A program made the translations under genes and the position numbers. Below, in pieces: positions 1-64,000 of a stretch of 64,000 bases of DNA. Below the pieces are notes generated by a model. It worked only from the letters and a program-made list of their open reading frames with translations, was not told the DNA's origin and ran no database searches. The number at the start of each line of letters is the position of its first letter. The first letter of the stretch is position 1. This DNA comes from a virus, in IMG/VR virus record IMGVR_UViG_3300017788_002590, positions 5,461 to 69,460 of that record, one strand, 5' to 3'.

Positions 1-1
1 A

Positions 2-742
2 GAAGGATTACAGCCAATAGATTTATCTTATGTTACTGGTAGTATTTTTACTTATACAAATTTCGATGGAAATGCAATTAGATATGGTAGAAATGCTATT
101 AGGCCACTATATAGTGGTATATATAAATCGAATAAGTATTTTGAAGCTTTATCTGGATATCAACAAATAACAGGTTTAATGTTTTCTAGAGCATCTCAAA
201 TAGATACTATGTTTAGACAAATTATACCTAATGCTAGATATAACAATGAATTTAGTACTAATTTTCCAACCTATGCTTCAACTCCGTTACATCCTATTCC
301 GATTTCTATAACAGAAGGATTAAATCCTATTAATGGAACAATTGATTATGCGTATACCTATAATAATAGACCGTTAGCATTAATATCTGGCGCATTAACA
401 GAAAGTTTTACTATAGATGATACTGGACCAACATTCATCACATCAGATATTTTTGTTATAGGACGAAGGCTAGGACCCATAATATATTTTCCAGCACCAA
501 ATTCCAAAAACAATGGAGAAAAAACAGTTACATATGATGGTATTTTTAATAGTCCAACCGGTATTAAGGGCATACAATTTGATCAAGATATTCTAAATAG
601 TATTGATTCTTTAATAGATAATTTTAAACCCCAATCTCCTTATACTGGCATATTAATATCTGATACCAACACTATTACATTAAGCGAAAGTAGAGTTGTT
701 AGAACTAAAGTATGGAAGTATACTAAGTGTAGTGACACATAA
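2..742 (+). CDS. 5'-truncated probable virion structural protein
   Basis: The frame is open from base 2 (EGLQPIDLSY...) to TAA at 740-742, so the gene starts before the window. It is T/S/I-rich, beta-strand-like, and lies upstream of giant structural-type genes. Confidence 0.55.
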   Translation, partial: EGLQPIDLSYVTGSIFTYTNFDGNAIRYGRNAIRPLYSGIYKSNKYFEALSGYQQITGLMFSRASQIDTMFRQIIPNARYNNEFSTNFPTYASTPLHPIPISITEGLNPINGTIDYAYTYNNRPLALISGALTESFTIDDTGPTFITSDIFVIGRRLGPIIYFPAPNSKNNGEKTVTYDGIFNSPTGIKGIQFDQDILNSIDSLIDNFKPQSPYTGILISDTNTITLSESRVVRTKVWKYTKCSDT

Positions 743-759
743 AATTATGGAGAGATTAG

Positions 760-3700
760 ATGCCTAGAATTTGCGATTTTTCTTATAAAGAATCCGGCCC
801 ATTGCCGCAAACATTATTTTTGGGTTGTAGTATTAGTAATGTCACTTTTAATATGGCATGGGGCTCTGAACCATCTCAATGCACTGTTCGATTAGTTAAG
901 GATACGTCCGCACACCCAAATAGTCCAGATTTTGGTTCTGTGACAACAACGATTAATACTATAGTAAATACCACAACTAATTCGTTATTTGTTAATAATG
1001 CAGACTTAAATGTTGATAGAGATCCTAATTATACTGCGCATAAAAATATATCTAAAGAAGAGCAAAAAAGAGAAAACGATAGATTAGATACAGATATTAG
1101 TAATACGCCTTTGTCTAGAAATCGAGACACTGGAAAAAAATGTTGGAATCCACATCTTCTTGCTAACGACCCTGCGAATTGGCTCGGTCCAGATCCGGGA
1201 TTTGTTGGAGATAATTCTTTTGTTGCGGGTCATATATATGATAGTGTTGGATGTCCTGTTTATTTTAAACTAGACGACTTGGAGTTCGGAGGACTACTCA
1301 ACAGCTGGAAGGTAGAATCAGCAATATATACAGCAGAAATTCAGGGTCCAGGAAGACTTTTAAAAGGATGTCAATTAATATTGAATGAATATCAAGGCAG
1401 TATATCTACTGTGATGCCAAACGCTACAGCCTTTGCAGATGGAACCGCGATAAGCATACCCTACATCAAATTTAAAAATGATGATGGCAGTATAAGACCA
1501 TTTAATGGTGATATTAGACATGGTAATATGCCAAATTTGTTTAATATATATGGTTATCTTATAGAGACTAGAGGTTTTCAAAATGTCGATATATCAGAGT
1601 TAGGTATCAGTGCTGCTCAAGTGTATGATGGGTTGGTGGAACTTTTGGCTGGTGGCCCCGATACAATAGTAACGAATCCATTTTCTCCATATGGTGGGAT
1701 CGTAGCCAAAAGTTTAGTGTATTTTGGTGCTAATAACGCTACACAAATAATAGATCCAACAAGTACAACTATTAATTATGCGGGATCAAGTATTAATTTA
1801 ACTCAATTAGGTTTTTTCAGACACATATTAGCTGTTGATAATATTTATCGACCATTATTTAGGCTTGATTTAAGTCAGGTTCCTAGACCCCCTGATGGTA
1901 TTTATCTTGATTTAACTAATAATATGAGTTTAGATGACTTTATTACCAAATGTTGTGATGGAGCTGGATTTGATTGGAATTGTTCTTTGGAGCCAGATTT
2001 AAACAGTTCTCTATTTTCAGGCAGAATTCTTATCAGAACATACGACAGAAAAATCCAACCATCAACAAAAATTATTAGAGGGCTAATTTCTAATTTAACT
2101 GTTGCTGATAGAATAATTTCTTATAATGTTGGAGAAACACACACAGATGATGTGAATAGAAAAGTAGCAGTAGGGGGTAAACAAAAAAGATTGCTCCAAT
2201 TACAGTGCAATACTATATCTAAATACAAACACATCAATATCTATGATCCTGATAGTGGACTTTTTAATAATGTGCAAGATGATTTAGTAGAAAGTTTTTT
2301 GAGAAATGGAAATCCGCGACAAAAAGTTAGGTGGCCTATGCCGGAATCAACCCGACCATGGGATTCGTCATGGGGAAGTGCTTATAGAACTTATGGAGGA
2401 GCGGCAACGGCTCAAGACAGTAATGACTTTATTGGACCAGAATATACTTATTTTAATACTGTGGTTACAAAAGGTAACTATAACACAACTAATCCTAAAT
2501 TATCTAATCCTGATTTAGCGGACCAGCCTTCGGATCAAAATCAACCATTTGCTCCCAGTTTTTCTAATAAATTGGCTTATCCTATACAACTAGATTTAAT
2601 AAGTCAATATTTTGGTCGAAATTCTGATGGTAGTTTGAGGCAAGTTTATTATGATCGTAGACAAAGACAATATATAGTAAATATGCTATTTTCTGATTTA
2701 AAACCTATATTTGCTATTCAAAATTTTGATATAAATCTTATTACACCATATAATGCTAACGGTGGCGTTGTTAGCATATTTGAAACAGAAATAAGGGCTG
2801 CTCTTGGAAGTTTCGATTCTTGGGTCACATATTTATTTGAGATGAAAAAATTTGGATATGAGACACCAACATGCAGATTAATGTTAACATACATATCACA
2901 AAAATACGGCCCCGCTATAGCTAACCAATTAACTTTTTATGGTGTTGGTTCATTAAAAACAGGAGAAACTAAAAAAGAGGCTCTTCCCACAGATCCTCCG
3001 ACTACGGATAGAATTAGTCCTGCAAATAGAATTATTTTTCAAAATGATATTTTACCAGTATTACAAAAATTACATAATTTTATAACATCAGAACTAGGAT
3101 CTAAATATGGTAAATCTTATCTAGTTAGATTACCAACAATTTATAGAAGAGTAGATTCTATGGGAATGGCTCATTATTCCTATGAGGTCACAGATGCAGC
3201 ATGGGAAGAATTTGGTAATTTTATAGATGACACTATGCAAATAGGAAGTGATGAAGTTTTTACTTTATCAGAAGCCGATGCTAGAATAGGACCATTGCTA
3301 GGTTGGAACGCATCTGCTGAAAGAACACATAATCATCCAATGGCTGCTGCTGGAACAAATCCATTACCAGGGCTTTTACCTGTAAATAATTTAGGGAAAA
3401 TGATTCTGCAATCAGATATGCCTCAAAGACCAAACGATTGGTATCTGCCTTTACAACATAGTATGTCGCCAGCCGAATCTGTTTTGGTTCAACATAGATC
3501 ATACCTGATACCTCCAGGAGGAGCTTTTAGTGACAGAGTACCTGGCAGTGTTAATGCGCCTCAATTAAATGATTCTTTTGGAAACAATATTCCGGATCCA
3601 ATCAAAGCTAAGTTATATGCAAAAGCATCCGTTTTTGAGGTGGTTCCAGAAAACAGGGTTAATAAACGTATTATTTTTGCTAACGGTATTCAGTACGCTG

Positions 3701-6150
3701 TATTAGAAAGTTCTGCGCCAGTAAATACAAGATCAGAACAGAGTTTAACATTATCAATGTTTGAGAATCTTATAGCAGCTGGTGTTTTCGGATTGGAAAC
3801 TCCGGGAGGAGCTACAAGAGTTTTAACCAGGCCAATTCCTAGCAATTTGAATAATCTTATTTTTACATATGGTAAATTGCGCAAAATGGTGGTGCATTCT
3901 GCTGTGGTACCAGATTATAGTGTGGATAATGAGATAAATCTACCTATAGCTCCTTTGGCTCCTACTCCTTGTTTTGCTGCTATTCCACTACAATTGAACT
4001 ATGCTTGCTATGGTCCGTGGGTAAGCCACCCTGGTTTAATTGCAAATGCTTTATTTCCTGACAATTATGCAAATCCTAATGTATTGGTTAATAATATAGT
4101 GGGAGGAGTAGAAGTAGATATTAATTCTAGTTATGTTCCATGGGAATATGGAGGAATGGATGCTTTAGACTCGTCAGTATTATTAAATCTTGTGGCAGAT
4201 AGTAACAAGTACCAGCAAGTACAAGAAGAAGGTCAAATTACTGTAGCTAATATGCTGTTTCGTAATGCTGAATTGGGTGCTCGACTGGTTAACGCATATG
4301 GTCCTGTAATTAATGCTATTAATGTTGATTTAGGAGAAGAAGGAATAAAATGTACGTATCATTTTAGAACTTATAGTAGAAAATTAGGATTCTACAATAA
4401 AGAACAAGCAAATCAAATTCAAAAAATAGCAAAGGAAAGATTAGCTAATAGAAAACAAATAGCAGACAGTATTGTTCAGTCTCGAGTGGCTAGAATGCAA
4501 CAGGCAGGCAATGGGCTAACATCTTCTTCTTTACCGAAGTCTTTAAGTTATAGTCCTGTGAGACTATTAATAGGCGGAGCTATGCCTATTGTTCATAAAA
4601 ATTCTAATTTACGGGATGCGTTTTCAGAGTTAAATTTTGATGCCCAGTGGTTCAATAGACCACAGATTCAACCATTTAGAACAGTAACACCAAAGGACAT
4701 GATCAATCATCAAACATCTGTTGCATTGTATGATCCACAAGAAATACCTAGAACATTATTAAGTCCTGAAAATTATACTAGTTTATCTGTTATGAGTTTA
4801 GATGGAATATTTTCTCCTATATCTTTTTATCCTACAGCTTATGGCACAACTTACCCATTATCCCCGTATCCTAGATCTCATTGCCCGATATGCAGAGGAG
4901 GAGGTTTTGTAATAATGGGATTACATTCTGCTGCTAGTTCTCAATTCCGAAGAGACAGTACTACTAGTTTTATTAATGTAGGAGCTATGAATAGTAGTTT
5001 TAGTACATTAACTAAGCCATGTAAATTTTGTGTTCCTGATATAGATATAGAAAAAGCTAAGAAAAAAAGTGCTCAACCTAACGAAATTACTCCGCCAATG
5101 TTAATTGCAAGTGGGTCAGATAGACAAATTCTAACAGATAGACATTTAGCATTTCAATTCCAAACCTGTAAAATTAATACATACACTTTGAATCCAATAG
5201 TTATGTCTGCTACTGGTAGTGATTTTAGTATACATCAACACAAACAACAATCGGACAGATGTGGTCATAGCGTAGGAGCCGTATCTTTTGGCAATATTTT
5301 GCCAGGCGTTGCTGATGGACTAGCTCCAATATTAACTCCTAATATTGTAAAAAACTATAATGACTATGATATTAATTTAATAAACCATGATGCTACTTAC
5401 GCGAACTCTTATCAAAATCAAAGATTTTTTGGATTAAGAGGGCCAATTATGATACATTCTTGGGGATATGATTTGCAAGGATATCCTGTGCCCAACTCGT
5501 CTGGAGAATATAAATATGGTGCTGGTAATGAAATTTTATATGATAGCAATAATAATGCTGTTGGAAAAAATCAAGTATTGCAATCGGATGGAACATGGTC
5601 AGCTCCATATAAAGAAAATACTTTTTACAAAGGATGGGCCCAACTGCCCACCACATGGCCTGTTGGACCATTAGATTTAAGATGGGATTCTAATGCTAGA
5701 GTTTGGACTATAGGAGCAAACTATAAACCTGTTTGGGTAGTTATAGAAACAGATTTATTAGATAAAACTAGTACAGCTAGAGGTATTGTTGTAGAATCAT
5801 CATATGATAATACTCCTCTTCCTCAAGGATTAAGGAAGGTTGTTTTTGTTAAAGATTCTTTGGGCATATTCTCTGCCCCCAGAGGCGCTGCTTTATATTG
5901 TAGATATGATACCGATAATGGTTTTTATGAACCTATTTATAATAGACCACTAATGACTTCTGGACAATTATTGGGTGGTTTAAATGCTACTATATTTAAT
6001 GGGTATACGCCATCTGTTGTCTCAGCAGATATAGTTTCACAATATGTAACAACTTTTCTAAATCCTATAAATTTTGCTACCCCGGCTGGTAGTTTAGGAT
6101 TATTTGTGTTTTTGAACGGTTCGTGGATTTTACAATCAATTAGAAATTAG
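760..6150 (+). CDS. Large probable tail tip/baseplate hub-like structural protein (1796 aa)
   Basis: GGAGAG RBS upstream. The N-terminus (QTLFLGCSISNVTFNMAWGSEPSQCTVRL) resembles phage hub-type starts. CPICRGGG...CKFC motif near the C-terminus. Function inferred from context. Confidence 0.5.
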   Translation: MPRICDFSYKESGPLPQTLFLGCSISNVTFNMAWGSEPSQCTVRLVKDTSAHPNSPDFGSVTTTINTIVNTTTNSLFVNNADLNVDRDPNYTAHKNISKEEQKRENDRLDTDISNTPLSRNRDTGKKCWNPHLLANDPANWLGPDPGFVGDNSFVAGHIYDSVGCPVYFKLDDLEFGGLLNSWKVESAIYTAEIQGPGRLLKGCQLILNEYQGSISTVMPNATAFADGTAISIPYIKFKNDDGSIRPFNGDIRHGNMPNLFNIYGYLIETRGFQNVDISELGISAAQVYDGLVELLAGGPDTIVTNPFSPYGGIVAKSLVYFGANNATQIIDPTSTTINYAGSSINLTQLGFFRHILAVDNIYRPLFRLDLSQVPRPPDGIYLDLTNNMSLDDFITKCCDGAGFDWNCSLEPDLNSSLFSGRILIRTYDRKIQPSTKIIRGLISNLTVADRIISYNVGETHTDDVNRKVAVGGKQKRLLQLQCNTISKYKHINIYDPDSGLFNNVQDDLVESFLRNGNPRQKVRWPMPESTRPWDSSWGSAYRTYGGAATAQDSNDFIGPEYTYFNTVVTKGNYNTTNPKLSNPDLADQPSDQNQPFAPSFSNKLAYPIQLDLISQYFGRNSDGSLRQVYYDRRQRQYIVNMLFSDLKPIFAIQNFDINLITPYNANGGVVSIFETEIRAALGSFDSWVTYLFEMKKFGYETPTCRLMLTYISQKYGPAIANQLTFYGVGSLKTGETKKEALPTDPPTTDRISPANRIIFQNDILPVLQKLHNFITSELGSKYGKSYLVRLPTIYRRVDSMGMAHYSYEVTDAAWEEFGNFIDDTMQIGSDEVFTLSEADARIGPLLGWNASAERTHNHPMAAAGTNPLPGLLPVNNLGKMILQSDMPQRPNDWYLPLQHSMSPAESVLVQHRSYLIPPGGAFSDRVPGSVNAPQLNDSFGNNIPDPIKAKLYAKASVFEVVPENRVNKRIIFANGIQYAVLESSAPVNTRSEQSLTLSMFENLIAAGVFGLETPGGATRVLTRPIPSNLNNLIFTYGKLRKMVVHSAVVPDYSVDNEINLPIAPLAPTPCFAAIPLQLNYACYGPWVSHPGLIANALFPDNYANPNVLVNNIVGGVEVDINSSYVPWEYGGMDALDSSVLLNLVADSNKYQQVQEEGQITVANMLFRNAELGARLVNAYGPVINAINVDLGEEGIKCTYHFRTYSRKLGFYNKEQANQIQKIAKERLANRKQIADSIVQSRVARMQQAGNGLTSSSLPKSLSYSPVRLLIGGAMPIVHKNSNLRDAFSELNFDAQWFNRPQIQPFRTVTPKDMINHQTSVALYDPQEIPRTLLSPENYTSLSVMSLDGIFSPISFYPTAYGTTYPLSPYPRSHCPICRGGGFVIMGLHSAASSQFRRDSTTSFINVGAMNSSFSTLTKPCKFCVPDIDIEKAKKKSAQPNEITPPMLIASGSDRQILTDRHLAFQFQTCKINTYTLNPIVMSATGSDFSIHQHKQQSDRCGHSVGAVSFGNILPGVADGLAPILTPNIVKNYNDYDINLINHDATYANSYQNQRFFGLRGPIMIHSWGYDLQGYPVPNSSGEYKYGAGNEILYDSNNNAVGKNQVLQSDGTWSAPYKENTFYKGWAQLPTTWPVGPLDLRWDSNARVWTIGANYKPVWVVIETDLLDKTSTARGIVVESSYDNTPLPQGLRKVVFVKDSLGIFSAPRGAALYCRYDTDNGFYEPIYNRPLMTSGQLLGGLNATIFNGYTPSVVSADIVSQYVTTFLNPINFATPAGSLGLFVFLNGSWILQSIRN

Positions 6151-6159
6151 TGGTTTAAT

Positions 6160-9100
6160 ATGAGCTGCGAAATTTTTGATAAAGATCTAATTGCAGATGT
6201 TATTGATTTAAATAGTTCAAATATATCTGTTAATTTAAGCTGGTTGACACAACGCATGGGGGGTGGAATAACTTTTAGCGGTGTGTGGAGACCGATCTAT
6301 GTTTATCCTAATCAAAACAATAGTCTGGCATCTCCTTTAATGTCGGCTAGAACTCGTGGAGCAAGTTTTTTTACTCCATGCGATTGTTCTGATGGTTCTA
6401 TAAATATGGATCCGATTACTGAACAAATAGAAGAATCTAGTTTGTGCAGTTATTGCGGAGACTATGCTGTTCAGTGGCGACTATATGATATCGCTGGAAA
6501 CGCGTCCCCTAGAGCGCATTCAGGAACTTGCTGTAGCGGAGCTTGTGATGTTCGTTTTAGAGCAGATGATTATTTGCCTAAAATTCCTGTATTAAATCAT
6601 GCTTATATTACCGGGGTGACGGATTTTAAGTATAAACAAGAATTTCCAGCTTGTAATAATCCTCAAACCTTGGGTTGTGATGGTTTTGTTTTTATACCTC
6701 CGGCAGCAAGAAGACAAATAGGTGGCAATGCGTATATGGCTGTGGATTGGTCCATAAGAGAAACCATATCCGAAATTCCATATGATAAATTTACTTCTCA
6801 TCACGATTCCGAATATTTGCATAATAAGTCTTATAAAAAAAGTAAAATGGTTAGTAATACTTGTGGTAATTTCTTGATGTTATCTGTTAATACAATTCCA
6901 GGCTTGCCAGCTACTGGTCATTACTACATCAAATCATATCCTATATTAAGCGGCTTATTAGGCACAACAGTCAGTGGAGATATGCCCGATAGTGTGCTAC
7001 CAACACCTCAACAATTTGCTGAACTACCATATGGAATAGACGAAGAAAAATACAAAAATATTTTTATACATGATGAAAAAATTGCTTCTTATTGGAAATG
7101 GAATTATGCCTCTGGAGTTTTATGCTGGTATAGATATTACGACATGCATAGAATCAACGATCAAAGACCAATTCCGGGAGTAGATTTATATATACCTCCA
7201 GGCGATGTGTTTTTTGCAACTAATGACGGACCAGAACCCGCTACTAGTTTGAGTAACCCGACAGGCCTGAACGGCTTAATACAATCATGTCCATCGGGAC
7301 TTAAAGTTGTAGATAATGGACAATTTAAATGTATTATACCTAGTGGTTCGGAGTTTTTATATATTTCTAATAATTTGTATTCTAAGTTTTATGAGATATA
7401 CTATAGGCTTTCTCAAAGAACAGGGTCCAGAGATGCCTTGATTCTGAGCGCAGTGTTGGCTACTGCTCCTCAGTATGATCAAATTACTGTAGACTTATTA
7501 AGAGACAGTTTTAATTCAGATTATAGCAAAAATCAGTTTTTCCAAATAGATACTCTTAATAAAGATATGCAGTATACCACAACTATGGATTCTGTGTCTC
7601 AATTAAATTATATTTCTAATAAAAAAGAGCTAATAGCAACACTTGCATCAAAATATGGTACTTATTTGTATATTCCTCCAAGATCTAATATTAATATTGC
7701 TTTTAATCAAACTATAAATAGTTCATTTGGATTAGAATTAGACTTTGATATGGTATTTGATAAAAACGATATCAATTGGTCGAATTATGGAGCAACATGT
7801 CAGCCTTTTACTAGTTGTGCATCTAGATTTTTTAGAAAAGAATACCATTATAATCAAACTATCAGTGGCCCGGAAGGATTTGGGTTGCCTTTGTATGTCT
7901 GGCCCGAAATAGCAATGAGACACAATAGATCATGTGTAGATAATCGTGATGGAACATCTACTTTAACCAATAGCGACTACAGATTATATTCTGCAATAGT
8001 TTTAAATGGTCAAATTTTAAAACAAGTACCTTCTAGTTCAGGTTGTTATATCATTAAAGATACTTATCCTAGAATCGCTGAGAGAGATAATTTAAATAGT
8101 TGCAGTAATTGTGATCAATATAGTTCTTTTTATAGAATCAATAATGCTGAAACAGTAGAATGCGGAGTTGCTTATCCTAGTTTTTGCTATGCTACTTTAG
8201 CTCGTAGATTTAATAACTCTCCCCCACAATTTACTAATGATCCTCAGAATAGGCCAGAAAGAACCCTCAAAGATGGTACAGTAAGATTCGAAAGAAAATA
8301 TAGAGCTACTTTTTTTAATCCTTATGTAGACACATTAGCTTTTCATGCCCAGGGCGGACTAATGATTAATAGTTATCCTTTTGGTCTGGATTCCGAAGTT
8401 GTATTTAGACAAAACGATCCTACTCCACCATCAACTACTAATAATATTACTATTAATTTTGAAACTAAAGATATGGGATTAAAAATTTATAGTATAGCAG
8501 CAGAGTATTTGCAAACTCAGCTGTCAAGCTCCAGCGACTGCAAAAGATTTCCAGTTAAAGAAAGTTGCAAGTGTTGGCCTATCAATATGACGCCATTACA
8601 CAGTCAAGACTGTAATAATCCGAATAGATCATATTTTTCAACACCAAATTTTTATACTCCTTCATTATCTACAAGATTTTCTCCAAGACTTCAACAGTAT
8701 GGCGGATATACTCAAAAAGAATTAGATAATATTTTTGGGCCATCTGTCCTGACGGCCGGCTCTTTATTGTCTCCTTTAAATAATTTGATTAATCCCGAAA
8801 ATCCATATGGTTGTGACTCTACAGCAAGCATAGAGCTACATAATTATACTAATACCAGATGGACATTAAATCCTGTAGGATTTAGTACTTCTCATGCCGA
8901 TGTTGAGGTATCTATAAATGAAGATATTAATTTATTAGGTAATAGATATAGAACCATTTTACATAGAGAAGGAGGAGACAGTCCGGGACAAGTAACCGAC
9001 TATTGGTTGGAATATAGGCCGTTATTGGACGCTAAAAGATTTGCTACAAAAGTCTATATACCAGAAGGCACATTCAATAATACTTTTTATGCAAATCAGA

Positions 9101-12100
9101 GATATATTATCTTTTCTAAAGATACTGCTATTCCTGCAACTTTAACAGTAGAACTGCAAAATCCATTTTTAGAAGCGTTAATCATCGCTGCTGGAGGTCA
9201 GGAGAAAAGCGTATTATTTCCACCCTCTGGTAGACTATTAACACCATATGCAAAAACAACCGTACAAACAAGTGATAAAATATATAGGGGAGATGAGGTT
9301 TCTAAAGTTACTATTAATTTACATCAGAAATACAGAAAACAATATATAAATTTTGTTCTTAATAGTCCTGCCCCAATGGGATATCTATACAAGGGGTCTT
9401 TTCACCCAAATAGCGGATTAACAACGGATGCTTCGTTATTTAGAAAGAGCGCTATTAAAGATGATACAATTTATTATGATGCTTCATTAAGAGATACTGG
9501 AGCAGCAGATACTTTTAATGAAGGATTTTGCATGATAGGGTCGTTTACTCCCAGAGTTATAAACGCTATCAATAATCTGCATCAGTTTGATTACCATAAA
9601 AAATTAAGATTATATTTGTTGATTAATGGAAAATGGTGGCAGTATAATGGTAGTAATGCTAATAGTTTTAAAGTTAACGATATTGTATATCCGGGAAGAC
9701 CATTGATTCACGAATATATTCCAAATAAAAACTTTACCAAAGGACTTCCATCTGTTTTTGTTGCTCCTGTAAAAGAATCAAATAGATTTAACTTTGTTTA
9801 TAATAAATACAACACAAATCGGTCAAATAACAACGAGCCTACGCAACCACTAGAATTTCCTATAATGTCGGAAAGATTTTATTTTTCTGATCAGGATAGG
9901 ACGACCATCACTATTCCCGGCACAAGAGCATATTATAGAATTCCAGAGATAGATCCTTCTATAGAAACCTTATTACCAAACATAGATTTTATTTATTCTT
10001 TTGTTCCTAGTAATCCTAGTACATTCCAATATGGCTCGTTAATTAAATTTTTAGATGGTTCTCACTGGATATGTATTGATCCAAGCAAACCGAATCTTAG
10101 AGCTTCTTATGTTTTTTCTGATTTTGATTATTTACAACATAATTTTAGTGATTTACACCTAGACTTCAAAAGGCTATCAAAATCCGGATATTTGTATAAT
10201 AGTAAAAGACCAACTTCCTTATTTGGTTGGTTTAAAAATCCAGTTTTGAGATCGTCTATGTTTATACCCATTATAGAAAAAAGCATTATTGTTAAATTTG
10301 TTACAAAAAATGGGTTACCAGTTAAAGATCTAACTAAAGAAGATGTATATATGTTACCATATACTAGACTAAAATTAGCATATGGAGTTAGAAACCAAGG
10401 TTTTACTCTAGTGAATTTTAATTACCCTCGATACCATTCTTTTGTTATATCTAATGCTGATGTAATTTTATGCGAACAGGATCCTGATATTACTAATAGA
10501 TTAATACAAAGTAAATGGGGCGACTTAATAACATTTGATGGATATATAATAGATCAATATAAAGATGCTTTATTTGATCCACAAAAGTATTATCCAAAAT
10601 CAAATTATGACAATATTTTTTATAAGACTATTATTAATAATCATAGAGAAAAAAACTTTTTTTATAGATTAGAAGACACTGGTTTGCGGGCTATAAGTGA
10701 AGGAGGCGAAATATCTAATATACCATTAGATATAACCCATGCAGGACTGGTATACTATTCGATATTACATAAATATGCTTTAGGAGAAAATACTCCATAT
10801 TCTATACAATCAGATAGTTATCATAATTACTTACCTTTTATGGATTTAAATATTCTGAACGATCCTGATCCTATAATTCCAGAATCATTGAATACACTAG
10901 TTAATTTTTATGAAAATCAAAACACGCCATTCACAGGCAAAATTAGCATAGCAGGAATACATAGAGATATTAAGCCAGCTACCGGAAATTATCTCCAGTA
11001 CGGGAACAATGATCTTTTTTGGATTAATTTTTCTGGAATCGAACAAGCAAAATCCGCTTTTGTACCATATAATAACTTTTTTAGTCCCACATTAAGAATA
11101 GATGATCCTCCGTTTGTATTTAGTAGAACTTTTAGAGAAACCGTACGTTTTCCAGGAACATACAATCCTCCTTGTATTAATACATTTCAACCTCTTCATA
11201 TTATTGATTACTCCGAAAGCACAGCTAGATTTGATGCTACATCATCTTTCGGTACTTGGCGACATCAAAGCAGAACTCCACATTATAGGTTTCATATATA
11301 TTGTGATACAGATAATAGCACGTGTGATAATAATGGTTGTTATGGCAATATTGATCAAGGCATAAAACATATTGGTTGGACTAATATCAAAGCCGAATAT
11401 AATGTTGGTATAAATTTTGATACTAATATACCAGACGTTGTTCCATATTATATTTCTTATGATGCTGGTTTATATAATGCTTTAGGAAGTGATTCTGTTA
11501 TTACCATAGCAAGATCAGAATTAGCTTCTTTTGGGAATTTTTTCCCTGTGAGAACAGCACAAAGAGTGGCTGCCGAAGGTATATCCGCAGATACTATGTG
11601 TAGTACTCCTTATGTTATTCCTATGGATTATAAGTCTAGTACTATAAATCCTATATATCAAGAAACATTAACCCGTGGGGTTGCGCAACAGAGCCATACT
11701 ACTAGTGTTCTTAATACTGATGCTATGGCTTCAGAGATGCTATTCAGAATTATGTATGGGGAATCTCAAAATGTTAATAAAAATATGTTTTTAGTATCAA
11801 ATAATTTAATAACTAAAAAAGATCTTATCGCATATACAGATCCTCCTATTACTGCTTTAGATTTATACAAAGAAATTCTTTATAACTATGATATTGGCGC
11901 AGATATGAGTAATATGAATATAAATGGATCATTTACTGTGGATGCTGTGCAATCTGTTGGAGGAGCATTATCTATAACAATAGGAGATACTATTTGTTTA
12001 TTCAATATACGTAGAGAAGAAGGTTCTATATATATAGTAGGTAGTATTGGTTCTAGGTCAATGAGGGAAAGACTATTTGTGGAATCTTGGCAAGATAGAC

Positions 12101-14472
12101 AATATGTTGTACAAAGCTGGGATCCTGGACAAAATGAACCTCCTCCTATTTTTCCTTCTAGTGCAAATGGTACTGTGAGTTTGTTGGGAGAATGCAATAT
12201 ATTAGATAAATATGTATATGGATTATATGCTGGTTCGTGTTATGATGGACCGACATCCTCATTTGCGGTAGGAGAGGGACCTAATGGTTGCGAAGCCGCT
12301 GTTGCTCATGCCACACAATACGGCGCTAGTGTATCTGTTGTTGCACATAGCAGAGCACAAGCTACAGAACACTATAATTTTAGAGGTAATGGAAGTTGTT
12401 GTTGCGGATTTGCCGGAGGGTGCGGCGGTCCTTGTTATTGTTTAACCATACAAGAAATAAAACCGATGAGTGTGCAATACTATTGTGACGATGAAACATG
12501 GGGACCGGTAAGTTTTATCGAACCTAAGACTCGCACACCGGAATTTGGATGTATGGGATTTGGACATGAATGCACAGAGTATAGAGTAGGATATTGCGGA
12601 GTTGACGATTGTCCATCATGTGCTAATACATTAATATCTCATGATAAAGTTAATTTTAATTATACATTTGAATACTGTAGATATGTTTTTAATCTAAAAG
12701 GCCATGCATATAGACAAAGGCACAGAAGTCTTACTTTTGATACTATAATTAGGCCAAGACCGGAAGAATGTTACAATTTTGTAACACCTATTATGCCTGG
12801 TCAGTGCGGTCGTCCAGAGACCGGAGGAGACGCTTTTACTTATTGCAATACATATCCTTATATTACTGACTGGCAAAAAATGGAAGATTTTTTCCATAAT
12901 AATATAGTGCTTGGATATTCAGAAATAGATGCAGATCCAGAAGAACCGGATTGTTTACCTAAAAAAACTTGTTTAGCTTCTATAGGTGCTGCTAGATGTG
13001 GAGACAATGCAAGAGGGGGAGCTTACTTCGGTTGTCCTTCGTGTGTGATGCCTCCGTGTGTTCCACAAATTGGTGGCACTCATTGCTCTAGAGGGTCTTA
13101 TTTCAAGGCTAGAGGAGTAGATTATGAGGGATATGAAACTCGTAACGCGAACAGGCTTGGTTTCAATCATTGCAATGTTAAACATGTATGTGGAACCATA
13201 CGTAGTGGCAGTCATAATGTTAAACAATATAGAAGAATATGGTTGACTACTCAGACTAGATCAGTAGGCACCTATAATCCGTCTTGTCCGTCTACGGTAT
13301 TAAGCGTTAACTATACTTCTAAAACTATTACTGTTAATGTTGGAGGTAAGTCTTATTGTATACCCCACACTGTAAATGGTTGTCCAAGAATTGCTATTAG
13401 TACAAATATGGAACAATTATCAATAACAGATTCTGTTAATAGCAGTTGTGATAAATGTTCCCCAACACCCGCTCAAATAGTATTAAATCCTCAAACACAA
13501 AGTTTTTTGACTAGACAAGAAAGAAGATTATGTGTTTTAGGTATAAAATATTCTAATAGTGTAAATTCACCAGGTGTGGTTTGCGAAGGAGGAGGAATTC
13601 CCCTGGTTAGTGTTTGCGCCCAATGCGGTGGTGGGCCTGTAGAATACGGATGTATGGAATGGGGTACTATTACTCATGATTCACCACAAATATGGGCAGG
13701 ACAAACTATAGAGTGTTTAAGGGGATTACCAGGAGGCATACCTGGCGGTCTTGTTGGGTATGAATTAGAGGAGTGGAGATGGGAATTGGATCAAATAGCT
13801 AGACAGAGATATGCTTATTTAGGAGATGGTGCTGCTCATATACCACCAAATGATATTTTAGAAGGAGTATTACCTGGTAGCGTAAGTACACCACAAATTT
13901 TAAGTTTTAATGTTGGAGGATCCAAACGAACAAGGGCGGGTGTAGTAGCCAACAATGTTGCCACAGCACATGTGGCTTACTACGAATATACTTATATTAG
14001 ACCACTAAGCATTCAAGATATTTTACGCAATGACAATTCCCTTATATGCGCACCCGACGGCGGTCCTGCTATAACAAATAATATTGTGCAAAATATTAGA
14101 GATTCTTTATCTAATAATGTTTCTTTTAATTACTATAATAATAGTTTAGGATATTGTCAATTATTGCCATATCCTCCTGAATTTAGACAAGTATTTACTG
14201 GATATCAAGGAGAAAGATTTTATTATTATAATCAAGGCATAGTAGACGGATCTTCATATACAGACACAAGACCATTCTTTAAACAAGAAAATAATTGCGA
14301 CAGTTCTATTTCTTGCTATTATAACCATAGCGTATTCGTATGCGGTCAAAATGATTATTGTTGTTTTAGTGATTTATCAGTCGGTAACAATACAGGTATC
14401 AAACCCACTTGTACTATGAACAATCAATATGGTCAACCAGGACAAGAACTTACTAATATCTATTATCCATAA
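6160..14472 (+). CDS. Giant Cys-rich hypothetical protein, probable virion/tail component (2770 aa)
   Basis: 8.3-kb uninterrupted ORF with dense Cys clusters at both ends (TCCSGAC; GSCCCGFAGGCGGPCYC). No family recognised. Confidence 0.5.
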   Translation: MSCEIFDKDLIADVIDLNSSNISVNLSWLTQRMGGGITFSGVWRPIYVYPNQNNSLASPLMSARTRGASFFTPCDCSDGSINMDPITEQIEESSLCSYCGDYAVQWRLYDIAGNASPRAHSGTCCSGACDVRFRADDYLPKIPVLNHAYITGVTDFKYKQEFPACNNPQTLGCDGFVFIPPAARRQIGGNAYMAVDWSIRETISEIPYDKFTSHHDSEYLHNKSYKKSKMVSNTCGNFLMLSVNTIPGLPATGHYYIKSYPILSGLLGTTVSGDMPDSVLPTPQQFAELPYGIDEEKYKNIFIHDEKIASYWKWNYASGVLCWYRYYDMHRINDQRPIPGVDLYIPPGDVFFATNDGPEPATSLSNPTGLNGLIQSCPSGLKVVDNGQFKCIIPSGSEFLYISNNLYSKFYEIYYRLSQRTGSRDALILSAVLATAPQYDQITVDLLRDSFNSDYSKNQFFQIDTLNKDMQYTTTMDSVSQLNYISNKKELIATLASKYGTYLYIPPRSNINIAFNQTINSSFGLELDFDMVFDKNDINWSNYGATCQPFTSCASRFFRKEYHYNQTISGPEGFGLPLYVWPEIAMRHNRSCVDNRDGTSTLTNSDYRLYSAIVLNGQILKQVPSSSGCYIIKDTYPRIAERDNLNSCSNCDQYSSFYRINNAETVECGVAYPSFCYATLARRFNNSPPQFTNDPQNRPERTLKDGTVRFERKYRATFFNPYVDTLAFHAQGGLMINSYPFGLDSEVVFRQNDPTPPSTTNNITINFETKDMGLKIYSIAAEYLQTQLSSSSDCKRFPVKESCKCWPINMTPLHSQDCNNPNRSYFSTPNFYTPSLSTRFSPRLQQYGGYTQKELDNIFGPSVLTAGSLLSPLNNLINPENPYGCDSTASIELHNYTNTRWTLNPVGFSTSHADVEVSINEDINLLGNRYRTILHREGGDSPGQVTDYWLEYRPLLDAKRFATKVYIPEGTFNNTFYANQRYIIFSKDTAIPATLTVELQNPFLEALIIAAGGQEKSVLFPPSGRLLTPYAKTTVQTSDKIYRGDEVSKVTINLHQKYRKQYINFVLNSPAPMGYLYKGSFHPNSGLTTDASLFRKSAIKDDTIYYDASLRDTGAADTFNEGFCMIGSFTPRVINAINNLHQFDYHKKLRLYLLINGKWWQYNGSNANSFKVNDIVYPGRPLIHEYIPNKNFTKGLPSVFVAPVKESNRFNFVYNKYNTNRSNNNEPTQPLEFPIMSERFYFSDQDRTTITIPGTRAYYRIPEIDPSIETLLPNIDFIYSFVPSNPSTFQYGSLIKFLDGSHWICIDPSKPNLRASYVFSDFDYLQHNFSDLHLDFKRLSKSGYLYNSKRPTSLFGWFKNPVLRSSMFIPIIEKSIIVKFVTKNGLPVKDLTKEDVYMLPYTRLKLAYGVRNQGFTLVNFNYPRYHSFVISNADVILCEQDPDITNRLIQSKWGDLITFDGYIIDQYKDALFDPQKYYPKSNYDNIFYKTIINNHREKNFFYRLEDTGLRAISEGGEISNIPLDITHAGLVYYSILHKYALGENTPYSIQSDSYHNYLPFMDLNILNDPDPIIPESLNTLVNFYENQNTPFTGKISIAGIHRDIKPATGNYLQYGNNDLFWINFSGIEQAKSAFVPYNNFFSPTLRIDDPPFVFSRTFRETVRFPGTYNPPCINTFQPLHIIDYSESTARFDATSSFGTWRHQSRTPHYRFHIYCDTDNSTCDNNGCYGNIDQGIKHIGWTNIKAEYNVGINFDTNIPDVVPYYISYDAGLYNALGSDSVITIARSELASFGNFFPVRTAQRVAAEGISADTMCSTPYVIPMDYKSSTINPIYQETLTRGVAQQSHTTSVLNTDAMASEMLFRIMYGESQNVNKNMFLVSNNLITKKDLIAYTDPPITALDLYKEILYNYDIGADMSNMNINGSFTVDAVQSVGGALSITIGDTICLFNIRREEGSIYIVGSIGSRSMRERLFVESWQDRQYVVQSWDPGQNEPPPIFPSSANGTVSLLGECNILDKYVYGLYAGSCYDGPTSSFAVGEGPNGCEAAVAHATQYGASVSVVAHSRAQATEHYNFRGNGSCCCGFAGGCGGPCYCLTIQEIKPMSVQYYCDDETWGPVSFIEPKTRTPEFGCMGFGHECTEYRVGYCGVDDCPSCANTLISHDKVNFNYTFEYCRYVFNLKGHAYRQRHRSLTFDTIIRPRPEECYNFVTPIMPGQCGRPETGGDAFTYCNTYPYITDWQKMEDFFHNNIVLGYSEIDADPEEPDCLPKKTCLASIGAARCGDNARGGAYFGCPSCVMPPCVPQIGGTHCSRGSYFKARGVDYEGYETRNANRLGFNHCNVKHVCGTIRSGSHNVKQYRRIWLTTQTRSVGTYNPSCPSTVLSVNYTSKTITVNVGGKSYCIPHTVNGCPRIAISTNMEQLSITDSVNSSCDKCSPTPAQIVLNPQTQSFLTRQERRLCVLGIKYSNSVNSPGVVCEGGGIPLVSVCAQCGGGPVEYGCMEWGTITHDSPQIWAGQTIECLRGLPGGIPGGLVGYELEEWRWELDQIARQRYAYLGDGAAHIPPNDILEGVLPGSVSTPQILSFNVGGSKRTRAGVVANNVATAHVAYYEYTYIRPLSIQDILRNDNSLICAPDGGPAITNNIVQNIRDSLSNNVSFNYYNNSLGYCQLLPYPPEFRQVFTGYQGERFYYYNQGIVDGSSYTDTRPFFKQENNCDSSISCYYNHSVFVCGQNDYCCFSDLSVGNNTGIKPTCTMNNQYGQPGQELTNIYYP

Positions 14473-14486
14473 AAAGGAAATTTATT

Positions 14487-15017
14487 ATGCATTATTGTGA
14501 TTTTGAAGATACTAATGAGCAATTTAACAATAAAACAATATATAAATGTAAATATTGTGGATCATTAATAGCTTTAGAAAATCCTGACGCTAAAATTCTT
14601 TGTTTTAAAAAACAACAAGACTTCTTCCAGCAAATGTATAATATGGACCAAAAACCAGAAAATATGATCACCAATCACCATATTAACAAAGAAGATTTAT
14701 ACTCTTTTGTTAAAAATGATGCGCTACACAGGGCTTCTGTGCCTCCTCAAGACCCCACGGTTATGCAAAATACGATGCAACAGCAGCAGCAACAAGCAGA
14801 AATATTATGCACAAAGGAGGAGATAGATGAAAGAATGTCTATATGTAATATTTGTGAACACTTTAAAGATAATGCTTGTTTATTATGTGGTTGTGTGGTG
14901 GTGAGAGAGGCTAATTTTAACAACAAGCTCGCTCACAGACATCAAAGCTGCCCCATAAATAAATGGGGTCCCATAGAATCTAAAACTTTAGCTGAGGAGT
15001 CCAACCGTACTGAATAA
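14487..15017 (+). CDS. Cys-rich metal-binding protein (DUF6171-like C-terminus)
   Basis: AAGGA RBS, N-terminal CKYC, short poly-Q linker, C-terminal ERMSICNICEHF...CLLCGC...SCPINKW pattern. Confidence 0.55.
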   Translation: MHYCDFEDTNEQFNNKTIYKCKYCGSLIALENPDAKILCFKKQQDFFQQMYNMDQKPENMITNHHINKEDLYSFVKNDALHRASVPPQDPTVMQNTMQQQQQQAEILCTKEEIDERMSICNICEHFKDNACLLCGCVVVREANFNNKLAHRHQSCPINKWGPIESKTLAEESNRTE

Positions 15018-16047
15018 CTTTGATATACTTAATAGTAGGCGTTGCCACAGCCTTTATTATTTCAATGTTGGATCCTGTTTTAATTCTTACTACAATAGGT
15101 ACGGATGTGATACCTGTGCGACTTCTGTATAGATGTATTCCTATTGCATAAGTGCCGGATAGGTTATTTCCGTCAGGATAGAACACATTCTCTACAGGAG
15201 TAAAAGAAACATTATGCTGACTAGCATTCATATCTATATCTAAAAACCCATTCGTTTGTGATCCTCTTTTGTTGATAAAATTAATGTATTCGGTAGCACC
15301 AACGGTTTTAGGAGCACCCCATTGTACATGAAGATCGACATCATCTATCGTATCCCAAGCTATAGATATTTGTATAGTTCCTGTTTGTGCCCCAGCATTA
15401 GCTAATCTATTAGCAATATCTCCTCCTCCGTTTTTGCCTCTTGTGTCTTTAGACACAGTATTTGCAGCAACTCCGTCCCCTAATCCTTGCAAAATATTGG
15501 ATAAGATTTGGGATTGTTGTATATTGGTATTTTTTGATTCAGCTACGGATTTGCTATCGGTGGTCGGCGATATATGTTGTGAGATGTCACTTATAGAAGG
15601 TATAGTATCGATAGAAGACATATTAGATGGTTCGGATACTATATTTTCGGGATTATCTATTGATGATACTGATATAGGGTCTTCTGAAATTGTATTTACA
15701 GTCGGAATTTCTGGTATACTATATTCAGGATTCGGTAAAGAGTCCGGAAGTATATCGATAGCATCATGAATAATAGTGTCCGCTTCTATTGATCCTACAG
15801 ATATATTCAATACTATTCGATTTGGTTTTGTAGTATTGTGAGAATATAAACACAAAAATAGTATTATAATGGTATTAACAATAAAACTAATACCAAATGA
15901 TCTAAATTCTATATTCTCTTCTTTAGAAGCAGGCCCTAAAAAAAGATCATAGATACTTCTTTTTATAGAATTAATAGCAGTTATTAATCCAAAAGATTCT
16001 ATTTCTTCTTTTTGTTGTCTGTTTCTTGCGTAGGAGTAGGAGTCCAC
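14980..16047 (-). CDS. Single-pass membrane protein with C-terminal YfaP/DUF2135-like domain
   Basis: Hydrophobic FGISFIVNTIIILFLCLY segment, acidic S/P/E linker, then IQISIAWDTIDDVDLHV...LDIDMN...PVENVFYP. GTG start. Confidence 0.6.
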   Translation of the reverse strand: MDSYSYARNRQQKEEIESFGLITAINSIKRSIYDLFLGPASKEENIEFRSFGISFIVNTIIILFLCLYSHNTTKPNRIVLNISVGSIEADTIIHDAIDILPDSLPNPEYSIPEIPTVNTISEDPISVSSIDNPENIVSEPSNMSSIDTIPSISDISQHISPTTDSKSVAESKNTNIQQSQILSNILQGLGDGVAANTVSKDTRGKNGGGDIANRLANAGAQTGTIQISIAWDTIDDVDLHVQWGAPKTVGATEYINFINKRGSQTNGFLDIDMNASQHNVSFTPVENVFYPDGNNLSGTYAIGIHLYRSRTGITSVPIVVRIKTGSNIEIIKAVATPTIKYIKVIQYGWTPQLKF

Positions 16048-16349
16048 TTATGCCAACCTTTATTTGGTAACCAATTACCGTCATCGTCTTTTCTTTTTGG
16101 AAATAAAGTACCACCTTTTTTATGTTGTCCAAATGCTAAGACAGCGCCACAATCATTACATCTTAACTCGTAATAATCGTTACCGTCTACATTTCTAACA
16201 ATATATCTTAGGTTTGTACTACCGCATAATCCACACTTTTCTTCTGCAAAAATTTCTTGTATGAGAGCTAATTCTTTAAAAACTTCTTTTTGTCCAGCGC
16301 CTTCTAGTTCGAATTCTAGCTTATCTCCAACCTTATATTTTACTTTCAT
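15999..16349 (-). CDS. Hypothetical zinc-ribbon protein
   Basis: CGLC...CNDC motif pair; 116 aa, tightly packed with neighbours. Confidence 0.6.
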   Translation of the reverse strand: MKVKYKVGDKLEFELEGAGQKEVFKELALIQEIFAEEKCGLCGSTNLRYIVRNVDGNDYYELRCNDCGAVLAFGQHKKGGTLFPKRKDDDGNWLPNKGWHKWTPTPTQETDNKKKK

Positions 16350-16352
16350 AGT

Positions 16353-17063
16353 TTATTTCCATTTTTCGTGGTAGCCTAATAGTTTATCTGTGATATCAGA
16401 CAAATTCTGTTGATAATAATTCAACTTTTGTATAACAGTCACAGCGTTTTCATGACTCATATTATATACGGTATCCGATGAAATGTCAAGATCATTTAAC
16501 AGATTAATCACATTAATATTAAGTCTTTTAGCAATAACATCTATGAAATTGATTTGGTTAGAACTGATTTTGGAGGCAGAAACCCCATCTACATCATCTT
16601 CTATAGATTGGGCAATTTCTTCTGCTGCAACCACCTTTTTGAGTTTTAGGGCTCTTCTTAATGCTCTTCCTTCTGCTCTGGTTTCCGCCACAGCAACAGG
16701 ATGATTTCTAAAAAGCTTGTCGCAATTACCCCAATAAACGTCCGCTGAGCCATCTACAGTGATAGTATTTACACCCTCGGTATCAGACTCATGCGGATTT
16801 AAACGGTACGTTATACTGTGACAAACGGTTGCTCTTTTTTCGTTGGATGGATCAGGCATTTGTACAACCTGAGATGTTGAGCATAAAATCCTACAATTCA
16901 ATGCTATTTCAAATATTCTTCTAAGCCCATCTGTTGTTGGATTTCCTGATATCTTTTCATCATCTAATAATAATCCTAAAACTTGGTCAGTCCATCCGGG
17001 ATCATTAGGAGTTACATTTTCTTTTTCGACCATATTATCTTTAGTAGCTTTTGACTTGGTCAT
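16353..17063 (-). CDS. Probable ssDNA-annealing protein (Rad52/Erf-like)
   Basis: AVAETRAEGRALRRAL motif and C-terminal ISSNQINFI helix resemble phage annealing proteins. Confidence 0.5.
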   Translation of the reverse strand: MTKSKATKDNMVEKENVTPNDPGWTDQVLGLLLDDEKISGNPTTDGLRRIFEIALNCRILCSTSQVVQMPDPSNEKRATVCHSITYRLNPHESDTEGVNTITVDGSADVYWGNCDKLFRNHPVAVAETRAEGRALRRALKLKKVVAAEEIAQSIEDDVDGVSASKISSNQINFIDVIAKRLNINVINLLNDLDISSDTVYNMSHENAVTVIQKLNYYQQNLSDITDKLLGYHEKWK

Positions 17064-17067
17064 ATAA

Positions 17068-17853
17068 TCAGTCCTCTATTTCTAGAATTTTTGAAGTTTG
17101 AAACGATGATGGATTTAGTAATATGTGTTTAAGATTTTGATAAACTTTTTCTGCTCTGGCCTTAGAAAAATCATGAGTTTGTTTGATACGAATAAGATTC
17201 AACCCTTTTCCTATTAATAGTCCAGATTTTTTATTGTCATATTTTTGATTTCGAGTTAAACTATCTTGTCCCCAAACTGGCAGAAAATGAGATGGTCCGT
17301 CAATCTCTATTGCTGTGTTCATAGTAGGAAGAAACAGATCAATTTGCAACTTGGTATTCGACAAAATCTGTTCCTTATGGAATTCTGTTTTGTAACCATC
17401 TTGGATCAGCTTATTTAAAATGTAGTGTTCTAGTTTTGAACCCACCTTGCTACTATGTCTTACTGCTTTATTGGCAGAATCTAGCCTGTTTTCTTTTTCT
17501 GTTTGAGATAATGAATCCCATAATTTTTTAGCTCTTTTTTTTCTTGTGTTTTTTTCTTTATCAGAAGATTGTTCCCATGTTTCCATAACTTTTTTACCAA
17601 TTTTCATTTTAGTATCTTCTGTTCTTTTTGATCCTTTTGTTGGATGCTTATGTTTGCCTGTTTTTAACGCATTTTTTTGTGCTTCGCTTTTATCTCTAAT
17701 GTTTATATTAAATCTGATTGCGTCTCTACGAATTTTATTTGCATATGTGCCGTATTCTTTTGCTATGTCTCCAAAGCTTTTTTGTTTTGATATATATAAA
17801 TCTAAAATGATATTTTGTTTATCCATATCATTATAATTGTCGTATAACATCAT
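17068..17853 (-). CDS. Free-standing putative homing endonuclease (HTH + NUMOD3-like basic repeats + Vsr/DUF559-like nuclease)
   Basis: SFGDIAKEYGT HTH, KGSKRTEDTKMKIG NUMOD3-like segment, IDLFLP...IEIDGPSHF...NLIRI nuclease motifs. Confidence 0.65.
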   Translation of the reverse strand: MMLYDNYNDMDKQNIILDLYISKQKSFGDIAKEYGTYANKIRRDAIRFNINIRDKSEAQKNALKTGKHKHPTKGSKRTEDTKMKIGKKVMETWEQSSDKEKNTRKKRAKKLWDSLSQTEKENRLDSANKAVRHSSKVGSKLEHYILNKLIQDGYKTEFHKEQILSNTKLQIDLFLPTMNTAIEIDGPSHFLPVWGQDSLTRNQKYDNKKSGLLIGKGLNLIRIKQTHDFSKARAEKVYQNLKHILLNPSSFQTSKILEIED

Positions 17854-18295
17854 CTAGTCCTTTCGCTGTTAAACTAGGGTTGATAGCAATAGGTTGTTTC
17901 CAACATATTGTAGTTAGATCATAATCTTCTTGGTTAGAAACTAGAATTTCTAAATCAGTATTCATATATATATTATACCATAGAGTATATGGTAGATCAT
18001 GTTTATTGACCCATTCTAGTCGTTTAAGGACTAATACTTGTTTTGTTGGTCCAGGAAAAGTGATCGACATAGAAGCGGATTCTGTGTCAAATACAAATAA
18101 GATACCTTTAAAGTATTTACTATGGCTAATAGGTAGTATATAATATTTTTTATTTGGATCAATAGTATTATAGCTATTATTAAATAACACAATATTGTCT
18201 AGTGGCCTATTTTCACATAAGCCATTAATAGCCTGAAGAATTTCGTGATCGGCTTGATTTTGATTTATTTCCGGACAGAAAAATCCTATGTTCAT
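17831..18295 (-). CDS. Hypothetical protein, possible GT-B N-terminal-like domain
   Basis: Likely start MNIGFF at 18295, immediately after the upstream stop. Rossmann-like start and last gene of the GT cluster. Confidence 0.4.
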   Translation of the reverse strand: MNIGFFCPEINQNQADHEILQAINGLCENRPLDNIVLFNNSYNTIDPNKKYYILPISHSKYFKGILFVFDTESASMSITFPGPTKQVLVLKRLEWVNKHDLPYTLWYNIYMNTDLEILVSNQEDYDLTTICWKQPIAINPSLTAKGLDDVIRQL

Positions 18296-18296
18296 A

Positions 18297-19070
18297 TTAT
18301 AACCCCATATATCTAATAAGCTCATTATTAACAAAATTACTGCATTTATTCTTATCTGTGAGTATTGGTAGTATGTATTGTTTATTTATAATTGCGTCAA
18401 TAATACTATTATTATTAATATCGAGATTTTTTATACCACAAACATAAGCTTCCAGAGAAAACTCCTGATCTATATCAACAAAATATTCGAAAGTATTCAA
18501 TACATAGTTTAGATCTGGTTCATTGTATATACCTACATTTTGAGGGTGTTTAAATTCTGGATTATTAAACAGAACAAATTGGTATTCTTTTTGAGTTGGG
18601 TACAGCATATTCTGTAATAGTTCATTGTTCTTTTTATTATCTACAGATAACGATACTGCTAATTTAGAATTTCTTGTGAGATTCGGTAGTGTTGTAAATA
18701 TACTATCATCATAAAACATATCACATTCTAATAAGTCGTTAGACATAGAACCAGCAAGGTTGTAAGATATAACTTTACATCCGGCATCAGACCAAAATTT
18801 GAATAAATCAACAGGTTGTACAGGTCTATCTATGTATAGAATAATTTGTGTTTTTTTATTATTTTGCACAATAAAATTATGAATCTCTTGAGTATATTCG
18901 ACTCCGGGATATAGAATTATGTCTGGCTTTTGAACATAACACATATCAAACAGTTTTGAATGTAGGTTATCAGCTATAAAACTCATACTATCAGTATTTC
19001 TAATACTAACATGTCTTAATATACTTCTATATTGTCTTGAACCACCAACATGAGCTAGAATTTTTTTCAT
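18297..19070 (-). CDS. Divergent glycosyltransferase-like protein
   Basis: KPDIILY and EAYVCG segments resemble GT-B/CgeB-like proteins; cluster context. Confidence 0.35.
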   Translation of the reverse strand: MKKILAHVGGSRQYRSILRHVSIRNTDSMSFIADNLHSKLFDMCYVQKPDIILYPGVEYTQEIHNFIVQNNKKTQIILYIDRPVQPVDLFKFWSDAGCKVISYNLAGSMSNDLLECDMFYDDSIFTTLPNLTRNSKLAVSLSVDNKKNNELLQNMLYPTQKEYQFVLFNNPEFKHPQNVGIYNEPDLNYVLNTFEYFVDIDQEFSLEAYVCGIKNLDINNNSIIDAIINKQYILPILTDKNKCSNFVNNELIRYMGL

Positions 19071-19079
19071 ATTATTCTC

Positions 19080-19778
19080 TTATTTAATTTTATGTTTATC
19101 TTTTAAGCCATTAATTTTAACAATATCACTAATTTTATCTAATGTAACTGTTCTAATATCTATTTTTTGTTTTTCGATCATAGTATTGATGATTTCGAAC
19201 ATGAACATATGATCATAATAATTGTGTATGCCCGAAATAATTTTTTTGATGTCGGTCGATGTAAGGTAAAATACATCTGTCCACACGGATTCTCCAATAT
19301 TATAGAACATATAATTTACTTTGCAATCCTGTAAGGTACAACCTATATAATTTTGTGTGGTTTTATATCTTTTTTTCGTTAGTATCCAAGATTCTTTAGG
19401 ATTAAATTTGGGTAAATGCTTAATCACTATGTTACTTAGTATAAACAACACGCCTTTTACATTGTCTATATAAGTGTTATCAATATTTTGTAAGAATAAT
19501 TTAAATGCATACCCATAATTTTTTGTATCATATTCTTCGTTATATATTGTATTAATAGACATATTATAGTCTGTAAGATTTTTTTTGATTTTTTCTTCCT
19601 CGAATCCAATAATCAGATGTATAGGATGGTATTGGGAATATTTCTGTATAGATCTTATAGAGTAATATAATAGCTCTTTATTTTTAGCAGACGACCTCAG
19701 CAGCCCTATCTGGCCGTGGGACTTCATTCCTTTTGTTATTTCGTGAGAAAAAATACAACATCCTATGTTTTTATTCAT
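19080..19778 (-). CDS. Divergent NTP-transferase-fold protein (LicC/MobA-like)
   Basis: KGMKSHGQIGLL, IIGFEEEKI and IYNEEYDTKN resemble sugar/choline-phosphate nucleotidyltransferases, but the canonical AAGxGxR is absent. Confidence 0.45.
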   Translation of the reverse strand: MNKNIGCCIFSHEITKGMKSHGQIGLLRSSAKNKELLYYSIRSIQKYSQYHPIHLIIGFEEEKIKKNLTDYNMSINTIYNEEYDTKNYGYAFKLFLQNIDNTYIDNVKGVLFILSNIVIKHLPKFNPKESWILTKKRYKTTQNYIGCTLQDCKVNYMFYNIGESVWTDVFYLTSTDIKKIISGIHNYYDHMFMFEIINTMIEKQKIDIRTVTLDKISDIVKINGLKDKHKIK

Positions 19779-20187
19779 GCGTTTTGGTTATCGATATAAT
19801 CGTATATACATTTTCATGATAGTATTTTTGAATTTTAATATTTGGTAGTTGATTAAATAGATCATTAATCATATATTCTGTCCACATAGACTTGACTGGT
19901 TCTATGACTTCTGATAATTTATCACACGAAATTTCATTTTTTTGTATTCTATTAGACATAACAGTGGCATTGATCATTTTAAAAACGGCTTCTCCATTAT
20001 AAGCAAGCTTGTTTATGATCTCAAAAAAAATACCGTGTCTAGCCGAAAACGGGATTTTATCTAAACAGTCACAAACAATATGTGGTAAATAACCATTGAT
20101 AACATTATTTAGATTGGTTATATTGACATTATCATATGTTGGCTGATTGTCAGATTCGTCAACTATAAAATTTATTGGTCTGTTCAT
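19771..20187 (-). CDS. Hypothetical protein, weakly methyltransferase-like
   Basis: DCLDKI...EIINKLAYNGEAVF resembles SAM-MTase post-motif segments; no glycine-rich motif I. Confidence 0.3.
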   Translation of the reverse strand: MNRPINFIVDESDNQPTYDNVNITNLNNVINGYLPHIVCDCLDKIPFSARHGIFFEIINKLAYNGEAVFKMINATVMSNRIQKNEISCDKLSEVIEPVKSMWTEYMINDLFNQLPNIKIQKYYHENVYTIISITKTHE

Positions 20188-21089
20188 CGTAAAAATACCT
20201 CTCGATCAGCTTGTGTTATTATGTTTGTTATATGAGAATTAAACGTATCTATATTATGATTATGCTGTATATATTCACCTACTGCCTCCAAATTTATATC
20301 CTTGTGATTAACTACAGATTGTATTAGAGCATTTATATCTGGATATTGTTCTATAGAAGGACACATAATTGATTGATTTTGTAATGTCATAGCCCTGCAG
20401 CCGCTAGATAAAGCACATAATAGATTAAAATGTGCGTAGTTAGAAAGATCTATAATACATTTATATTGGTTAAATATATGGTTTATAACCTTAATATTCA
20501 TATCAGAATTAATATTTATGATATCGCATACCAGATTATTTTGTGTTAGAATATTTTTTATTCTTTGTCCCAATGCTCCGCCGTCGAGGATCGCAACTGG
20601 CTTACGATTAGTTGAGTCTGTTGATTTAGTAAAAATAGATGTAGGAATTCCTAACGGTACTATATGAGATTTGTTTGGAGACCCCATACTTGTGGATAGT
20701 ACAGAGTCTGCAAAAATTTTGTGTTTATATTCTGTTTGTTGATTAAGAATGTGTCTGTCTTCTTTCTTGTATGCTTTATGATTGTGTATAAAAATAATAC
20801 TATTGATATGATATATATTACCGGTATTATTTTGGTTTGTAAATTTCTCTATATCATGAGATATATATACTCTATAATCATAGAAATTATAGCGATCTGG
20901 ATTTAATACAATTACATTATTAGTGTGTGGATTATATTTATTTTTACCATCTCCTAATATATAAAATGTATATGGTAATTGGTACAAAATATGATCGACC
21001 AAGCTAAAACATGGATCATATAGTATATTACCAATCGTGGGATTGATAGTTCTATTGATAACGCTACTTGTCATACAGCTTAATTGCAT
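20184..21089 (-). CDS. Divergent GT4-like glycosyltransferase
   Basis: IVPLGIPTSIF and LLCALSSGCRAM resemble the GT4 'IPxGID' and 'EAMAxGxP' motifs, with Glu substituted. Confidence 0.45.
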   Translation of the reverse strand: MQLSCMTSSVINRTINPTIGNILYDPCFSLVDHILYQLPYTFYILGDGKNKYNPHTNNVIVLNPDRYNFYDYRVYISHDIEKFTNQNNTGNIYHINSIIFIHNHKAYKKEDRHILNQQTEYKHKIFADSVLSTSMGSPNKSHIVPLGIPTSIFTKSTDSTNRKPVAILDGGALGQRIKNILTQNNLVCDIININSDMNIKVINHIFNQYKCIIDLSNYAHFNLLCALSSGCRAMTLQNQSIMCPSIEQYPDINALIQSVVNHKDINLEAVGEYIQHNHNIDTFNSHITNIITQADREVFLR

Positions 21090-22183
21090 ATTTTTGCTCC
21101 AATTGATTTGAAAGAATAGTCTGATAAAGTATCTATTCTCATTTGAGTATTATAATTCTTTTTATCTGTTTTATAGAGAGCGTAAATTTTTTGCATATTT
21201 TCTATTAGATTAAAGACGACAGGAGAATAAATAAATTCACTACTATTGTATGAATCATATTCCTCCATTAACGGAGGAGTTGGCATAATTAGAGGACATT
21301 TAACTGATTTAGTTATAATTCCTCCATTTTTGCCTAGAATATCCGCAAGGCCAGTATTTTGCATTACTATAGGAGTTTTGCCTAAGTAAGAAGATATGAG
21401 TGTTTGCTTACAAAAATTATCTGTAGATTTTAAGTTAATGAAACAATTGCCTGTATTATGTATGCTCATAATAGACTTTTCGTCATCCGATCGTCCAACA
21501 ATAATCTCGCTACGGTATGCTTTATTGACTCTTAGTGTTTCTTTGATTTTTTTACTTAGTTCCTGTATATGTTTTATCGTATTTTGATCTTCAGTTTTTA
21601 TTAGTAACGAAACACCATCTTGTTCATTAAAAGCTAAGTGAAAAGCTGTTATTATTTTATCTAGATTGGATATGGGATCTGGACCAGCAAAACAATAAAA
21701 AATAAAATTACGCTTTATATTGTGAGGAATAGGCAACTGATTCGATTCTATGTTGTTATCGACAATGTCGGTATCTATTGCTTCGGGCACAATACTAATT
21801 TTTGTTTTAACGCCTGATTGTTCCAAGCTCTTTTTTTCTGTTGTAGTTGAAACGTATATTTCGTCTAGTCTATTAAGCAACAGTATGTTTTTTGAATTAG
21901 TCCAATTTCCCGTTTCTACTGTTATAATTCCAATATTTTTAACAGAAGAGTTAATATGCAGATTCGACGGAAGAACCTTTTGTATGACTGTATCATAATT
22001 ACTATAGTAACTATTTTCGTATTCTAATATGGTTTGGTCAACATTAATAGTATTAGGAATATAATATACAGGCCTAATGGTTAGTTGTATATCTTTGTTA
22101 TATGAGATCGCCTTGATCCAATCTCTGGATGATCTACCCCAACCATCATTTTGTCTGTATGGAGCAACAAACAAAACTTTCAT
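21080..22183 (-). CDS. GT4-like glycosyltransferase
   Basis: MKVLFVAPY, VPEAID, SIHNTGNCFINL...YLGKTPIV; donor-binding motif degenerate. Confidence 0.65.
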   Translation of the reverse strand: MKVLFVAPYRQNDGWGRSSRDWIKAISYNKDIQLTIRPVYYIPNTINVDQTILEYENSYYSNYDTVIQKVLPSNLHINSSVKNIGIITVETGNWTNSKNILLLNRLDEIYVSTTTEKKSLEQSGVKTKISIVPEAIDTDIVDNNIESNQLPIPHNIKRNFIFYCFAGPDPISNLDKIITAFHLAFNEQDGVSLLIKTEDQNTIKHIQELSKKIKETLRVNKAYRSEIIVGRSDDEKSIMSIHNTGNCFINLKSTDNFCKQTLISSYLGKTPIVMQNTGLADILGKNGGIITKSVKCPLIMPTPPLMEEYDSYNSSEFIYSPVVFNLIENMQKIYALYKTDKKNYNTQMRIDTLSDYSFKSIGAKICN

Positions 22184-23868
22184 TTGATACTCTCTTTCAT
22201 TTTTGCGTATTGTATAAAGTCTTCTTGAGAAAGTAAATGCTGCTGGCTTAGAGCATCCATAGCTAAATTGTGGTTGTGTACTATGTTATTGAGCATACTC
22301 AATGTTTGCTGTATTGTGTACGGTTGTGTTTGCATACCATTCAACACGAATCCATAATTTATGTCTCGAATACTATTAAGCAATAAAGAAGAGGATAAAA
22401 TTTGATGGTTACCCATTTTTTGGGTTACTATTCTCGTAATATTTTGATGAACAGTTTGTTTCGAATCAAAATCCGATTCTGTCAAAGGATTCAATTTGGG
22501 TAACGGCTGGTTCCATTTACCTTGTAAGTTTACCAATTTAACATTGTCTAGATAATTTTCCCATTTCTTGGCAATATCATCCCAGTTATAATGCTGTTCA
22601 GTTAATTTACGAGTTTCAAATCTTTTTTGTTCCTGTATAAATTCTGGTTGATTAATAAAATTGTGCAAAATACTAACTAAACTATCGTCATCCGGATAAA
22701 CTCTAATAGCCTTGGTTTCAAGCTCTCTAAAATATTGATTAACAGCTATTGGAAAAGCATCTAGGTTTTTGATTATATCTTGCATAGCACTATAGTCTAC
22801 TGTGGCTATAGGAACACCAGCAGCACCGGCTTCTACTTGGGGCATACCAAAACCTTCGCATATCGCATACTGAACATACATATCCATTGTATTGTAAATA
22901 GTATTAAGTTCAGCTTGACTAATTCCATGACTGACATTAGGCATAGAAAAAGCCTTTTGTCCACACCTAGGACAGATAGCCATAGGGTGCTGGTATAAGG
23001 ATGGGCCATAGAAGCCGCAATGTTTGCATGAATATGTAAATAATACCTTATTTCCTATCTCATATTCCTTGAGAAATAAAGGAATATCCCATCCAGCGTC
23101 AGGATAACTAGTATGTAAATATATAAGAATTTTGCCAGCTTTTGGATGATTTTCTTGATGTAGTTTATCTATAAATTTTTTAACAGCAACGCATAGTTCT
23201 GGTATTAATTTACGTTTTTGATTCCTCATTACTGCGCCGATAATAAAAGAATCCGGATCAAGATTCATAGCAGATTTTAACGCTTTTCTCTGATCTTTTG
23301 GTAGTGGCACAAATACATCTAAATTTACGCCAGGAGAAGTTGTGGAGATATAGTTGATTCTGCTATTACTTTGTGATTTAAGAGTATCTCTACCAAAATC
23401 AGAATATGTCATTATTGCATCAGCATGAACAAATGTGTCTATCCATTCTTCTTGCTGAGGAGCCGAATCAACCGTCGGCATAAGAATCCAATGGAAATAT
23501 GGTCGATATGGACTAAACTGCTGATAAGAATTCATCCAATAGTCTCTAACATCTATTACAATATCCGGTTGAAAATCTAGCAAAACTCTTTCGAATCTCC
23601 ATCTTCCAAATTGGTTTTCCATACTAGAATTATATTCTTGACTTCTAGGGTCGTTACCCTCAACAGCATTTGCATAGTATTTCCAGTGTATGTTGCTATC
23701 TTTTGGATCGTTAACCTTACCATAGCAAGCAAACTCAGCTATCTCATATTTGTTGGTATTATGTAAACGAGATAGAATTTCATTAGCATATGTACCAAAG
23801 CCAGAACTCAGAAAACTCGCTTCGGAAACCATCAAAACTTTTATTTTTTTTTGTTGTTGTTTGTCCAT
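22180..23868 (-). CDS. GT4 glycosyltransferase with inserted zinc ribbon
   Basis: SGFGTY, RNQKRK, intact EGFGMPQVEAGAAGVP motif, inserted CKHC...CPRC. Start likely ATG 23868; the ORF-track start at 23895 lies in the terminator region. Confidence 0.8.
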   Translation of the reverse strand: MDKQQQKKIKVLMVSEASFLSSGFGTYANEILSRLHNTNKYEIAEFACYGKVNDPKDSNIHWKYYANAVEGNDPRSQEYNSSMENQFGRWRFERVLLDFQPDIVIDVRDYWMNSYQQFSPYRPYFHWILMPTVDSAPQQEEWIDTFVHADAIMTYSDFGRDTLKSQSNSRINYISTTSPGVNLDVFVPLPKDQRKALKSAMNLDPDSFIIGAVMRNQKRKLIPELCVAVKKFIDKLHQENHPKAGKILIYLHTSYPDAGWDIPLFLKEYEIGNKVLFTYSCKHCGFYGPSLYQHPMAICPRCGQKAFSMPNVSHGISQAELNTIYNTMDMYVQYAICEGFGMPQVEAGAAGVPIATVDYSAMQDIIKNLDAFPIAVNQYFRELETKAIRVYPDDDSLVSILHNFINQPEFIQEQKRFETRKLTEQHYNWDDIAKKWENYLDNVKLVNLQGKWNQPLPKLNPLTESDFDSKQTVHQNITRIVTQKMGNHQILSSSLLLNSIRDINYGFVLNGMQTQPYTIQQTLSMLNNIVHNHNLAMDALSQQHLLSQEDFIQYAKMKESIK

Positions 23869-23891
23869 GGTATTATAATATGTGTAGTAAA

Positions 23892-23929
23892 CCATAAAAC
23901 AGGGGTACTCTGGCTACCCCTGATTATGG
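23892..23929 (-). terminator. Rho-independent terminator after ssb
   Basis: On the - strand: CAGGGGTA-gccagag-TACCCCTG followed by TTTT. Core stem 23900-23922, with CCATAA/TTATGG outer pairing. Confidence 0.7.
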
Positions 23930-23947
23930 CCTACTTTAGATTATTGC

Positions 23948-24325
23948 TCAGAATGCGACCGGTTCGCTCTGAGAGACTTCTTCCTTTTCTGAAGCAGATA
24001 GTCTGGTGATTTTGGAGAAGTTATTTACGCGAACCTTGAGTGAATTGTGCTTGACACCGTCCTTTTGCCAAGAATCATTTCTCAAAGCTCCTTCCACCAG
24101 AACCAAATCGCCCTTCTTAAAGGACTTGCCTATAATCTCGGCCCCGGAGTCCCAAGCTTCGCACGGAACAAAAGTTGTTATCTTATCCTTTTCTCCATTT
24201 GATTTAACGTACTCCCTTGAAACCGCAATAGTAAAATTGACAACCGATGTGCTCTTCCCGTTAGTTGTTACAGTTCGTAGATCGGGATCTCTTGCTAAAT
24301 TACCTCGTAATATATTGATATTCAT
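23948..24325 (-). CDS. ssb: Single-stranded DNA-binding protein
   Basis: LRGNLARDPDLR, FTIAVSR, KGDLVLVEGAL, acidic tail ending EPVAF; AAGGAG RBS. Confidence 0.93.
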   Translation of the reverse strand: MNINILRGNLARDPDLRTVTTNGKSTSVVNFTIAVSREYVKSNGEKDKITTFVPCEAWDSGAEIIGKSFKKGDLVLVEGALRNDSWQKDGVKHNSLKVRVNNFSKITRLSASEKEEVSQSEPVAF

Positions 24326-24368
24326 ATCTGCTCCTTAAAAATGTAGAAAATAACCAAACCAATACTGT

Positions 24369-24397
24369 ATTATACCATGTCGTCGTTTGGGAGTCAA
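24369..24397 (-). promoter_or_regulatory. Sigma70-type promoter for ssb
   Basis: TTGACT (24397-24392), 17-nt spacer, TATAAT (24374-24369) with extended TG. The -35 overlaps the stop codon of the upstream polymerase gene. Confidence 0.8.
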
Positions 24398-26016
24398 GTG
24401 CGTGGAATATAAGCTTTTTCAACTATAAAACTATCTCCCGAATTGTTTTTCTTTCCTTGTAGAATTACAACATTATGATCAAATAAAATATTCCTATATG
24501 TTTTGTAGGCATCGGGAAAAAATATGACACTGTCTATGGATCCATAACTATCTGATAATGTAACAAATGCCATCTCGGATCCAGGGCTTTTGCCAGTTTT
24601 TGTTTTTGTAACACTAATATTATCTATTTCTCCACAAATCAATAGGTTTTCTCTATTAAGAATAGTTTTAAACTCTTTACAATTACAATTTGTCATACTT
24701 ACATCATACATATCTACTTTAGAACAAGTGATACTACAACCTAAAATCTCTTCCTCAGAATCAGATAACCATTCTGCACTATCATCCATCGAATATGGCG
24801 GAAAAGCCAAAGTATCTATTAATCCATTAATAGCATCAATTCTTTTTTTTGTTGTTCTTGGTTTATTTTTTAAAGACTGTAGACCATTTTTTAACGAGTT
24901 ATCAGATTTGGTATTCATTTGAATGAATTGTTGTTCACTTTTTGTTAATGAGCTTGCTATATCAAATTCAAACATCATAGATGTTCTAGTTTTTTTACAA
25001 AAAGATAATGCTCCACTTTTAATTAAGGCTTTAGCAGACATAGAGTTTATATTTAGTAGTATGTCGAATAATAGTTCGTACCAAGAAATCGATTGTAAAT
25101 CTATATTTTTTTGGACTATGATATCTTTTAGTTTTGAGAAAACAGAATTGCCAAAACCTTTGATATCTGTTAAACCAAAATATATGCACTGATTTTTTAG
25201 TATAAAAAATTCATTAAGATTTCTTAAGTCAGGAATACAAACCGATATATCCATTTCGTTAGCATTCTGAACTAGTTCCTTAATTTCTGCTTTTGGATTA
25301 ATCTTGTCTTTGGCAAAACGCAGATATGATGCAAAAAATATTTTAGGGAAATGTGCTTTTGTAAAAGCTGATAGATAAGCATTCATAGCATACGATACAG
25401 CATGGCTTTTATTAAAAGAATATCTTTGGCTTTTTTCTATCCATCCGAAAATTTCTTCTGCTTGTTTAATATTTACTGTGCCTAACTTATCACATCCATC
25501 TAAGAATTTAGTTTTAAGTTTTGCCATTTCTTCTGGTTTTTTCTTTCCTATAGCTTTTCTTAAACTATCTGCTTCTTGTAAGTCGAAACCAGCTATAATT
25601 TTGGCTATTTCCATGGCTTGTTCCTGATATATCATTTCTCCATATGTTTTTTTTAGAATTGGTTCTAATGATGGATGATAATAGTCTACAGATTCTTGTC
25701 CATTTTTTTTGTCTATATAATGATTGCTAACGGTTTTACCATCTCTAATAGCTTCCAAGCATCCTGGTCTTAGAATACTAATCAAAGCCGATAGTTGCTC
25801 TATGTTTTTAGGTTTTAGTTTTTTTGCCATAGACCTACCAAGTCTAGACTCAAGCTGAAAACATCCTTTTGTATTTCCTTCTGAAATTAAATCCCATGTC
25901 ATATTACAGTCTAAATTTAGAGTGTCATTAATTGGATCAAAGTCTATCAATGGATAGCCCTCTGTTTCCGAAATCACCTTAAATTTGCAACCACAAGGAT
26001 ATGTATAATACTTCAT
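24394..26016 (-). CDS. dnaE: DNA polymerase III alpha, C-terminal subunit (fingers, HhH, OB fold)
   Basis: GCFQLES, LISILRPG, YQEQAM, ADSLRKAIGKK, YSFNKSHAVSY, FGLTDIKGFG, MAFVTLSD. Confidence 0.9.
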   Translation of the reverse strand: MKYYTYPCGCKFKVISETEGYPLIDFDPINDTLNLDCNMTWDLISEGNTKGCFQLESRLGRSMAKKLKPKNIEQLSALISILRPGCLEAIRDGKTVSNHYIDKKNGQESVDYYHPSLEPILKKTYGEMIYQEQAMEIAKIIAGFDLQEADSLRKAIGKKKPEEMAKLKTKFLDGCDKLGTVNIKQAEEIFGWIEKSQRYSFNKSHAVSYAMNAYLSAFTKAHFPKIFFASYLRFAKDKINPKAEIKELVQNANEMDISVCIPDLRNLNEFFILKNQCIYFGLTDIKGFGNSVFSKLKDIIVQKNIDLQSISWYELLFDILLNINSMSAKALIKSGALSFCKKTRTSMMFEFDIASSLTKSEQQFIQMNTKSDNSLKNGLQSLKNKPRTTKKRIDAINGLIDTLAFPPYSMDDSAEWLSDSEEEILGCSITCSKVDMYDVSMTNCNCKEFKTILNRENLLICGEIDNISVTKTKTGKSPGSEMAFVTLSDSYGSIDSVIFFPDAYKTYRNILFDHNVVILQGKKNNSGDSFIVEKAYIPRT

Positions 26017-26708
26017 GTCTTATTTTTGAAAGAGTCCTTAAACTTGACTTTAGTAGACATTTTTCTGTGTAGTCTTAGAAATCGTATAAGTATTTCTGCA
26101 CAGTCTTTGACATCTTTTAAAGCATCATGAGCACCGTCTTTTGAGATTCCCAAATAATCTCTTAGCGTATCCATAGAATAATTTTTGAGATCATTATTTT
26201 GTTCGAACCAATAAAAAACTAAATTCATAATATCAATTATATCTCTAGGATAAAAAAGATTACTAGTATTTTCCTTATTTACATTATTGTGCTTTTTACT
26301 CAAACGATCAACTATTTTCATATCGAATCTGTATATATTATACCCAGCCGCTATAGGAGCGGAAAATTGACTTTTTTTACTAGCTCTAGTGTGGTATTTC
26401 ATCAAGTATTCAGTAAAAACCTTCCAAGAATGTTGTTGATTTGGATAGGTTAGCCACTGTTGTAAAATATTTTCTTTAGCACATCCTCTTACTTTGGCAT
26501 GAAAATCTAGAATATCTGTTTGGTATTCATATTTCTCGTCTTTCTCTAGAGGCTCGGGCTTTAAGAAAATATTACATTCGGAATCTGGTATAATTTCCAA
26601 ACTCAAAGGATCTATCATTATAGCGGCCAATTGTACGGGACTGCATTCGCTTGGATCGGTCCCGTCTGTTTCAAAATCGAAAACACAAATTTTGTTGTAA
26701 TTGATCAT
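26013..26708 (-). CDS. DEDDh 3'-5' exonuclease (DnaQ/epsilon-like)
   Basis: FDFETDG (ExoI), GYNIYRFD (ExoII), HDALKD (ExoIII). Confidence 0.88.
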   Translation of the reverse strand: MINYNKICVFDFETDGTDPSECSPVQLAAIMIDPLSLEIIPDSECNIFLKPEPLEKDEKYEYQTDILDFHAKVRGCAKENILQQWLTYPNQQHSWKVFTEYLMKYHTRASKKSQFSAPIAAGYNIYRFDMKIVDRLSKKHNNVNKENTSNLFYPRDIIDIMNLVFYWFEQNNDLKNYSMDTLRDYLGISKDGAHDALKDVKDCAEILIRFLRLHRKMSTKVKFKDSFKNKT

Positions 26709-26714
26709 TGATAG

Positions 26715-26885
26715 TCAGTCTACCTTTGTTACGTCGTTTGCTGGGACAATAAAAGCTTTTTCATTAGTTGCTATAACTTTTGCATTCAAAACTTTACAGC
26801 AGCTAATTCTTTCATCTGGAATTCTTATATATTCTATATTATCATATATAAATTTATCGTTAACTTGTAATTCATGGAATTTCAT
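26715..26885 (-). CDS. Small 56-aa hypothetical protein (not in ORF track)
   Basis: Manual translation: MKFHELQVNDKFIYDNIEYIRIPDERISCCKVLNAKVIATNEKAFIVPANDVTKVD*. AAGGAG RBS; fills the gap between dnaE-N and the exonuclease. Confidence 0.7.
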   Translation of the reverse strand: MKFHELQVNDKFIYDNIEYIRIPDERISCCKVLNAKVIATNEKAFIVPANDVTKVD

Positions 26886-26886
26886 T

Positions 26887-28761
26887 TTATGCTCCTTTTT
26901 GTAAAAGTTGTTGAATAGTCATAACCTTATCAAGCATTGCTACACCAAGAATATCGAATTTAATAATTCCAATAGATTCTAGATCTTGCATTTCCATACC
27001 GGCAATCATTTGATTATTTTTGGTATCATAAACCATAGGACATATTTCGTTTAATGGAGTAGCGCTGATAGCGATACCAGCGGCATGTTTAGATTGGTTA
27101 GATTTGGTGCCTTCTAATCTCATAGACTGATCAAATCTTTTTGCTAGCGGTCCCTGAGTTTCGCCCTTGTCGTCTAAATAGCACCATTCTTTGAGTTTAT
27201 CCGCATTGTTTTCTAATGCCCATCTAATAATTGATGCTTCGCCGGTTTCTTCTTTCATTTCTTGTAGCTCATCTGCTATTTTGGCTTCATCCGGAATATT
27301 TTTAGTTATATTATTCATTTCATCAAAAGACACGTTACCATAAACTCTCAGAACATCTTTTAGAGCACCTCTTCCTTTGATAGTATTAAATGTAATCATT
27401 TGTGATACTTTATCAGCACCGTATTGATTTTTAATATATTGAATTACATTTTCTCTCTGGTTAATTGGAACATCGACATCTATATCTGGCATAGAAATAT
27501 GATTGGAGGTATTTCTACCGGCGTTATAAAATCTATCAAACATTAGATTATATTCTATGGGATTAATATTCGTAATACCTATTAGGTATGACACCAAACA
27601 GCCAGCAGCGCTTCCTCTGCCAGGACCGGGAAGCCAATTATTATTACGAACATAATTTACAATATCTTGCACTATAAGAAAATAACTTGATAATCCAGCA
27701 CCTTGCAACACATCTAATTCATATTTAATGCGATCCACATATTGTGCTTGATTTTCTAGCGGTATTTGATTAGCTATTTTTTGTTTCCATCCTGTGCGAC
27801 ATAATTCTCTAAGATACTCCACATCGGTTTGTTGTTTTGGACACTTAAACGGAGGTAGATTAGGTGTGCTTAGTATATTGTATTCCTCGCATAAAGAATC
27901 TACTAGTTTAGTGTTCTCTATTTCTTCTTCGGTATGCAAATCATTGATTTCTTCCTGAGATAATATATGAAAATTATCTGAAAGAAAAAATGCAGATAGT
28001 GGAACTTTTTCGTTATTGGTAATTTTTCTATTGATCTCTGGAAATGTTGTTTTCAGATTATTACATAATAAAATTCTTTGATCAATAGCGTCGCTTTTAT
28101 TGCAATAATGAGCGTCTGGTGTGCATACTATCTTGGTTCCGGTTAAAAGACCGAGTTGTCTTGTACACTCGGTTAGTTTTTCTTGAATAGGAGCATTTTG
28201 CTTATCCATTAACTGAACCTCAAGAAAAAAATTGTTTTTCCCAAATATATCTTTCATAGTAGATATATGGTTTTCTCCGATATTTTTCCAATCGCTTATG
28301 ATATTATCGTCAGAAACTATTGAATCGGCTAATGTGGACCCCAAATGACCACTAATTCCGATTAGATTACCGTCTATTAAATCTTGTAGTTGTTGTAAAC
28401 TTAATCTTGGTTTATGGTAATAAAATTCTGGTTTATTAGACATAGAAACTATTTTAATTAAGTTTTTCCAGCCCTTATAGTTTTTAGCTAAAACCAGCAA
28501 ATGACTAAGAGATTTATTAGATTTATCTTGAATAGACGCATGGTTATCAGAAACATACAATTCGCACCCAAGAATTGGTTTGATGCCTCTACGCTTCATT
28601 TCTGTATAGAACTTGATGCTTCCGGCGATATTGCCATGATCCGTTAAGGCACAACTACTAACACCTATTTGTTCGCATCTGTCTGCTATCTGAGAAGGTT
28701 TAGATAAACCATCTAATAACGAGTACATAGAATGTACATGCAAAGGAATATATTGTTTCAT
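26887..28761 (-). CDS. dnaE: DNA polymerase III alpha, N-terminal subunit (PHP, palm, thumb)
   Basis: LHVHSMYSLLDG, TDHG, DAHY, GPGRGSAAGCLVSY, MPDIDVD, HAAG, KFDILG; stop shortly after KFDILG. Confidence 0.92.
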   Translation of the reverse strand: MKQYIPLHVHSMYSLLDGLSKPSQIADRCEQIGVSSCALTDHGNIAGSIKFYTEMKRRGIKPILGCELYVSDNHASIQDKSNKSLSHLLVLAKNYKGWKNLIKIVSMSNKPEFYYHKPRLSLQQLQDLIDGNLIGISGHLGSTLADSIVSDDNIISDWKNIGENHISTMKDIFGKNNFFLEVQLMDKQNAPIQEKLTECTRQLGLLTGTKIVCTPDAHYCNKSDAIDQRILLCNNLKTTFPEINRKITNNEKVPLSAFFLSDNFHILSQEEINDLHTEEEIENTKLVDSLCEEYNILSTPNLPPFKCPKQQTDVEYLRELCRTGWKQKIANQIPLENQAQYVDRIKYELDVLQGAGLSSYFLIVQDIVNYVRNNNWLPGPGRGSAAGCLVSYLIGITNINPIEYNLMFDRFYNAGRNTSNHISMPDIDVDVPINQRENVIQYIKNQYGADKVSQMITFNTIKGRGALKDVLRVYGNVSFDEMNNITKNIPDEAKIADELQEMKEETGEASIIRWALENNADKLKEWCYLDDKGETQGPLAKRFDQSMRLEGTKSNQSKHAAGIAISATPLNEICPMVYDTKNNQMIAGMEMQDLESIGIIKFDILGVAMLDKVMTIQQLLQKGA

Positions 28762-28763
28762 TT

Positions 28764-29801
28764 TCAGGTGCTACCAGGAGCCTTATATTGACCTATGTTA
28801 TAGTCTGGTCTTTTATATTCGGCAATAACGTTGTTTATACCTTTAATATTAATATCATGATATATTTGCTCACACTTATTCATACATGATCCTACAGGCG
28901 TAACCTGTCCATCCCTGTATTCAATAATAGGCTGATGCGTCGATTGCTCAAAGGTTGTTTTTCCAAAATGACACAGCTTATTGCATTTCCAAGTTTTGTG
29001 TCTTTCTGGTACTATTGTTTTTTTGATAGTGTCGAATTTATTTTTTAACATCATTTCTACTTTACTTAAATGACTTTTATCAAAACAAATAGAAAACATA
29101 CCGCCATCATTAATAAAATTGATAGAAATAATGATATTATCAATATCTGGATATAAATGTTGTATAGCATAGAAATATATCATTAGCTGAGGATCAGAAT
29201 TTAATTTGGCTAATGTTTTTTCTTCTCCTGTGGCCCAATCTAATCTGCGACCTGTTTTCCAGTCTATGACTTCGAGAGTAGAATCATTAACCCTGGTGAT
29301 TAAGTCTATTGTTCCTTTGATACCCAAATATCCATCTAGTTTTTCTGGTTGGTCGAAATGATATTTAGCCCACTCTTTTTTAATTTCTATGTCAAAATGT
29401 TGTTCTGGACTTACTATTTCTCTATTCCTAGGATCGAACATGCCATTGTTATATTCGAGAGCTTTATAAACCCACTTACGACAATCTTTATGATCTGTGA
29501 TTGACCATTCATGATGAGTAAAACGACTAGTATAATATTCATATACTTGATCAATAATTGTTTCTAGATCATAATTAACAATGTCTATTTGATTAATCAC
29601 ATCGTCATAAAAATACGGCCTGCCTTGTTGCGTACTCAGTTTTATCCATGCTAGAATTTCAAAAACCTTATGACAAATAGTGCCTTTATCTGCTTTTTTA
29701 TTAGAGGGGGATTTTAGACCTAAATTGTACTCTATGAAATATTGCATTGGACACATCGTGTGTGTCGCATAAGAGCTGCTACGTAAATATGTAATTATAA
29801 T
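28764..29801 (-). CDS. PD-(D/E)XK nuclease (RecB/AddB/Cas4-like), probable ATT start
   Basis: GTICH, GTIDL, IDWKTG, QLMIY, Cys near both ends. The in-frame extension IIITYLRSSSYATHT lies upstream of the first ATG (29756). Confidence 0.8.
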   Translation of the reverse strand: MIITYLRSSSYATHTMCPMQYFIEYNLGLKSPSNKKADKGTICHKVFEILAWIKLSTQQGRPYFYDDVINQIDIVNYDLETIIDQVYEYYTSRFTHHEWSITDHKDCRKWVYKALEYNNGMFDPRNREIVSPEQHFDIEIKKEWAKYHFDQPEKLDGYLGIKGTIDLITRVNDSTLEVIDWKTGRRLDWATGEEKTLAKLNSDPQLMIYFYAIQHLYPDIDNIIISINFINDGGMFSICFDKSHLSKVEMMLKNKFDTIKKTIVPERHKTWKCNKLCHFGKTTFEQSTHQPIIEYRDGQVTPVGSCMNKCEQIYHDINIKGINNVIAEYKRPDYNIGQYKAPGST

Positions 29802-30376
29802 GGTAGTATTCCTTTATCTATAAGAAAATTATGTATTTGTTGGTTTTGTGTAGAAATGGTCATATGATCATTGCTTATGACTAAATCAAAATTATTTTGA
29901 TCATAATTATCTAAGTCCAAAGCCGTTTCGCTACTGTGATCTGACCCAAATGGGTTCCTGGTGAGTTTTATAACCGAACCCCCAGCCTTTTTAATAGCTT
30001 CCACCTCATTGGGAAATCTACAGTCAGCAATTATAGCCAAATCATAATTGTCATTTTGAATTCTGCGTATTGTTGCTTCGGACCATACATTATGCTTTAA
30101 AGATCTAAACATATCCGTTCCAACCATTTGCAAAACTTCTCTAGCAGATAGTTGTTTATTATTCCAATAGCAATCGACTAATTCGTTTTTATCTGTGTCA
30201 GAACCATAGCATTGTTGGTGAGATAACCCAAGAATATCTATACATAGTTGTTTGAGGGGATCAGCAAAATTGTATATATGGGCTTCGCCCAATAAATTAC
30301 CAGTAAACACATTGGCTACAAATTCAGAACAGGTTGTTTTACCAGATTGTTTTCTGCCTGCAAAAGCGATTATCAT
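29795..30376 (-). CDS. Deoxynucleoside monophosphate kinase
   Basis: GRKQSGKT P-loop, FADPLK, REVLQMVGT, DCRFPNE, HSSE. Confidence 0.88.
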   Translation of the reverse strand: MIIAFAGRKQSGKTTCSEFVANVFTGNLLGEAHIYNFADPLKQLCIDILGLSHQQCYGSDTDKNELVDCYWNNKQLSAREVLQMVGTDMFRSLKHNVWSEATIRRIQNDNYDLAIIADCRFPNEVEAIKKAGGSVIKLTRNPFGSDHSSETALDLDNYDQNNFDLVISNDHMTISTQNQQIHNFLIDKGILPL

Positions 30377-31536
30377 ATTATCCTCTCATCTATGTATAGT
30401 TTAATTTCTTGATGAATTTCTGCAATAGTCATTTCTCCGATATCTGGTTTTGATATTTGAGGTCTATATATTTTGTAAGTATTTATACATTTTTCTTCGA
30501 TTTGCTCAGCCGCTTTGTTTCCTGCCTCGTCATTATCTGTTAAGATAACTAAGCTCATAGCGCCAGAAGCATCTAAAATCATTTTTTGCCTATCACTAAG
30601 ATTACAGCCAAAAATACCTACACTGTTATGTATTCCAGCTTCTTCTAGCCTCCAAACATTACCAGGGCTTTCTACTATTATAGCATATTGTAAATCTTGA
30701 ATATATTTTTTAGCATACCACATATTATATAAACAATTTTGACTTTTAAAATTTGAACTGTGTTTCCATTTAGGATATAAAAATTTCTTAGAATCATCTG
30801 GACAGTTATTTTTTGAATTATGAAAACATGAACATATATTGCATTTTTCGTATATGCTTCTTCCGGAACACCCTATCATGTATTCGTGATCTATATCATA
30901 GATAGGAACCACTATTCTATCGGACATTTCTTTATTTTTTTTGTTGCAATACCCGATATCGTATTTGACCAGGATTTCTTCAGAAAAATTCCTATCTAAA
31001 TAATACTTAGCAGGAATATCTAAATGGTATTTAATAGTTTTTCTAGTAGGGAAATTATTTGTATTGCTTTTAGGGATAATAATATTATTAATAGCATTAG
31101 CAAACTCTTGTTTATTTTTTGTAGTTTTGGAAATTTTGATGTCTTTGATATCTTTATTTAAGAATAGGCTTATAAAGTTTATGGTTTCGGCAAATGAACA
31201 AGTGTCATCTCCGGGCTGAGACCAACCTTTTTGTGCAGACAAGAGGCCCCTAACGAAGCCTATAATCGATCCTTTAAAAATCTTTTCGCAGGAGTGGGTT
31301 CTACATTTCCAGTTGCCTCTATAAGAATCTCCGTTTGGATATAGATTTATAGCTCCAATATTATCTCCTCCGTGTATAGGGCAAGCCATTGTAACCATTT
31401 TATCATTAAGCTTATATTCTAAAGCAAAATAATCAAGAAGGTCTTCTATTCGGTCGCAAAGATCGTCGCACAAAACTTTTAATTTGGCTTGATCATTCAA
31501 ACGGTACGTCTTCGGTTTCTGATTCATTGTTATCAT
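30373..31536 (-). CDS. DnaG-type DNA primase
   Basis: CPIH...CRTHSC zinc finger, RIVVPI, PKW, TOPRIM IIVESPGN and DNDEAG. Exact start uncertain. Confidence 0.85.
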   Translation of the reverse strand: MITMNQKPKTYRLNDQAKLKVLCDDLCDRIEDLLDYFALEYKLNDKMVTMACPIHGGDNIGAINLYPNGDSYRGNWKCRTHSCEKIFKGSIIGFVRGLLSAQKGWSQPGDDTCSFAETINFISLFLNKDIKDIKISKTTKNKQEFANAINNIIIPKSNTNNFPTRKTIKYHLDIPAKYYLDRNFSEEILVKYDIGYCNKKNKEMSDRIVVPIYDIDHEYMIGCSGRSIYEKCNICSCFHNSKNNCPDDSKKFLYPKWKHSSNFKSQNCLYNMWYAKKYIQDLQYAIIVESPGNVWRLEEAGIHNSVGIFGCNLSDRQKMILDASGAMSLVILTDNDEAGNKAAEQIEEKCINTYKIYRPQISKPDIGEMTIAEIHQEIKLYIDERII

Positions 31537-32959
31537 TTATAAGAAATCCATTGGAACGAGATGATAAATTTTTAGTTAATTCTAGTCTAGTTTTGCCTTC
31601 TTCTATTTTGGCACACCATCCCTTCATATGGCAGTTTATATAGTCATTGTCGTCTAAACCACCACCATGACGACTTATAAGTGGTACCAATTTTCTATTG
31701 CCATTATTTGGGCCATCTTCTGCTATTTCTTCTGGTGTTTTTCGTTTAAATATACTGAAATTACTACATAGCCATATAATACGATCAGATCCGCTAGCAG
31801 TATCTGTACTTTCTTTTGTGATCCCATCTCTATTAAGTTGGATAAAAGCCACAATAGGAATTTTATATTTAGTAGCAAAATTATGTAGTTGAGTCATCAT
31901 GAAGCCTAGAACCTGATATTCTTTAAGATCTTGATTCATGCCCTGAGAATCCATCAGTTTTAGATAATCGTAAAAAATGACACAATCGTTAGCTGTACCA
32001 TCTGTTTTTAAGCCTACTTCTTTGACTATCCATCTTCTCATTATGGATATCTGATCCTCAAAAGGTTTGCCAGCTATAGACTTATAATACAGAGGCGTCT
32101 CTTTTAAGGAAATGGCTGCTTGTTGTATTTTACTGTTTTGACTAGGAGATTCTGCGAATTTACCTGTTTCTATGTGATTGATTTCTATCTCTGTCATCAT
32201 AGCCATAATTCTATTAATATGATCTTCTTTAGTCATCTCAGTATCCATATTAAGAACTGGAATTTTTAGCTTATTAGCAATGTAAAAACCGATATTATCT
32301 GATAATAATGTTTTACCGGTTTTAGGCCTGGCCGCTATAACATTCACCGTACTTTTGCGCAATCCTCCTCCTATTGCTTGGTCATATGCTGGAAAACCTG
32401 TTGGAATACCAACCTGATCTATAGGATTATTGATTAATTGATCTATATACGAATCTAGATCATGTCCTATATTGATTGGTGCATTATCACTATCTGCTAA
32501 CAAATTAGAAAAATCAAAAATAGCATCTTCTGCTATTCCCAGAATATTTCCTATTGTTTCCGTGCCTGTAATATCTAATAGTTTATCTTGTGCATTTTCT
32601 AACTGCTGTCTCAGAAGTCTGGCTATTTCAAGTTTTCGAATTTTGGCTGCAAATTTGCGAACATTATCGTGATTTACGGGAAAATCTAAAATAGCTCTTA
32701 GATGTTGAGTTTCTTCCTTTTTTGTTAGGATATGTGTTAATCCCAATTCTTCTGCTGTAGAAAAAATAATCGCTAGATCTATAGAGATTTTTTGTTCTCT
32801 TTCCATAATTCTTTTGAGACACTGGTATATAATCTTATTACTATCAACAGTAAAAGAGGATTCTTGAACCAAATCAGCAACGTCTAAGTAGGCAGTATCT
32901 CCATATCTGCATATACCAGCTAATACCGCTCTTTCGGCGGATGTGTCACATAGTATCAT
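31493..32959 (-). CDS. dnaB: Replicative DNA helicase
   Basis: AERAVL N-domain, GIPTGF, AARPKTGKT, YDYL, QLNR. Start ATG 32959 has an AAGGAG RBS and an ATGA overlap with the upstream gene. Confidence 0.9.
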   Translation of the reverse strand: MILCDTSAERAVLAGICRYGDTAYLDVADLVQESSFTVDSNKIIYQCLKRIMEREQKISIDLAIIFSTAEELGLTHILTKKEETQHLRAILDFPVNHDNVRKFAAKIRKLEIARLLRQQLENAQDKLLDITGTETIGNILGIAEDAIFDFSNLLADSDNAPINIGHDLDSYIDQLINNPIDQVGIPTGFPAYDQAIGGGLRKSTVNVIAARPKTGKTLLSDNIGFYIANKLKIPVLNMDTEMTKEDHINRIMAMMTEIEINHIETGKFAESPSQNSKIQQAAISLKETPLYYKSIAGKPFEDQISIMRRWIVKEVGLKTDGTANDCVIFYDYLKLMDSQGMNQDLKEYQVLGFMMTQLHNFATKYKIPIVAFIQLNRDGITKESTDTASGSDRIIWLCSNFSIFKRKTPEEIAEDGPNNGNRKLVPLISRHGGGLDDNDYINCHMKGWCAKIEEGKTRLELTKNLSSRSNGFLINDNNESETEDVPFE

Positions 32960-33330
32960 CCTGAACTCCTTGAACACTCGTTACATTTATATCTGTCTGC
33001 ACTCTCTGGTAGTAAAGCAGGATTAACCTCTTCTGTTCTTCCACACACTCTGCACCTAACATGGGCTGGTTCATATTTTCTCATTCTGGGTGTGGGAGCG
33101 TGTTTGGATAATGCTCTGTCGATGTCTGTATCGGTTTTGTGAAAATGAGATTCGGACATTGTGTCAAACTTATTTACAAAATTGTCTTTTTTTATTGTTT
33201 TATTTGGAACGGTATTAATAGTTGTATTTTTAGTATTATCCGATTCCGTATCTTGCTTCGGTTCGTTAGGAAGCATCGCTTGTAGCATCGCTATCATTTG
33301 TTTTATTTGTTCTGGACTTAGATTATCCAT
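32956..33330 (-). CDS. Hypothetical protein with C-terminal zinc ribbon
   Basis: CRVC...CNEC; translationally coupled to the helicase. Confidence 0.6.
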   Translation of the reverse strand: MDNLSPEQIKQMIAMLQAMLPNEPKQDTESDNTKNTTINTVPNKTIKKDNFVNKFDTMSESHFHKTDTDIDRALSKHAPTPRMRKYEPAHVRCRVCGRTEEVNPALLPESADRYKCNECSRSSG

Positions 33331-33832
33331 GCTTCATTCCTTTTGATCTTTGTATGGAGATTAAAATATCTGATAAGTTTTTAATGGAGCTAGCCAAATA
33401 TGTCAATCTGTCCGATCTTTGCTTAGCATATTTTTTAATTTTTTGTAATTGATTGGCTTTTTGGTTGTGTTTGATGGCCTGTGCAGATTTTTCTATATAT
33501 CCATACCCCTTATAATTATTAATATCATCAGCGATTACCTCTTTAATAGTTTCTTCCGCCCAGTTATACCTAGCTAATTCTCTGTTGAGTGTTCTTTGTA
33601 CATGAAAAGCAAATTGTGCTAGACGATATGATATCTGACCACAGTCCTCTGTCGTTGTTCTTTCTAGCACATCTCTGGACATTGTCAAGTATTCGTTTAG
33701 CTCATTTTCTGGCAAAGACTGTGGATTGTACTGAGGTAATCCTACAGATTTTTCGTATTCGTCAAGTATGCGATCCCATTCCGCAACTTCTTCTTTGGAG
33801 GGTTTGTTGGCTACGTCAATCTGGTTTTCCAT
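33323..33832 (-). CDS. Helical hypothetical protein, possible recombination mediator
   Basis: Coiled-coil-like 169 aa between the RecA-like gene and the helicase; a UvsY-like role is inference only. Confidence 0.4.
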   Translation of the reverse strand: MENQIDVANKPSKEEVAEWDRILDEYEKSVGLPQYNPQSLPENELNEYLTMSRDVLERTTTEDCGQISYRLAQFAFHVQRTLNRELARYNWAEETIKEVIADDINNYKGYGYIEKSAQAIKHNQKANQLQKIKKYAKQRSDRLTYLASSIKNLSDILISIQRSKGMKHG

Positions 33833-34215
33833 TCTTCTATGCTTTCATTATAAGGTAATTCTATATAGATAATATTATTCTGATGACACCATTCTTGTTT
33901 ATCTTGATCTCTCTTTTTATGTTTTGCAAATCCCATAAGATTGGTGTGGTAAAACGGAGTGAATTTATAATGCTGAGATCCATGGACTTCTATACATTTT
34001 CTTATTAGGGGTAAATAGAAGTCTAAATATAGGATTTCTGTTTTTCTTAATGGTATCGGAACTTCTTCTAGTATTTGTAGCGTAGGAAAACAATCTTTTA
34101 ACAAGTCTCTAGCCTTTAGGTGCAAATCTGATTTAGTTAATAGTTTTCCATGGGCTATACCTCCACTTAATTGCCAAGATTGTAGATTGCCATCAAGGTC
34201 TAAGATTTGTTGCAT
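33811..34215 (-). CDS. Vsr/DUF559-like endonuclease
   Basis: LDFYLP...IEVHGSQHY...RDQDKQEWC...IELPY. Confidence 0.7.
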   Translation of the reverse strand: MQQILDLDGNLQSWQLSGGIAHGKLLTKSDLHLKARDLLKDCFPTLQILEEVPIPLRKTEILYLDFYLPLIRKCIEVHGSQHYKFTPFYHTNLMGFAKHKKRDQDKQEWCHQNNIIYIELPYNESIEEWKTRLT

Positions 34216-35222
34216 GATATGTTCATTGTTGAGTATAGGCTATCCGTAAGAGACTTGTAAACTTCGGGATTGTCTACTACATATTGTCTTAATTTCTCTG
34301 TTCCCTGAAATTTGGGCTTATCGTCTACAGATGTAAGAGTGTACCACGCTCCACCTTTAGAAATAATACCTAAATCTATACATAGCATCACCAATTCCAT
34401 TGCTTTATCTATACCGTGTCCATATCTTATATAGCTTTTAATAGTTCCGCCAGGAGAACCCAGCGCAGAGCATAATACTTGCCATTCGACTTCTTGTCCG
34501 ATTTGTGCGCCATCTGCGGAAACTCTCCATGGAGAAAACATTTTGGCTTTTAGTTTTACGTCTGTTTGATATGCTATAGCCTGTCCGCTTTTTTCCTTCC
34601 ATTCTACATTTCCGTATCCAGGATTACCCATTAGATGAGTAATACCTATTACTATATTTTTATTAACAGGTATAACATTTCCTACTTTACGACAAAATTT
34701 AGCCAATAATTTTGCTCCGTCTGCTCGTTGCATTTTGTCCATATCGCTTGTTATCTCAGCTTCTGTACAAAGAGCAGAATATGAATCGATTATCAATATT
34801 GATCCTGGTTCTTCATTAATTATGCGTTCAGCTATTTGTAAGTATTCTTCCGCATGTAAAATTTTACCTTGTTGAGACCCTATGATATCGAATCTTTCTA
34901 AATCTAGTGCTGATATCCCTTCTAGATCTCTTTTCTTCAATCTACCTTCGATGTTTAGATAGTACACATGACGAGATTTTTTTAAATCTCCTTGGTATTC
35001 TGGTTTTTGGGCAGTAGCCGCGAAATCCAGCGACGTTGTAGTTTTTCCGCATTTTGGTTGACCAGTGAATATTACAAAACTTCCTTCTGGTATACCCCCG
35101 TTCAGCACTATATCCAAAGCTGGACTAACAGGAATTGTTATTAATTCTCTATCTACTATGGATGTTGCCGATAGTATAATATCACTTCCAAAGCTTTTTT
35201 TTACATCCTCTTTAAGACTCAT
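34200..35222 (-). CDS. RecA/UvsX-like recombinase
   Basis: SPALDIVLNGGIPEG, GQPKCGKTT, IIDS, IISKGGAWY. Confidence 0.88.
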   Translation of the reverse strand: MSLKEDVKKSFGSDIILSATSIVDRELITIPVSPALDIVLNGGIPEGSFVIFTGQPKCGKTTTSLDFAATAQKPEYQGDLKKSRHVYYLNIEGRLKKRDLEGISALDLERFDIIGSQQGKILHAEEYLQIAERIINEEPGSILIIDSYSALCTEAEITSDMDKMQRADGAKLLAKFCRKVGNVIPVNKNIVIGITHLMGNPGYGNVEWKEKSGQAIAYQTDVKLKAKMFSPWRVSADGAQIGQEVEWQVLCSALGSPGGTIKSYIRYGHGIDKAMELVMLCIDLGIISKGGAWYTLTSVDDKPKFQGTEKLRQYVVDNPEVYKSLTDSLYSTMNISCNKS

Positions 35223-35637
35223 TGTCTATCTCCCTTAGTTTGGATAGTATATTTGATTTACTGGAATTGGATCTACCAAAAGAAGTATTTTCTTTACGGT
35301 CTATTTCTTTGGTAAAATTTTCTACAACCGTTTTGAGTTTAGCTTCCTCTTTCTCTATGATAGCAATCAGATGAGGGGCTCGCAATGAGAAAATTTTTTG
35401 TGCCTCAGTGCTTAACAGAGCATTAATGATAGCTTTTGCTGGATACGTCTTGAGTAATTTATTTGCTGTAGCTATTTGATTACGAAAAAAAGCTCCCCAT
35501 TTTTTGCTGATCCAAAATTTATAATGCAAATCTAGTTTATCTATTTTAGCTTTTTTTTCGCATATAATTTCAGTAATATACTGAGCTGGAGATACTTCTT
35601 TATTATTGGAGTATCTAGATATATATCTAAATGTCAT
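35212..35637 (-). CDS. Hypothetical protein
   Basis: Basic 141-aa ORF overlapping both neighbours. Confidence 0.55.
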   Translation of the reverse strand: MTFRYISRYSNNKEVSPAQYITEIICEKKAKIDKLDLHYKFWISKKWGAFFRNQIATANKLLKTYPAKAIINALLSTEAQKIFSLRAPHLIAIIEKEEAKLKTVVENFTKEIDRKENTSFGRSNSSKSNILSKLREIDNES

Positions 35638-36023
35638 TTTATGATTTTAGTAATAATTTTTGCGCAATTGGTTATATTTGTATCAAAGATACTAAAAAAT
35701 TCATCTAAGGATTTGGTATAATCACAACCGGATGGAACAGGGATATGGTACATATGTTCTTCTCTTGTTTCTATATTATCCAAATATCCGGAGTCATTAA
35801 GAGTTGTAACCTCTGTGATGACCCTAATGAGTATTTCTCTATGGTAATCTGTTACGTGTTTTTGTTCGACACAATTAAAAGGATCTGGTACTTTTGGTAT
35901 TTCTGGTGCTGTTTTGGACATTTCTTGATCCAAAGCTGTAGCTATTTTTGATTGTAGATCATAGAAAAGCTTTTGTTCTCTTTCGTTTAAGCTTTTAGAA
36001 ATTACTTCTTCTAGATTATTCAT
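35634..36023 (-). CDS. Hypothetical protein
   Basis: 129-aa ORF in operon-like packing. Confidence 0.5.
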   Translation of the reverse strand: MNNLEEVISKSLNEREQKLFYDLQSKIATALDQEMSKTAPEIPKVPDPFNCVEQKHVTDYHREILIRVITEVTTLNDSGYLDNIETREEHMYHIPVPSGCDYTKSLDEFFSIFDTNITNCAKIITKIIK

Positions 36024-36029
36024 AATATT

Positions 36030-36386
36030 TCACGAATTGGGTTTGAATATAAAAGACTTATTATTATGAGACGAATTATTTCCATAATGTTTTTTATGTT
36101 CTTCTGCTAATGCCGAAGCCTCTTTTGTCATTATAGCAACCTTTTGCCTTCCGCTCATACTACTAGTTATCATGTTATTCTGTAGTGTGGGTTTTACTGC
36201 TACCGGTTCGGAAGTAGTTTCTATACTATTTGTAGATTTTATAACAAAGTTATCCAAAATTTTTGATACAGTATTTTCTGAAAGATTTAGCTCTTTAGAA
36301 ATTGTTGGTATATCTATATTTTGACTATTCAACCAAAGCACAGCGTATTGTTTTGTCTTATTGGTGTGATTGGTATTTGTCATCAA
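36030..36386 (-). CDS. HTH-containing protein
   Basis: IPTISKELNLSENTVSKIL helix-turn-helix pattern. Confidence 0.55.
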   Translation of the reverse strand: MMTNTNHTNKTKQYAVLWLNSQNIDIPTISKELNLSENTVSKILDNFVIKSTNSIETTSEPVAVKPTLQNNMITSSMSGRQKVAIMTKEASALAEEHKKHYGNNSSHNNKSFIFKPNS

Positions 36387-36775
36387 TAACTCTCTCTTTC
36401 TGCATTATATAGCCATGCGATATTTTTGGTGGATAAAAATTTTAGATACCATTCAAAAGCTTTGGGATTTACTTCTTTGAATCTTTTATTGGTTCTACAC
36501 ACATCATTAACAAATAAATCAGCCCCTGTTTGCTCATCTGTAACAGATAAAGGATTTACTAGTTTTGCTGACCCATCTATCTTTATAAGATATTTGGTAG
36601 ACCTATCTTTACGAGTTACTTTTTTTGCGTATACATTATTGTCATCATGGTTTTTTATAGGAAAAGTTTCTATAAAACCATCCTCCTGTCCTATAATAGT
36701 ATAATAAACAGACTCACTTTCTGTGTCCGGTTGTTGAGAGAAGATATTCTCTTTGTTACTAAATATATGCATCAT
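36383..36775 (-). CDS. Hypothetical protein
   Basis: 130-aa ORF with ATGA overlaps. Confidence 0.55.
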   Translation of the reverse strand: MMHIFSNKENIFSQQPDTESESVYYTIIGQEDGFIETFPIKNHDDNNVYAKKVTRKDRSTKYLIKIDGSAKLVNPLSVTDEQTGADLFVNDVCRTNKRFKEVNPKAFEWYLKFLSTKNIAWLYNAERESY

Positions 36776-37125
36776 AAATGTCTCCAGTTAGTTTTTTTTC
36801 CTTTTTTCTTTATTCTTGACATTCCTGTTGGTAGTTGTTTTTCTGATTCGGCTTCTTTATATGAGTTATGACGATCATATAGTGCAGATTTTTCATCACC
36901 AGACATTCTATCTCTATTCCTATTAGCTAAGTCTCCGATAGTTTTTAGTTCTGTGTCCGATTTTTTTACACACGAGGTTATGGTCGAAACATCTAGCATA
37001 TATTGTCTATCTGTTTGAATTGAGTCGCACAGTGGGCATTTAGGAGACTTTTCATAATCCTTTATAGGAAAAAAGAGTTCAAAATTGTGATCGCAATGAT
37101 TACACTTGTAACTATAAACAGGCAT
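36772..37125 (-). CDS. FmdB-family zinc-ribbon protein
   Basis: MPVYSYKCNHC...FE...CPLC signature. Confidence 0.8.
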   Translation of the reverse strand: MPVYSYKCNHCDHNFELFFPIKDYEKSPKCPLCDSIQTDRQYMLDVSTITSCVKKSDTELKTIGDLANRNRDRMSGDEKSALYDRHNSYKEAESEKQLPTGMSRIKKKGKKTNWRHL

Positions 37126-37126
37126 T

Positions 37127-37690
37127 TTATTGTATATAATTTAACCATGGCTTTGGAATATCCTGTGATATAGTAAGTAGTTCACTATACAAAGGCAAGT
37201 ATCTTGGAGATTTTTTTGGAATATAGGCATTATTTATTAGAGGCATATTGGCTTGGGTCGGTGTTTTATCTGCTTTTTTTGCATTACATTTCTTACATGC
37301 TGTTACAATATTAGTCCATGTTGTTGGAGAACTATTTTTTTTCCATTGTGATTTAGGTATAATATGATCATATGTTAACTGATTAATACTATAGGAATGA
37401 CCACAATATTGGCAAGTATAATTATCTCGTATAAAAAGATTTTTTCTAGAAAAATTAACTGGCGAATTATTGATTCTAAAGTATCGAGTAGTTTTTATAA
37501 CAGCTGGCAATTTAAATTTTCTATTTGCTGTTCCAACAACATAATCATTGTCATAATAGTCTATAATTTCAATACTAGGATTGTCTGTGCTATAGAAACG
37601 GTAATACCAAACCATAGCTCTTTGCCAGTCTATGATTCCTATCGGAGAATAATCGGCATTTAGTACTAAACACGATTTATGATTGTTCAT
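37127..37690 (-). CDS. HNH endonuclease (McrA-like)
   Basis: LVLNADY, RDNYTCQYCG, DHIIPKS, WTNIVTACKKCNAKK. Confidence 0.88.
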   Translation of the reverse strand: MNNHKSCLVLNADYSPIGIIDWQRAMVWYYRFYSTDNPSIEIIDYYDNDYVVGTANRKFKLPAVIKTTRYFRINNSPVNFSRKNLFIRDNYTCQYCGHSYSINQLTYDHIIPKSQWKKNSSPTTWTNIVTACKKCNAKKADKTPTQANMPLINNAYIPKKSPRYLPLYSELLTISQDIPKPWLNYIQ

Positions 37691-38399
37691 ATGAATCTAG
37701 CCTATTAATAATATCACCGATAATAGGATTTCTTACAATATCTGATATAGATAATTTGACAAAACCAAGATTATTTAATCCATCCAAAAATCTGATCATA
37801 TCATAAAAACCGCCCCTTTGATGTTTTTGCAAATCAGATTGTGCTATATCTCCGGTGAGGATCATTTTACTATCTATGCCAATACGTGTCAACAACATTT
37901 TTAGTTGGTCATACGATGCATTTTGACACTCATCAGCAACAATAAAACACCTATGAAAACTTCTGCCTCTCATTAAACCAAGAGGTACGATTTCTATTCT
38001 ATTGGAAAGTTTTAATCTGGTATATGTGGGTATGGAAATAAAATAATTTAATTCATCTAGTATAGGCAGTAAATAAGGATGTATTTTTTCTTCGGCAGTT
38101 CCTGGTAGGTACCCTAATTTTTCTCCTGCCTCAACTACTGGTCTGGTTATGATAATGCGCTCTACTTTATGTTCTAATAAATACTCTAAAGCCATACCGA
38201 TAGCAATATGCGTTTTGCCGCTACCGGCTACTCCTTGACAAAAAGTAATAATGTTTTCTGCAGCAGTTCTAATGTACTCTGTTTGATTTTTACTTCTTGG
38301 TTTTAATTTATTCTTAAATGAATAGGCGGTATCGTCCTGAGATATTTTATTAGTTAAATCTAGTATATTTTCTTTGTTGTTTTTTGTTTTTTTTCTCAA
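37677..38399 (-). CDS. phoH: PhoH-family ATPase
   Basis: GVAGSGKT, ITRPVVEAGEKLGYLPG, MRGRSF, DECQN, GDIAQSD, VRNP; TTG start. Confidence 0.93.
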   Translation of the reverse strand: MRKKTKNNKENILDLTNKISQDDTAYSFKNKLKPRSKNQTEYIRTAAENIITFCQGVAGSGKTHIAIGMALEYLLEHKVERIIITRPVVEAGEKLGYLPGTAEEKIHPYLLPILDELNYFISIPTYTRLKLSNRIEIVPLGLMRGRSFHRCFIVADECQNASYDQLKMLLTRIGIDSKMILTGDIAQSDLQKHQRGGFYDMIRFLDGLNNLGFVKLSISDIVRNPIIGDIINRLDSYEQS

Positions 38400-38423
38400 A
38401 ATAAACCCTTTCTGAAATAAAGA

Positions 38424-41400
38424 TTAGATTAGACATGCTCCACCAGCACAACTAATTTCCTCTATTCCAGTAGTATTATCCTCTGTTTCCAATAGTTGTG
38501 TATAATCTACTTTCTTAAATGTATTTAACAAATCACAATATATTTTCCAATTATATACATCTTTCATACAATAAGTAAGTCTTCTTATATCTCCATCAAA
38601 ATATTTACCAGCAAAATTTTTCATTTTAGTTACAAAGACTAATCTGGTGTCAGGATCTGAGGACTTAGCCTGATTCATTGCTACATAATCACAAGCTTTC
38701 CATAGATCACTATCGAAACTTGCTAACCCTAGTTCTATAAGTCCTGAGCACCATAACGCAGCATCTCCGTATTCTTTTACTATCTCTCTACTAGTGTAGA
38801 CTGTCGTAAATGGAGCTTGAGGATAATCTTTATCTCCGCTTTGAGGTATCAAACTAACACCAGCAAAGTATTTTCTATTGTTATAGATATAATTTGTTAC
38901 ATCTTCCCATTCTTCCGGCTTAACAGTCACGGTATTACTTACATTATGACTTAAAAACTCTTGAGTACACAGTGCTTTATTTTTACCAGAATATACCCAA
39001 TTTTTTTGTGTATCTTTAACTATTGATAACATTTCTACCGCTGGTAATTGATTCTTTAATTTAGCCCCATCTGGAACTTCAATAGGAAACTTAATTACTT
39101 CATCCGTATTGTTAGCAGACCACGAAGAACGCTCACAGGCTTGTGGGTTATAATTTTTGAAGTGTTGATATGGTGCTTCTAAAACATTGGCCTGTACGTG
39201 TCTTATATAGCGTTTAGCGTGGTGTGGGTGGATGCCAGAACTTGTTCCTAACATAGAACTAGATGTTCCCTCCGGTTTTAAACAGGTTACTCTAGCAGCT
39301 TGATTAATTCCGATTTTTTTGGCCATTTCTTTATTAGTTTCTACAGCAATTTTAGCTCCTGCCTTAAGAACTTTTTCTGTTAATACTATATCGTGTTTTT
39401 CCATGATCCCAGTTAAAGAGACCCCTAATAAGGCTTCTCTCTCAAAGATTCTACAGCTAATCTCGCCCAAATAATCTAATTTAGTAAATCCGGCTTGAAG
39501 AGTACCAATAATAGCTGCTGCTTTGCATCTTTCATAAAAATCATTCTCATCTGTAACACTAGAACAATTAATTGTAGACAGATTACAACCTTGCCAACCA
39601 CTCTTGCCGGTTTCTGCATCGACAGGCCACATACCAACTTCCACACAGTTATGTACATAAATAGCATCATTATCGAAAGCATGAATACCTTCTACTGTAC
39701 AATCATACACATCTAATTCACCAACTATGGTCTTATTAATTAAAGTATCAACAAAGTTAGTTCTATTTGGCATTCTTTGATAATTATTAACTATTGTTTG
39801 AATTTTATTAGCTTTATCAATATTTTTAATAGGAATATATTTGGCAAATCTAACTATGTTATCACTAGTAATAACTAGTTCGTGTGATGCTTGGCAGAAA
39901 TAGCTTTTTGTTCCACCACTACCATCTGGCATAACCCTATCACCTTCTGATCTGCGATTTTTATAGATCTTAGAATAAATACCTAAAGCATTAAGTGCTA
40001 TTTGTAGATTTTGTAAATTTTCTAATTGAACTGATGATATTCTTAAGGAAGATCCTTTGATATTATTAACTAATACTGTTCCATCAGCATCGAAATAACC
40101 GGCAATTAAGCCAGAAATATGATTCCAAGACCCACAGATGGACTTTTTACTTAATCTTTTGGATGTTCCAACCATGCAATCGTGATTAATAGCAAATTCC
40201 ATAAGTTTTCTTGATTCTATAGAACTATATACAGCAATAGAATTTTGTTCTGAAGAATTATGATTATTAGTAAATCCAACATCATGAAGCATTTGATATG
40301 CTTCTTGCCTATATTGCTCTTTAGATTCTCCCCACCACTTTAATTGTGCGGAAGATCTCGAATGATTTCCGTCTCCCAGGAACAATCCTAATAAATATCC
40401 TTTTTTCCAATCAGACGATAGTATATTTAGATTAGCCTCGCTGTCTAATGGATAATCTCTATGATTATTAATAACAATATTTTCACCAAAATTTATATCC
40501 CCTGCTTCTTTCCAGCCTGTTGTGGTCATGATTTTATGGTTTGGAGTTACTCTCAGGGTTCTACCTGATTTAAAATGTAATTCTATTACTTGTTTTGTGC
40601 CAGTTTTCCAGAAGCCTTTGTAGCTTGGATACGATATACCATCCACGATAGCATTAAATGGTTTATTTATAAGATCAGCAACCATTTTAATACCACGATC
40701 AGTTACTACGGTAGAATCTGCAACAACACAAGGATTAAAAGTCATCTCTGTAGAATCACTCCAAATGAATCCTGGCTCACCAAATTCTTTGACGCTTTCC
40801 ATCAATATTTCAAATTCTTCAAAAGTAGTATCATCTTTAAGTAACAAAGCAGAGTTATTGCTTCGTGCTCTTTGTGGATTTTCCGTATACCAGTTGCCAG
40901 TTTTAGCTTTAGCCATCTCTTCATCATTGGGACTAAATAGTGCCAAACTAGCAGAACGACGAACACCACCAGACAATACAGCATCGCTACTATGCATAAT
41001 AATATCATATGCATCAATTGGACGTAATTTCTTTTGTCCATTAGCAAGACAACGATCTAATAATGCTCGTATTTTTTCTAAGCCATTTTGTAATGGCTCA
41101 AATCCTGGAGCTTTGCCAACTCCTGATGATAATGACGATCCTTTTTCTCTAATATTAGAATAGTCAAATACTATATATTCATCCTTATAATCTTTAAATT
41201 TATCTTCCGATGGTTTAACAAAATATGAACTTAATAAAACACCTAAAGCATCAGACCAGCCCTCGATACTGTCTTCTATAACATATTTTCTACCAGTTTC
41301 TGATTTTGGTTCTTGTGATAACGATGGTAGTTTAGCAACATGGTGCTTTTGTACACTAAAGCCCGTCCCACTACCACAAAGTAATAACCAAAAACATTCC

Positions 41401-41702
41401 TGGAAAAACCTTAAACGATCACAGTATGAACTTGTACAATTGTACATTTTTGCATGACGCTTTAGTATTGGTTCTCCTCCAAATTGGAGGGCTCTTTGAC
41501 TGCCTAATACTTTCTTTTTATACATAATATCATATGCCCATTCGATATACTCTGATATGTTGTTATCGGCATAATAGTATAACATCATGTTTTTAACACG
41601 ATCAACAGCTTCTTTCCAAGTTTCTCTACGATTCTTATCCTCTAACCATCTGGCATACTTACTAACAAAAGTATACGATTGAAGCTCATTGAGTGCTGAC
41701 AT
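38424..41702 (-). CDS. nrdJ: Class II (B12-dependent) ribonucleotide reductase precursor with intein
   Basis: YNC, GTGFSV, GGVRRSA, GEPG, NP|C.E, CNL, TCLKPEGT, C-terminal CAGGAC; no adjacent beta subunit gene. Confidence 0.85.
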   Translation of the reverse strand: MSALNELQSYTFVSKYARWLEDKNRRETWKEAVDRVKNMMLYYYADNNISEYIEWAYDIMYKKKVLGSQRALQFGGEPILKRHAKMYNCTSSYCDRLRFFQECFWLLLCGSGTGFSVQKHHVAKLPSLSQEPKSETGRKYVIEDSIEGWSDALGVLLSSYFVKPSEDKFKDYKDEYIVFDYSNIREKGSSLSSGVGKAPGFEPLQNGLEKIRALLDRCLANGQKKLRPIDAYDIIMHSSDAVLSGGVRRSASLALFSPNDEEMAKAKTGNWYTENPQRARSNNSALLLKDDTTFEEFEILMESVKEFGEPGFIWSDSTEMTFNPCVVADSTVVTDRGIKMVADLINKPFNAIVDGISYPSYKGFWKTGTKQVIELHFKSGRTLRVTPNHKIMTTTGWKEAGDINFGENIVINNHRDYPLDSEANLNILSSDWKKGYLLGLFLGDGNHSRSSAQLKWWGESKEQYRQEAYQMLHDVGFTNNHNSSEQNSIAVYSSIESRKLMEFAINHDCMVGTSKRLSKKSICGSWNHISGLIAGYFDADGTVLVNNIKGSSLRISSVQLENLQNLQIALNALGIYSKIYKNRRSEGDRVMPDGSGGTKSYFCQASHELVITSDNIVRFAKYIPIKNIDKANKIQTIVNNYQRMPNRTNFVDTLINKTIVGELDVYDCTVEGIHAFDNDAIYVHNCVEVGMWPVDAETGKSGWQGCNLSTINCSSVTDENDFYERCKAAAIIGTLQAGFTKLDYLGEISCRIFEREALLGVSLTGIMEKHDIVLTEKVLKAGAKIAVETNKEMAKKIGINQAARVTCLKPEGTSSSMLGTSSGIHPHHAKRYIRHVQANVLEAPYQHFKNYNPQACERSSWSANNTDEVIKFPIEVPDGAKLKNQLPAVEMLSIVKDTQKNWVYSGKNKALCTQEFLSHNVSNTVTVKPEEWEDVTNYIYNNRKYFAGVSLIPQSGDKDYPQAPFTTVYTSREIVKEYGDAALWCSGLIELGLASFDSDLWKACDYVAMNQAKSSDPDTRLVFVTKMKNFAGKYFDGDIRRLTYCMKDVYNWKIYCDLLNTFKKVDYTQLLETEDNTTGIEEISCAGGACLI
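39648..40730 (-). mobile_element. Intein with LAGLIDADG homing endonuclease (361 aa)
   Basis: Starts CVVADS after FNP; TPNH block B; LLGLFLGDG and IAGYFDADG; ends VYDCTV...YVHN before extein Cys. Confidence 0.93.
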
Positions 41703-41804
41703 AATATCTCCTTAGATGTTTAACTAAACAGGCCGTAGAAAAGATGATTAAATTTGGTCATATGTAATAAAATTTAATTGGGCCTAGTTTATCTTAGATT
41801 ACTC

Positions 41805-42272
41805 TTATAATACACCAGACAAATTCTTGATCCAAGAAAAGTCTGGTTTAATTTTTTTTATCACTATGCCCGAATGCTTAACGAAAAAATCGAATTTTAT
41901 TTGAGCTTCTTGGTCAAATAATTGTGTACCATGGTTCTCTGCCATGTACACAGTTGTTACTCCTTCCTGCCAGAGAGCCATAATACAATCGTTACAACAC
42001 TGTCCTGTGACGTATGCTATACCATGGTCTGGTCTGATAATACAGTTTGCTAATGCATTTCTTTCAGCATGTATCATCCAGGAGTATTTTTCTGGTCTAC
42101 TGGTTGGTAGCAGTGAATCGTCCATACCTTTTGGGAAACCGTTATAACCTACCCCCAGTATCCTATTTTGCTGATCCGTAATTACGCAACCGTGCTGTGT
42201 GTGTATATCATGGCTTCGTTGCGAAACGACTTTAGCCAATCCTAGAAAATAATTTTGCCAGTTAGGTCTCAT
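41805..42272 (-). CDS. dCMP deaminase
   Basis: GYNGFP, HAERNA, CNDC zinc motif. Confidence 0.9.
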   Translation of the reverse strand: MRPNWQNYFLGLAKVVSQRSHDIHTQHGCVITDQQNRILGVGYNGFPKGMDDSLLPTSRPEKYSWMIHAERNALANCIIRPDHGIAYVTGQCCNDCIMALWQEGVTTVYMAENHGTQLFDQEAQIKFDFFVKHSGIVIKKIKPDFSWIKNLSGVL

Positions 42273-42280
42273 ATAGGTCT

Positions 42281-42308
42281 ATTATACTCGTCTCTGACAG
42301 GTTGTCAA
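42281..42308 (-). promoter_or_regulatory. Sigma70-type promoter, near-leaderless, for dCMP deaminase
   Basis: TTGACA (42308-42303), 16-nt spacer, TATAAT (42286-42281), 8 nt to ATG; no SD. Confidence 0.75.
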
Positions 42309-42319
42309 TAACAAGTATT

Positions 42320-43243
42320 TTATTTATATATGTATTCTTGGTATTTATTCTGGTTTTCTTTTATATATTTTGGAAAACCAAACTTAATACTATGATCGAT
42401 AGAAGCAAAATTAGGAGCTGTATATAATATACCGGGTATCTCGATATGTTCAGAGTTTATATCGTGTAAATGATTTTGTGGATTATTATTGAAATTAGGT
42501 ATATAACCATTTATTACATTGTTTAAAAAAGTATTATCGTCCCAAGTATCTATTTGTGACCAAACGCTGTCTTGGGAATGACTGAAATTAGTATATTTGT
42601 TTCTAAGATTATCAATGTTTTTAGATAATCCGCTAAAGTGCCATCCTGCATCTTTAACTATAGCATGTCCTATACAATCTGATCTTAATTCTGATGCAAA
42701 ATATCTTTTTATATTAGCAAAAGATGTTAACATCTGACCTCCTATTTTTTTAGCAAAAACATTTAATTTATACACATATAGTCTTAAATCGAATCCGTAT
42801 ATTGCGTGGGGGTTTTTGGATAGATTCAATATAATATCTTTGTTTACTATTTCATCTAGACCACCAAACATAATTTGATCTTCATCCCCAACACCAAGAT
42901 TAGACAATATAGTATTTGCATAATTAGTTTGAAATTTTTCTCTCTCCCAACACTTTTGTTGTTTAGGTGACATATTTTTGTGTCTGGCGTGGAATGAGGG
43001 TGTTCTCAATTCCGGATGCTTTTCGATACAATCATCCAAAGATTCTATTAGATGGTATTCAATCTTATTTTGAAAATTTATGAATCTTTTTTCATCAAAG
43101 TATTTTGGTTTACTATTACCATTATGAGTTTGTAAAGATTCGATAATAATAAATTTTTCTACATAATCTTGTTCTTCATTAAGTTTAATTTCCAATAAAT
43201 CATTTTCATTGAAGAACATAAAGAAACTAAAAATTTTATTCAT
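42320..43243 (-). CDS. GT17-like (MGAT3-like) glycosyltransferase
   Basis: FFNENDLLEIKL, IESLQTHNG, EREKFQ, LDEI, GWHFS. Confidence 0.75.
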   Translation of the reverse strand: MNKIFSFFMFFNENDLLEIKLNEEQDYVEKFIIIESLQTHNGNSKPKYFDEKRFINFQNKIEYHLIESLDDCIEKHPELRTPSFHARHKNMSPKQQKCWEREKFQTNYANTILSNLGVGDEDQIMFGGLDEIVNKDIILNLSKNPHAIYGFDLRLYVYKLNVFAKKIGGQMLTSFANIKRYFASELRSDCIGHAIVKDAGWHFSGLSKNIDNLRNKYTNFSHSQDSVWSQIDTWDDNTFLNNVINGYIPNFNNNPQNHLHDINSEHIEIPGILYTAPNFASIDHSIKFGFPKYIKENQNKYQEYIYK

Positions 43244-44349
43244 GATAAGTATCCATTCATAGTGTTTACTAAATAGTTAATATGTGCATCAGTCATAAAA
43301 GGATGAATAGGCAAGCTTGTAGAATACCTAGCAAATTGTTTGCTATTATGGGCTGGTCCAGACAAATGTTTATACATGCTTGTTTCTTCTATAAGAATAG
43401 GGTAATGCATTCCATATTCTATGTGATGTTCTGTTAGATAGTTTTGAAAATGTTTATTATTTTCTGTTATTACCGGATATACATGATGTACAGGCAGACA
43501 GTAATTAGGATTTCTGGGTAAAGTAATCCTGTTATTTGTTAAGTTGTTCTCTATATAATTAACAATTTGTCTACGTTTTTTGTTCCAGATTTCTAAATGT
43601 TGTAGTTTTAGTTTAAGAATAATTGCTTGTATGGTATCTAATCTATGGTTATAGCCTATGTCTGTGTGTTCATATTTTTTAATTGAGCCAAGGTTTCTAT
43701 ATATTAGTATATTATTGTAATAATTTTCATTATCGGTAGTGATGATGCCAGCATCTCCTGCTGCTCCTAAATTTTTTCCTGGATACAAAGAGAACGCACT
43801 AACTTGTCCATACGTTCCGACCATCCGATTATAAGATTTTGCCCCATGGGCTTGAGACACATCTTCTAGTATAATGCAGTCGTATTTTTGAGCTATATCT
43901 AATAATGATTTCATGTCACAAGTATATCCGTATAAATGCACAGGGACAATTACAACATTTTTGTATTTTGATCTATTGTCTAAAATACATTTTTTTACTA
44001 AGTCTACGTCTATTTGATAGTAACTATTACAATCAATAAGTTTAAAATCTGCATTGGGAATACCTTCTTGCATTCCAAAAATAGTAGCAATATAAGTATT
44101 AGCTGGTATAATAACTAAGGTAGTATCATTTAGCTTTAAGGACTTTGCTGCTATCTTTATGGCATCGGTGCCATTAGAAACCCCAATAGAGTATTTTGTG
44201 CCTATATAGTGTGCGAAATCATTTTCAAAATCTTTAACTTGTTTTCCAAGAATAAAGTTTGATTCATAAAAAAGGTTATCAAATTCTTTAAGAGCTTGTT
44301 CTTTTATTTGAACCCATTGACTATGTAAGTCATTAAAATGAATTTTCAT
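43240..44349 (-). CDS. DegT/DnrJ/EryC1/StrS PLP sugar aminotransferase
   Basis: NGTDA, PVHLYG, EDVSQAHGA, SLYPGKNLGAAGDAG, NHRLDTIQA. Confidence 0.92.
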   Translation of the reverse strand: MKIHFNDLHSQWVQIKEQALKEFDNLFYESNFILGKQVKDFENDFAHYIGTKYSIGVSNGTDAIKIAAKSLKLNDTTLVIIPANTYIATIFGMQEGIPNADFKLIDCNSYYQIDVDLVKKCILDNRSKYKNVVIVPVHLYGYTCDMKSLLDIAQKYDCIILEDVSQAHGAKSYNRMVGTYGQVSAFSLYPGKNLGAAGDAGIITTDNENYYNNILIYRNLGSIKKYEHTDIGYNHRLDTIQAIILKLKLQHLEIWNKKRRQIVNYIENNLTNNRITLPRNPNYCLPVHHVYPVITENNKHFQNYLTEHHIEYGMHYPILIEETSMYKHLSGPAHNSKQFARYSTSLPIHPFMTDAHINYLVNTMNGYLS

Positions 44350-45199
44350 AATTCAGTATCCTAGTTATATTATATGTAAGTTCTTTTTGTACAGTATTTT
44401 TTTGAAAAAAAGCCTTAATTGATTTATGAATAGGAGATTCATTGCTAAATACTATATTATCTCCATTGCTATAGTGCATTTGTTTTTTGTTGTCGTCCCA
44501 ATAAATAATAGTATCTTCTAGTTCTATTGTATATAGTCGATCTTTTAATGGATAAGACCAACTGCAATCTAATTGTACAGTTTGATTATCGAAGTCCATA
44601 AAACCTATACAACTATCTTTTTGTAAACTAGTCTTATCTCTAGAAAAATCATGCCAATATATTTTGTTGGGATATTTATTTAAAAGATACAAGGCTATCG
44701 AAACATCGTGCGCAGCTAAATCATATCTTGCATTCACATCATATCTGATGGGTCCATAATTTAGTCTATTAGCTTTTATGCTTTTAATTGGATTTATAAG
44801 AGAAATATTCTTAATGACTTCGACAGCAGGGTTGAATGTAAACAGCCAATCAACAAATAAATACGAATTATTTTTTTCTGCTGTATTATACAATTCTATA
44901 CAAGTATTAGAATTTATATCTAATGGTTTTTCGCAAAAGACGTCTCGTCCTAGAGATAAGAAATAGTGGCAAATTTCGTAATGTGTTTTAGCCGGCGTTA
45001 ATACAAAAATTTTATTATATTCTTGAGGTACAGATTTATAGTCTTTAATTATAGGATATTTTCGTCCTATTTCTGACCAATCTACATTTCTGTTTTCGCA
45101 GATTATAATATTTTGGTACCCTAGTTGATTAAGGTTTCTCAAAATGATTTTGCCCCAATATCCTAAACCGATAATACATATTTTATCTTCATTTTTCAT
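44333..45199 (-). CDS. Gfo/Idh/MocA oxidoreductase
   Basis: GLGYWG, CEKP, DLAAHD. Confidence 0.88.
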   Translation of the reverse strand: MKNEDKICIIGLGYWGKIILRNLNQLGYQNIIICENRNVDWSEIGRKYPIIKDYKSVPQEYNKIFVLTPAKTHYEICHYFLSLGRDVFCEKPLDINSNTCIELYNTAEKNNSYLFVDWLFTFNPAVEVIKNISLINPIKSIKANRLNYGPIRYDVNARYDLAAHDVSIALYLLNKYPNKIYWHDFSRDKTSLQKDSCIGFMDFDNQTVQLDCSWSYPLKDRLYTIELEDTIIYWDDNKKQMHYSNGDNIVFSNESPIHKSIKAFFQKNTVQKELTYNITRILNYENSF

Positions 45200-45630
45200 A
45201 ATTGTTTTCTAATTTGAGCTGGATTACCATATACAACACAGTTGCTAGGAATATCTTTTGTCACAACAGATCCGGCTCCAATAATTACATTATCTCCAAT
45301 CGCCACTGGTAGTAATGTTACATTAGATCCTATTCTTACGTTTTTCCCAATTTTAGTACTTCTAGGATTCCACGAATTAATATTTTCTGAATCACTAAAA
45401 ATATCATTTGTGAACATAACACCATGTCCTATGAATGTGTTTTCGTCAATATGTACATGACTACATATGAAACTATGACTACTAATTCTACAATTTTTTT
45501 CTATAGTAACATTTTTTTGTATTTCTACAAATGGTCCTATGAAACAATTTTCTTTAATAATACATCCATAAATATTGACTGGTTCTATAATTTGTACAGA
45601 GTTATGTATGGATGAGTTTTTGTTTATCAT
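45196..45630 (-). CDS. Hexapeptide-repeat sugar N-acetyltransferase
   Basis: IGPFVEIQ, SHSFIC, GVMFTND, GAGSVVTKD, GNPA. Confidence 0.9.
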   Translation of the reverse strand: MINKNSSIHNSVQIIEPVNIYGCIIKENCFIGPFVEIQKNVTIEKNCRISSHSFICSHVHIDENTFIGHGVMFTNDIFSDSENINSWNPRSTKIGKNVRIGSNVTLLPVAIGDNVIIGAGSVVTKDIPSNCVVYGNPAQIRKQL

Positions 45631-46241
45631 AGCACTTCTATTACTTTATCAAAAGTTAAGCCTGATTGTTTTAATTTAAGTATATCACTATGAAAATAAT
45701 CTTGATGTATAATCCAGTCTTCCCATGCGGATCCGTTTGGAAAACATACATCTTCAAACAATATGATATATCCTTTATTTTGTAATTTTGATCTGACAGA
45801 ATCCTTGTCTTTATTTCCGTATTTAAAAGACTCATGTTCATAGGTAATAGTCTTACATTCTATATTAGCATCTAAAATACGATCCAAAGCTATATGGCTA
45901 TAGTTTTTAGGTTCATGTCCTCCAATATCGACATCTAATGACAGATAATCGTACAAATAATAATTTTGATCTAACAAAAATTCAGTAAAGCTTGCAACAC
46001 AAACATCTTGCTGAATATATTTACCGTTTTTTCTGTTTGCGTTCCATATATCGGTTCGGTCTACTAAATCGAATCCAAAACCATACCAAGATAACTCCGA
46101 GTCCAAAACATATGTATTATTTCCTATAATAGGATGACCACAAGCCACATCTAAATAATATTGTTTATCTGGTTTATTGATTAAATATTTTTGTAGCTTA
46201 ACAACAAACTGATCTTGTTTTTCGTGTGATTGATAATTCAT
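45627..46241 (-). CDS. FkbM-like methyltransferase-fold protein
   Basis: QDQFV, YLDVACGHP..NNTY, DYLSLDVD, ITYEH, EDW. Confidence 0.6.
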   Translation of the reverse strand: MNYQSHEKQDQFVVKLQKYLINKPDKQYYLDVACGHPIIGNNTYVLDSELSWYGFGFDLVDRTDIWNANRKNGKYIQQDVCVASFTEFLLDQNYYLYDYLSLDVDIGGHEPKNYSHIALDRILDANIECKTITYEHESFKYGNKDKDSVRSKLQNKGYIILFEDVCFPNGSAWEDWIIHQDYFHSDILKLKQSGLTFDKVIEVL

Positions 46242-46259
46242 AATGGTTTTTCTTTATAG

Positions 46260-47255
46260 TTAGTCTTTAAATATAAAAATATTATTATACTGGTTTTTTC
46301 TAATTAAATTATGTTCTAATATTGTGGCAGAGTCTTCTTTCATGCCATCATTAGCTAATAAAATCTCATCATTATGAATAAAAGTATACCAAAAATTATT
46401 TCTAAATAAAGAAAAATTACAATTTGGAACATACTTGGAAGCTTCACATATGATATTTAATTTCAATGCCTCGGCTATGGCTAACAAACAACTTTGATTA
46501 CCAATATACAAATCTACAGTATTTAATGCTTTAGCTGCTTCTAATAAATTTTTAGTCTCCAAATAATCAATTTTATCTATATGTTTACAGAAGTTTTCAT
46601 ATTCTGATGGTAATCCTAAGAAAATAAAATTATTTTTACCAAATTTATCTAATAAAGTTTTCATAATAGATATATCTTCCGTATATCTAGCGGTTCTTCC
46701 AATAGCAATTTTTTTATCATGTAATGGTTCGTGACTATCTAAAAATAACCATTTATCTGAAAAAGAATTTTTAAGATCAAATCTAAGATCAATTAGATAT
46801 GATAATGGATATAAATAACTATTTGGATCTTGAGGACTCCAATATAGATTAGGAATAAAATGTATTATATAATCTGAACTCTCAGAAATAAATCTTGAGG
46901 TTGTATTTTCATAATACAAACTAGAAACTGGTTGCCTAAATACCTGTTCTGATGTACTGAGCTTATTAAGTTTATCAAAATATACTTCTGTAATTTTTAA
47001 ATCAGTAGAATAATTTTGATTTAGAAAAATATTTTTATCATGAAAATCCATATCAATAAAACCAAAACTAGTAATATACGGCTGCTGTTCCAAAAGATCG
47101 TATAATAAATTTCGTTTACTTAAAAAACTAGTGGTGGCGTCTGGTGCTGACCTAGGAAAATAATAACCACACTGTTTAAATGTTGAATATATGTTTTTTA
47201 GCAGGGGTAGGGCGTGGATTGTATCCCCGTTATCTGTATTAATTAGTGTATTCAT
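46260..47255 (-). CDS. GT9-like glycosyltransferase
   Basis: Likely start MNTLINTDNGDTIHALP (47255); RTARY, FLGLPSE, YIGNQS; paralogous to 50809..51519. Confidence 0.65.
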   Translation of the reverse strand: MNTLINTDNGDTIHALPLLKNIYSTFKQCGYYFPRSAPDATTSFLSKRNLLYDLLEQQPYITSFGFIDMDFHDKNIFLNQNYSTDLKITEVYFDKLNKLSTSEQVFRQPVSSLYYENTTSRFISESSDYIIHFIPNLYWSPQDPNSYLYPLSYLIDLRFDLKNSFSDKWLFLDSHEPLHDKKIAIGRTARYTEDISIMKTLLDKFGKNNFIFLGLPSEYENFCKHIDKIDYLETKNLLEAAKALNTVDLYIGNQSCLLAIAEALKLNIICEASKYVPNCNFSLFRNNFWYTFIHNDEILLANDGMKEDSATILEHNLIRKNQYNNIFIFKD

Positions 47256-48030
47256 TTGATAAAATTGCTCTATATGTGTTTTGTATTCCTTGAACCAGTC
47301 CATATTCTTTAATTGGGAGTTTATGATAATTCCCATAATAATTTTCACAAATGCTAGTATCATTTATAGAAATATGAGATCGATAATCATTATTAAGCAA
47401 ATTAATTATTTCGCATACTTCTAATAATGATTTATGTTCAGCATAACAGCAATCAATTTGTTTAGGTGGATTTTCATTACTAATATAATAATCAACTATA
47501 TTAATTAGGTCTTTCATATATATAAAATCCATAATTTTATTTTGATGTATCTCTAGATTTTTATATTTGATATATTTAAGTATATTAGACTTAATAAATC
47601 TTGTAGATAATTCATTTTCATCAAAAACACCAAAAATTCTTAGATTAAAAAATTTATCATTATTTATGATAATGTCACTAATAATTTTTTTAGCAAAACC
47701 ATATGGATTTAATTGACTATATATCTCAGCGCCGGAACCAAAATAAATAAAACGATCAAATAGATGCTTATGCTTAAATAAATTATAGAACATGACAATA
47801 TTATTTTGTATTACATCTGTAGTATCGTTGCGTAGTCTACTACCACCAATAGCAGCAGTATGTATAACACAATCGAAAGATTGATTTTTCAAAAACATAT
47901 CAATACATTCCGAATCCATTAGATCACAAATATTTCTATTTAACAATATAAACTTATATTTATGAGACATATTATTTAGTATACCATTAGCAATATATCC
48001 ATTGCTACCAGTTAATAAAATTTTTTTCAT
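47239..48030 (-). CDS. NAD-dependent epimerase/reductase (SDR)
   Basis: TGSNGYIA, HTA, GSGAE, YGFAK. Confidence 0.85.
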   Translation of the reverse strand: MKKILLTGSNGYIANGILNNMSHKYKFILLNRNICDLMDSECIDMFLKNQSFDCVIHTAAIGGSRLRNDTTDVIQNNIVMFYNLFKHKHLFDRFIYFGSGAEIYSQLNPYGFAKKIISDIIINNDKFFNLRIFGVFDENELSTRFIKSNILKYIKYKNLEIHQNKIMDFIYMKDLINIVDYYISNENPPKQIDCCYAEHKSLLEVCEIINLLNNDYRSHISINDTSICENYYGNYHKLPIKEYGLVQGIQNTYRAILSNEYTN

Positions 48031-48497
48031 TTTTGTAAATTAAGATACGCTGGAGAATTAGAATGTAAAAATTCTTGAATAACTTGTTCGGACAAATTTT
48101 TTGGTTTAAGCTTTATTATATTTTTAAAAGTATCCATAACCTCAATATCCTCTTCTGCCCAATGAGAAAATCCAAGATACCCATAATCCTTATCTCTACC
48201 TCCACCAACTAATTTAACATTGATTTTTTCGTGATCTAAATAATTTCTTATTAATTCAAATGGTCTATACAATAAAAATGGGGTTATAGAATAACAAACA
48301 GGTATATAGTTTTCCAAAGCCAAGCCAACGGCACATCCAAGCATTAGTTGTTCAGAGGACATGCAATTAATAAATCTGTCTGGGTAGTCTAAACGAATTT
48401 TATCCCATAACCCATAACCTAAATCCGCTGTTAATAACCATATCTTGTCATTAATTGACATATGGTAATATAAAAATTTAGCAAAATCTTTTCTCAT
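48027..48497 (-). CDS. Transketolase-like pyrimidine-binding subunit
   Basis: TADLG, SEQLMLGCAVGLA, RPFELIR, SHWAEED; only 156 aa. Confidence 0.85.
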   Translation of the reverse strand: MRKDFAKFLYYHMSINDKIWLLTADLGYGLWDKIRLDYPDRFINCMSSEQLMLGCAVGLALENYIPVCYSITPFLLYRPFELIRNYLDHEKINVKLVGGGRDKDYGYLGFSHWAEEDIEVMDTFKNIIKLKPKNLSEQVIQEFLHSNSPAYLNLQK

Positions 48498-49105
48498 GAT
48501 ATAGTTTTATAGTCTTCCTCTGACATGACATGATAATGGGCATTTAATCCACTTAAAAATGCATATTTATTGGATGTTGTTTCTATAATATTAATTTCTG
48601 GCAAAAATACTTTTAATCTATCAGCTAGATATTTTTTATTGATTTTATCATATGCTGCATATCCATTCATATTTACATAAACTTTAATATTAGATAAATT
48701 ATATTCTTTAATAAATCTTAATCCTTCCCAAACAGAACCTTCAGCGCATTCGCCATCACTAATAAGCACATAAACATTACGGTTTTGATTCGCTACTGCT
48801 CTACCTATACCAATTAATATTCCCAATCCTAGACTACCAGTAGAACAATATATATGATCATCTTCACATAGGTGTGGATGTCCGCCGTGTTTTTTAAATA
48901 ATAATTCAGCATCCAAATTATAAAATTTTTCTATTACACAATACAAAGCTAATGCCGCATGTCCAGAAGATAATATAAAAATATCATCTTTATTTTTTAA
49001 AGTAAATATATTATCAATAATATCAATAGCAGAAATATATGATCCTAAATGTGATAGTTTATTTTTAAATGCTATATCAAAAATTCTTTTATGTAATATA
49101 TTCAT
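48494..49105 (-). CDS. Transketolase-like ThDP-binding subunit
   Basis: SHLGS, LSSGHA, GHP, STGSLG, SDGECAEG...N. Confidence 0.87.
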   Translation of the reverse strand: MNILHKRIFDIAFKNKLSHLGSYISAIDIIDNIFTLKNKDDIFILSSGHAALALYCVIEKFYNLDAELLFKKHGGHPHLCEDDHIYCSTGSLGLGILIGIGRAVANQNRNVYVLISDGECAEGSVWEGLRFIKEYNLSNIKVYVNMNGYAAYDKINKKYLADRLKVFLPEINIIETTSNKYAFLSGLNAHYHVMSEEDYKTIS

Positions 49106-49125
49106 ACAAATAATATTCTATTTGT

Positions 49126-50091
49126 TTACCATATAAAATTATGTTTATAATAAGCCACAATATTAGATAAATTATTGTCAAAATTCTGTTTTGGTTCCCA
49201 TCCTATATTTCTGATTTTATCATCATTCAAAGTATATCTAAAATCTTGTCCGGTGCGAGAATATGTGAGATCTAGATATTCATTAATATTACAATCTTTT
49301 TCATGAAATGTTTTAATAATTTTCGATACTGTGGTTAAATTATCTTGTTCGAATCCACCGCATATATTATATATTTCATTCATTTGTCCGGCTTCAATAA
49401 TTTTTACAACTGCATTAGCGGTATCATCGGCATGTAACCAATTTCTAATAGGATTACCGTTATTGTGTAATGGTATTTTTCTACCTAGCGATAAAAATTT
49501 AATTGATTTGGGAATTAGTTTCTCAACATACTGGCCAATACCATAATTATTAGTTGGCCTTATGATATTATATTTAATGCCATATGTTCTAGACCACGCT
49601 AATATTAGCATATCAGCAGCAGCTTTTGTTGCTGAATATGGATTACTCGGTTTTAATATATCTGTTTCAGAATGCTTCCCATGATCTATATCGCCATAAA
49701 CTTCATCAGTACTAAAGTGTATTAATACTGGTTGATTTTGTTGTTCTTGTCTATAGGCGTTCATAAGTTTGAGTAAATGATGAACACCCTCTATATTAGA
49801 TCTTACAAAGGTGTCGCTATCAACAATAGAATTGCCTACATGTGTTTCTGCCGCTGTGTTGATTATATAATCACAATCATATAAAAACTCTATATCATTA
49901 ATATCTATATGTTGAAAAACAAAATTAGAATATTTATTGAAATCTTTTAATAGATCAATATTAGCAGCATAAGTTATTTTATCTACTCCTCTCACATACC
50001 AGCCTTTATCAAGAGCCATTCTGGTTATATATGAGCCTATAAAACCCAAACATCCGGTAACATAAATTATTTTTTTCATAATATTAATCAT
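49126..50091 (-). CDS. NDP-glucose 4,6-dehydratase (RmlB-like)
   Basis: TGCLGFIG, AAETHV, STDEVYG, PYSATKA, NNYG, EKLIP. Confidence 0.9.
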   Translation of the reverse strand: MINIMKKIIYVTGCLGFIGSYITRMALDKGWYVRGVDKITYAANIDLLKDFNKYSNFVFQHIDINDIEFLYDCDYIINTAAETHVGNSIVDSDTFVRSNIEGVHHLLKLMNAYRQEQQNQPVLIHFSTDEVYGDIDHGKHSETDILKPSNPYSATKAAADMLILAWSRTYGIKYNIIRPTNNYGIGQYVEKLIPKSIKFLSLGRKIPLHNNGNPIRNWLHADDTANAVVKIIEAGQMNEIYNICGGFEQDNLTTVSKIIKTFHEKDCNINEYLDLTYSRTGQDFRYTLNDDKIRNIGWEPKQNFDNNLSNIVAYYKHNFIW

Positions 50092-50800
50092 ATATTACTT
50101 GAGATAAAAAATTCAAAGCTAAAGAGATTCTATTTTCGTTGCTCATACCGGGCCAATGAATGAGAAAATCTCCATGCGTCCATTGTCCAGGATTTCCTTT
50201 GCAATCTAAACCCTTTTGATGCCAAGGAGAAGGATAAAGATTGTATAAATAAGAATTCATGAATTTTTGATGCATTGGCTTAGTGATGTGTTTATACTTA
50301 TCATATTGCTGATAAAGATCTATCATTGCTCCTTGTTCAGCCCATGCTCTGGCTCCCCCGTCTGGTAATCTCAAACCAAAATCAGCAGCATTGCCATCGG
50401 CATCAATATAAATATCGTATAAAGACATTATATGCTCAAAATATTCTATTGATTGCTCATTATTTCGTATGAGAAATGAATCAGAGTTAAAATCCCATAT
50501 ATCATAAGATATGATAAAACTATAATTTGTATCTATAAGATCTTCAAGTTTAGTATTATAATTCGTAATCATAGTATCACTGCCGCACCAATATAACCAA
50601 TCGTATTTGTTAGTTTTTAACACATCCAATATCAATTGAATTTTAGCGAATCCTATATTTTTGCAACCAAAGTCTTTTGTTTGTATAATCAGATCATAGC
50701 CATGTTTTTCAGAATATTTACGCTTATTGTATTCTGTAGTAATTACAGCTAATGGCAATATATTTGGCGTATATATACTAACTATTCCAAATTTCATCAT
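50084..50800 (-). CDS. GT34-like (GMA12/MNN10) glycosyltransferase
   Basis: YSEKHGY, YDWLYWCGSDTMITN, EQGAM, GDFLIHWPG. Confidence 0.75.
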   Translation of the reverse strand: MMKFGIVSIYTPNILPLAVITTEYNKRKYSEKHGYDLIIQTKDFGCKNIGFAKIQLILDVLKTNKYDWLYWCGSDTMITNYNTKLEDLIDTNYSFIISYDIWDFNSDSFLIRNNEQSIEYFEHIMSLYDIYIDADGNAADFGLRLPDGGARAWAEQGAMIDLYQQYDKYKHITKPMHQKFMNSYLYNLYPSPWHQKGLDCKGNPGQWTHGDFLIHWPGMSNENRISLALNFLSQVIYD

Positions 50801-50808
50801 AATAGTGT

Positions 50809-51519
50809 TTAAAAATAGTGGATAATATTTCTAGAAAAAACATAGTTGGCAGCAGCACGTCCATATTCTATAAACATTCGTCTTCCTAAACCGGTAGCCA
50901 ATGAGCATATTAACGATTGGTTACCAACAAAAGCAGGGACACTGTTTATAATAGTGGCTAGATCCAGGATGTCAGGTGTTTCGATATAATCTATTTGTGT
51001 TTGAAATTCTTTACAAAATAACTCATGTTCCGATGGTAATCCTAAAAATAATAAACTTTCTCTATTGAATTGTTGTAATAGATTATTGTAGAATTCATTA
51101 TTGCCTCTATATCTGGGTGTTCTATTTATGATTATTTCTTTTTTTTTGACCAAAGGATGGGTCGTGGTATCCGCTATGAGCCAGGGATCATGGATGGCGA
51201 GATTATTCTGAAGCTCAAATTTAGAAGCATGATATTCCGTAAGATTTGTTCCGACAACAACAGGCAATTGATTGGGATGTAAACCATAGTTGTAGTCATA
51301 TGGTTGATTATTATATAGTTCGACATTTTTTATGTAGGGTTGTTTCTTGATAAAAGGCAATAAAAATTCAGCAGATTGCCAGTTAAATTTTACTGTTCCG
51401 CATCCTCCGTCTATAAATAGAGTATCTACTCCCAATATTTTACTAAATAATAACGAATAAATCAAATCACCCATATCAATACATAAATAAAAAGATGATA
51501 TATTTTTATGCAATACCAT
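50809..51519 (-). CDS. GT9-like glycosyltransferase
   Basis: MGDLIYSL, RTPRY, FLGLPSE, FVGNQS. Confidence 0.65.
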   Translation of the reverse strand: MVLHKNISSFYLCIDMGDLIYSLLFSKILGVDTLFIDGGCGTVKFNWQSAEFLLPFIKKQPYIKNVELYNNQPYDYNYGLHPNQLPVVVGTNLTEYHASKFELQNNLAIHDPWLIADTTTHPLVKKKEIIINRTPRYRGNNEFYNNLLQQFNRESLLFLGLPSEHELFCKEFQTQIDYIETPDILDLATIINSVPAFVGNQSLICSLATGLGRRMFIEYGRAAANYVFSRNIIHYF

Positions 51520-52072
51520 GATATCGTATTCCTAAAAGTTTTAGAACATTGTCAGAAATTACACTTGGATCTATGGTATTAATCAGATCTTCCGGATCAT
51601 CGTATGTGTAAGACGGTTTAATAATATCAAAATTAGGTTCCAGTATTATAGTGTCCGCGGGTTGAGAAAAATATGGTCCACTATTTTTAGATGGATAACA
51701 AAATAAAGCCACTATTTTTCTTTGGAAATGTGAAGCTAAATGCATAGGAAAACTATCATAGCCCAGGAATAATGTACAATTTTTAATTAAATAGGCTAAC
51801 TGGTGTGTATTAGTTTTACCCAATAGACTTAGATCTATATCATACTTATGATCTAATAATGATCCTATTTGTATGATCGGCACAGACAGGTTGCGTTTTT
51901 TAAGGTTGTTTAATACATGATTCCAGTTTTTATATTGTCTAGCCGATGCTTTTACACAATCACCATGAAAAACTATGTATTCAGTATAAGGTATGTCATA
52001 TTTTTCTGTATGTATAAAACTTTGGTTAATTTTAGCTCCGCTTAACAGAGCATATGTTTCTAAAATATGCAT
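51506..52072 (-). CDS. GT9 C-terminal domain protein
   Basis: IIQIG, LLGKT..QLAYLIKNCTLFLGYDSFPMHLA...VALF. Confidence 0.75.
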   Translation of the reverse strand: MHILETYALLSGAKINQSFIHTEKYDIPYTEYIVFHGDCVKASARQYKNWNHVLNNLKKRNLSVPIIQIGSLLDHKYDIDLSLLGKTNTHQLAYLIKNCTLFLGYDSFPMHLASHFQRKIVALFCYPSKNSGPYFSQPADTIILEPNFDIIKPSYTYDDPEDLINTIDPSVISDNVLKLLGIRYHGIA

Positions 52073-52079
52073 TATAATA

Positions 52080-52460
52080 TTACCTATTAAAATATACTGA
52101 TTTATCTAGGCCGTTACGGTGATAACAAACATGTATTTGTGTTAGTACATTTAACTGTAGACAAATATGAAATAATCCACCCCACTTGCCTTTACCCTCC
52201 ATAGCCATACTATTATTCATAATTGGACTATAATTGATAATCTTAAAAATGTAAGGATTGTTTTCTAGTATATGACCGTGTTCTGCTAAACATCCAAAAT
52301 AAAAATCATAACCTGGATAAAGGTCTTTAAGAGACTGGAATAGACTAGTAGATAAAAAAATATCTCCAGCGCTTTCTGGCAATACAATAAGTAGTCTTTT
52401 ATTTTTAGATTGATAATCTATTTCTGAACTTACTTGTTGCAGATCTGATTGGAATGACAT
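52080..52460 (-). CDS. GT9 N-terminal domain protein
   Basis: LLIVLPESAGDIFLST...LKDLYP...ILENNPYI. Confidence 0.7.
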   Translation of the reverse strand: MSFQSDLQQVSSEIDYQSKNKRLLIVLPESAGDIFLSTSLFQSLKDLYPGYDFYFGCLAEHGHILENNPYIFKIINYSPIMNNSMAMEGKGKWGGLFHICLQLNVLTQIHVCYHRNGLDKSVYFNR

Positions 52461-52831
52461 AGTATGCTCGAAGTAGAGATATTAGGAATTTTTGGATAGA
52501 AAATAACCTTTTTAACAAGATCTGAGCCTATTACTTTTTTATCTTTATAATCATCTCCTATTACTATGATGTCAATATTATATTTTTTAATTAGTTGACA
52601 TAAAGAGATGTCGCTATCAAAAATATCTACATTTCTTATGAACTTAATACTAGATAAAATTTCATATCTGGTTTTAGCAGAATTAATAGGTCTATTGGGG
52701 CCTTTGTTTTGTTTTACTCTGTGATCCGAATCTATACCGACGTACAAATCCCCTAAAGATGAAGCAAACTTTAATAATTCTATATGTCCGATATGTATAA
52801 TATCAAAACATCCATTTGACCAAATATTCAT
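52430..52831 (-). CDS. HldC/RfaE-II-like sugar-1-phosphate nucleotidyltransferase
   Basis: NGCFDIIHIGH, GIDSD..V...KG..RPIN, GDDY, STS. Confidence 0.85.
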   Translation of the reverse strand: MNIWSNGCFDIIHIGHIELLKFASSLGDLYVGIDSDHRVKQNKGPNRPINSAKTRYEILSSIKFIRNVDIFDSDISLCQLIKKYNIDIIVIGDDYKDKKVIGSDLVKKVIFYPKIPNISTSSILCHSNQICNK

Positions 52832-53601
52832 GGTGTAGCCACCCCGAATTTTTTCACTACTTGACTAGCAACACTATTGGCATAGTTAATAGATTCTGCT
52901 ATATTATGACTATATATATATTTGGTAACTAAGCCCGCAAGAAAGGTATCTCCTGCGCCGCATACATCTCTAATTTCAACTAAATCTATAGGGAATTCCA
53001 CTACTGAGTCTGTAGAATATAAAGAGGCTCCTTTGGATCCTTGTGTAACTATAAGTTTACAATAATTTAATAGATTCGCACTATGAGCAACATTATTGAT
53101 ATACTCAGCATAATTGATTTTAATAAAATCAACATTTTTGTAAATTTTATCTGTTATCTTTTTCTTGGTATCAGCAAATATAATAGTTTTGTCTGATGAT
53201 CTTAAAGAAATTTCTCTATAATCATCTTCGTGTAAGAATCCTTTATTATAATCTGAAATAATTATTATATCGTACTGATTAAAATTTTGATTATCTATAA
53301 TTATTCTATCGGTCTTATCGTTAATATCTTCTCTAAAGACAATAGTATTATATCTTTGGTCGATATATCTGCGTTTTACAATAGGTTTATTATTATTATT
53401 GGTTACTATATCTATCTGAGCTTCTGGACAAAGGGAAAGCATATTAGCATAAACATTACCAGCCATTCCGGGGTTCTTTTTTGGTGTTGTATCGTCCATT
53501 GTTGTGAAACATAAAGCAGCAGCTTCTGGGCAAACTCTGTTACAAACCCCAAAAATATACTCGTCAACGCATGTCTCGCCTATAATTAGTATTTTATGCA
53601 T
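52828..53601 (-). CDS. HldA/RfaE-I-like PfkB sugar kinase
   Basis: RVCPEA, GMAGNV, SDYNKG, DVCGAGDTF. Confidence 0.85.
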   Translation of the reverse strand: MHKILIIGETCVDEYIFGVCNRVCPEAAALCFTTMDDTTPKKNPGMAGNVYANMLSLCPEAQIDIVTNNNNKPIVKRRYIDQRYNTIVFREDINDKTDRIIIDNQNFNQYDIIIISDYNKGFLHEDDYREISLRSSDKTIIFADTKKKITDKIYKNVDFIKINYAEYINNVAHSANLLNYCKLIVTQGSKGASLYSTDSVVEFPIDLVEIRDVCGAGDTFLAGLVTKYIYSHNIAESINYANSVASQVVKKFGVATP

Positions 53602-53893
53602 CGAAAAAATCTTTTGGATGTATAGATTTGTCGTCTATAAAAATATCATAATCTGGTTTACCAAGTATTAATCCGTGTCGTTTGCATCCCCATGCATTCA
53701 ATTGCTCGTTGGTTATTTTAGACCAATCGATACCAGTTCTAGATCCTCTTGCTGTCCAATACATAATGAAATGACCATCATCAAATAAAGTATTAATATG
53801 GTCTATTCTGGACTGTATAGGAATAGCCTTGGCATAATCAGATTGGTCGGGTGTATTGCAAATGGTGTTGTCTATGTCTACGTAGTATTTCAT
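53594..53893 (-). CDS. Small HAD-family phosphatase
   Basis: DIDNT, WTARG, GKP..D..IDDK. Confidence 0.8.
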   Translation of the reverse strand: MKYYVDIDNTICNTPDQSDYAKAIPIQSRIDHINTLFDDGHFIMYWTARGSRTGIDWSKITNEQLNAWGCKRHGLILGKPDYDIFIDDKSIHPKDFFDA

Positions 53894-54273
53894 ATGCTGT
53901 TTATAATCCTATAAGAATCAGTATCATCATGATGAGTAGAGAATTCGACAAATTCACAAAACACAGATGTGTTAGAAGTAAAACGATGAGCAATCATAGT
54001 GTCTATTGTAAAACTTTCTCCAGATCTGAGTATTAAGGTTGTAATAGATCCACTATTAGTATTCCAATAGTCCAAATCTAATGTTGTAGAATATTGTAAT
54101 TTTAATTCTCCGGATATAACATAAAATGTTTCTTTTTTATTTTTATGATAATGTACAGAACACCATTTTGATGGCAGTACATGAAGCCTCTTGCCACAGT
54201 ATAAATCATTATTTACGATAACTATTTCATAGCCCCATTTTTTAATGATTATATGATGAGTGTCGATATTCAT
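53890..54273 (-). CDS. Cupin-fold sugar isomerase-like protein
   Basis: KKWGYE, YCGK, SVHYH..K.ETF, HRF, EFST. Confidence 0.75.
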   Translation of the reverse strand: MNIDTHHIIIKKWGYEIVIVNNDLYCGKRLHVLPSKWCSVHYHKNKKETFYVISGELKLQYSTTLDLDYWNTNSGSITTLILRSGESFTIDTMIAHRFTSNTSVFCEFVEFSTHHDDTDSYRIINSI

Positions 54274-55586
54274 GAGTATGCTTTCATAAAGTTATTGACT
54301 ATTTCTTCTATATAGTCTAGTTGGTATTTAGTTATAACAGGACTAGTACCTAGAAAAAAGGTGTCAGTTGTAACTTTTCTTGCATTAGGATACTGATTAT
54401 TAAGATTATCATAGGACATCATTCCATCATATGCTGGTTGTAATAAGATGTTCCCGGCAAAATATGGTCTTGTTTGTATTTTGTGGTCTTCAAGATAGTT
54501 AGTAATAGAAGATCTATTAAATTTTTGATGATCTTTTATCGTGATAGCAAAAGCAAACCAACTAGGATCGGCACCATTGGTGGCTTTTGGCAATATGAAA
54601 TGATCCTGAAAAGAAGAAAAAATATCGTACAGTCTTTTAAAGTTGTCTTTACGTTTTTCATGTATAATGGGTAATTTTTTTATCTGCTCTAAACCGATAG
54701 CCGCTTGTATTTCTATGGGCTTTAGATTGAAGCCAATTTCATCATATACATATTTATGATCAAATATTTCATTGGGTAACGATGGTAACCAATTAGAGAA
54801 TCTAGAACCACACATGCCATTTTTTAGTTTACCAGCTTTTGGACCTGTGCAATAACACCCTCGACCCCATTCCCTAAAACTACGAGCTATAATCTCTAAT
54901 TCTTTTGTTTGAGTAGCAACAAAACCACCTTCTCCCATTGTTATGTGGTGAGCGGGATAAAAGCTGCAACTAGACATAAGACCAAAACTACCGAGTGGTT
55001 TACCGTCAAAAGTTGAACCTAAAGCATCGCAACAATCTTCTAAAAGAATTAGATTATATTTATTTACTATATCCATTAATCTATTCATATTAGGTGGATT
55101 TCCTAAAACATGAGCGAAGGTTATAACTTTTGCGCCTTGTTTTGCTGCATTTTCTGTTTGATCCAGATCCAAATTTAGAGAATCTAATTCTATATCCACA
55201 AAAATTGGTTCAAAACCTACCTGAATAATAGGATTTAATGTTGTTGGAAATCCTGCTATTGGTGTGATTACTTTGGTATTTTTGGGTAGCTTATATGATC
55301 TTTTAGAAGTAAGAGCGCTCATCATTAATAGATTAGCAGAACTACCGCTATTTGTTAATAATCCATGGTGTTTACCTAGATATTGGGGAAAGTAATGTTC
55401 AAATTCTAAGCCTTTCTTACCTAAGACTAACCATCCGTCTAGTAAAACATCAATGGCCGCCAAGTACTCTGCTTCATCAAAATATGGACCAGAATACATT
55501 ACAGTGTCTTTGCCAGGAATCCATTCTGGAATATTGGTAGACGTATCCAGAAATTTAGACAGTTTTTGGAAAATGTGGTCTCTCAT
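54270..55586 (-). CDS. rfbH: RfbH/DdhC-like NDP-4-keto-6-deoxyglucose 3-dehydratase
   Basis: NSGSSANL, FPTTLNP, EDCCDALG, SFYPAHHITMGEGG (His in place of the Schiff-base Lys), WGRGCYC...C, DHKY. Confidence 0.88.
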   Translation of the reverse strand: MRDHIFQKLSKFLDTSTNIPEWIPGKDTVMYSGPYFDEAEYLAAIDVLLDGWLVLGKKGLEFEHYFPQYLGKHHGLLTNSGSSANLLMMSALTSKRSYKLPKNTKVITPIAGFPTTLNPIIQVGFEPIFVDIELDSLNLDLDQTENAAKQGAKVITFAHVLGNPPNMNRLMDIVNKYNLILLEDCCDALGSTFDGKPLGSFGLMSSCSFYPAHHITMGEGGFVATQTKELEIIARSFREWGRGCYCTGPKAGKLKNGMCGSRFSNWLPSLPNEIFDHKYVYDEIGFNLKPIEIQAAIGLEQIKKLPIIHEKRKDNFKRLYDIFSSFQDHFILPKATNGADPSWFAFAITIKDHQKFNRSSITNYLEDHKIQTRPYFAGNILLQPAYDGMMSYDNLNNQYPNARKVTTDTFFLGTSPVITKYQLDYIEEIVNNFMKAYS

Positions 55587-55592
55587 AGAGTT

Positions 55593-55620
55593 ATATTATG
55601 GTTAACCGGACATCCGTCAA
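55593..55620 (-). promoter_or_regulatory. Probable sigma70-type promoter, leaderless, heading the sugar island
   Basis: TTGACG (55620-55615), 16-nt spacer, TAATAT (55598-55593), 6 nt to ATG; no SD. Confidence 0.5.
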
Positions 55621-55633
55621 GATACGGTTGGCA

Positions 55634-58600
55634 TTATGCACAATTTATCTCTAGAACTTCGCCATAATTAAAAGAAGTGTTATCAAAACATGCAGTACCA
55701 GATATTTGTCCATAATTATTAGAATGATTAGCAAAAGTGACATTACCGGATATAAAACCATTATTATTAGAATAATTATCAAAAGATACAGTTCCGTATA
55801 TTGGCGCATTATTACTGCTAGAATTAAAGCTAATAGTACCTATATTATTTAATCGACCATTATTAGTGCTACTATTATATGTCACAGAATCGCAACTGGC
55901 TATTGCTTCATTATTTGTGCTACCGCTAACAAATGACACCGAACCGCATCCCTGGATAGCAGCATAGGCTCCCGGTATACCACTCATAGAGAATGTATTA
56001 AATGTATCTACTAAAAAATATTTTGTATGAGCATTGTTTTGAGCATTATTAAAAGTAACAGTGGTACACTTTAAAGGAGCATAATTTATAGAACCACTAA
56101 ATAAAATATTGTTTCCTGCCATATAAGATCGATTGCTACCAAAAAGATCTAATTGTCTTAAATTATTAATCAGCTTATATTCATCTTGTGTGATGAGGCG
56201 CCCTATAGCTTCTGCAGCATAAGATTTGGCATTGTTAAAAAAAACAGCTGTATCAAAATCGATAATACCTCCCAAATTGGTTGCAGATTCTAGGAATGCT
56301 ACTTGATCTACTCCCATGATTAAAGCCCCTCCTCCACCGGTAGGGAAAAATACTCCTTCTTTAAAAAAGCCTTCTGCTCTATCGTTTACGGCACTGTCCA
56401 TAAAGATTACTTGATTTCCATCTCGTATGGTACCTTTATTTACTGATGAATTTTGAAAACCTATAGATTGAGATTCAATTAGTCCAATATTGGTTGCGCT
56501 ATCCATAAAATAAGTAGTACTAGTTAAAATTATTCCTGTATTTTTACTATTATTAGTAAATTGCGCAACACTTCCGAGTAGTTGTAGTTTATTAGAACTA
56601 TTATCAAAAAAAATACCAGATTTATTGACTGTTACATTTCCGCTACAATAACTATCATCTTTAAAATATAGTACATTTGCTGAAACTGGTCCTTTATTTA
56701 GTATCTTGCTTGTATTATAAAATATGCCGTTGTCTATATTACCCCAATATAAAGTACTAAAATTATAGAAATTCATTTCTCCAGAGGTAGTGTTACCCAA
56801 ACCACTAACAAAACTATAATCATAAAAGTTACATTTACTCAAGAAAAAAGATCCATAACCAAGACCAAATCGTGGTTGCACAGAACTGTTGTCGTAGTAA
56901 TTTTGTATAGAGCCTGATCCTCCTCCGATGTGATTTTTAGAAGAATTTTTGAATGTGGCTTGACCTGTTATAGCAGCAGTATTCATGCTAGTGTTATAAA
57001 ATTCTATTTTAACAGGTTGAGTTGAAGAGTTTTCTCCGCTATTTCTAACGGTTAAAAGTTTGTATACTGATCCATTATTTTTTGCAAAACCACCTATATT
57101 GATAGTATTTCCGCTACCATTGTTAACCACGTCCATCATTGCAAAAGCTATCGGACGATCATTGTTATCTCTAGGTATAGTCAGAGGGGTTGTAAAAATA
57201 CCGTTATTAACAAATCCATTGTTAATTACTGGTCCGGAATATCCTGGTGTAAAAGAACCACTAAATGTAGCATTAAATACGTTTCCGTTACTGATAGCTT
57301 TGTCTGTAAAAGATCCTTCTGTAACCGACCCATTATTAATACTGTCGAATCGAAATATACCTTTAGAAATTAAGCCGCTTTGATGATTTACAGCACCAGT
57401 AAGAAAAACAGCTTCATTTATTATGCCATAATTATTACTATTAGTTAATTGACTACTTTTAACCTTTATTAAACCAGAGTTAGTAAAATTCTTTAATTGT
57501 AAAAAGTCTCCTTCAATTGTACTTTCGTTAGAATACCCTCCAGATATCAAAACATTATTATGTATAATATTTTTAGCTCCACTATAACTAGATAAATTTA
57601 TACAATTAAGATAGCCCGTATTAGCTGTTGCTCCAATATCTGTAATTCCACCATTGTTATTAATATTTAGTGCTGGTGCATCAATAGAGTAAGCAAAAAA
57701 ACGATTGTATATAGACCCTATTTCTATAGTGCCTTTGATTGTTGCCAGGCCACTAACAGTAGAGGTGTCTACGCCATTAGCAATAAGTTTGCCTTCTGCT
57801 ACAACAGATATGGGTGTATTTCTTTGTTCTTGAGATTCTCCGATATTAAGATCTCCTACACGACCATTCAAATTATAGCACTGTAAAACGCCTCCAGAAA
57901 CTATCACACTTCCTGCTGATATATTAGTTCCTTGTACTATACCATTTTTTAGGATGGTTGTGTCTCTAATATCTGTTCTATACATTGGAACATAAAGTCC
58001 TTCTATTAATAATGATTCTGATTCATATAATTGAGCTTGAATTTGTGAATTCATTATCAAAGCATGATAGTATTCTATTTTTGAATCTATAATTTTAGAG
58101 CTATTAATAAAAGATGAAAAATGAGACATTTCAGAATCTGCCACAGAAGAATCGGATATGTAGCCTGTTCTGGCTTGTAAATATATATTATCTACTTTAG
58201 AATCTGTTGATATAATATATGTATTTACGCTTGTATTAACATTATATGCAAAACTATCTTGTACATAAAGATACGGAGCGTTAATATCTCCATTTGCGTA
58301 GCAAGATTTATTACGTATATCAAATTCATTGCAACTAATACTATTATTTGTTAATCCTACATTATCTAAAACTAATCTAGCATTAGTACTAATATTTAAT
58401 ATGGCTCTACCAGTATTAACTGTATACCATCCATGTCCTGTTCTTAGAGGGTTTGTAAAACCCAAAAGTGCTAGTCTAGCGGGGTCTGGCTCTCTGGAAT
58501 TAATAGCATGAAGCGAACCTCCTGAGACTGTAACTGCGCCCGGTACATCATAGATTGTAAAACTCGTTAATGGATTAGCAAAATTTATTGTAATAGAAGA

Positions 58601-58768
58601 AATTTCTGTAATTTTGCATATAGAGCTTCTTTCTGATGCAAGATATATGGCTTCGGGTATGGGTACTAGCCCAATAACTTCTATATCTTCGGTTGGTCTA
58701 GGAATTCTATCTGTCGGTATTAATAGCTGAGGATCTGAGTAGTATTTTTTAGGATCACATAAAATCAT
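55634..58768 (-). CDS. Repetitive beta-solenoid protein, probable fibre/spike
   Basis: Many imperfect F-x3-[SA]-x-N-x-G repeats (FTNNSKNTG, FMDSATNIG, FQNSSVNKG, FANHSNNYG). Confidence 0.6.
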   Translation of the reverse strand: MILCDPKKYYSDPQLLIPTDRIPRPTEDIEVIGLVPIPEAIYLASERSSICKITEISSITINFANPLTSFTIYDVPGAVTVSGGSLHAINSREPDPARLALLGFTNPLRTGHGWYTVNTGRAILNISTNARLVLDNVGLTNNSISCNEFDIRNKSCYANGDINAPYLYVQDSFAYNVNTSVNTYIISTDSKVDNIYLQARTGYISDSSVADSEMSHFSSFINSSKIIDSKIEYYHALIMNSQIQAQLYESESLLIEGLYVPMYRTDIRDTTILKNGIVQGTNISAGSVIVSGGVLQCYNLNGRVGDLNIGESQEQRNTPISVVAEGKLIANGVDTSTVSGLATIKGTIEIGSIYNRFFAYSIDAPALNINNNGGITDIGATANTGYLNCINLSSYSGAKNIIHNNVLISGGYSNESTIEGDFLQLKNFTNSGLIKVKSSQLTNSNNYGIINEAVFLTGAVNHQSGLISKGIFRFDSINNGSVTEGSFTDKAISNGNVFNATFSGSFTPGYSGPVINNGFVNNGIFTTPLTIPRDNNDRPIAFAMMDVVNNGSGNTINIGGFAKNNGSVYKLLTVRNSGENSSTQPVKIEFYNTSMNTAAITGQATFKNSSKNHIGGGSGSIQNYYDNSSVQPRFGLGYGSFFLSKCNFYDYSFVSGLGNTTSGEMNFYNFSTLYWGNIDNGIFYNTSKILNKGPVSANVLYFKDDSYCSGNVTVNKSGIFFDNSSNKLQLLGSVAQFTNNSKNTGIILTSTTYFMDSATNIGLIESQSIGFQNSSVNKGTIRDGNQVIFMDSAVNDRAEGFFKEGVFFPTGGGGALIMGVDQVAFLESATNLGGIIDFDTAVFFNNAKSYAAEAIGRLITQDEYKLINNLRQLDLFGSNRSYMAGNNILFSGSINYAPLKCTTVTFNNAQNNAHTKYFLVDTFNTFSMSGIPGAYAAIQGCGSVSFVSGSTNNEAIASCDSVTYNSSTNNGRLNNIGTISFNSSSNNAPIYGTVSFDNYSNNNGFISGNVTFANHSNNYGQISGTACFDNTSFNYGEVLEINCA

Positions 58769-58770
58769 AA

Positions 58771-60600
58771 TTATGCATACTTATAATATAGGGTAGTTTC
58801 ATTAAATTTTTCTCTTAGTGTCATAACCGGCCAAAATTGAGAATGATTTATATTTTGTCTTGGAAATCCATCATTTAGAGAAATAGCATACAACATACCA
58901 AATGCTGCTTGTTGTTTAGAACAATAATATTGTTCACATTTATCTGCTGGTCCATGATTACCACATTCTTCTCTACAATCATAATATTCAGTATCTGAGT
59001 AAAATTTAATCATACATTTTAGATGAGTTTCTGTTACCAGAAAACAACCAGGAGGTAATGGACCCCAAGAAGGATTTCCTCCCGAGATCCAGTCTCCCCA
59101 AGGTAAAGATAAAACATAAACACATTCGTTAAATTCTGTTTTTGTATCATCATAACCTATAATAGCATAAGTGGTGTACCATATTCTATCAGGATAGGCT
59201 ACTCCTTGTGAGTCTCTATTTGCTGGGAAACCAACATTAGAAAATAATAAAACACCGTAACCGTTCCAAAGTAAATCTTTGACAGCGTCTACCATTGCTT
59301 GAGTATTTGTGACAGGTGTGCGTCCTGCAACTGAACTACCTGCTGCTAGTACCGCAGAAATAGTTCTTGCTCTAAATATACCATTGAATCCGGGAAAAAC
59401 ATTTGGGTTCACAGTATCTTCATTAGTACTTACAGGATATCGCGCATAATTCCATCCGTTGATACTTTGAAAATACTCCAAAAAGACACTATCCGGAGCA
59501 GAGTGCATTATCGATCCTGTATGATTTTGAAAATTTGCAAAACCATCATATAGTTTTCTTTCTAATAATCCTATGTGTCTCATGTAATATGTATATTCTA
59601 TATATGAGCTTTGATCATCTGTATATGGTCCTTTATATAGGAAAGCTCTATTGTCAGAAAAGTATATCATATCATTCGCTCTTAACTTGTTTATTGTTGT
59701 TGATAGATATAGCATCTCTACTGGTCCAGCAGCTTGTCTATCATTAGTAGTCGGCACATCTGTTCCCGGACCTCCCCACCCCCTATCTCCCCATTGGGTT
59801 GTAAAGAAAGAAGTACTCGGCATGTGCAAATAATAACTGTTTCTTGGACGAATATTAATACTGCCAGCTTCTGTTGGCGGTATATTATATGAAAAATCTA
59901 ATTTTGTTGTCAATATTGCTTTACAACATAAATTAATATGAGCAGGGACTCCGCCGCCGATAAGGCAACAAAAGTCTCTTTCGGACGGAGGATCAGGACA
60001 CTCTCGACATGATCTACATTGGGGTTCAGCTAATGGATTGGATGGCTGTATACAGGTTCTTTTTGTTGAGACAGTTCCCCATCCGTCGTTGGGAAAACAA
60101 GACATGTCGCCAACACCTGGTCCTCTAGCGGAATAGTGAGAAGAATTAAAAACAGAAACCAAATCAGGACCAAGAGTCATTAAACAATCAGGCAGAGAAT
60201 TTGATCCAAAGTATTCAATATATTCTGTTGCTCCTCTATGATGCCAATACTGTTTGGTATTATCTGCATATAATTTACAAGATCTAGCAATATCGGCAGC
60301 ATTTCTAACAGAATGAGCTGTTCCAGACTTTATTGTGGTCTGGATTTCTGTAAATGCTTCTACGTCTAATGCTTGTAAAAACTTATACGGTAAACCCAAC
60401 CTGTTACGGCCTGTTCCAACAATTTGGCTTCCATTATAGCAGGGATATCTGACGTGTTTTAGAAATTGAACAACTCTTGTAGCATAGTATGGTGTTCCCC
60501 TACCATAAGCCTTATCTCCTACTAATGGATCGATTCCAAACTTAGCCGGTTCACATGGTGTTGTAGAATATTCTTCGTGTAATTGTTTAGGAGTAAGCAT
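58771..60600 (-). CDS. Papain-fold (C1-like) protein lacking the catalytic triad, with Cys-rich insert
   Basis: QTTIKSGTAH ~ QxxxGSCWA, TTYAIIGYD ~ HAVxxVGY, SLPWGDW ~ KNSWGxxW. Confidence 0.55.
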   Translation of the reverse strand: MLTPKQLHEEYSTTPCEPAKFGIDPLVGDKAYGRGTPYYATRVVQFLKHVRYPCYNGSQIVGTGRNRLGLPYKFLQALDVEAFTEIQTTIKSGTAHSVRNAADIARSCKLYADNTKQYWHHRGATEYIEYFGSNSLPDCLMTLGPDLVSVFNSSHYSARGPGVGDMSCFPNDGWGTVSTKRTCIQPSNPLAEPQCRSCRECPDPPSERDFCCLIGGGVPAHINLCCKAILTTKLDFSYNIPPTEAGSINIRPRNSYYLHMPSTSFFTTQWGDRGWGGPGTDVPTTNDRQAAGPVEMLYLSTTINKLRANDMIYFSDNRAFLYKGPYTDDQSSYIEYTYYMRHIGLLERKLYDGFANFQNHTGSIMHSAPDSVFLEYFQSINGWNYARYPVSTNEDTVNPNVFPGFNGIFRARTISAVLAAGSSVAGRTPVTNTQAMVDAVKDLLWNGYGVLLFSNVGFPANRDSQGVAYPDRIWYTTYAIIGYDDTKTEFNECVYVLSLPWGDWISGGNPSWGPLPPGCFLVTETHLKCMIKFYSDTEYYDCREECGNHGPADKCEQYYCSKQQAAFGMLYAISLNDGFPRQNINHSQFWPVMTLREKFNETTLYYKYA

Positions 60601-61528
60601 GATTGATTAGTGTTTTATTATTAAGGTATGTATATTTTGTATAATATTCTGCTTGTTGTGTGTTTAACCAATTAATAGTTATATCTTTATTTACTCTATG
60701 TTCTTTGATTTTACCGTATATATTTACATTTTCAAGAATATAACATTCTTGGTTACAAAGTTCTACCATGTGCAGTTTTCTAACACCAGGAATTTTTGAT
60801 GTTAAAATAATTTTTGTAGGTAAAAAAGAATATCCTATCTTTCTTCTTTGAGATCCTAAATATCCTGATAGTCTTTCCATAGAGTGTGCATATTTACCTT
60901 CATAGGTATCTGTTACGTGTCCGGTTTCTTGTTCCAGCTTGTCTTTTAGTGAATCAAAATACACCACAAAAGGATCGAATATGGAGCATCTAGCAATGAA
61001 CATATTTCCTGCAATAAAAGTTTTTCTTTTTATTTTTGAGTAATCAATATTGATAGTATTACAAATTTCTATTATTTTTGCACTATTATAGAGTTCCTGA
61101 TTTTTGTACAAAAACACTTTAGATCCAATTATATCATGATAATCTTTTTCTAGTCTATCTATATTTTTCATAAATACAGACGGAACCAATAAATCATTTA
61201 AAAGAATATTTAACCAATTAATTTGTTTATTATATCCTAAGCAACTTTTTTTAGAGTGTAGTTTGATACAATATTTATGTTTATTATCAGCTAGTTTTAA
61301 TTGATACAAAAAAGGAAGAACGTCTGCTCCGGCATTGTGGTAGTACTCGATTGTCAAGTTTGGAGAAAATATCTGACTAAAAATATGTTCTATGTCTAAA
61401 TTTTGTATTGTATCACATAGCCCTAAATATAAATGAATATGTTTTTTAATTGGCAATAAAAGATTAATAAACTCTTGATATAAATCAGTATGGTACAACC
61501 ACAGAAAAACAGCTATTTCATTTTTCAT
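60587..61528 (-). CDS. RgpF-like (rhamnan synthesis F) protein
   Basis: NAGADVLPF, KLHSKKS, FIAGNMF, AHSMERL. Confidence 0.75.
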   Translation of the reverse strand: MKNEIAVFLWLYHTDLYQEFINLLLPIKKHIHLYLGLCDTIQNLDIEHIFSQIFSPNLTIEYYHNAGADVLPFLYQLKLADNKHKYCIKLHSKKSCLGYNKQINWLNILLNDLLVPSVFMKNIDRLEKDYHDIIGSKVFLYKNQELYNSAKIIEICNTINIDYSKIKRKTFIAGNMFIARCSIFDPFVVYFDSLKDKLEQETGHVTDTYEGKYAHSMERLSGYLGSQRRKIGYSFLPTKIILTSKIPGVRKLHMVELCNQECYILENVNIYGKIKEHRVNKDITINWLNTQQAEYYTKYTYLNNKTLINHAYS

Positions 61529-62751
61529 AATGGCACAACTTCCAAAAAACGATGACCATTGATACTGATATTAGTAATATAACCAGTTGCTATAATATTA
61601 CCAGTTATAGATATAGGATTTCCATTTTCTTGATATGTTCCTTGCCACAACAAAGGCGCAACAGGAGGTGTGAACCACGGCTCTGTGAGAAAAAACGCTA
61701 ATCCTCCAGAGGGATTGCTGTATCCTTCTAATGTGTTTAGAGCTATATTAAAAAAAGATAAAAAAAATGCATTATCTATACTATGAGATTTAGATTGTGC
61801 TATTTGGTTATGATTTGTATGTATTTTGACATCTGTGTATTCATATAAAGGAGCAGAGTATATCTTATTAGATAAATTATTTAATTCATACGAAATACTA
61901 TATAAAGATGGTATTAAAGTGCCTTGAGTAATTGATCCAACAGAATAAGTTGACCAAGTTACTGGTTGTCCAGTCGGGCCGGTTATTGTTGGCTGTGTTG
62001 CTGGTATATATGTGGTTATAGAAATATTATTATAATAGCCTTCACATTTCCATTTTGTATAACTAAGACTTTGAATAGCAGAAGGAAAAATTAAAGGAAA
62101 TAAAAGGTGTTCGTCCATAGACGATGTACCAGTAGGTATGGTGTAAGTGTTATACTTATCATATATCTTTGAAAGCATACCAATTTCACAAGAATGAGGC
62201 CAATCAGAATTAGTTTTAAAATACAAACCAGTTCCTACAGTAGCATTAAGTCCTGTTGTAGATATTATTCCAGTAAAATATTTTCCACCAGCTCCGCCAT
62301 AGCCCGAATTAGCTGGACTATTTGTAGAAAATTGTATTTCAATATTATTACCGGCTATTGCATTTAGACCAGTATTATATAGTATTCCTGTATATGGCCA
62401 TATTGTTTCGTATTCTTTTACCAACAAATTTTCTGTTTTTAAATTAATACCGGTAGTAGAAATATTTTGTCTGTATGGGTATTCATTATCATACGTTAGG
62501 TTGATAAGATTACCTTGTTTTTGATGAGTGGTGATAGTAATTGTATTACTACCACTATTGTAGTATCCAGAAAACCCAGATACAATAAAAATCATTTCAT
62601 CTAATCTAATAATGTCTTGTCTAATTTGTTTTAGGCTAATTTTAACATTATCAGGAAAAGCGCCTTGTTGATTATATCCCGTAACGATAACAGTTAGATC
62701 GTCATCGTATATCTTATTGACAGGTGATAGCTGTGATATTCTGGAATCCAT
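61525..62751 (-). CDS. Probable tail fibre/appendage protein
   Basis: N-terminal RISQL...DDLTVIVTG module; internal (S/N)TG(L/I)N repeats. Confidence 0.55.
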   Translation of the reverse strand: MDSRISQLSPVNKIYDDDLTVIVTGYNQQGAFPDNVKISLKQIRQDIIRLDEMIFIVSGFSGYYNSGSNTITITTHQKQGNLINLTYDNEYPYRQNISTTGINLKTENLLVKEYETIWPYTGILYNTGLNAIAGNNIEIQFSTNSPANSGYGGAGGKYFTGIISTTGLNATVGTGLYFKTNSDWPHSCEIGMLSKIYDKYNTYTIPTGTSSMDEHLLFPLIFPSAIQSLSYTKWKCEGYYNNISITTYIPATQPTITGPTGQPVTWSTYSVGSITQGTLIPSLYSISYELNNLSNKIYSAPLYEYTDVKIHTNHNQIAQSKSHSIDNAFFLSFFNIALNTLEGYSNPSGGLAFFLTEPWFTPPVAPLLWQGTYQENGNPISITGNIIATGYITNISINGHRFLEVVPL

Positions 62752-62752
62752 A

Positions 62753-63574
62753 TCATGTTACTTTTTCTGCCTTTATCCAACTACCGGGAAGTACTTGACC
62801 GTCTGTACCATTTACTCCCCATTTAAAACTTAATCTATCAGATTCATGTACATATGTTTGAGCAGTAAATTTTGTTACTATGGTTATTTGTCCTGAATTT
62901 ATCCCGCTACCAATTAAAACCATTTTATCAGATCTATTTATATTACCTGTAACAGGAAAAGATGTGGAATAACTTCTGAAATTAATAGGTTCTTGATATT
63001 GCCATGTTCCATAAACATTTAGCAGATTAGCGTTCGAAGCATCAATACCTGTTGTTGCAATTAATCCAGAAAATTCTGTTGATGAGGATGTACCACTTGT
63101 AATTATTCCTAGTTCTATTAAGTATTTAGAATTTGGCAATAAATTCATACTTAGTTCTGGAATACTGTTGATAGTTCCGGTTTTTGCGCTTGTTGTTCCT
63201 AGTATTGATATTTGTTGAGATACTAAACCACTAACAGCACTGTTAAAATCCGTAATATTAGAAGATGTATGAGTATGACTAGCAAGAGCTAAACCCGTAG
63301 CACATATAGAGATTGTGTTCATCTTTGCAGGGGATAATCCGGTATTGATTTGTGGTATAATTTGTATACCTGTGCATCCACTAACCATTTCATTTATGCG
63401 AAATGTCCAAGCAGCCATGCCGGATAAGGGTACTTTTGAAGTTACTAGTTGCTTATATCCTAGACTAGGATCGCTTGGATCAACATATTGATTTACTCCT
63501 GTAACAACAACAATAAAATCAGCATCGTGAACGCGTGTGCCTAAACTTAATTCAGATATTTTACGATCAGCCAT
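62753..63574 (-). CDS. Probable tail fibre/appendage protein
   Basis: MADRKISEL...DFIVVVTG module; HTHTSSNITDF fibre-type HxH repeat. Confidence 0.6.
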   Translation of the reverse strand: MADRKISELSLGTRVHDADFIVVVTGVNQYVDPSDPSLGYKQLVTSKVPLSGMAAWTFRINEMVSGCTGIQIIPQINTGLSPAKMNTISICATGLALASHTHTSSNITDFNSAVSGLVSQQISILGTTSAKTGTINSIPELSMNLLPNSKYLIELGIITSGTSSSTEFSGLIATTGIDASNANLLNVYGTWQYQEPINFRSYSTSFPVTGNINRSDKMVLIGSGINSGQITIVTKFTAQTYVHESDRLSFKWGVNGTDGQVLPGSWIKAEKVT

Positions 63575-63587
63575 ATTTTGTATCCTT

Positions 63588-63836
63588 TCACGTATTTAAG
63601 AATTTATTGTATAGTATTAAGCTTATAATTCCGCCAGCAACTCCCATAAATATACCAGAAGGACTTAGACTATCGTAAGTACCCAAGATATATAGTATAG
63701 CGCCTCCCATGTAAGAACCAGCAACACCCAAAGCTATTGTTTGGAAAAAACCTAGTCTGAGATTTAGAGGAACTATAGCTTTTGCTAACGAACCAACAAA
63801 TAAGCCGTAAATTACCCATATGAGCAAATTAAACAT
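63588..63836 (-). CDS. GlsB/YeaQ/YmgE (transglycosylase-associated) membrane protein
   Basis: WVIYGLFVGSLAKAIVP, TIALGVAGSYMGG; three hydrophobic segments. Confidence 0.8.
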   Translation of the reverse strand: MFNLLIWVIYGLFVGSLAKAIVPLNLRLGFFQTIALGVAGSYMGGAILYILGTYDSLSPSGIFMGVAGGIISLILYNKFLNT

Positions 63837-63999
63837 TGTGAGTTGCCTCCAGAAGTGTTAAAGATTCTTCGTCATTAAGATTCTTACCAACTTCCATGAT
63901 GGCGTTTTTTAAACTAACTCCATATTGTTTGTATTGTTGTTTGCTTAAATGTTGTTTCACAATTTTATTAACTCTATACTTATTAAGCCAATTATCTTT
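63829..63999 (-). CDS. 3' end of a gene beginning outside the window
   Basis: Open frame KDNWLNKYRV...LLEATHNV* from the window edge, overlapping the next start. Confidence 0.55.
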   Translation of the reverse strand, partial: KDNWLNKYRVNKIVKQHLSKQQYKQYGVSLKNAIMEVGKNLNDEESLTLLEATHNV

Positions 64000-64000
64000 G

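Follow-up and report, generated by a model that had tools for sequence, protein, structure and literature searches.

To our knowledge, C-family replicases are treated as single-chain alpha subunits, and the known exceptions are either rejoined by inteins or are reduced forms. The window analysed here, a stretch of 64,000 nucleotides of viral DNA, encodes such an alpha subunit (DnaE) in two pieces, with a proofreading exonuclease gene and a gene for a 56-aa protein between them. This raises the question of whether the two pieces are joined after transcription or translation, are no longer a polymerase at all, or act together as separate chains.

The gene module and the site of the break

The module and its borders comprise the following features, given in the order of transcription:

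28764..29756, minus strand: PD-(D/E)XK nuclease gene, upstream neighbour (Pfam; position conserved in related loci)
26887..28761, minus strand: DnaE N-part with PHP, palm and thumb, 624 aa (ORF list, Pfam, PHROG, structure alignment)
26892..26897, minus strand: AAGGAG, likely ribosome-binding site of the small ORF (read from the sequence)
26715..26885, minus strand: small ORF, product a predicted SH3/Tudor/KOW-like beta-barrel, 56 aa (ORF list, AF2 model)
26013..26708, minus strand: DnaQ/epsilon-like DEDDh 3'-5' exonuclease, 231 aa (Pfam RNase_T, phrog_192)
24394..26016, minus strand: DnaE C-part with fingers, HhH and OB fold, 540 aa (Pfam, structure alignment, AF2)
25942..26016, minus strand: leader of the C-part with CGC, residues 1-25 (alignment, AF2)
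23948..24325, minus strand: SSB gene, downstream neighbour (profile match; position conserved in related loci)
23922..23900: terminator-like hairpin after the SSB gene

The four ORFs, their lengths and their order on the minus strand were reproduced as originally predicted, and the proposed ATGA overlap of exonuclease and C-part (4 nt) is seen directly in the sequence. The N-part and the small ORF are 1 nt apart, the small ORF and the exonuclease 6 nt; altogether 874 nt, filled by two genes, separate the N- and C-part ORFs. The AAGGAG is embedded in the 3' end of the N-part reading frame and precedes the start codon of the small ORF by 6 nt, a placement which suggests translational coupling. 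Genes for a primase, a DnaB-like helicase, SSB and a recombinase are found in the neighbourhood. All four genes of the module are under purifying selection, with dN/dS values against locus L001 of 0.034 (N-part), 0.029 (small ORF), 0.019 (exonuclease) and 0.024 (C-part) at a dS of about 1.

In the N-part, Pfam detects PHP (PF02811) at residues 7-183 (E 3.5e-39, 135 bits versus a cut-off of 26.4) and DNA_pol3_alpha (PF07733) at 315-606 over the whole profile (1-260 of 260, 247.6 bits). PDIDVD (P425-D430), KFD (K601-D603) and with them the three catalytic Asp residues D426, D428 and D603 do not vary among 38 aligned N-halves, and the His/Asp/Glu positions of PHP are conserved in 38 aligned sequences. 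Pfam match and invariant residues thus agree with the claim that this half holds the PHP domain and all three catalytic Asp. The N-part ends 18 residues past KFDILG, and this tail aligns with native DnaE sequence of contiguous relatives. Alignment to solved structures places the N-half on residues 5-565 of E. coli alpha and 7-626 of the Taq enzyme, the C-half on 589-854 and 635-945, respectively. On the single full-length phage DnaE profile phrog_405, the halves cover 41-615 and 622-1076. As these stretches are consecutive, the halves are colinear with DnaE, as had been supposed; the break point lies exactly between the Pfam palm and finger models, at about residues 566-588 of E. coli alpha.

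The C-part matches DNA_pol3_finger (PF17657) at 31-177 (profile 23-164 of 166, 159 bits). Two further matches of the window's C-part fall just short of threshold, HHH_6 with 25.2 bits (cut-off 25.6) and the OB fold with 23.4 (cut-off 27); HHH_6 scores higher in the relatives L033 (36.5 bits) and L157 (28.0 bits). The AF2 model (pLDDT 79.7) has a C-terminal beta-barrel at 458-536. YSFNKSH is unbroken (FNKSH at 201-205), as had been reported, and Y199, F201, N202, S204 and H205 are invariant across the aligned C-parts. The C-part starts at its own ATG, and AF2 models residues 1-25 as a beta-meander of three strands whose first turn carries CGC.

The expectation of an intact DEDDh exonuclease between the halves is borne out by Pfam RNase_T (PF00929, 40 bits versus a cut-off of 24) and by the presence of Exo I (DxE), Exo II (D) and Exo III (Hx4D) motifs. 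D11, E13, D129, H194 and D199 are invariant or nearly so in 37 sequences. The PHROG match is phrog_192, 'DNA polymerase exonuclease subunit', and among structures there are weak matches to a solved PolC exonuclease domain and to Exo I. A search for a fused exonuclease-DnaE protein found none, which counts as weak evidence.

The AF2 model of the 56-aa protein (pLDDT 97.1) is an all-beta SH3-like barrel. F12, C29 and C30 are invariant in 67 sequences, and the C29-C30 pair is modelled at a hairpin tip. No family was matched in Pfam or PHROG, and fold searches returned generic matches alone (Foldseek E>=0.03; VIA Z<=5.2). In the E. coli Pol III core (alpha, epsilon, theta), the small third subunit binds the exonuclease. 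Theta, considered as a possible counterpart of the 56-aa protein, has a helical fold, unlike the all-beta barrel predicted here.

Conservation and origin of the break

The related set consisted of 156 IMG/VR loci on 136 distinct contigs (clade 1). Both halves are found in 142 of the 156 loci and are fused in none, so that break point and gene order, which the original prediction had asked to be checked in related contigs, are conserved. N- and C-part lie 861-994 nt apart in 126 of these loci and 1345-4511 nt apart in the other 16. Mis-assembly is ruled out by these loci together with independent assemblies, in which contigs from another study's run bridge the N-part/small ORF/exonuclease and the exonuclease/C-part junctions. 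The gap is a hotspot for extra genes, including HTH, HNH-like, LAGLIDADG, ThyX, pilin-like and membrane ORFs.

In a second clade, 20 of 23 loci show the identical break with the exonuclease alone between the halves, and these 20 have neither the 56-aa gene nor the CxC leader. The small-protein gene is present at all 156 clade-1 loci and at none of the 23 clade-2 loci. Among the best 150 representatives of 50%-identity clusters, 144 begin at the break, 5 run through it contiguously and the last one is a fragment. The split arrangement reaches down to about 40% identity and spans well above 100 clusters. The arrangement is not confined to a single contig: the split is the dominant state of a very large, very diverse viral family of uncultured freshwater/aquatic phages.

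The leader, described originally as short and novel, is present with its CGC but is not peculiar to this genome, being conserved across most of the family. CxC occurs in 70 of 74 clade-1 rows, 114 of 143 split representatives and 0 of 18 clade-2 split rows, overall in 184 of 235 split rows versus 0 of 10 contiguous rows. It is confined to split forms, some of which have lost it; the clade-1 loci L043, L048, L053 and L059 lack the leader and retain the small protein with CC.

Contiguous relatives exist (L157/L158, P0084, P0122 and P0082), hence the split is not obligatory. In the contiguous outgroup MT836213, the matches to N- and C-part lie side by side in one reading frame. The ingroup of the rooted C-part tree comprises 238 split rows and 7 contiguous ones, the latter in two clades nested within the split ones, which suggests re-fusion; a minimum of 3 changes between the two states is required. 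An AU test rejected all split rows as one clade (delta lnL 114.4, p 0.001), the tested grouping having been picked after the first tree was seen. This rejection is compatible with re-fusion or with repeated fission, but does not fit a single fission without reversal. The order of events is read from the C-part tree alone, on which one old fission followed by two re-fusions would most simply account for the distribution. Instead, an exonuclease cassette might have inserted repeatedly into the same linker, each time breaking the gene independently. This is rather unlikely, even though the gap attracts inserted genes and a small ORF and the exonuclease occur together as a unit in L157 and L160, where they lie upstream of a contiguous dnaE or inside the break. 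Independent fissions need many more changes than the tree's minimum, and the minimal cassette, the exonuclease alone, comes without a homing endonuclease.

Joining, decay or non-covalent assembly of the pieces

At E<=0.01, neither half gave any match to Hint or Intein_splicing models, while the same library detected an intein in the RNR gene of the window's genome and inteins in DnaE of the relatives L033, L114 (below cut-off) and L157. This agrees with the claim that both halves are intein-free. The extra residues at the break, an 18-aa tail and a leader of about 25 aa, come to about 43 in all, far too few to build a Hint fold. Additional breaks with a split intein and endonuclease design are seen in relatives, in the N-part (L114/L126) and near FNKSH (L157). 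Rfam models gave 0 matches at E<=1 over 23500-29500 (6 kb); searched in the same way, dnaE of Bacillus phage vB_BceM_WH1 has a full-length match to a group I intron in each of its two gaps, with E values of 1.5e-5 and 1.8e-4. Between the two DnaE halves of the window, no non-coding space is left for an intron RNA.

We regard it as likely that dnaE underwent an intein-free fission and that its products form a non-covalent, multi-subunit C-family replicase, with neither protein nor RNA splicing. Put forward in the original prediction, this stands as the best reading given the conservation, the tight gene coupling and the strong purifying selection; co-transcription, assembly and activity are inferences from the sequences, as is whatever function the small protein or the CxC leader may have. 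Fission at the palm/fingers boundary would have yielded an alpha-N (PHP, palm and thumb) and an alpha-C (fingers, HhH and OB), the gap being taken by the gene of the epsilon-like exonuclease and, in clade 1, also by that of the SH3-like protein. The four head-to-tail genes would be expressed from one transcript, probably with coupled translation. In the putative core, the catalytic Asp triad would come from alpha-N, and the fingers, which bind dNTP and template, from alpha-C.

The cysteines of the leader (CxC) and of the small protein (CC) had been suspected to mediate assembly. Clade 2 shares the break without leader or 56-aa gene, and four clade-1 loci do without the leader, so a cysteine bridge is not the general route. 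Clade 2 shows nothing recognisable as a dedicated dimerisation element; assembly there is accordingly assumed to use the native palm/fingers interface. That the CxC leader and nearby conserved cysteines and/or the CC hairpin form a metal-bridged clasp evolved after the fission is a doubtful proposal. A clasp of this kind would pin the fingers by their new N-terminus onto the rest of the core, or would anchor the exonuclease at that site; if true, the fragmented replicase would have an assembly module made for the purpose, which lineages that later lost it could do without.

Three explanations compete with a non-covalent replicase. The pieces may be no polymerase, being decaying remnants or having separate jobs while another polymerase replicates the genome. 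The record spans 69.5 kb of a probably much larger genome (related contigs reach 238 kb), so a second polymerase is conceivable, yet all four genes have a dN/dS of 0.02-0.03, neither the catalytic Asp residues nor FNKSH vary, and the arrangement persists through the depth of the family among genes for replication and recombination proteins; we consider decay or separate jobs to be very unlikely. Covalent joining after translation, by a very atypical split intein or by cysteine ligation using the CGC leader, could draw on the confinement of CxC to split forms and on the split inteins which work at other sites in this gene family (in relatives, and in loci described in part of PMC2677866). It is highly improbable in view of the blank intein scans with controls detected in the same genome and family, the few extra residues at the break, the complete lack of a leader in clade 2 and four clade-1 loci, and the native DnaE character of the N-part tail. 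RNA-level joining, i.e. cis- or trans-splicing or translational bypass yielding one alpha chain, has a precedent in the group I introns interrupting dnaE of a cultured Bacillus phage, but its probability is very low, given the empty Rfam scan, a gap taken up by two conserved genes which are held by purifying selection and separated from their neighbours by 1 nt, 6 nt or an overlap, and a C-part with its own ATG and a leader conserved in most relatives.

If the pieces reconstitute, the fingers of Pol III alpha can be supplied in trans, and domain motions and the hand-off to the exonuclease could be studied on a module that is in two pieces by nature. In that case, natural experiments would also be available within one gene family: forms with and without the leader, with and without the small subunit, with the halves re-fused, and with additional breaks that split inteins repair.

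Relation to known split and multi-subunit polymerases

The E. coli core and PolC likewise combine a C-family polymerase with a DEDDh proofreader. PolC carries its exonuclease domain inside the PHP domain of a single chain, whereas here the exonuclease is a separate gene between palm and fingers. Cyanobacterial split DnaE is likewise a C-family alpha from two genes. There, according to the part of PMC2677866 covered, each half carries a split-intein part, FNKSH adjoins the break and the two genes map to separate loci. The DnaE halves of the window give no Hint signal, keep FNKSH intact, are parted between palm and fingers and lie 874 nt apart in one cluster. The earlier view that break site and mechanism differ from those of cyanobacterial split DnaE and of PolC is thus supported. 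The 'fractured' DnaE loci of ocean metagenomes resemble the window in having a viral-type dnaE in pieces with a gene between; as described there (Dassa et al. 2009, PMC2677866), they contain a split intein and a free-standing homing endonuclease. The primary break in the window has neither and holds a proofreading exonuclease, and the part of that article covered makes no mention of an intein-free palm/fingers break.

The closest analogue in working, within the parts of the sources covered, is the intein-less split gp43 (43A/43B) of T4-related Aeromonas phages, of which the two pieces from Aeromonas phage 25 co-purify with activity, together with the split NrdA of phage Aeh1, also a functional enzyme (PMC2988022, in part). 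In both cases an essential phage replication enzyme is encoded as two adjacent genes around an intervening sequence or gene, without intein or intron, and the window similarly has adjacent ORFs colinear with a contiguous homologue, without intein or intron. As far as that part of the source describes it, gp43 differs in being of family B, not C, and in having an untranslated spacer or homing endonuclease between the pieces instead of a partner subunit. Group 2.2 jumbo phages encode a Pol III alpha module as two stand-alone proteins which are thought to reconstitute; in the part of Iyer et al. 2021 (PMC7824862) covered, it is the nucleotidyltransferase and template-binding core alone, from distant genes and beside a family B polymerase. 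By comparison, the alpha subunit of the window is full-sized (PHP, HhH-like and OB-like), its pieces are adjacent and the break is between palm and fingers. Bacillus phage vB_BceM_WH1, a large phage, likewise has dnaE annotated as several CDSs, its gaps matching group I introns, to which the dnaE region of the window gives no match. Split phage polymerases are thus already known; a full-sized C-family alpha in two chains around the gene of its proofreader is a new variant. Both halves are currently labelled 'DNA polymerase III alpha' in annotation, and either could be mistaken for a fragment.

Anatomy of the split dnaE module

The window has a G+C content of ~33%, is phage-like and derives from a single contig of 69,460 bases. 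The original prediction of a DnaE polymerase in two pieces, with two further genes between them, proved accurate in coordinates and lengths. Four head-to-tail ORFs run on the minus strand from 28761 to 24394:

DnaE N-part (alpha-N), (-), 624 aa: Pfam PHP domain and the complete palm/thumb model DNA_pol3_alpha
Small ORF, (-), 56 aa: zero matches in the Pfam search
Exonuclease, (-), 231 aa: Pfam RNase_T
DnaE C-part (alpha-C), (-), 540 aa: Pfam finger model from profile position 23, then HHH_6 and OB fold, both scoring marginally below the Pfam cut-offs

The full-length phage DnaE profile phrog_405 is covered from 41 to 615 by the N-part and from 622 to 1076 by the C-part. The C-part had been described as resuming colinearly at the fingers, and alignment to solved structures agrees. 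The N-part corresponds to residues 5-565 of E. coli alpha and the C-part resumes at 589 and extends to 854; therefore, the cut sits in the palm-fingers linker. We take the fingers of E. coli alpha to begin near residue 561, following published domain borders. The N-part terminates 18 residues past KFDILG. Along the module, the first two junctions are spacers of 1 nt and 6 nt and the third is an ATGA overlap, which leaves no spare RNA for an intron, and AAGGAG is located 6 nt before the start of the small ORF.

Neighbouring genes encode a PD-(D/E)XK nuclease, a dNMP kinase, a primase, a DnaB-like helicase, a UvsX-like recombinase and an SSB. The locus is therefore the replication module of the phage. 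Promoter and terminator scans gave counts not above those of shuffled sequences (30 vs 31.3; 4 vs 2.7). Among the sites in these scans are a near-consensus sigma-70-like site at 24369-24397 (-) (TTGACT, 17 nt spacer, TATAAT, TG), which lies across the end of the C-part immediately before SSB, and a good terminator-like hairpin after SSB at 23900-23922 (-). Elsewhere in the window, two adjacent giant ORFs at 760-6150 (+) and 6160-14472 (+), encoding 1796 and 2770 aa, have zero Pfam matches at E<=0.001, and the ORFs at 55634-58768 and 58771-60600 are without a Pfam or PHROG match.

Conservation and breadth of the arrangement

The split arrangement is real. Searching IMG/VR with each half yielded 156 loci with 61-95% identity; they come from 136 distinct contigs, the longest of 238 kb. 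Both halves were found in 142 of these 156 loci and were fused in none. Between the end of the N-part match and the start of the C-part match lie 861-994 nt in 126 loci; in a further 16, this distance amounts to 1345-4511 nt. Break point and gene order are thereby confirmed in related contigs, which throughout carry nuclease, N-part, small ORF, exonuclease, C-part and SSB; we refer to these relatives with the small ORF as clade 1. One contig of sequencing run X1 (possibly the source sample) spans the whole stretch with zero differences. Contigs from a different study (run X2) bridge the junctions of N-part, small ORF and exonuclease as well as the exonuclease/C-part junction, and the latter is also bridged in each of runs X5 and X9. 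Read joints considered as deletion or splice forms of the window phage were rejected, since they come from short pieces of low identity and joints of this kind often derive from other organisms.

Compared with the closest relative, L001, dN/dS is 0.034 for the N-part, 0.029 for the small ORF, 0.019 for the exonuclease and 0.024 for the C-part (dS ~1). Little or no variation is seen in the catalytic Asp residues, in FNKSH or in the DEDDh residues. Two loci look damaged: L116 (3205-4933) misses ~146 nt including the PDIDVD region and shows a frame change, and in L130 (7320-7989) the exonuclease is split over two short ORFs. Sequencing errors or decay could account for both.

The 4.4-kb region gave zero blastn matches among GenBank phages and the best GenBank phage by protein reaches only ~34% identity; thus, no cultured relative is at hand. 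Close relatives of the C-part (L185-L188, 62-71% identity) were found in a genome collection on MAG contigs labelled Flavobacteriales, 'bacterium' (a 141-kb contig), Chitinophagia and Alphaproteobacteria. These are probably phage contigs binned with bacteria, and we therefore rejected the labels as evidence of the host. In L051 (10740-13370) and also in L152, L140 and L067, extra genes lie between exonuclease and C-part: a hydrophobic ORF of 140-146 aa, a DUF1559 protein with a prepilin-type N-methylation motif, and ThyX. DUF1559 is typical of Planctomycetota and may hint at such a host for these relatives.

With the C-part as query, HMMER found 21,017 matches at E<=0.001 among 1.84 billion cluster representatives. 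Among the best 150 of these (38-58% identity), 144 start at the break, five have the palm upstream on the same chain and one is a fragment. No IMG/VR locus was found for the contiguous relative P0122. The contiguous representative P0084, used in its place, retrieved 23 further loci with ~40% identity to the window, here called clade 2. In 20 of the 23, the order is N-part, exonuclease, C-part, with the break at the same Pfam boundary; the exonuclease follows directly after the N-part, and the C-part starts from finger-profile position 25, without leader. In L157 and L158, PHP, palm and fingers share a contiguous ORF, directly preceded by the exonuclease gene; L179 is uninformative. A profile of the small protein matches 156/156 clade-1 loci and nothing credible in the 23 loci of this search.

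Clade-2 N-parts (L162, L165, L168, L177 and others) are ~540 aa long and match the first part of the PHP profile only (6-106 of 164 in L168); the region matching residues ~106-214 of the window N-part is missing. Given this partial match, their PHP domain may be degenerate, while the DEDDh exonuclease is kept.

Inteins, introns and the order of events

The halves had been called intein-free, and indeed neither matches Hint or intein models (E<=0.01). The 18-residue tail of the N-part aligns to native polymerase sequence of contiguous relatives. The same library detected a LAGLIDADG intein in the window's own ribonucleotide reductase (Intein_splicing 51.5 bits, LAGLIDADG_3 75.4 bits):

38424-41702, (-): class II-like ribonucleotide reductase with in-frame intein, 1092 aa (Pfam)

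It also detected an HNH intein in the C-part of L033, and split-intein parts flanking extra breaks in L114 (below curated cut-offs) and L157 (Hint above cut-off). Many of the best 150 C-part representatives carry in-frame insertions at several sites, which we take to be inteins; they were read as such from the sequences of P0082 and P0035, and by Pfam in L033. Rfam found zero matches at E<=1 over 6 kb around the module. Searched in the same mode as a positive control, the dnaE of Bacillus phage vB_BceM_WH1 (L184), which is annotated as three CDSs (gp235-237), matched group I introns over their full length in each of its two gaps. The interruption by introns distinguishes this gene from that of the window.

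L184 5205-5818: group I intron-like RNA RF00028, E 1.8e-4, below gathering score
L184 6903-7227: group I intron-like RNA RF00028, E 1.5e-5, below gathering score

Further breaks occur in some relatives. L157 (7064-12687) and L158 have a dnaE broken near FNKSH by a split intein, close to the cyanobacterial split-intein site; the pieces flank a gene for a NUMOD3/DUF559 (Vsr-like) endonuclease. In L114 (4032-7108; L126 and L127 alike), the N-part has a second break with split-intein-like ends (Pfam below cut-offs) and an Endo I/TnsA-like nuclease gene in between, which leaves DnaE in three pieces, an arrangement like that of the 'fractured genes' of PMC2677866. In L148 (4134-7127; L155 and L156 alike), the N-part is broken immediately before PDIDVD, with a free-standing LAGLIDADG endonuclease gene in between. 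This break showed zero intein matches; the downstream piece carries ~87 additional, unexplained residues at its N-terminus.

Trees of the C-part region (FastTree, 245 rows; IQ-TREE, 59 rows, LG+G4, quick search) were rooted on three contiguous GenBank phage enzymes. Of the ingroup rows, 238 are split and 7 are contiguous. The latter form two separate nested clades (support 0.989 and 0.997; 99* and 99*), and the minimum number of state changes is 3. An AU test rejected the tree with all split rows as one clade (delta lnL 114.4, p 0.001); the grouping was chosen once the first tree was known, and the data were those of the C-part only. One old fission followed by two re-fusions is the history with the fewest assumptions. 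The alternative is repeated insertion into the same palm-fingers linker.

Relation to known polymerases and a putative replicase

The arrangement differs from each known case compared. Cyanobacterial split DnaE and metagenomic 'fractured' DnaE loci are joined by split inteins at other sites (PMC2677866), whereas the break in the window shows no intein signal. In group 2.2 jumbo phages, the minimal split Pol III module lacks PHP and has its pieces at distant genes (PMC7824862); in the window, PHP is present and the pieces are adjacent.

In PolC, the exonuclease is a domain of one single chain, in contrast to the separate gene of the window. A palm/fingers break with an exonuclease gene was undescribed in the openly available literature searched, including PMC12926913, PMC10674732, PMC2677866, PMC7824862 and PMC2988022; the locus list that supplements PMC2677866 may bear on this. 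Public annotation names the parts 'DNA polymerase-3 subunit alpha' and 'epsilon subunit-like'. The arrangement is real and widespread, and of interest to replication enzymologists.

We propose that the replicase core would be held together non-covalently, with PHP and the active site contributed by alpha-N, the fingers and the parts that bind DNA by alpha-C, and proofreading by the DEDDh enzyme. All subunits would be produced in step from the tightly coupled genes. The nearest working analogue of such a core is gp43 of Aeromonas phage 25, split without an intein into two parts that co-purify and polymerise DNA (PMC2988022). The small beta-barrel protein of clade 1 and the cysteine-bearing leader of the C-part would be later additions.

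The CxC motif of this leader is present in 70/74 clade-1 rows and 114/143 split representatives, and in 0/18 clade-2 split rows and 0/10 contiguous rows. Thus, the leader tracks the split state, yet loss can occur. A genuinely later start of the C-part is seen in L043, L048, L053 and L059, where the small protein nevertheless retains CC. In the AlphaFold model (pLDDT about 80), the leader forms a meander of three strands whose first turn carries CxC; our guess is a zinc site in the leader.

The small protein is modelled as an SH3/Tudor/KOW-like barrel (pLDDT 97) with the invariant CC at a hairpin tip. Fold searches gave generic SH3/Tudor/KOW/EF-P-domain-I matches only (Foldseek E>=0.03; VIA Z<=5.2), which point to no particular function, and Protein Atlas returned unnamed viral clusters only, every score <0.9. 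A fusion ('Rosetta stone') search found no longer protein containing either the small protein or the exonuclease, a blank that is weak evidence. Prediction of a complex of the small protein with the exonuclease, C-part 1-200 and N-part 290-624 scored 0.00 in a run without controls, and favours neither binding nor its absence. The small protein may partner the exonuclease: in all loci examined, nothing is inserted between their two genes, and in L157 and L160 the exonuclease gene likewise comes after a small ORF, though a different one of 76-83 aa.
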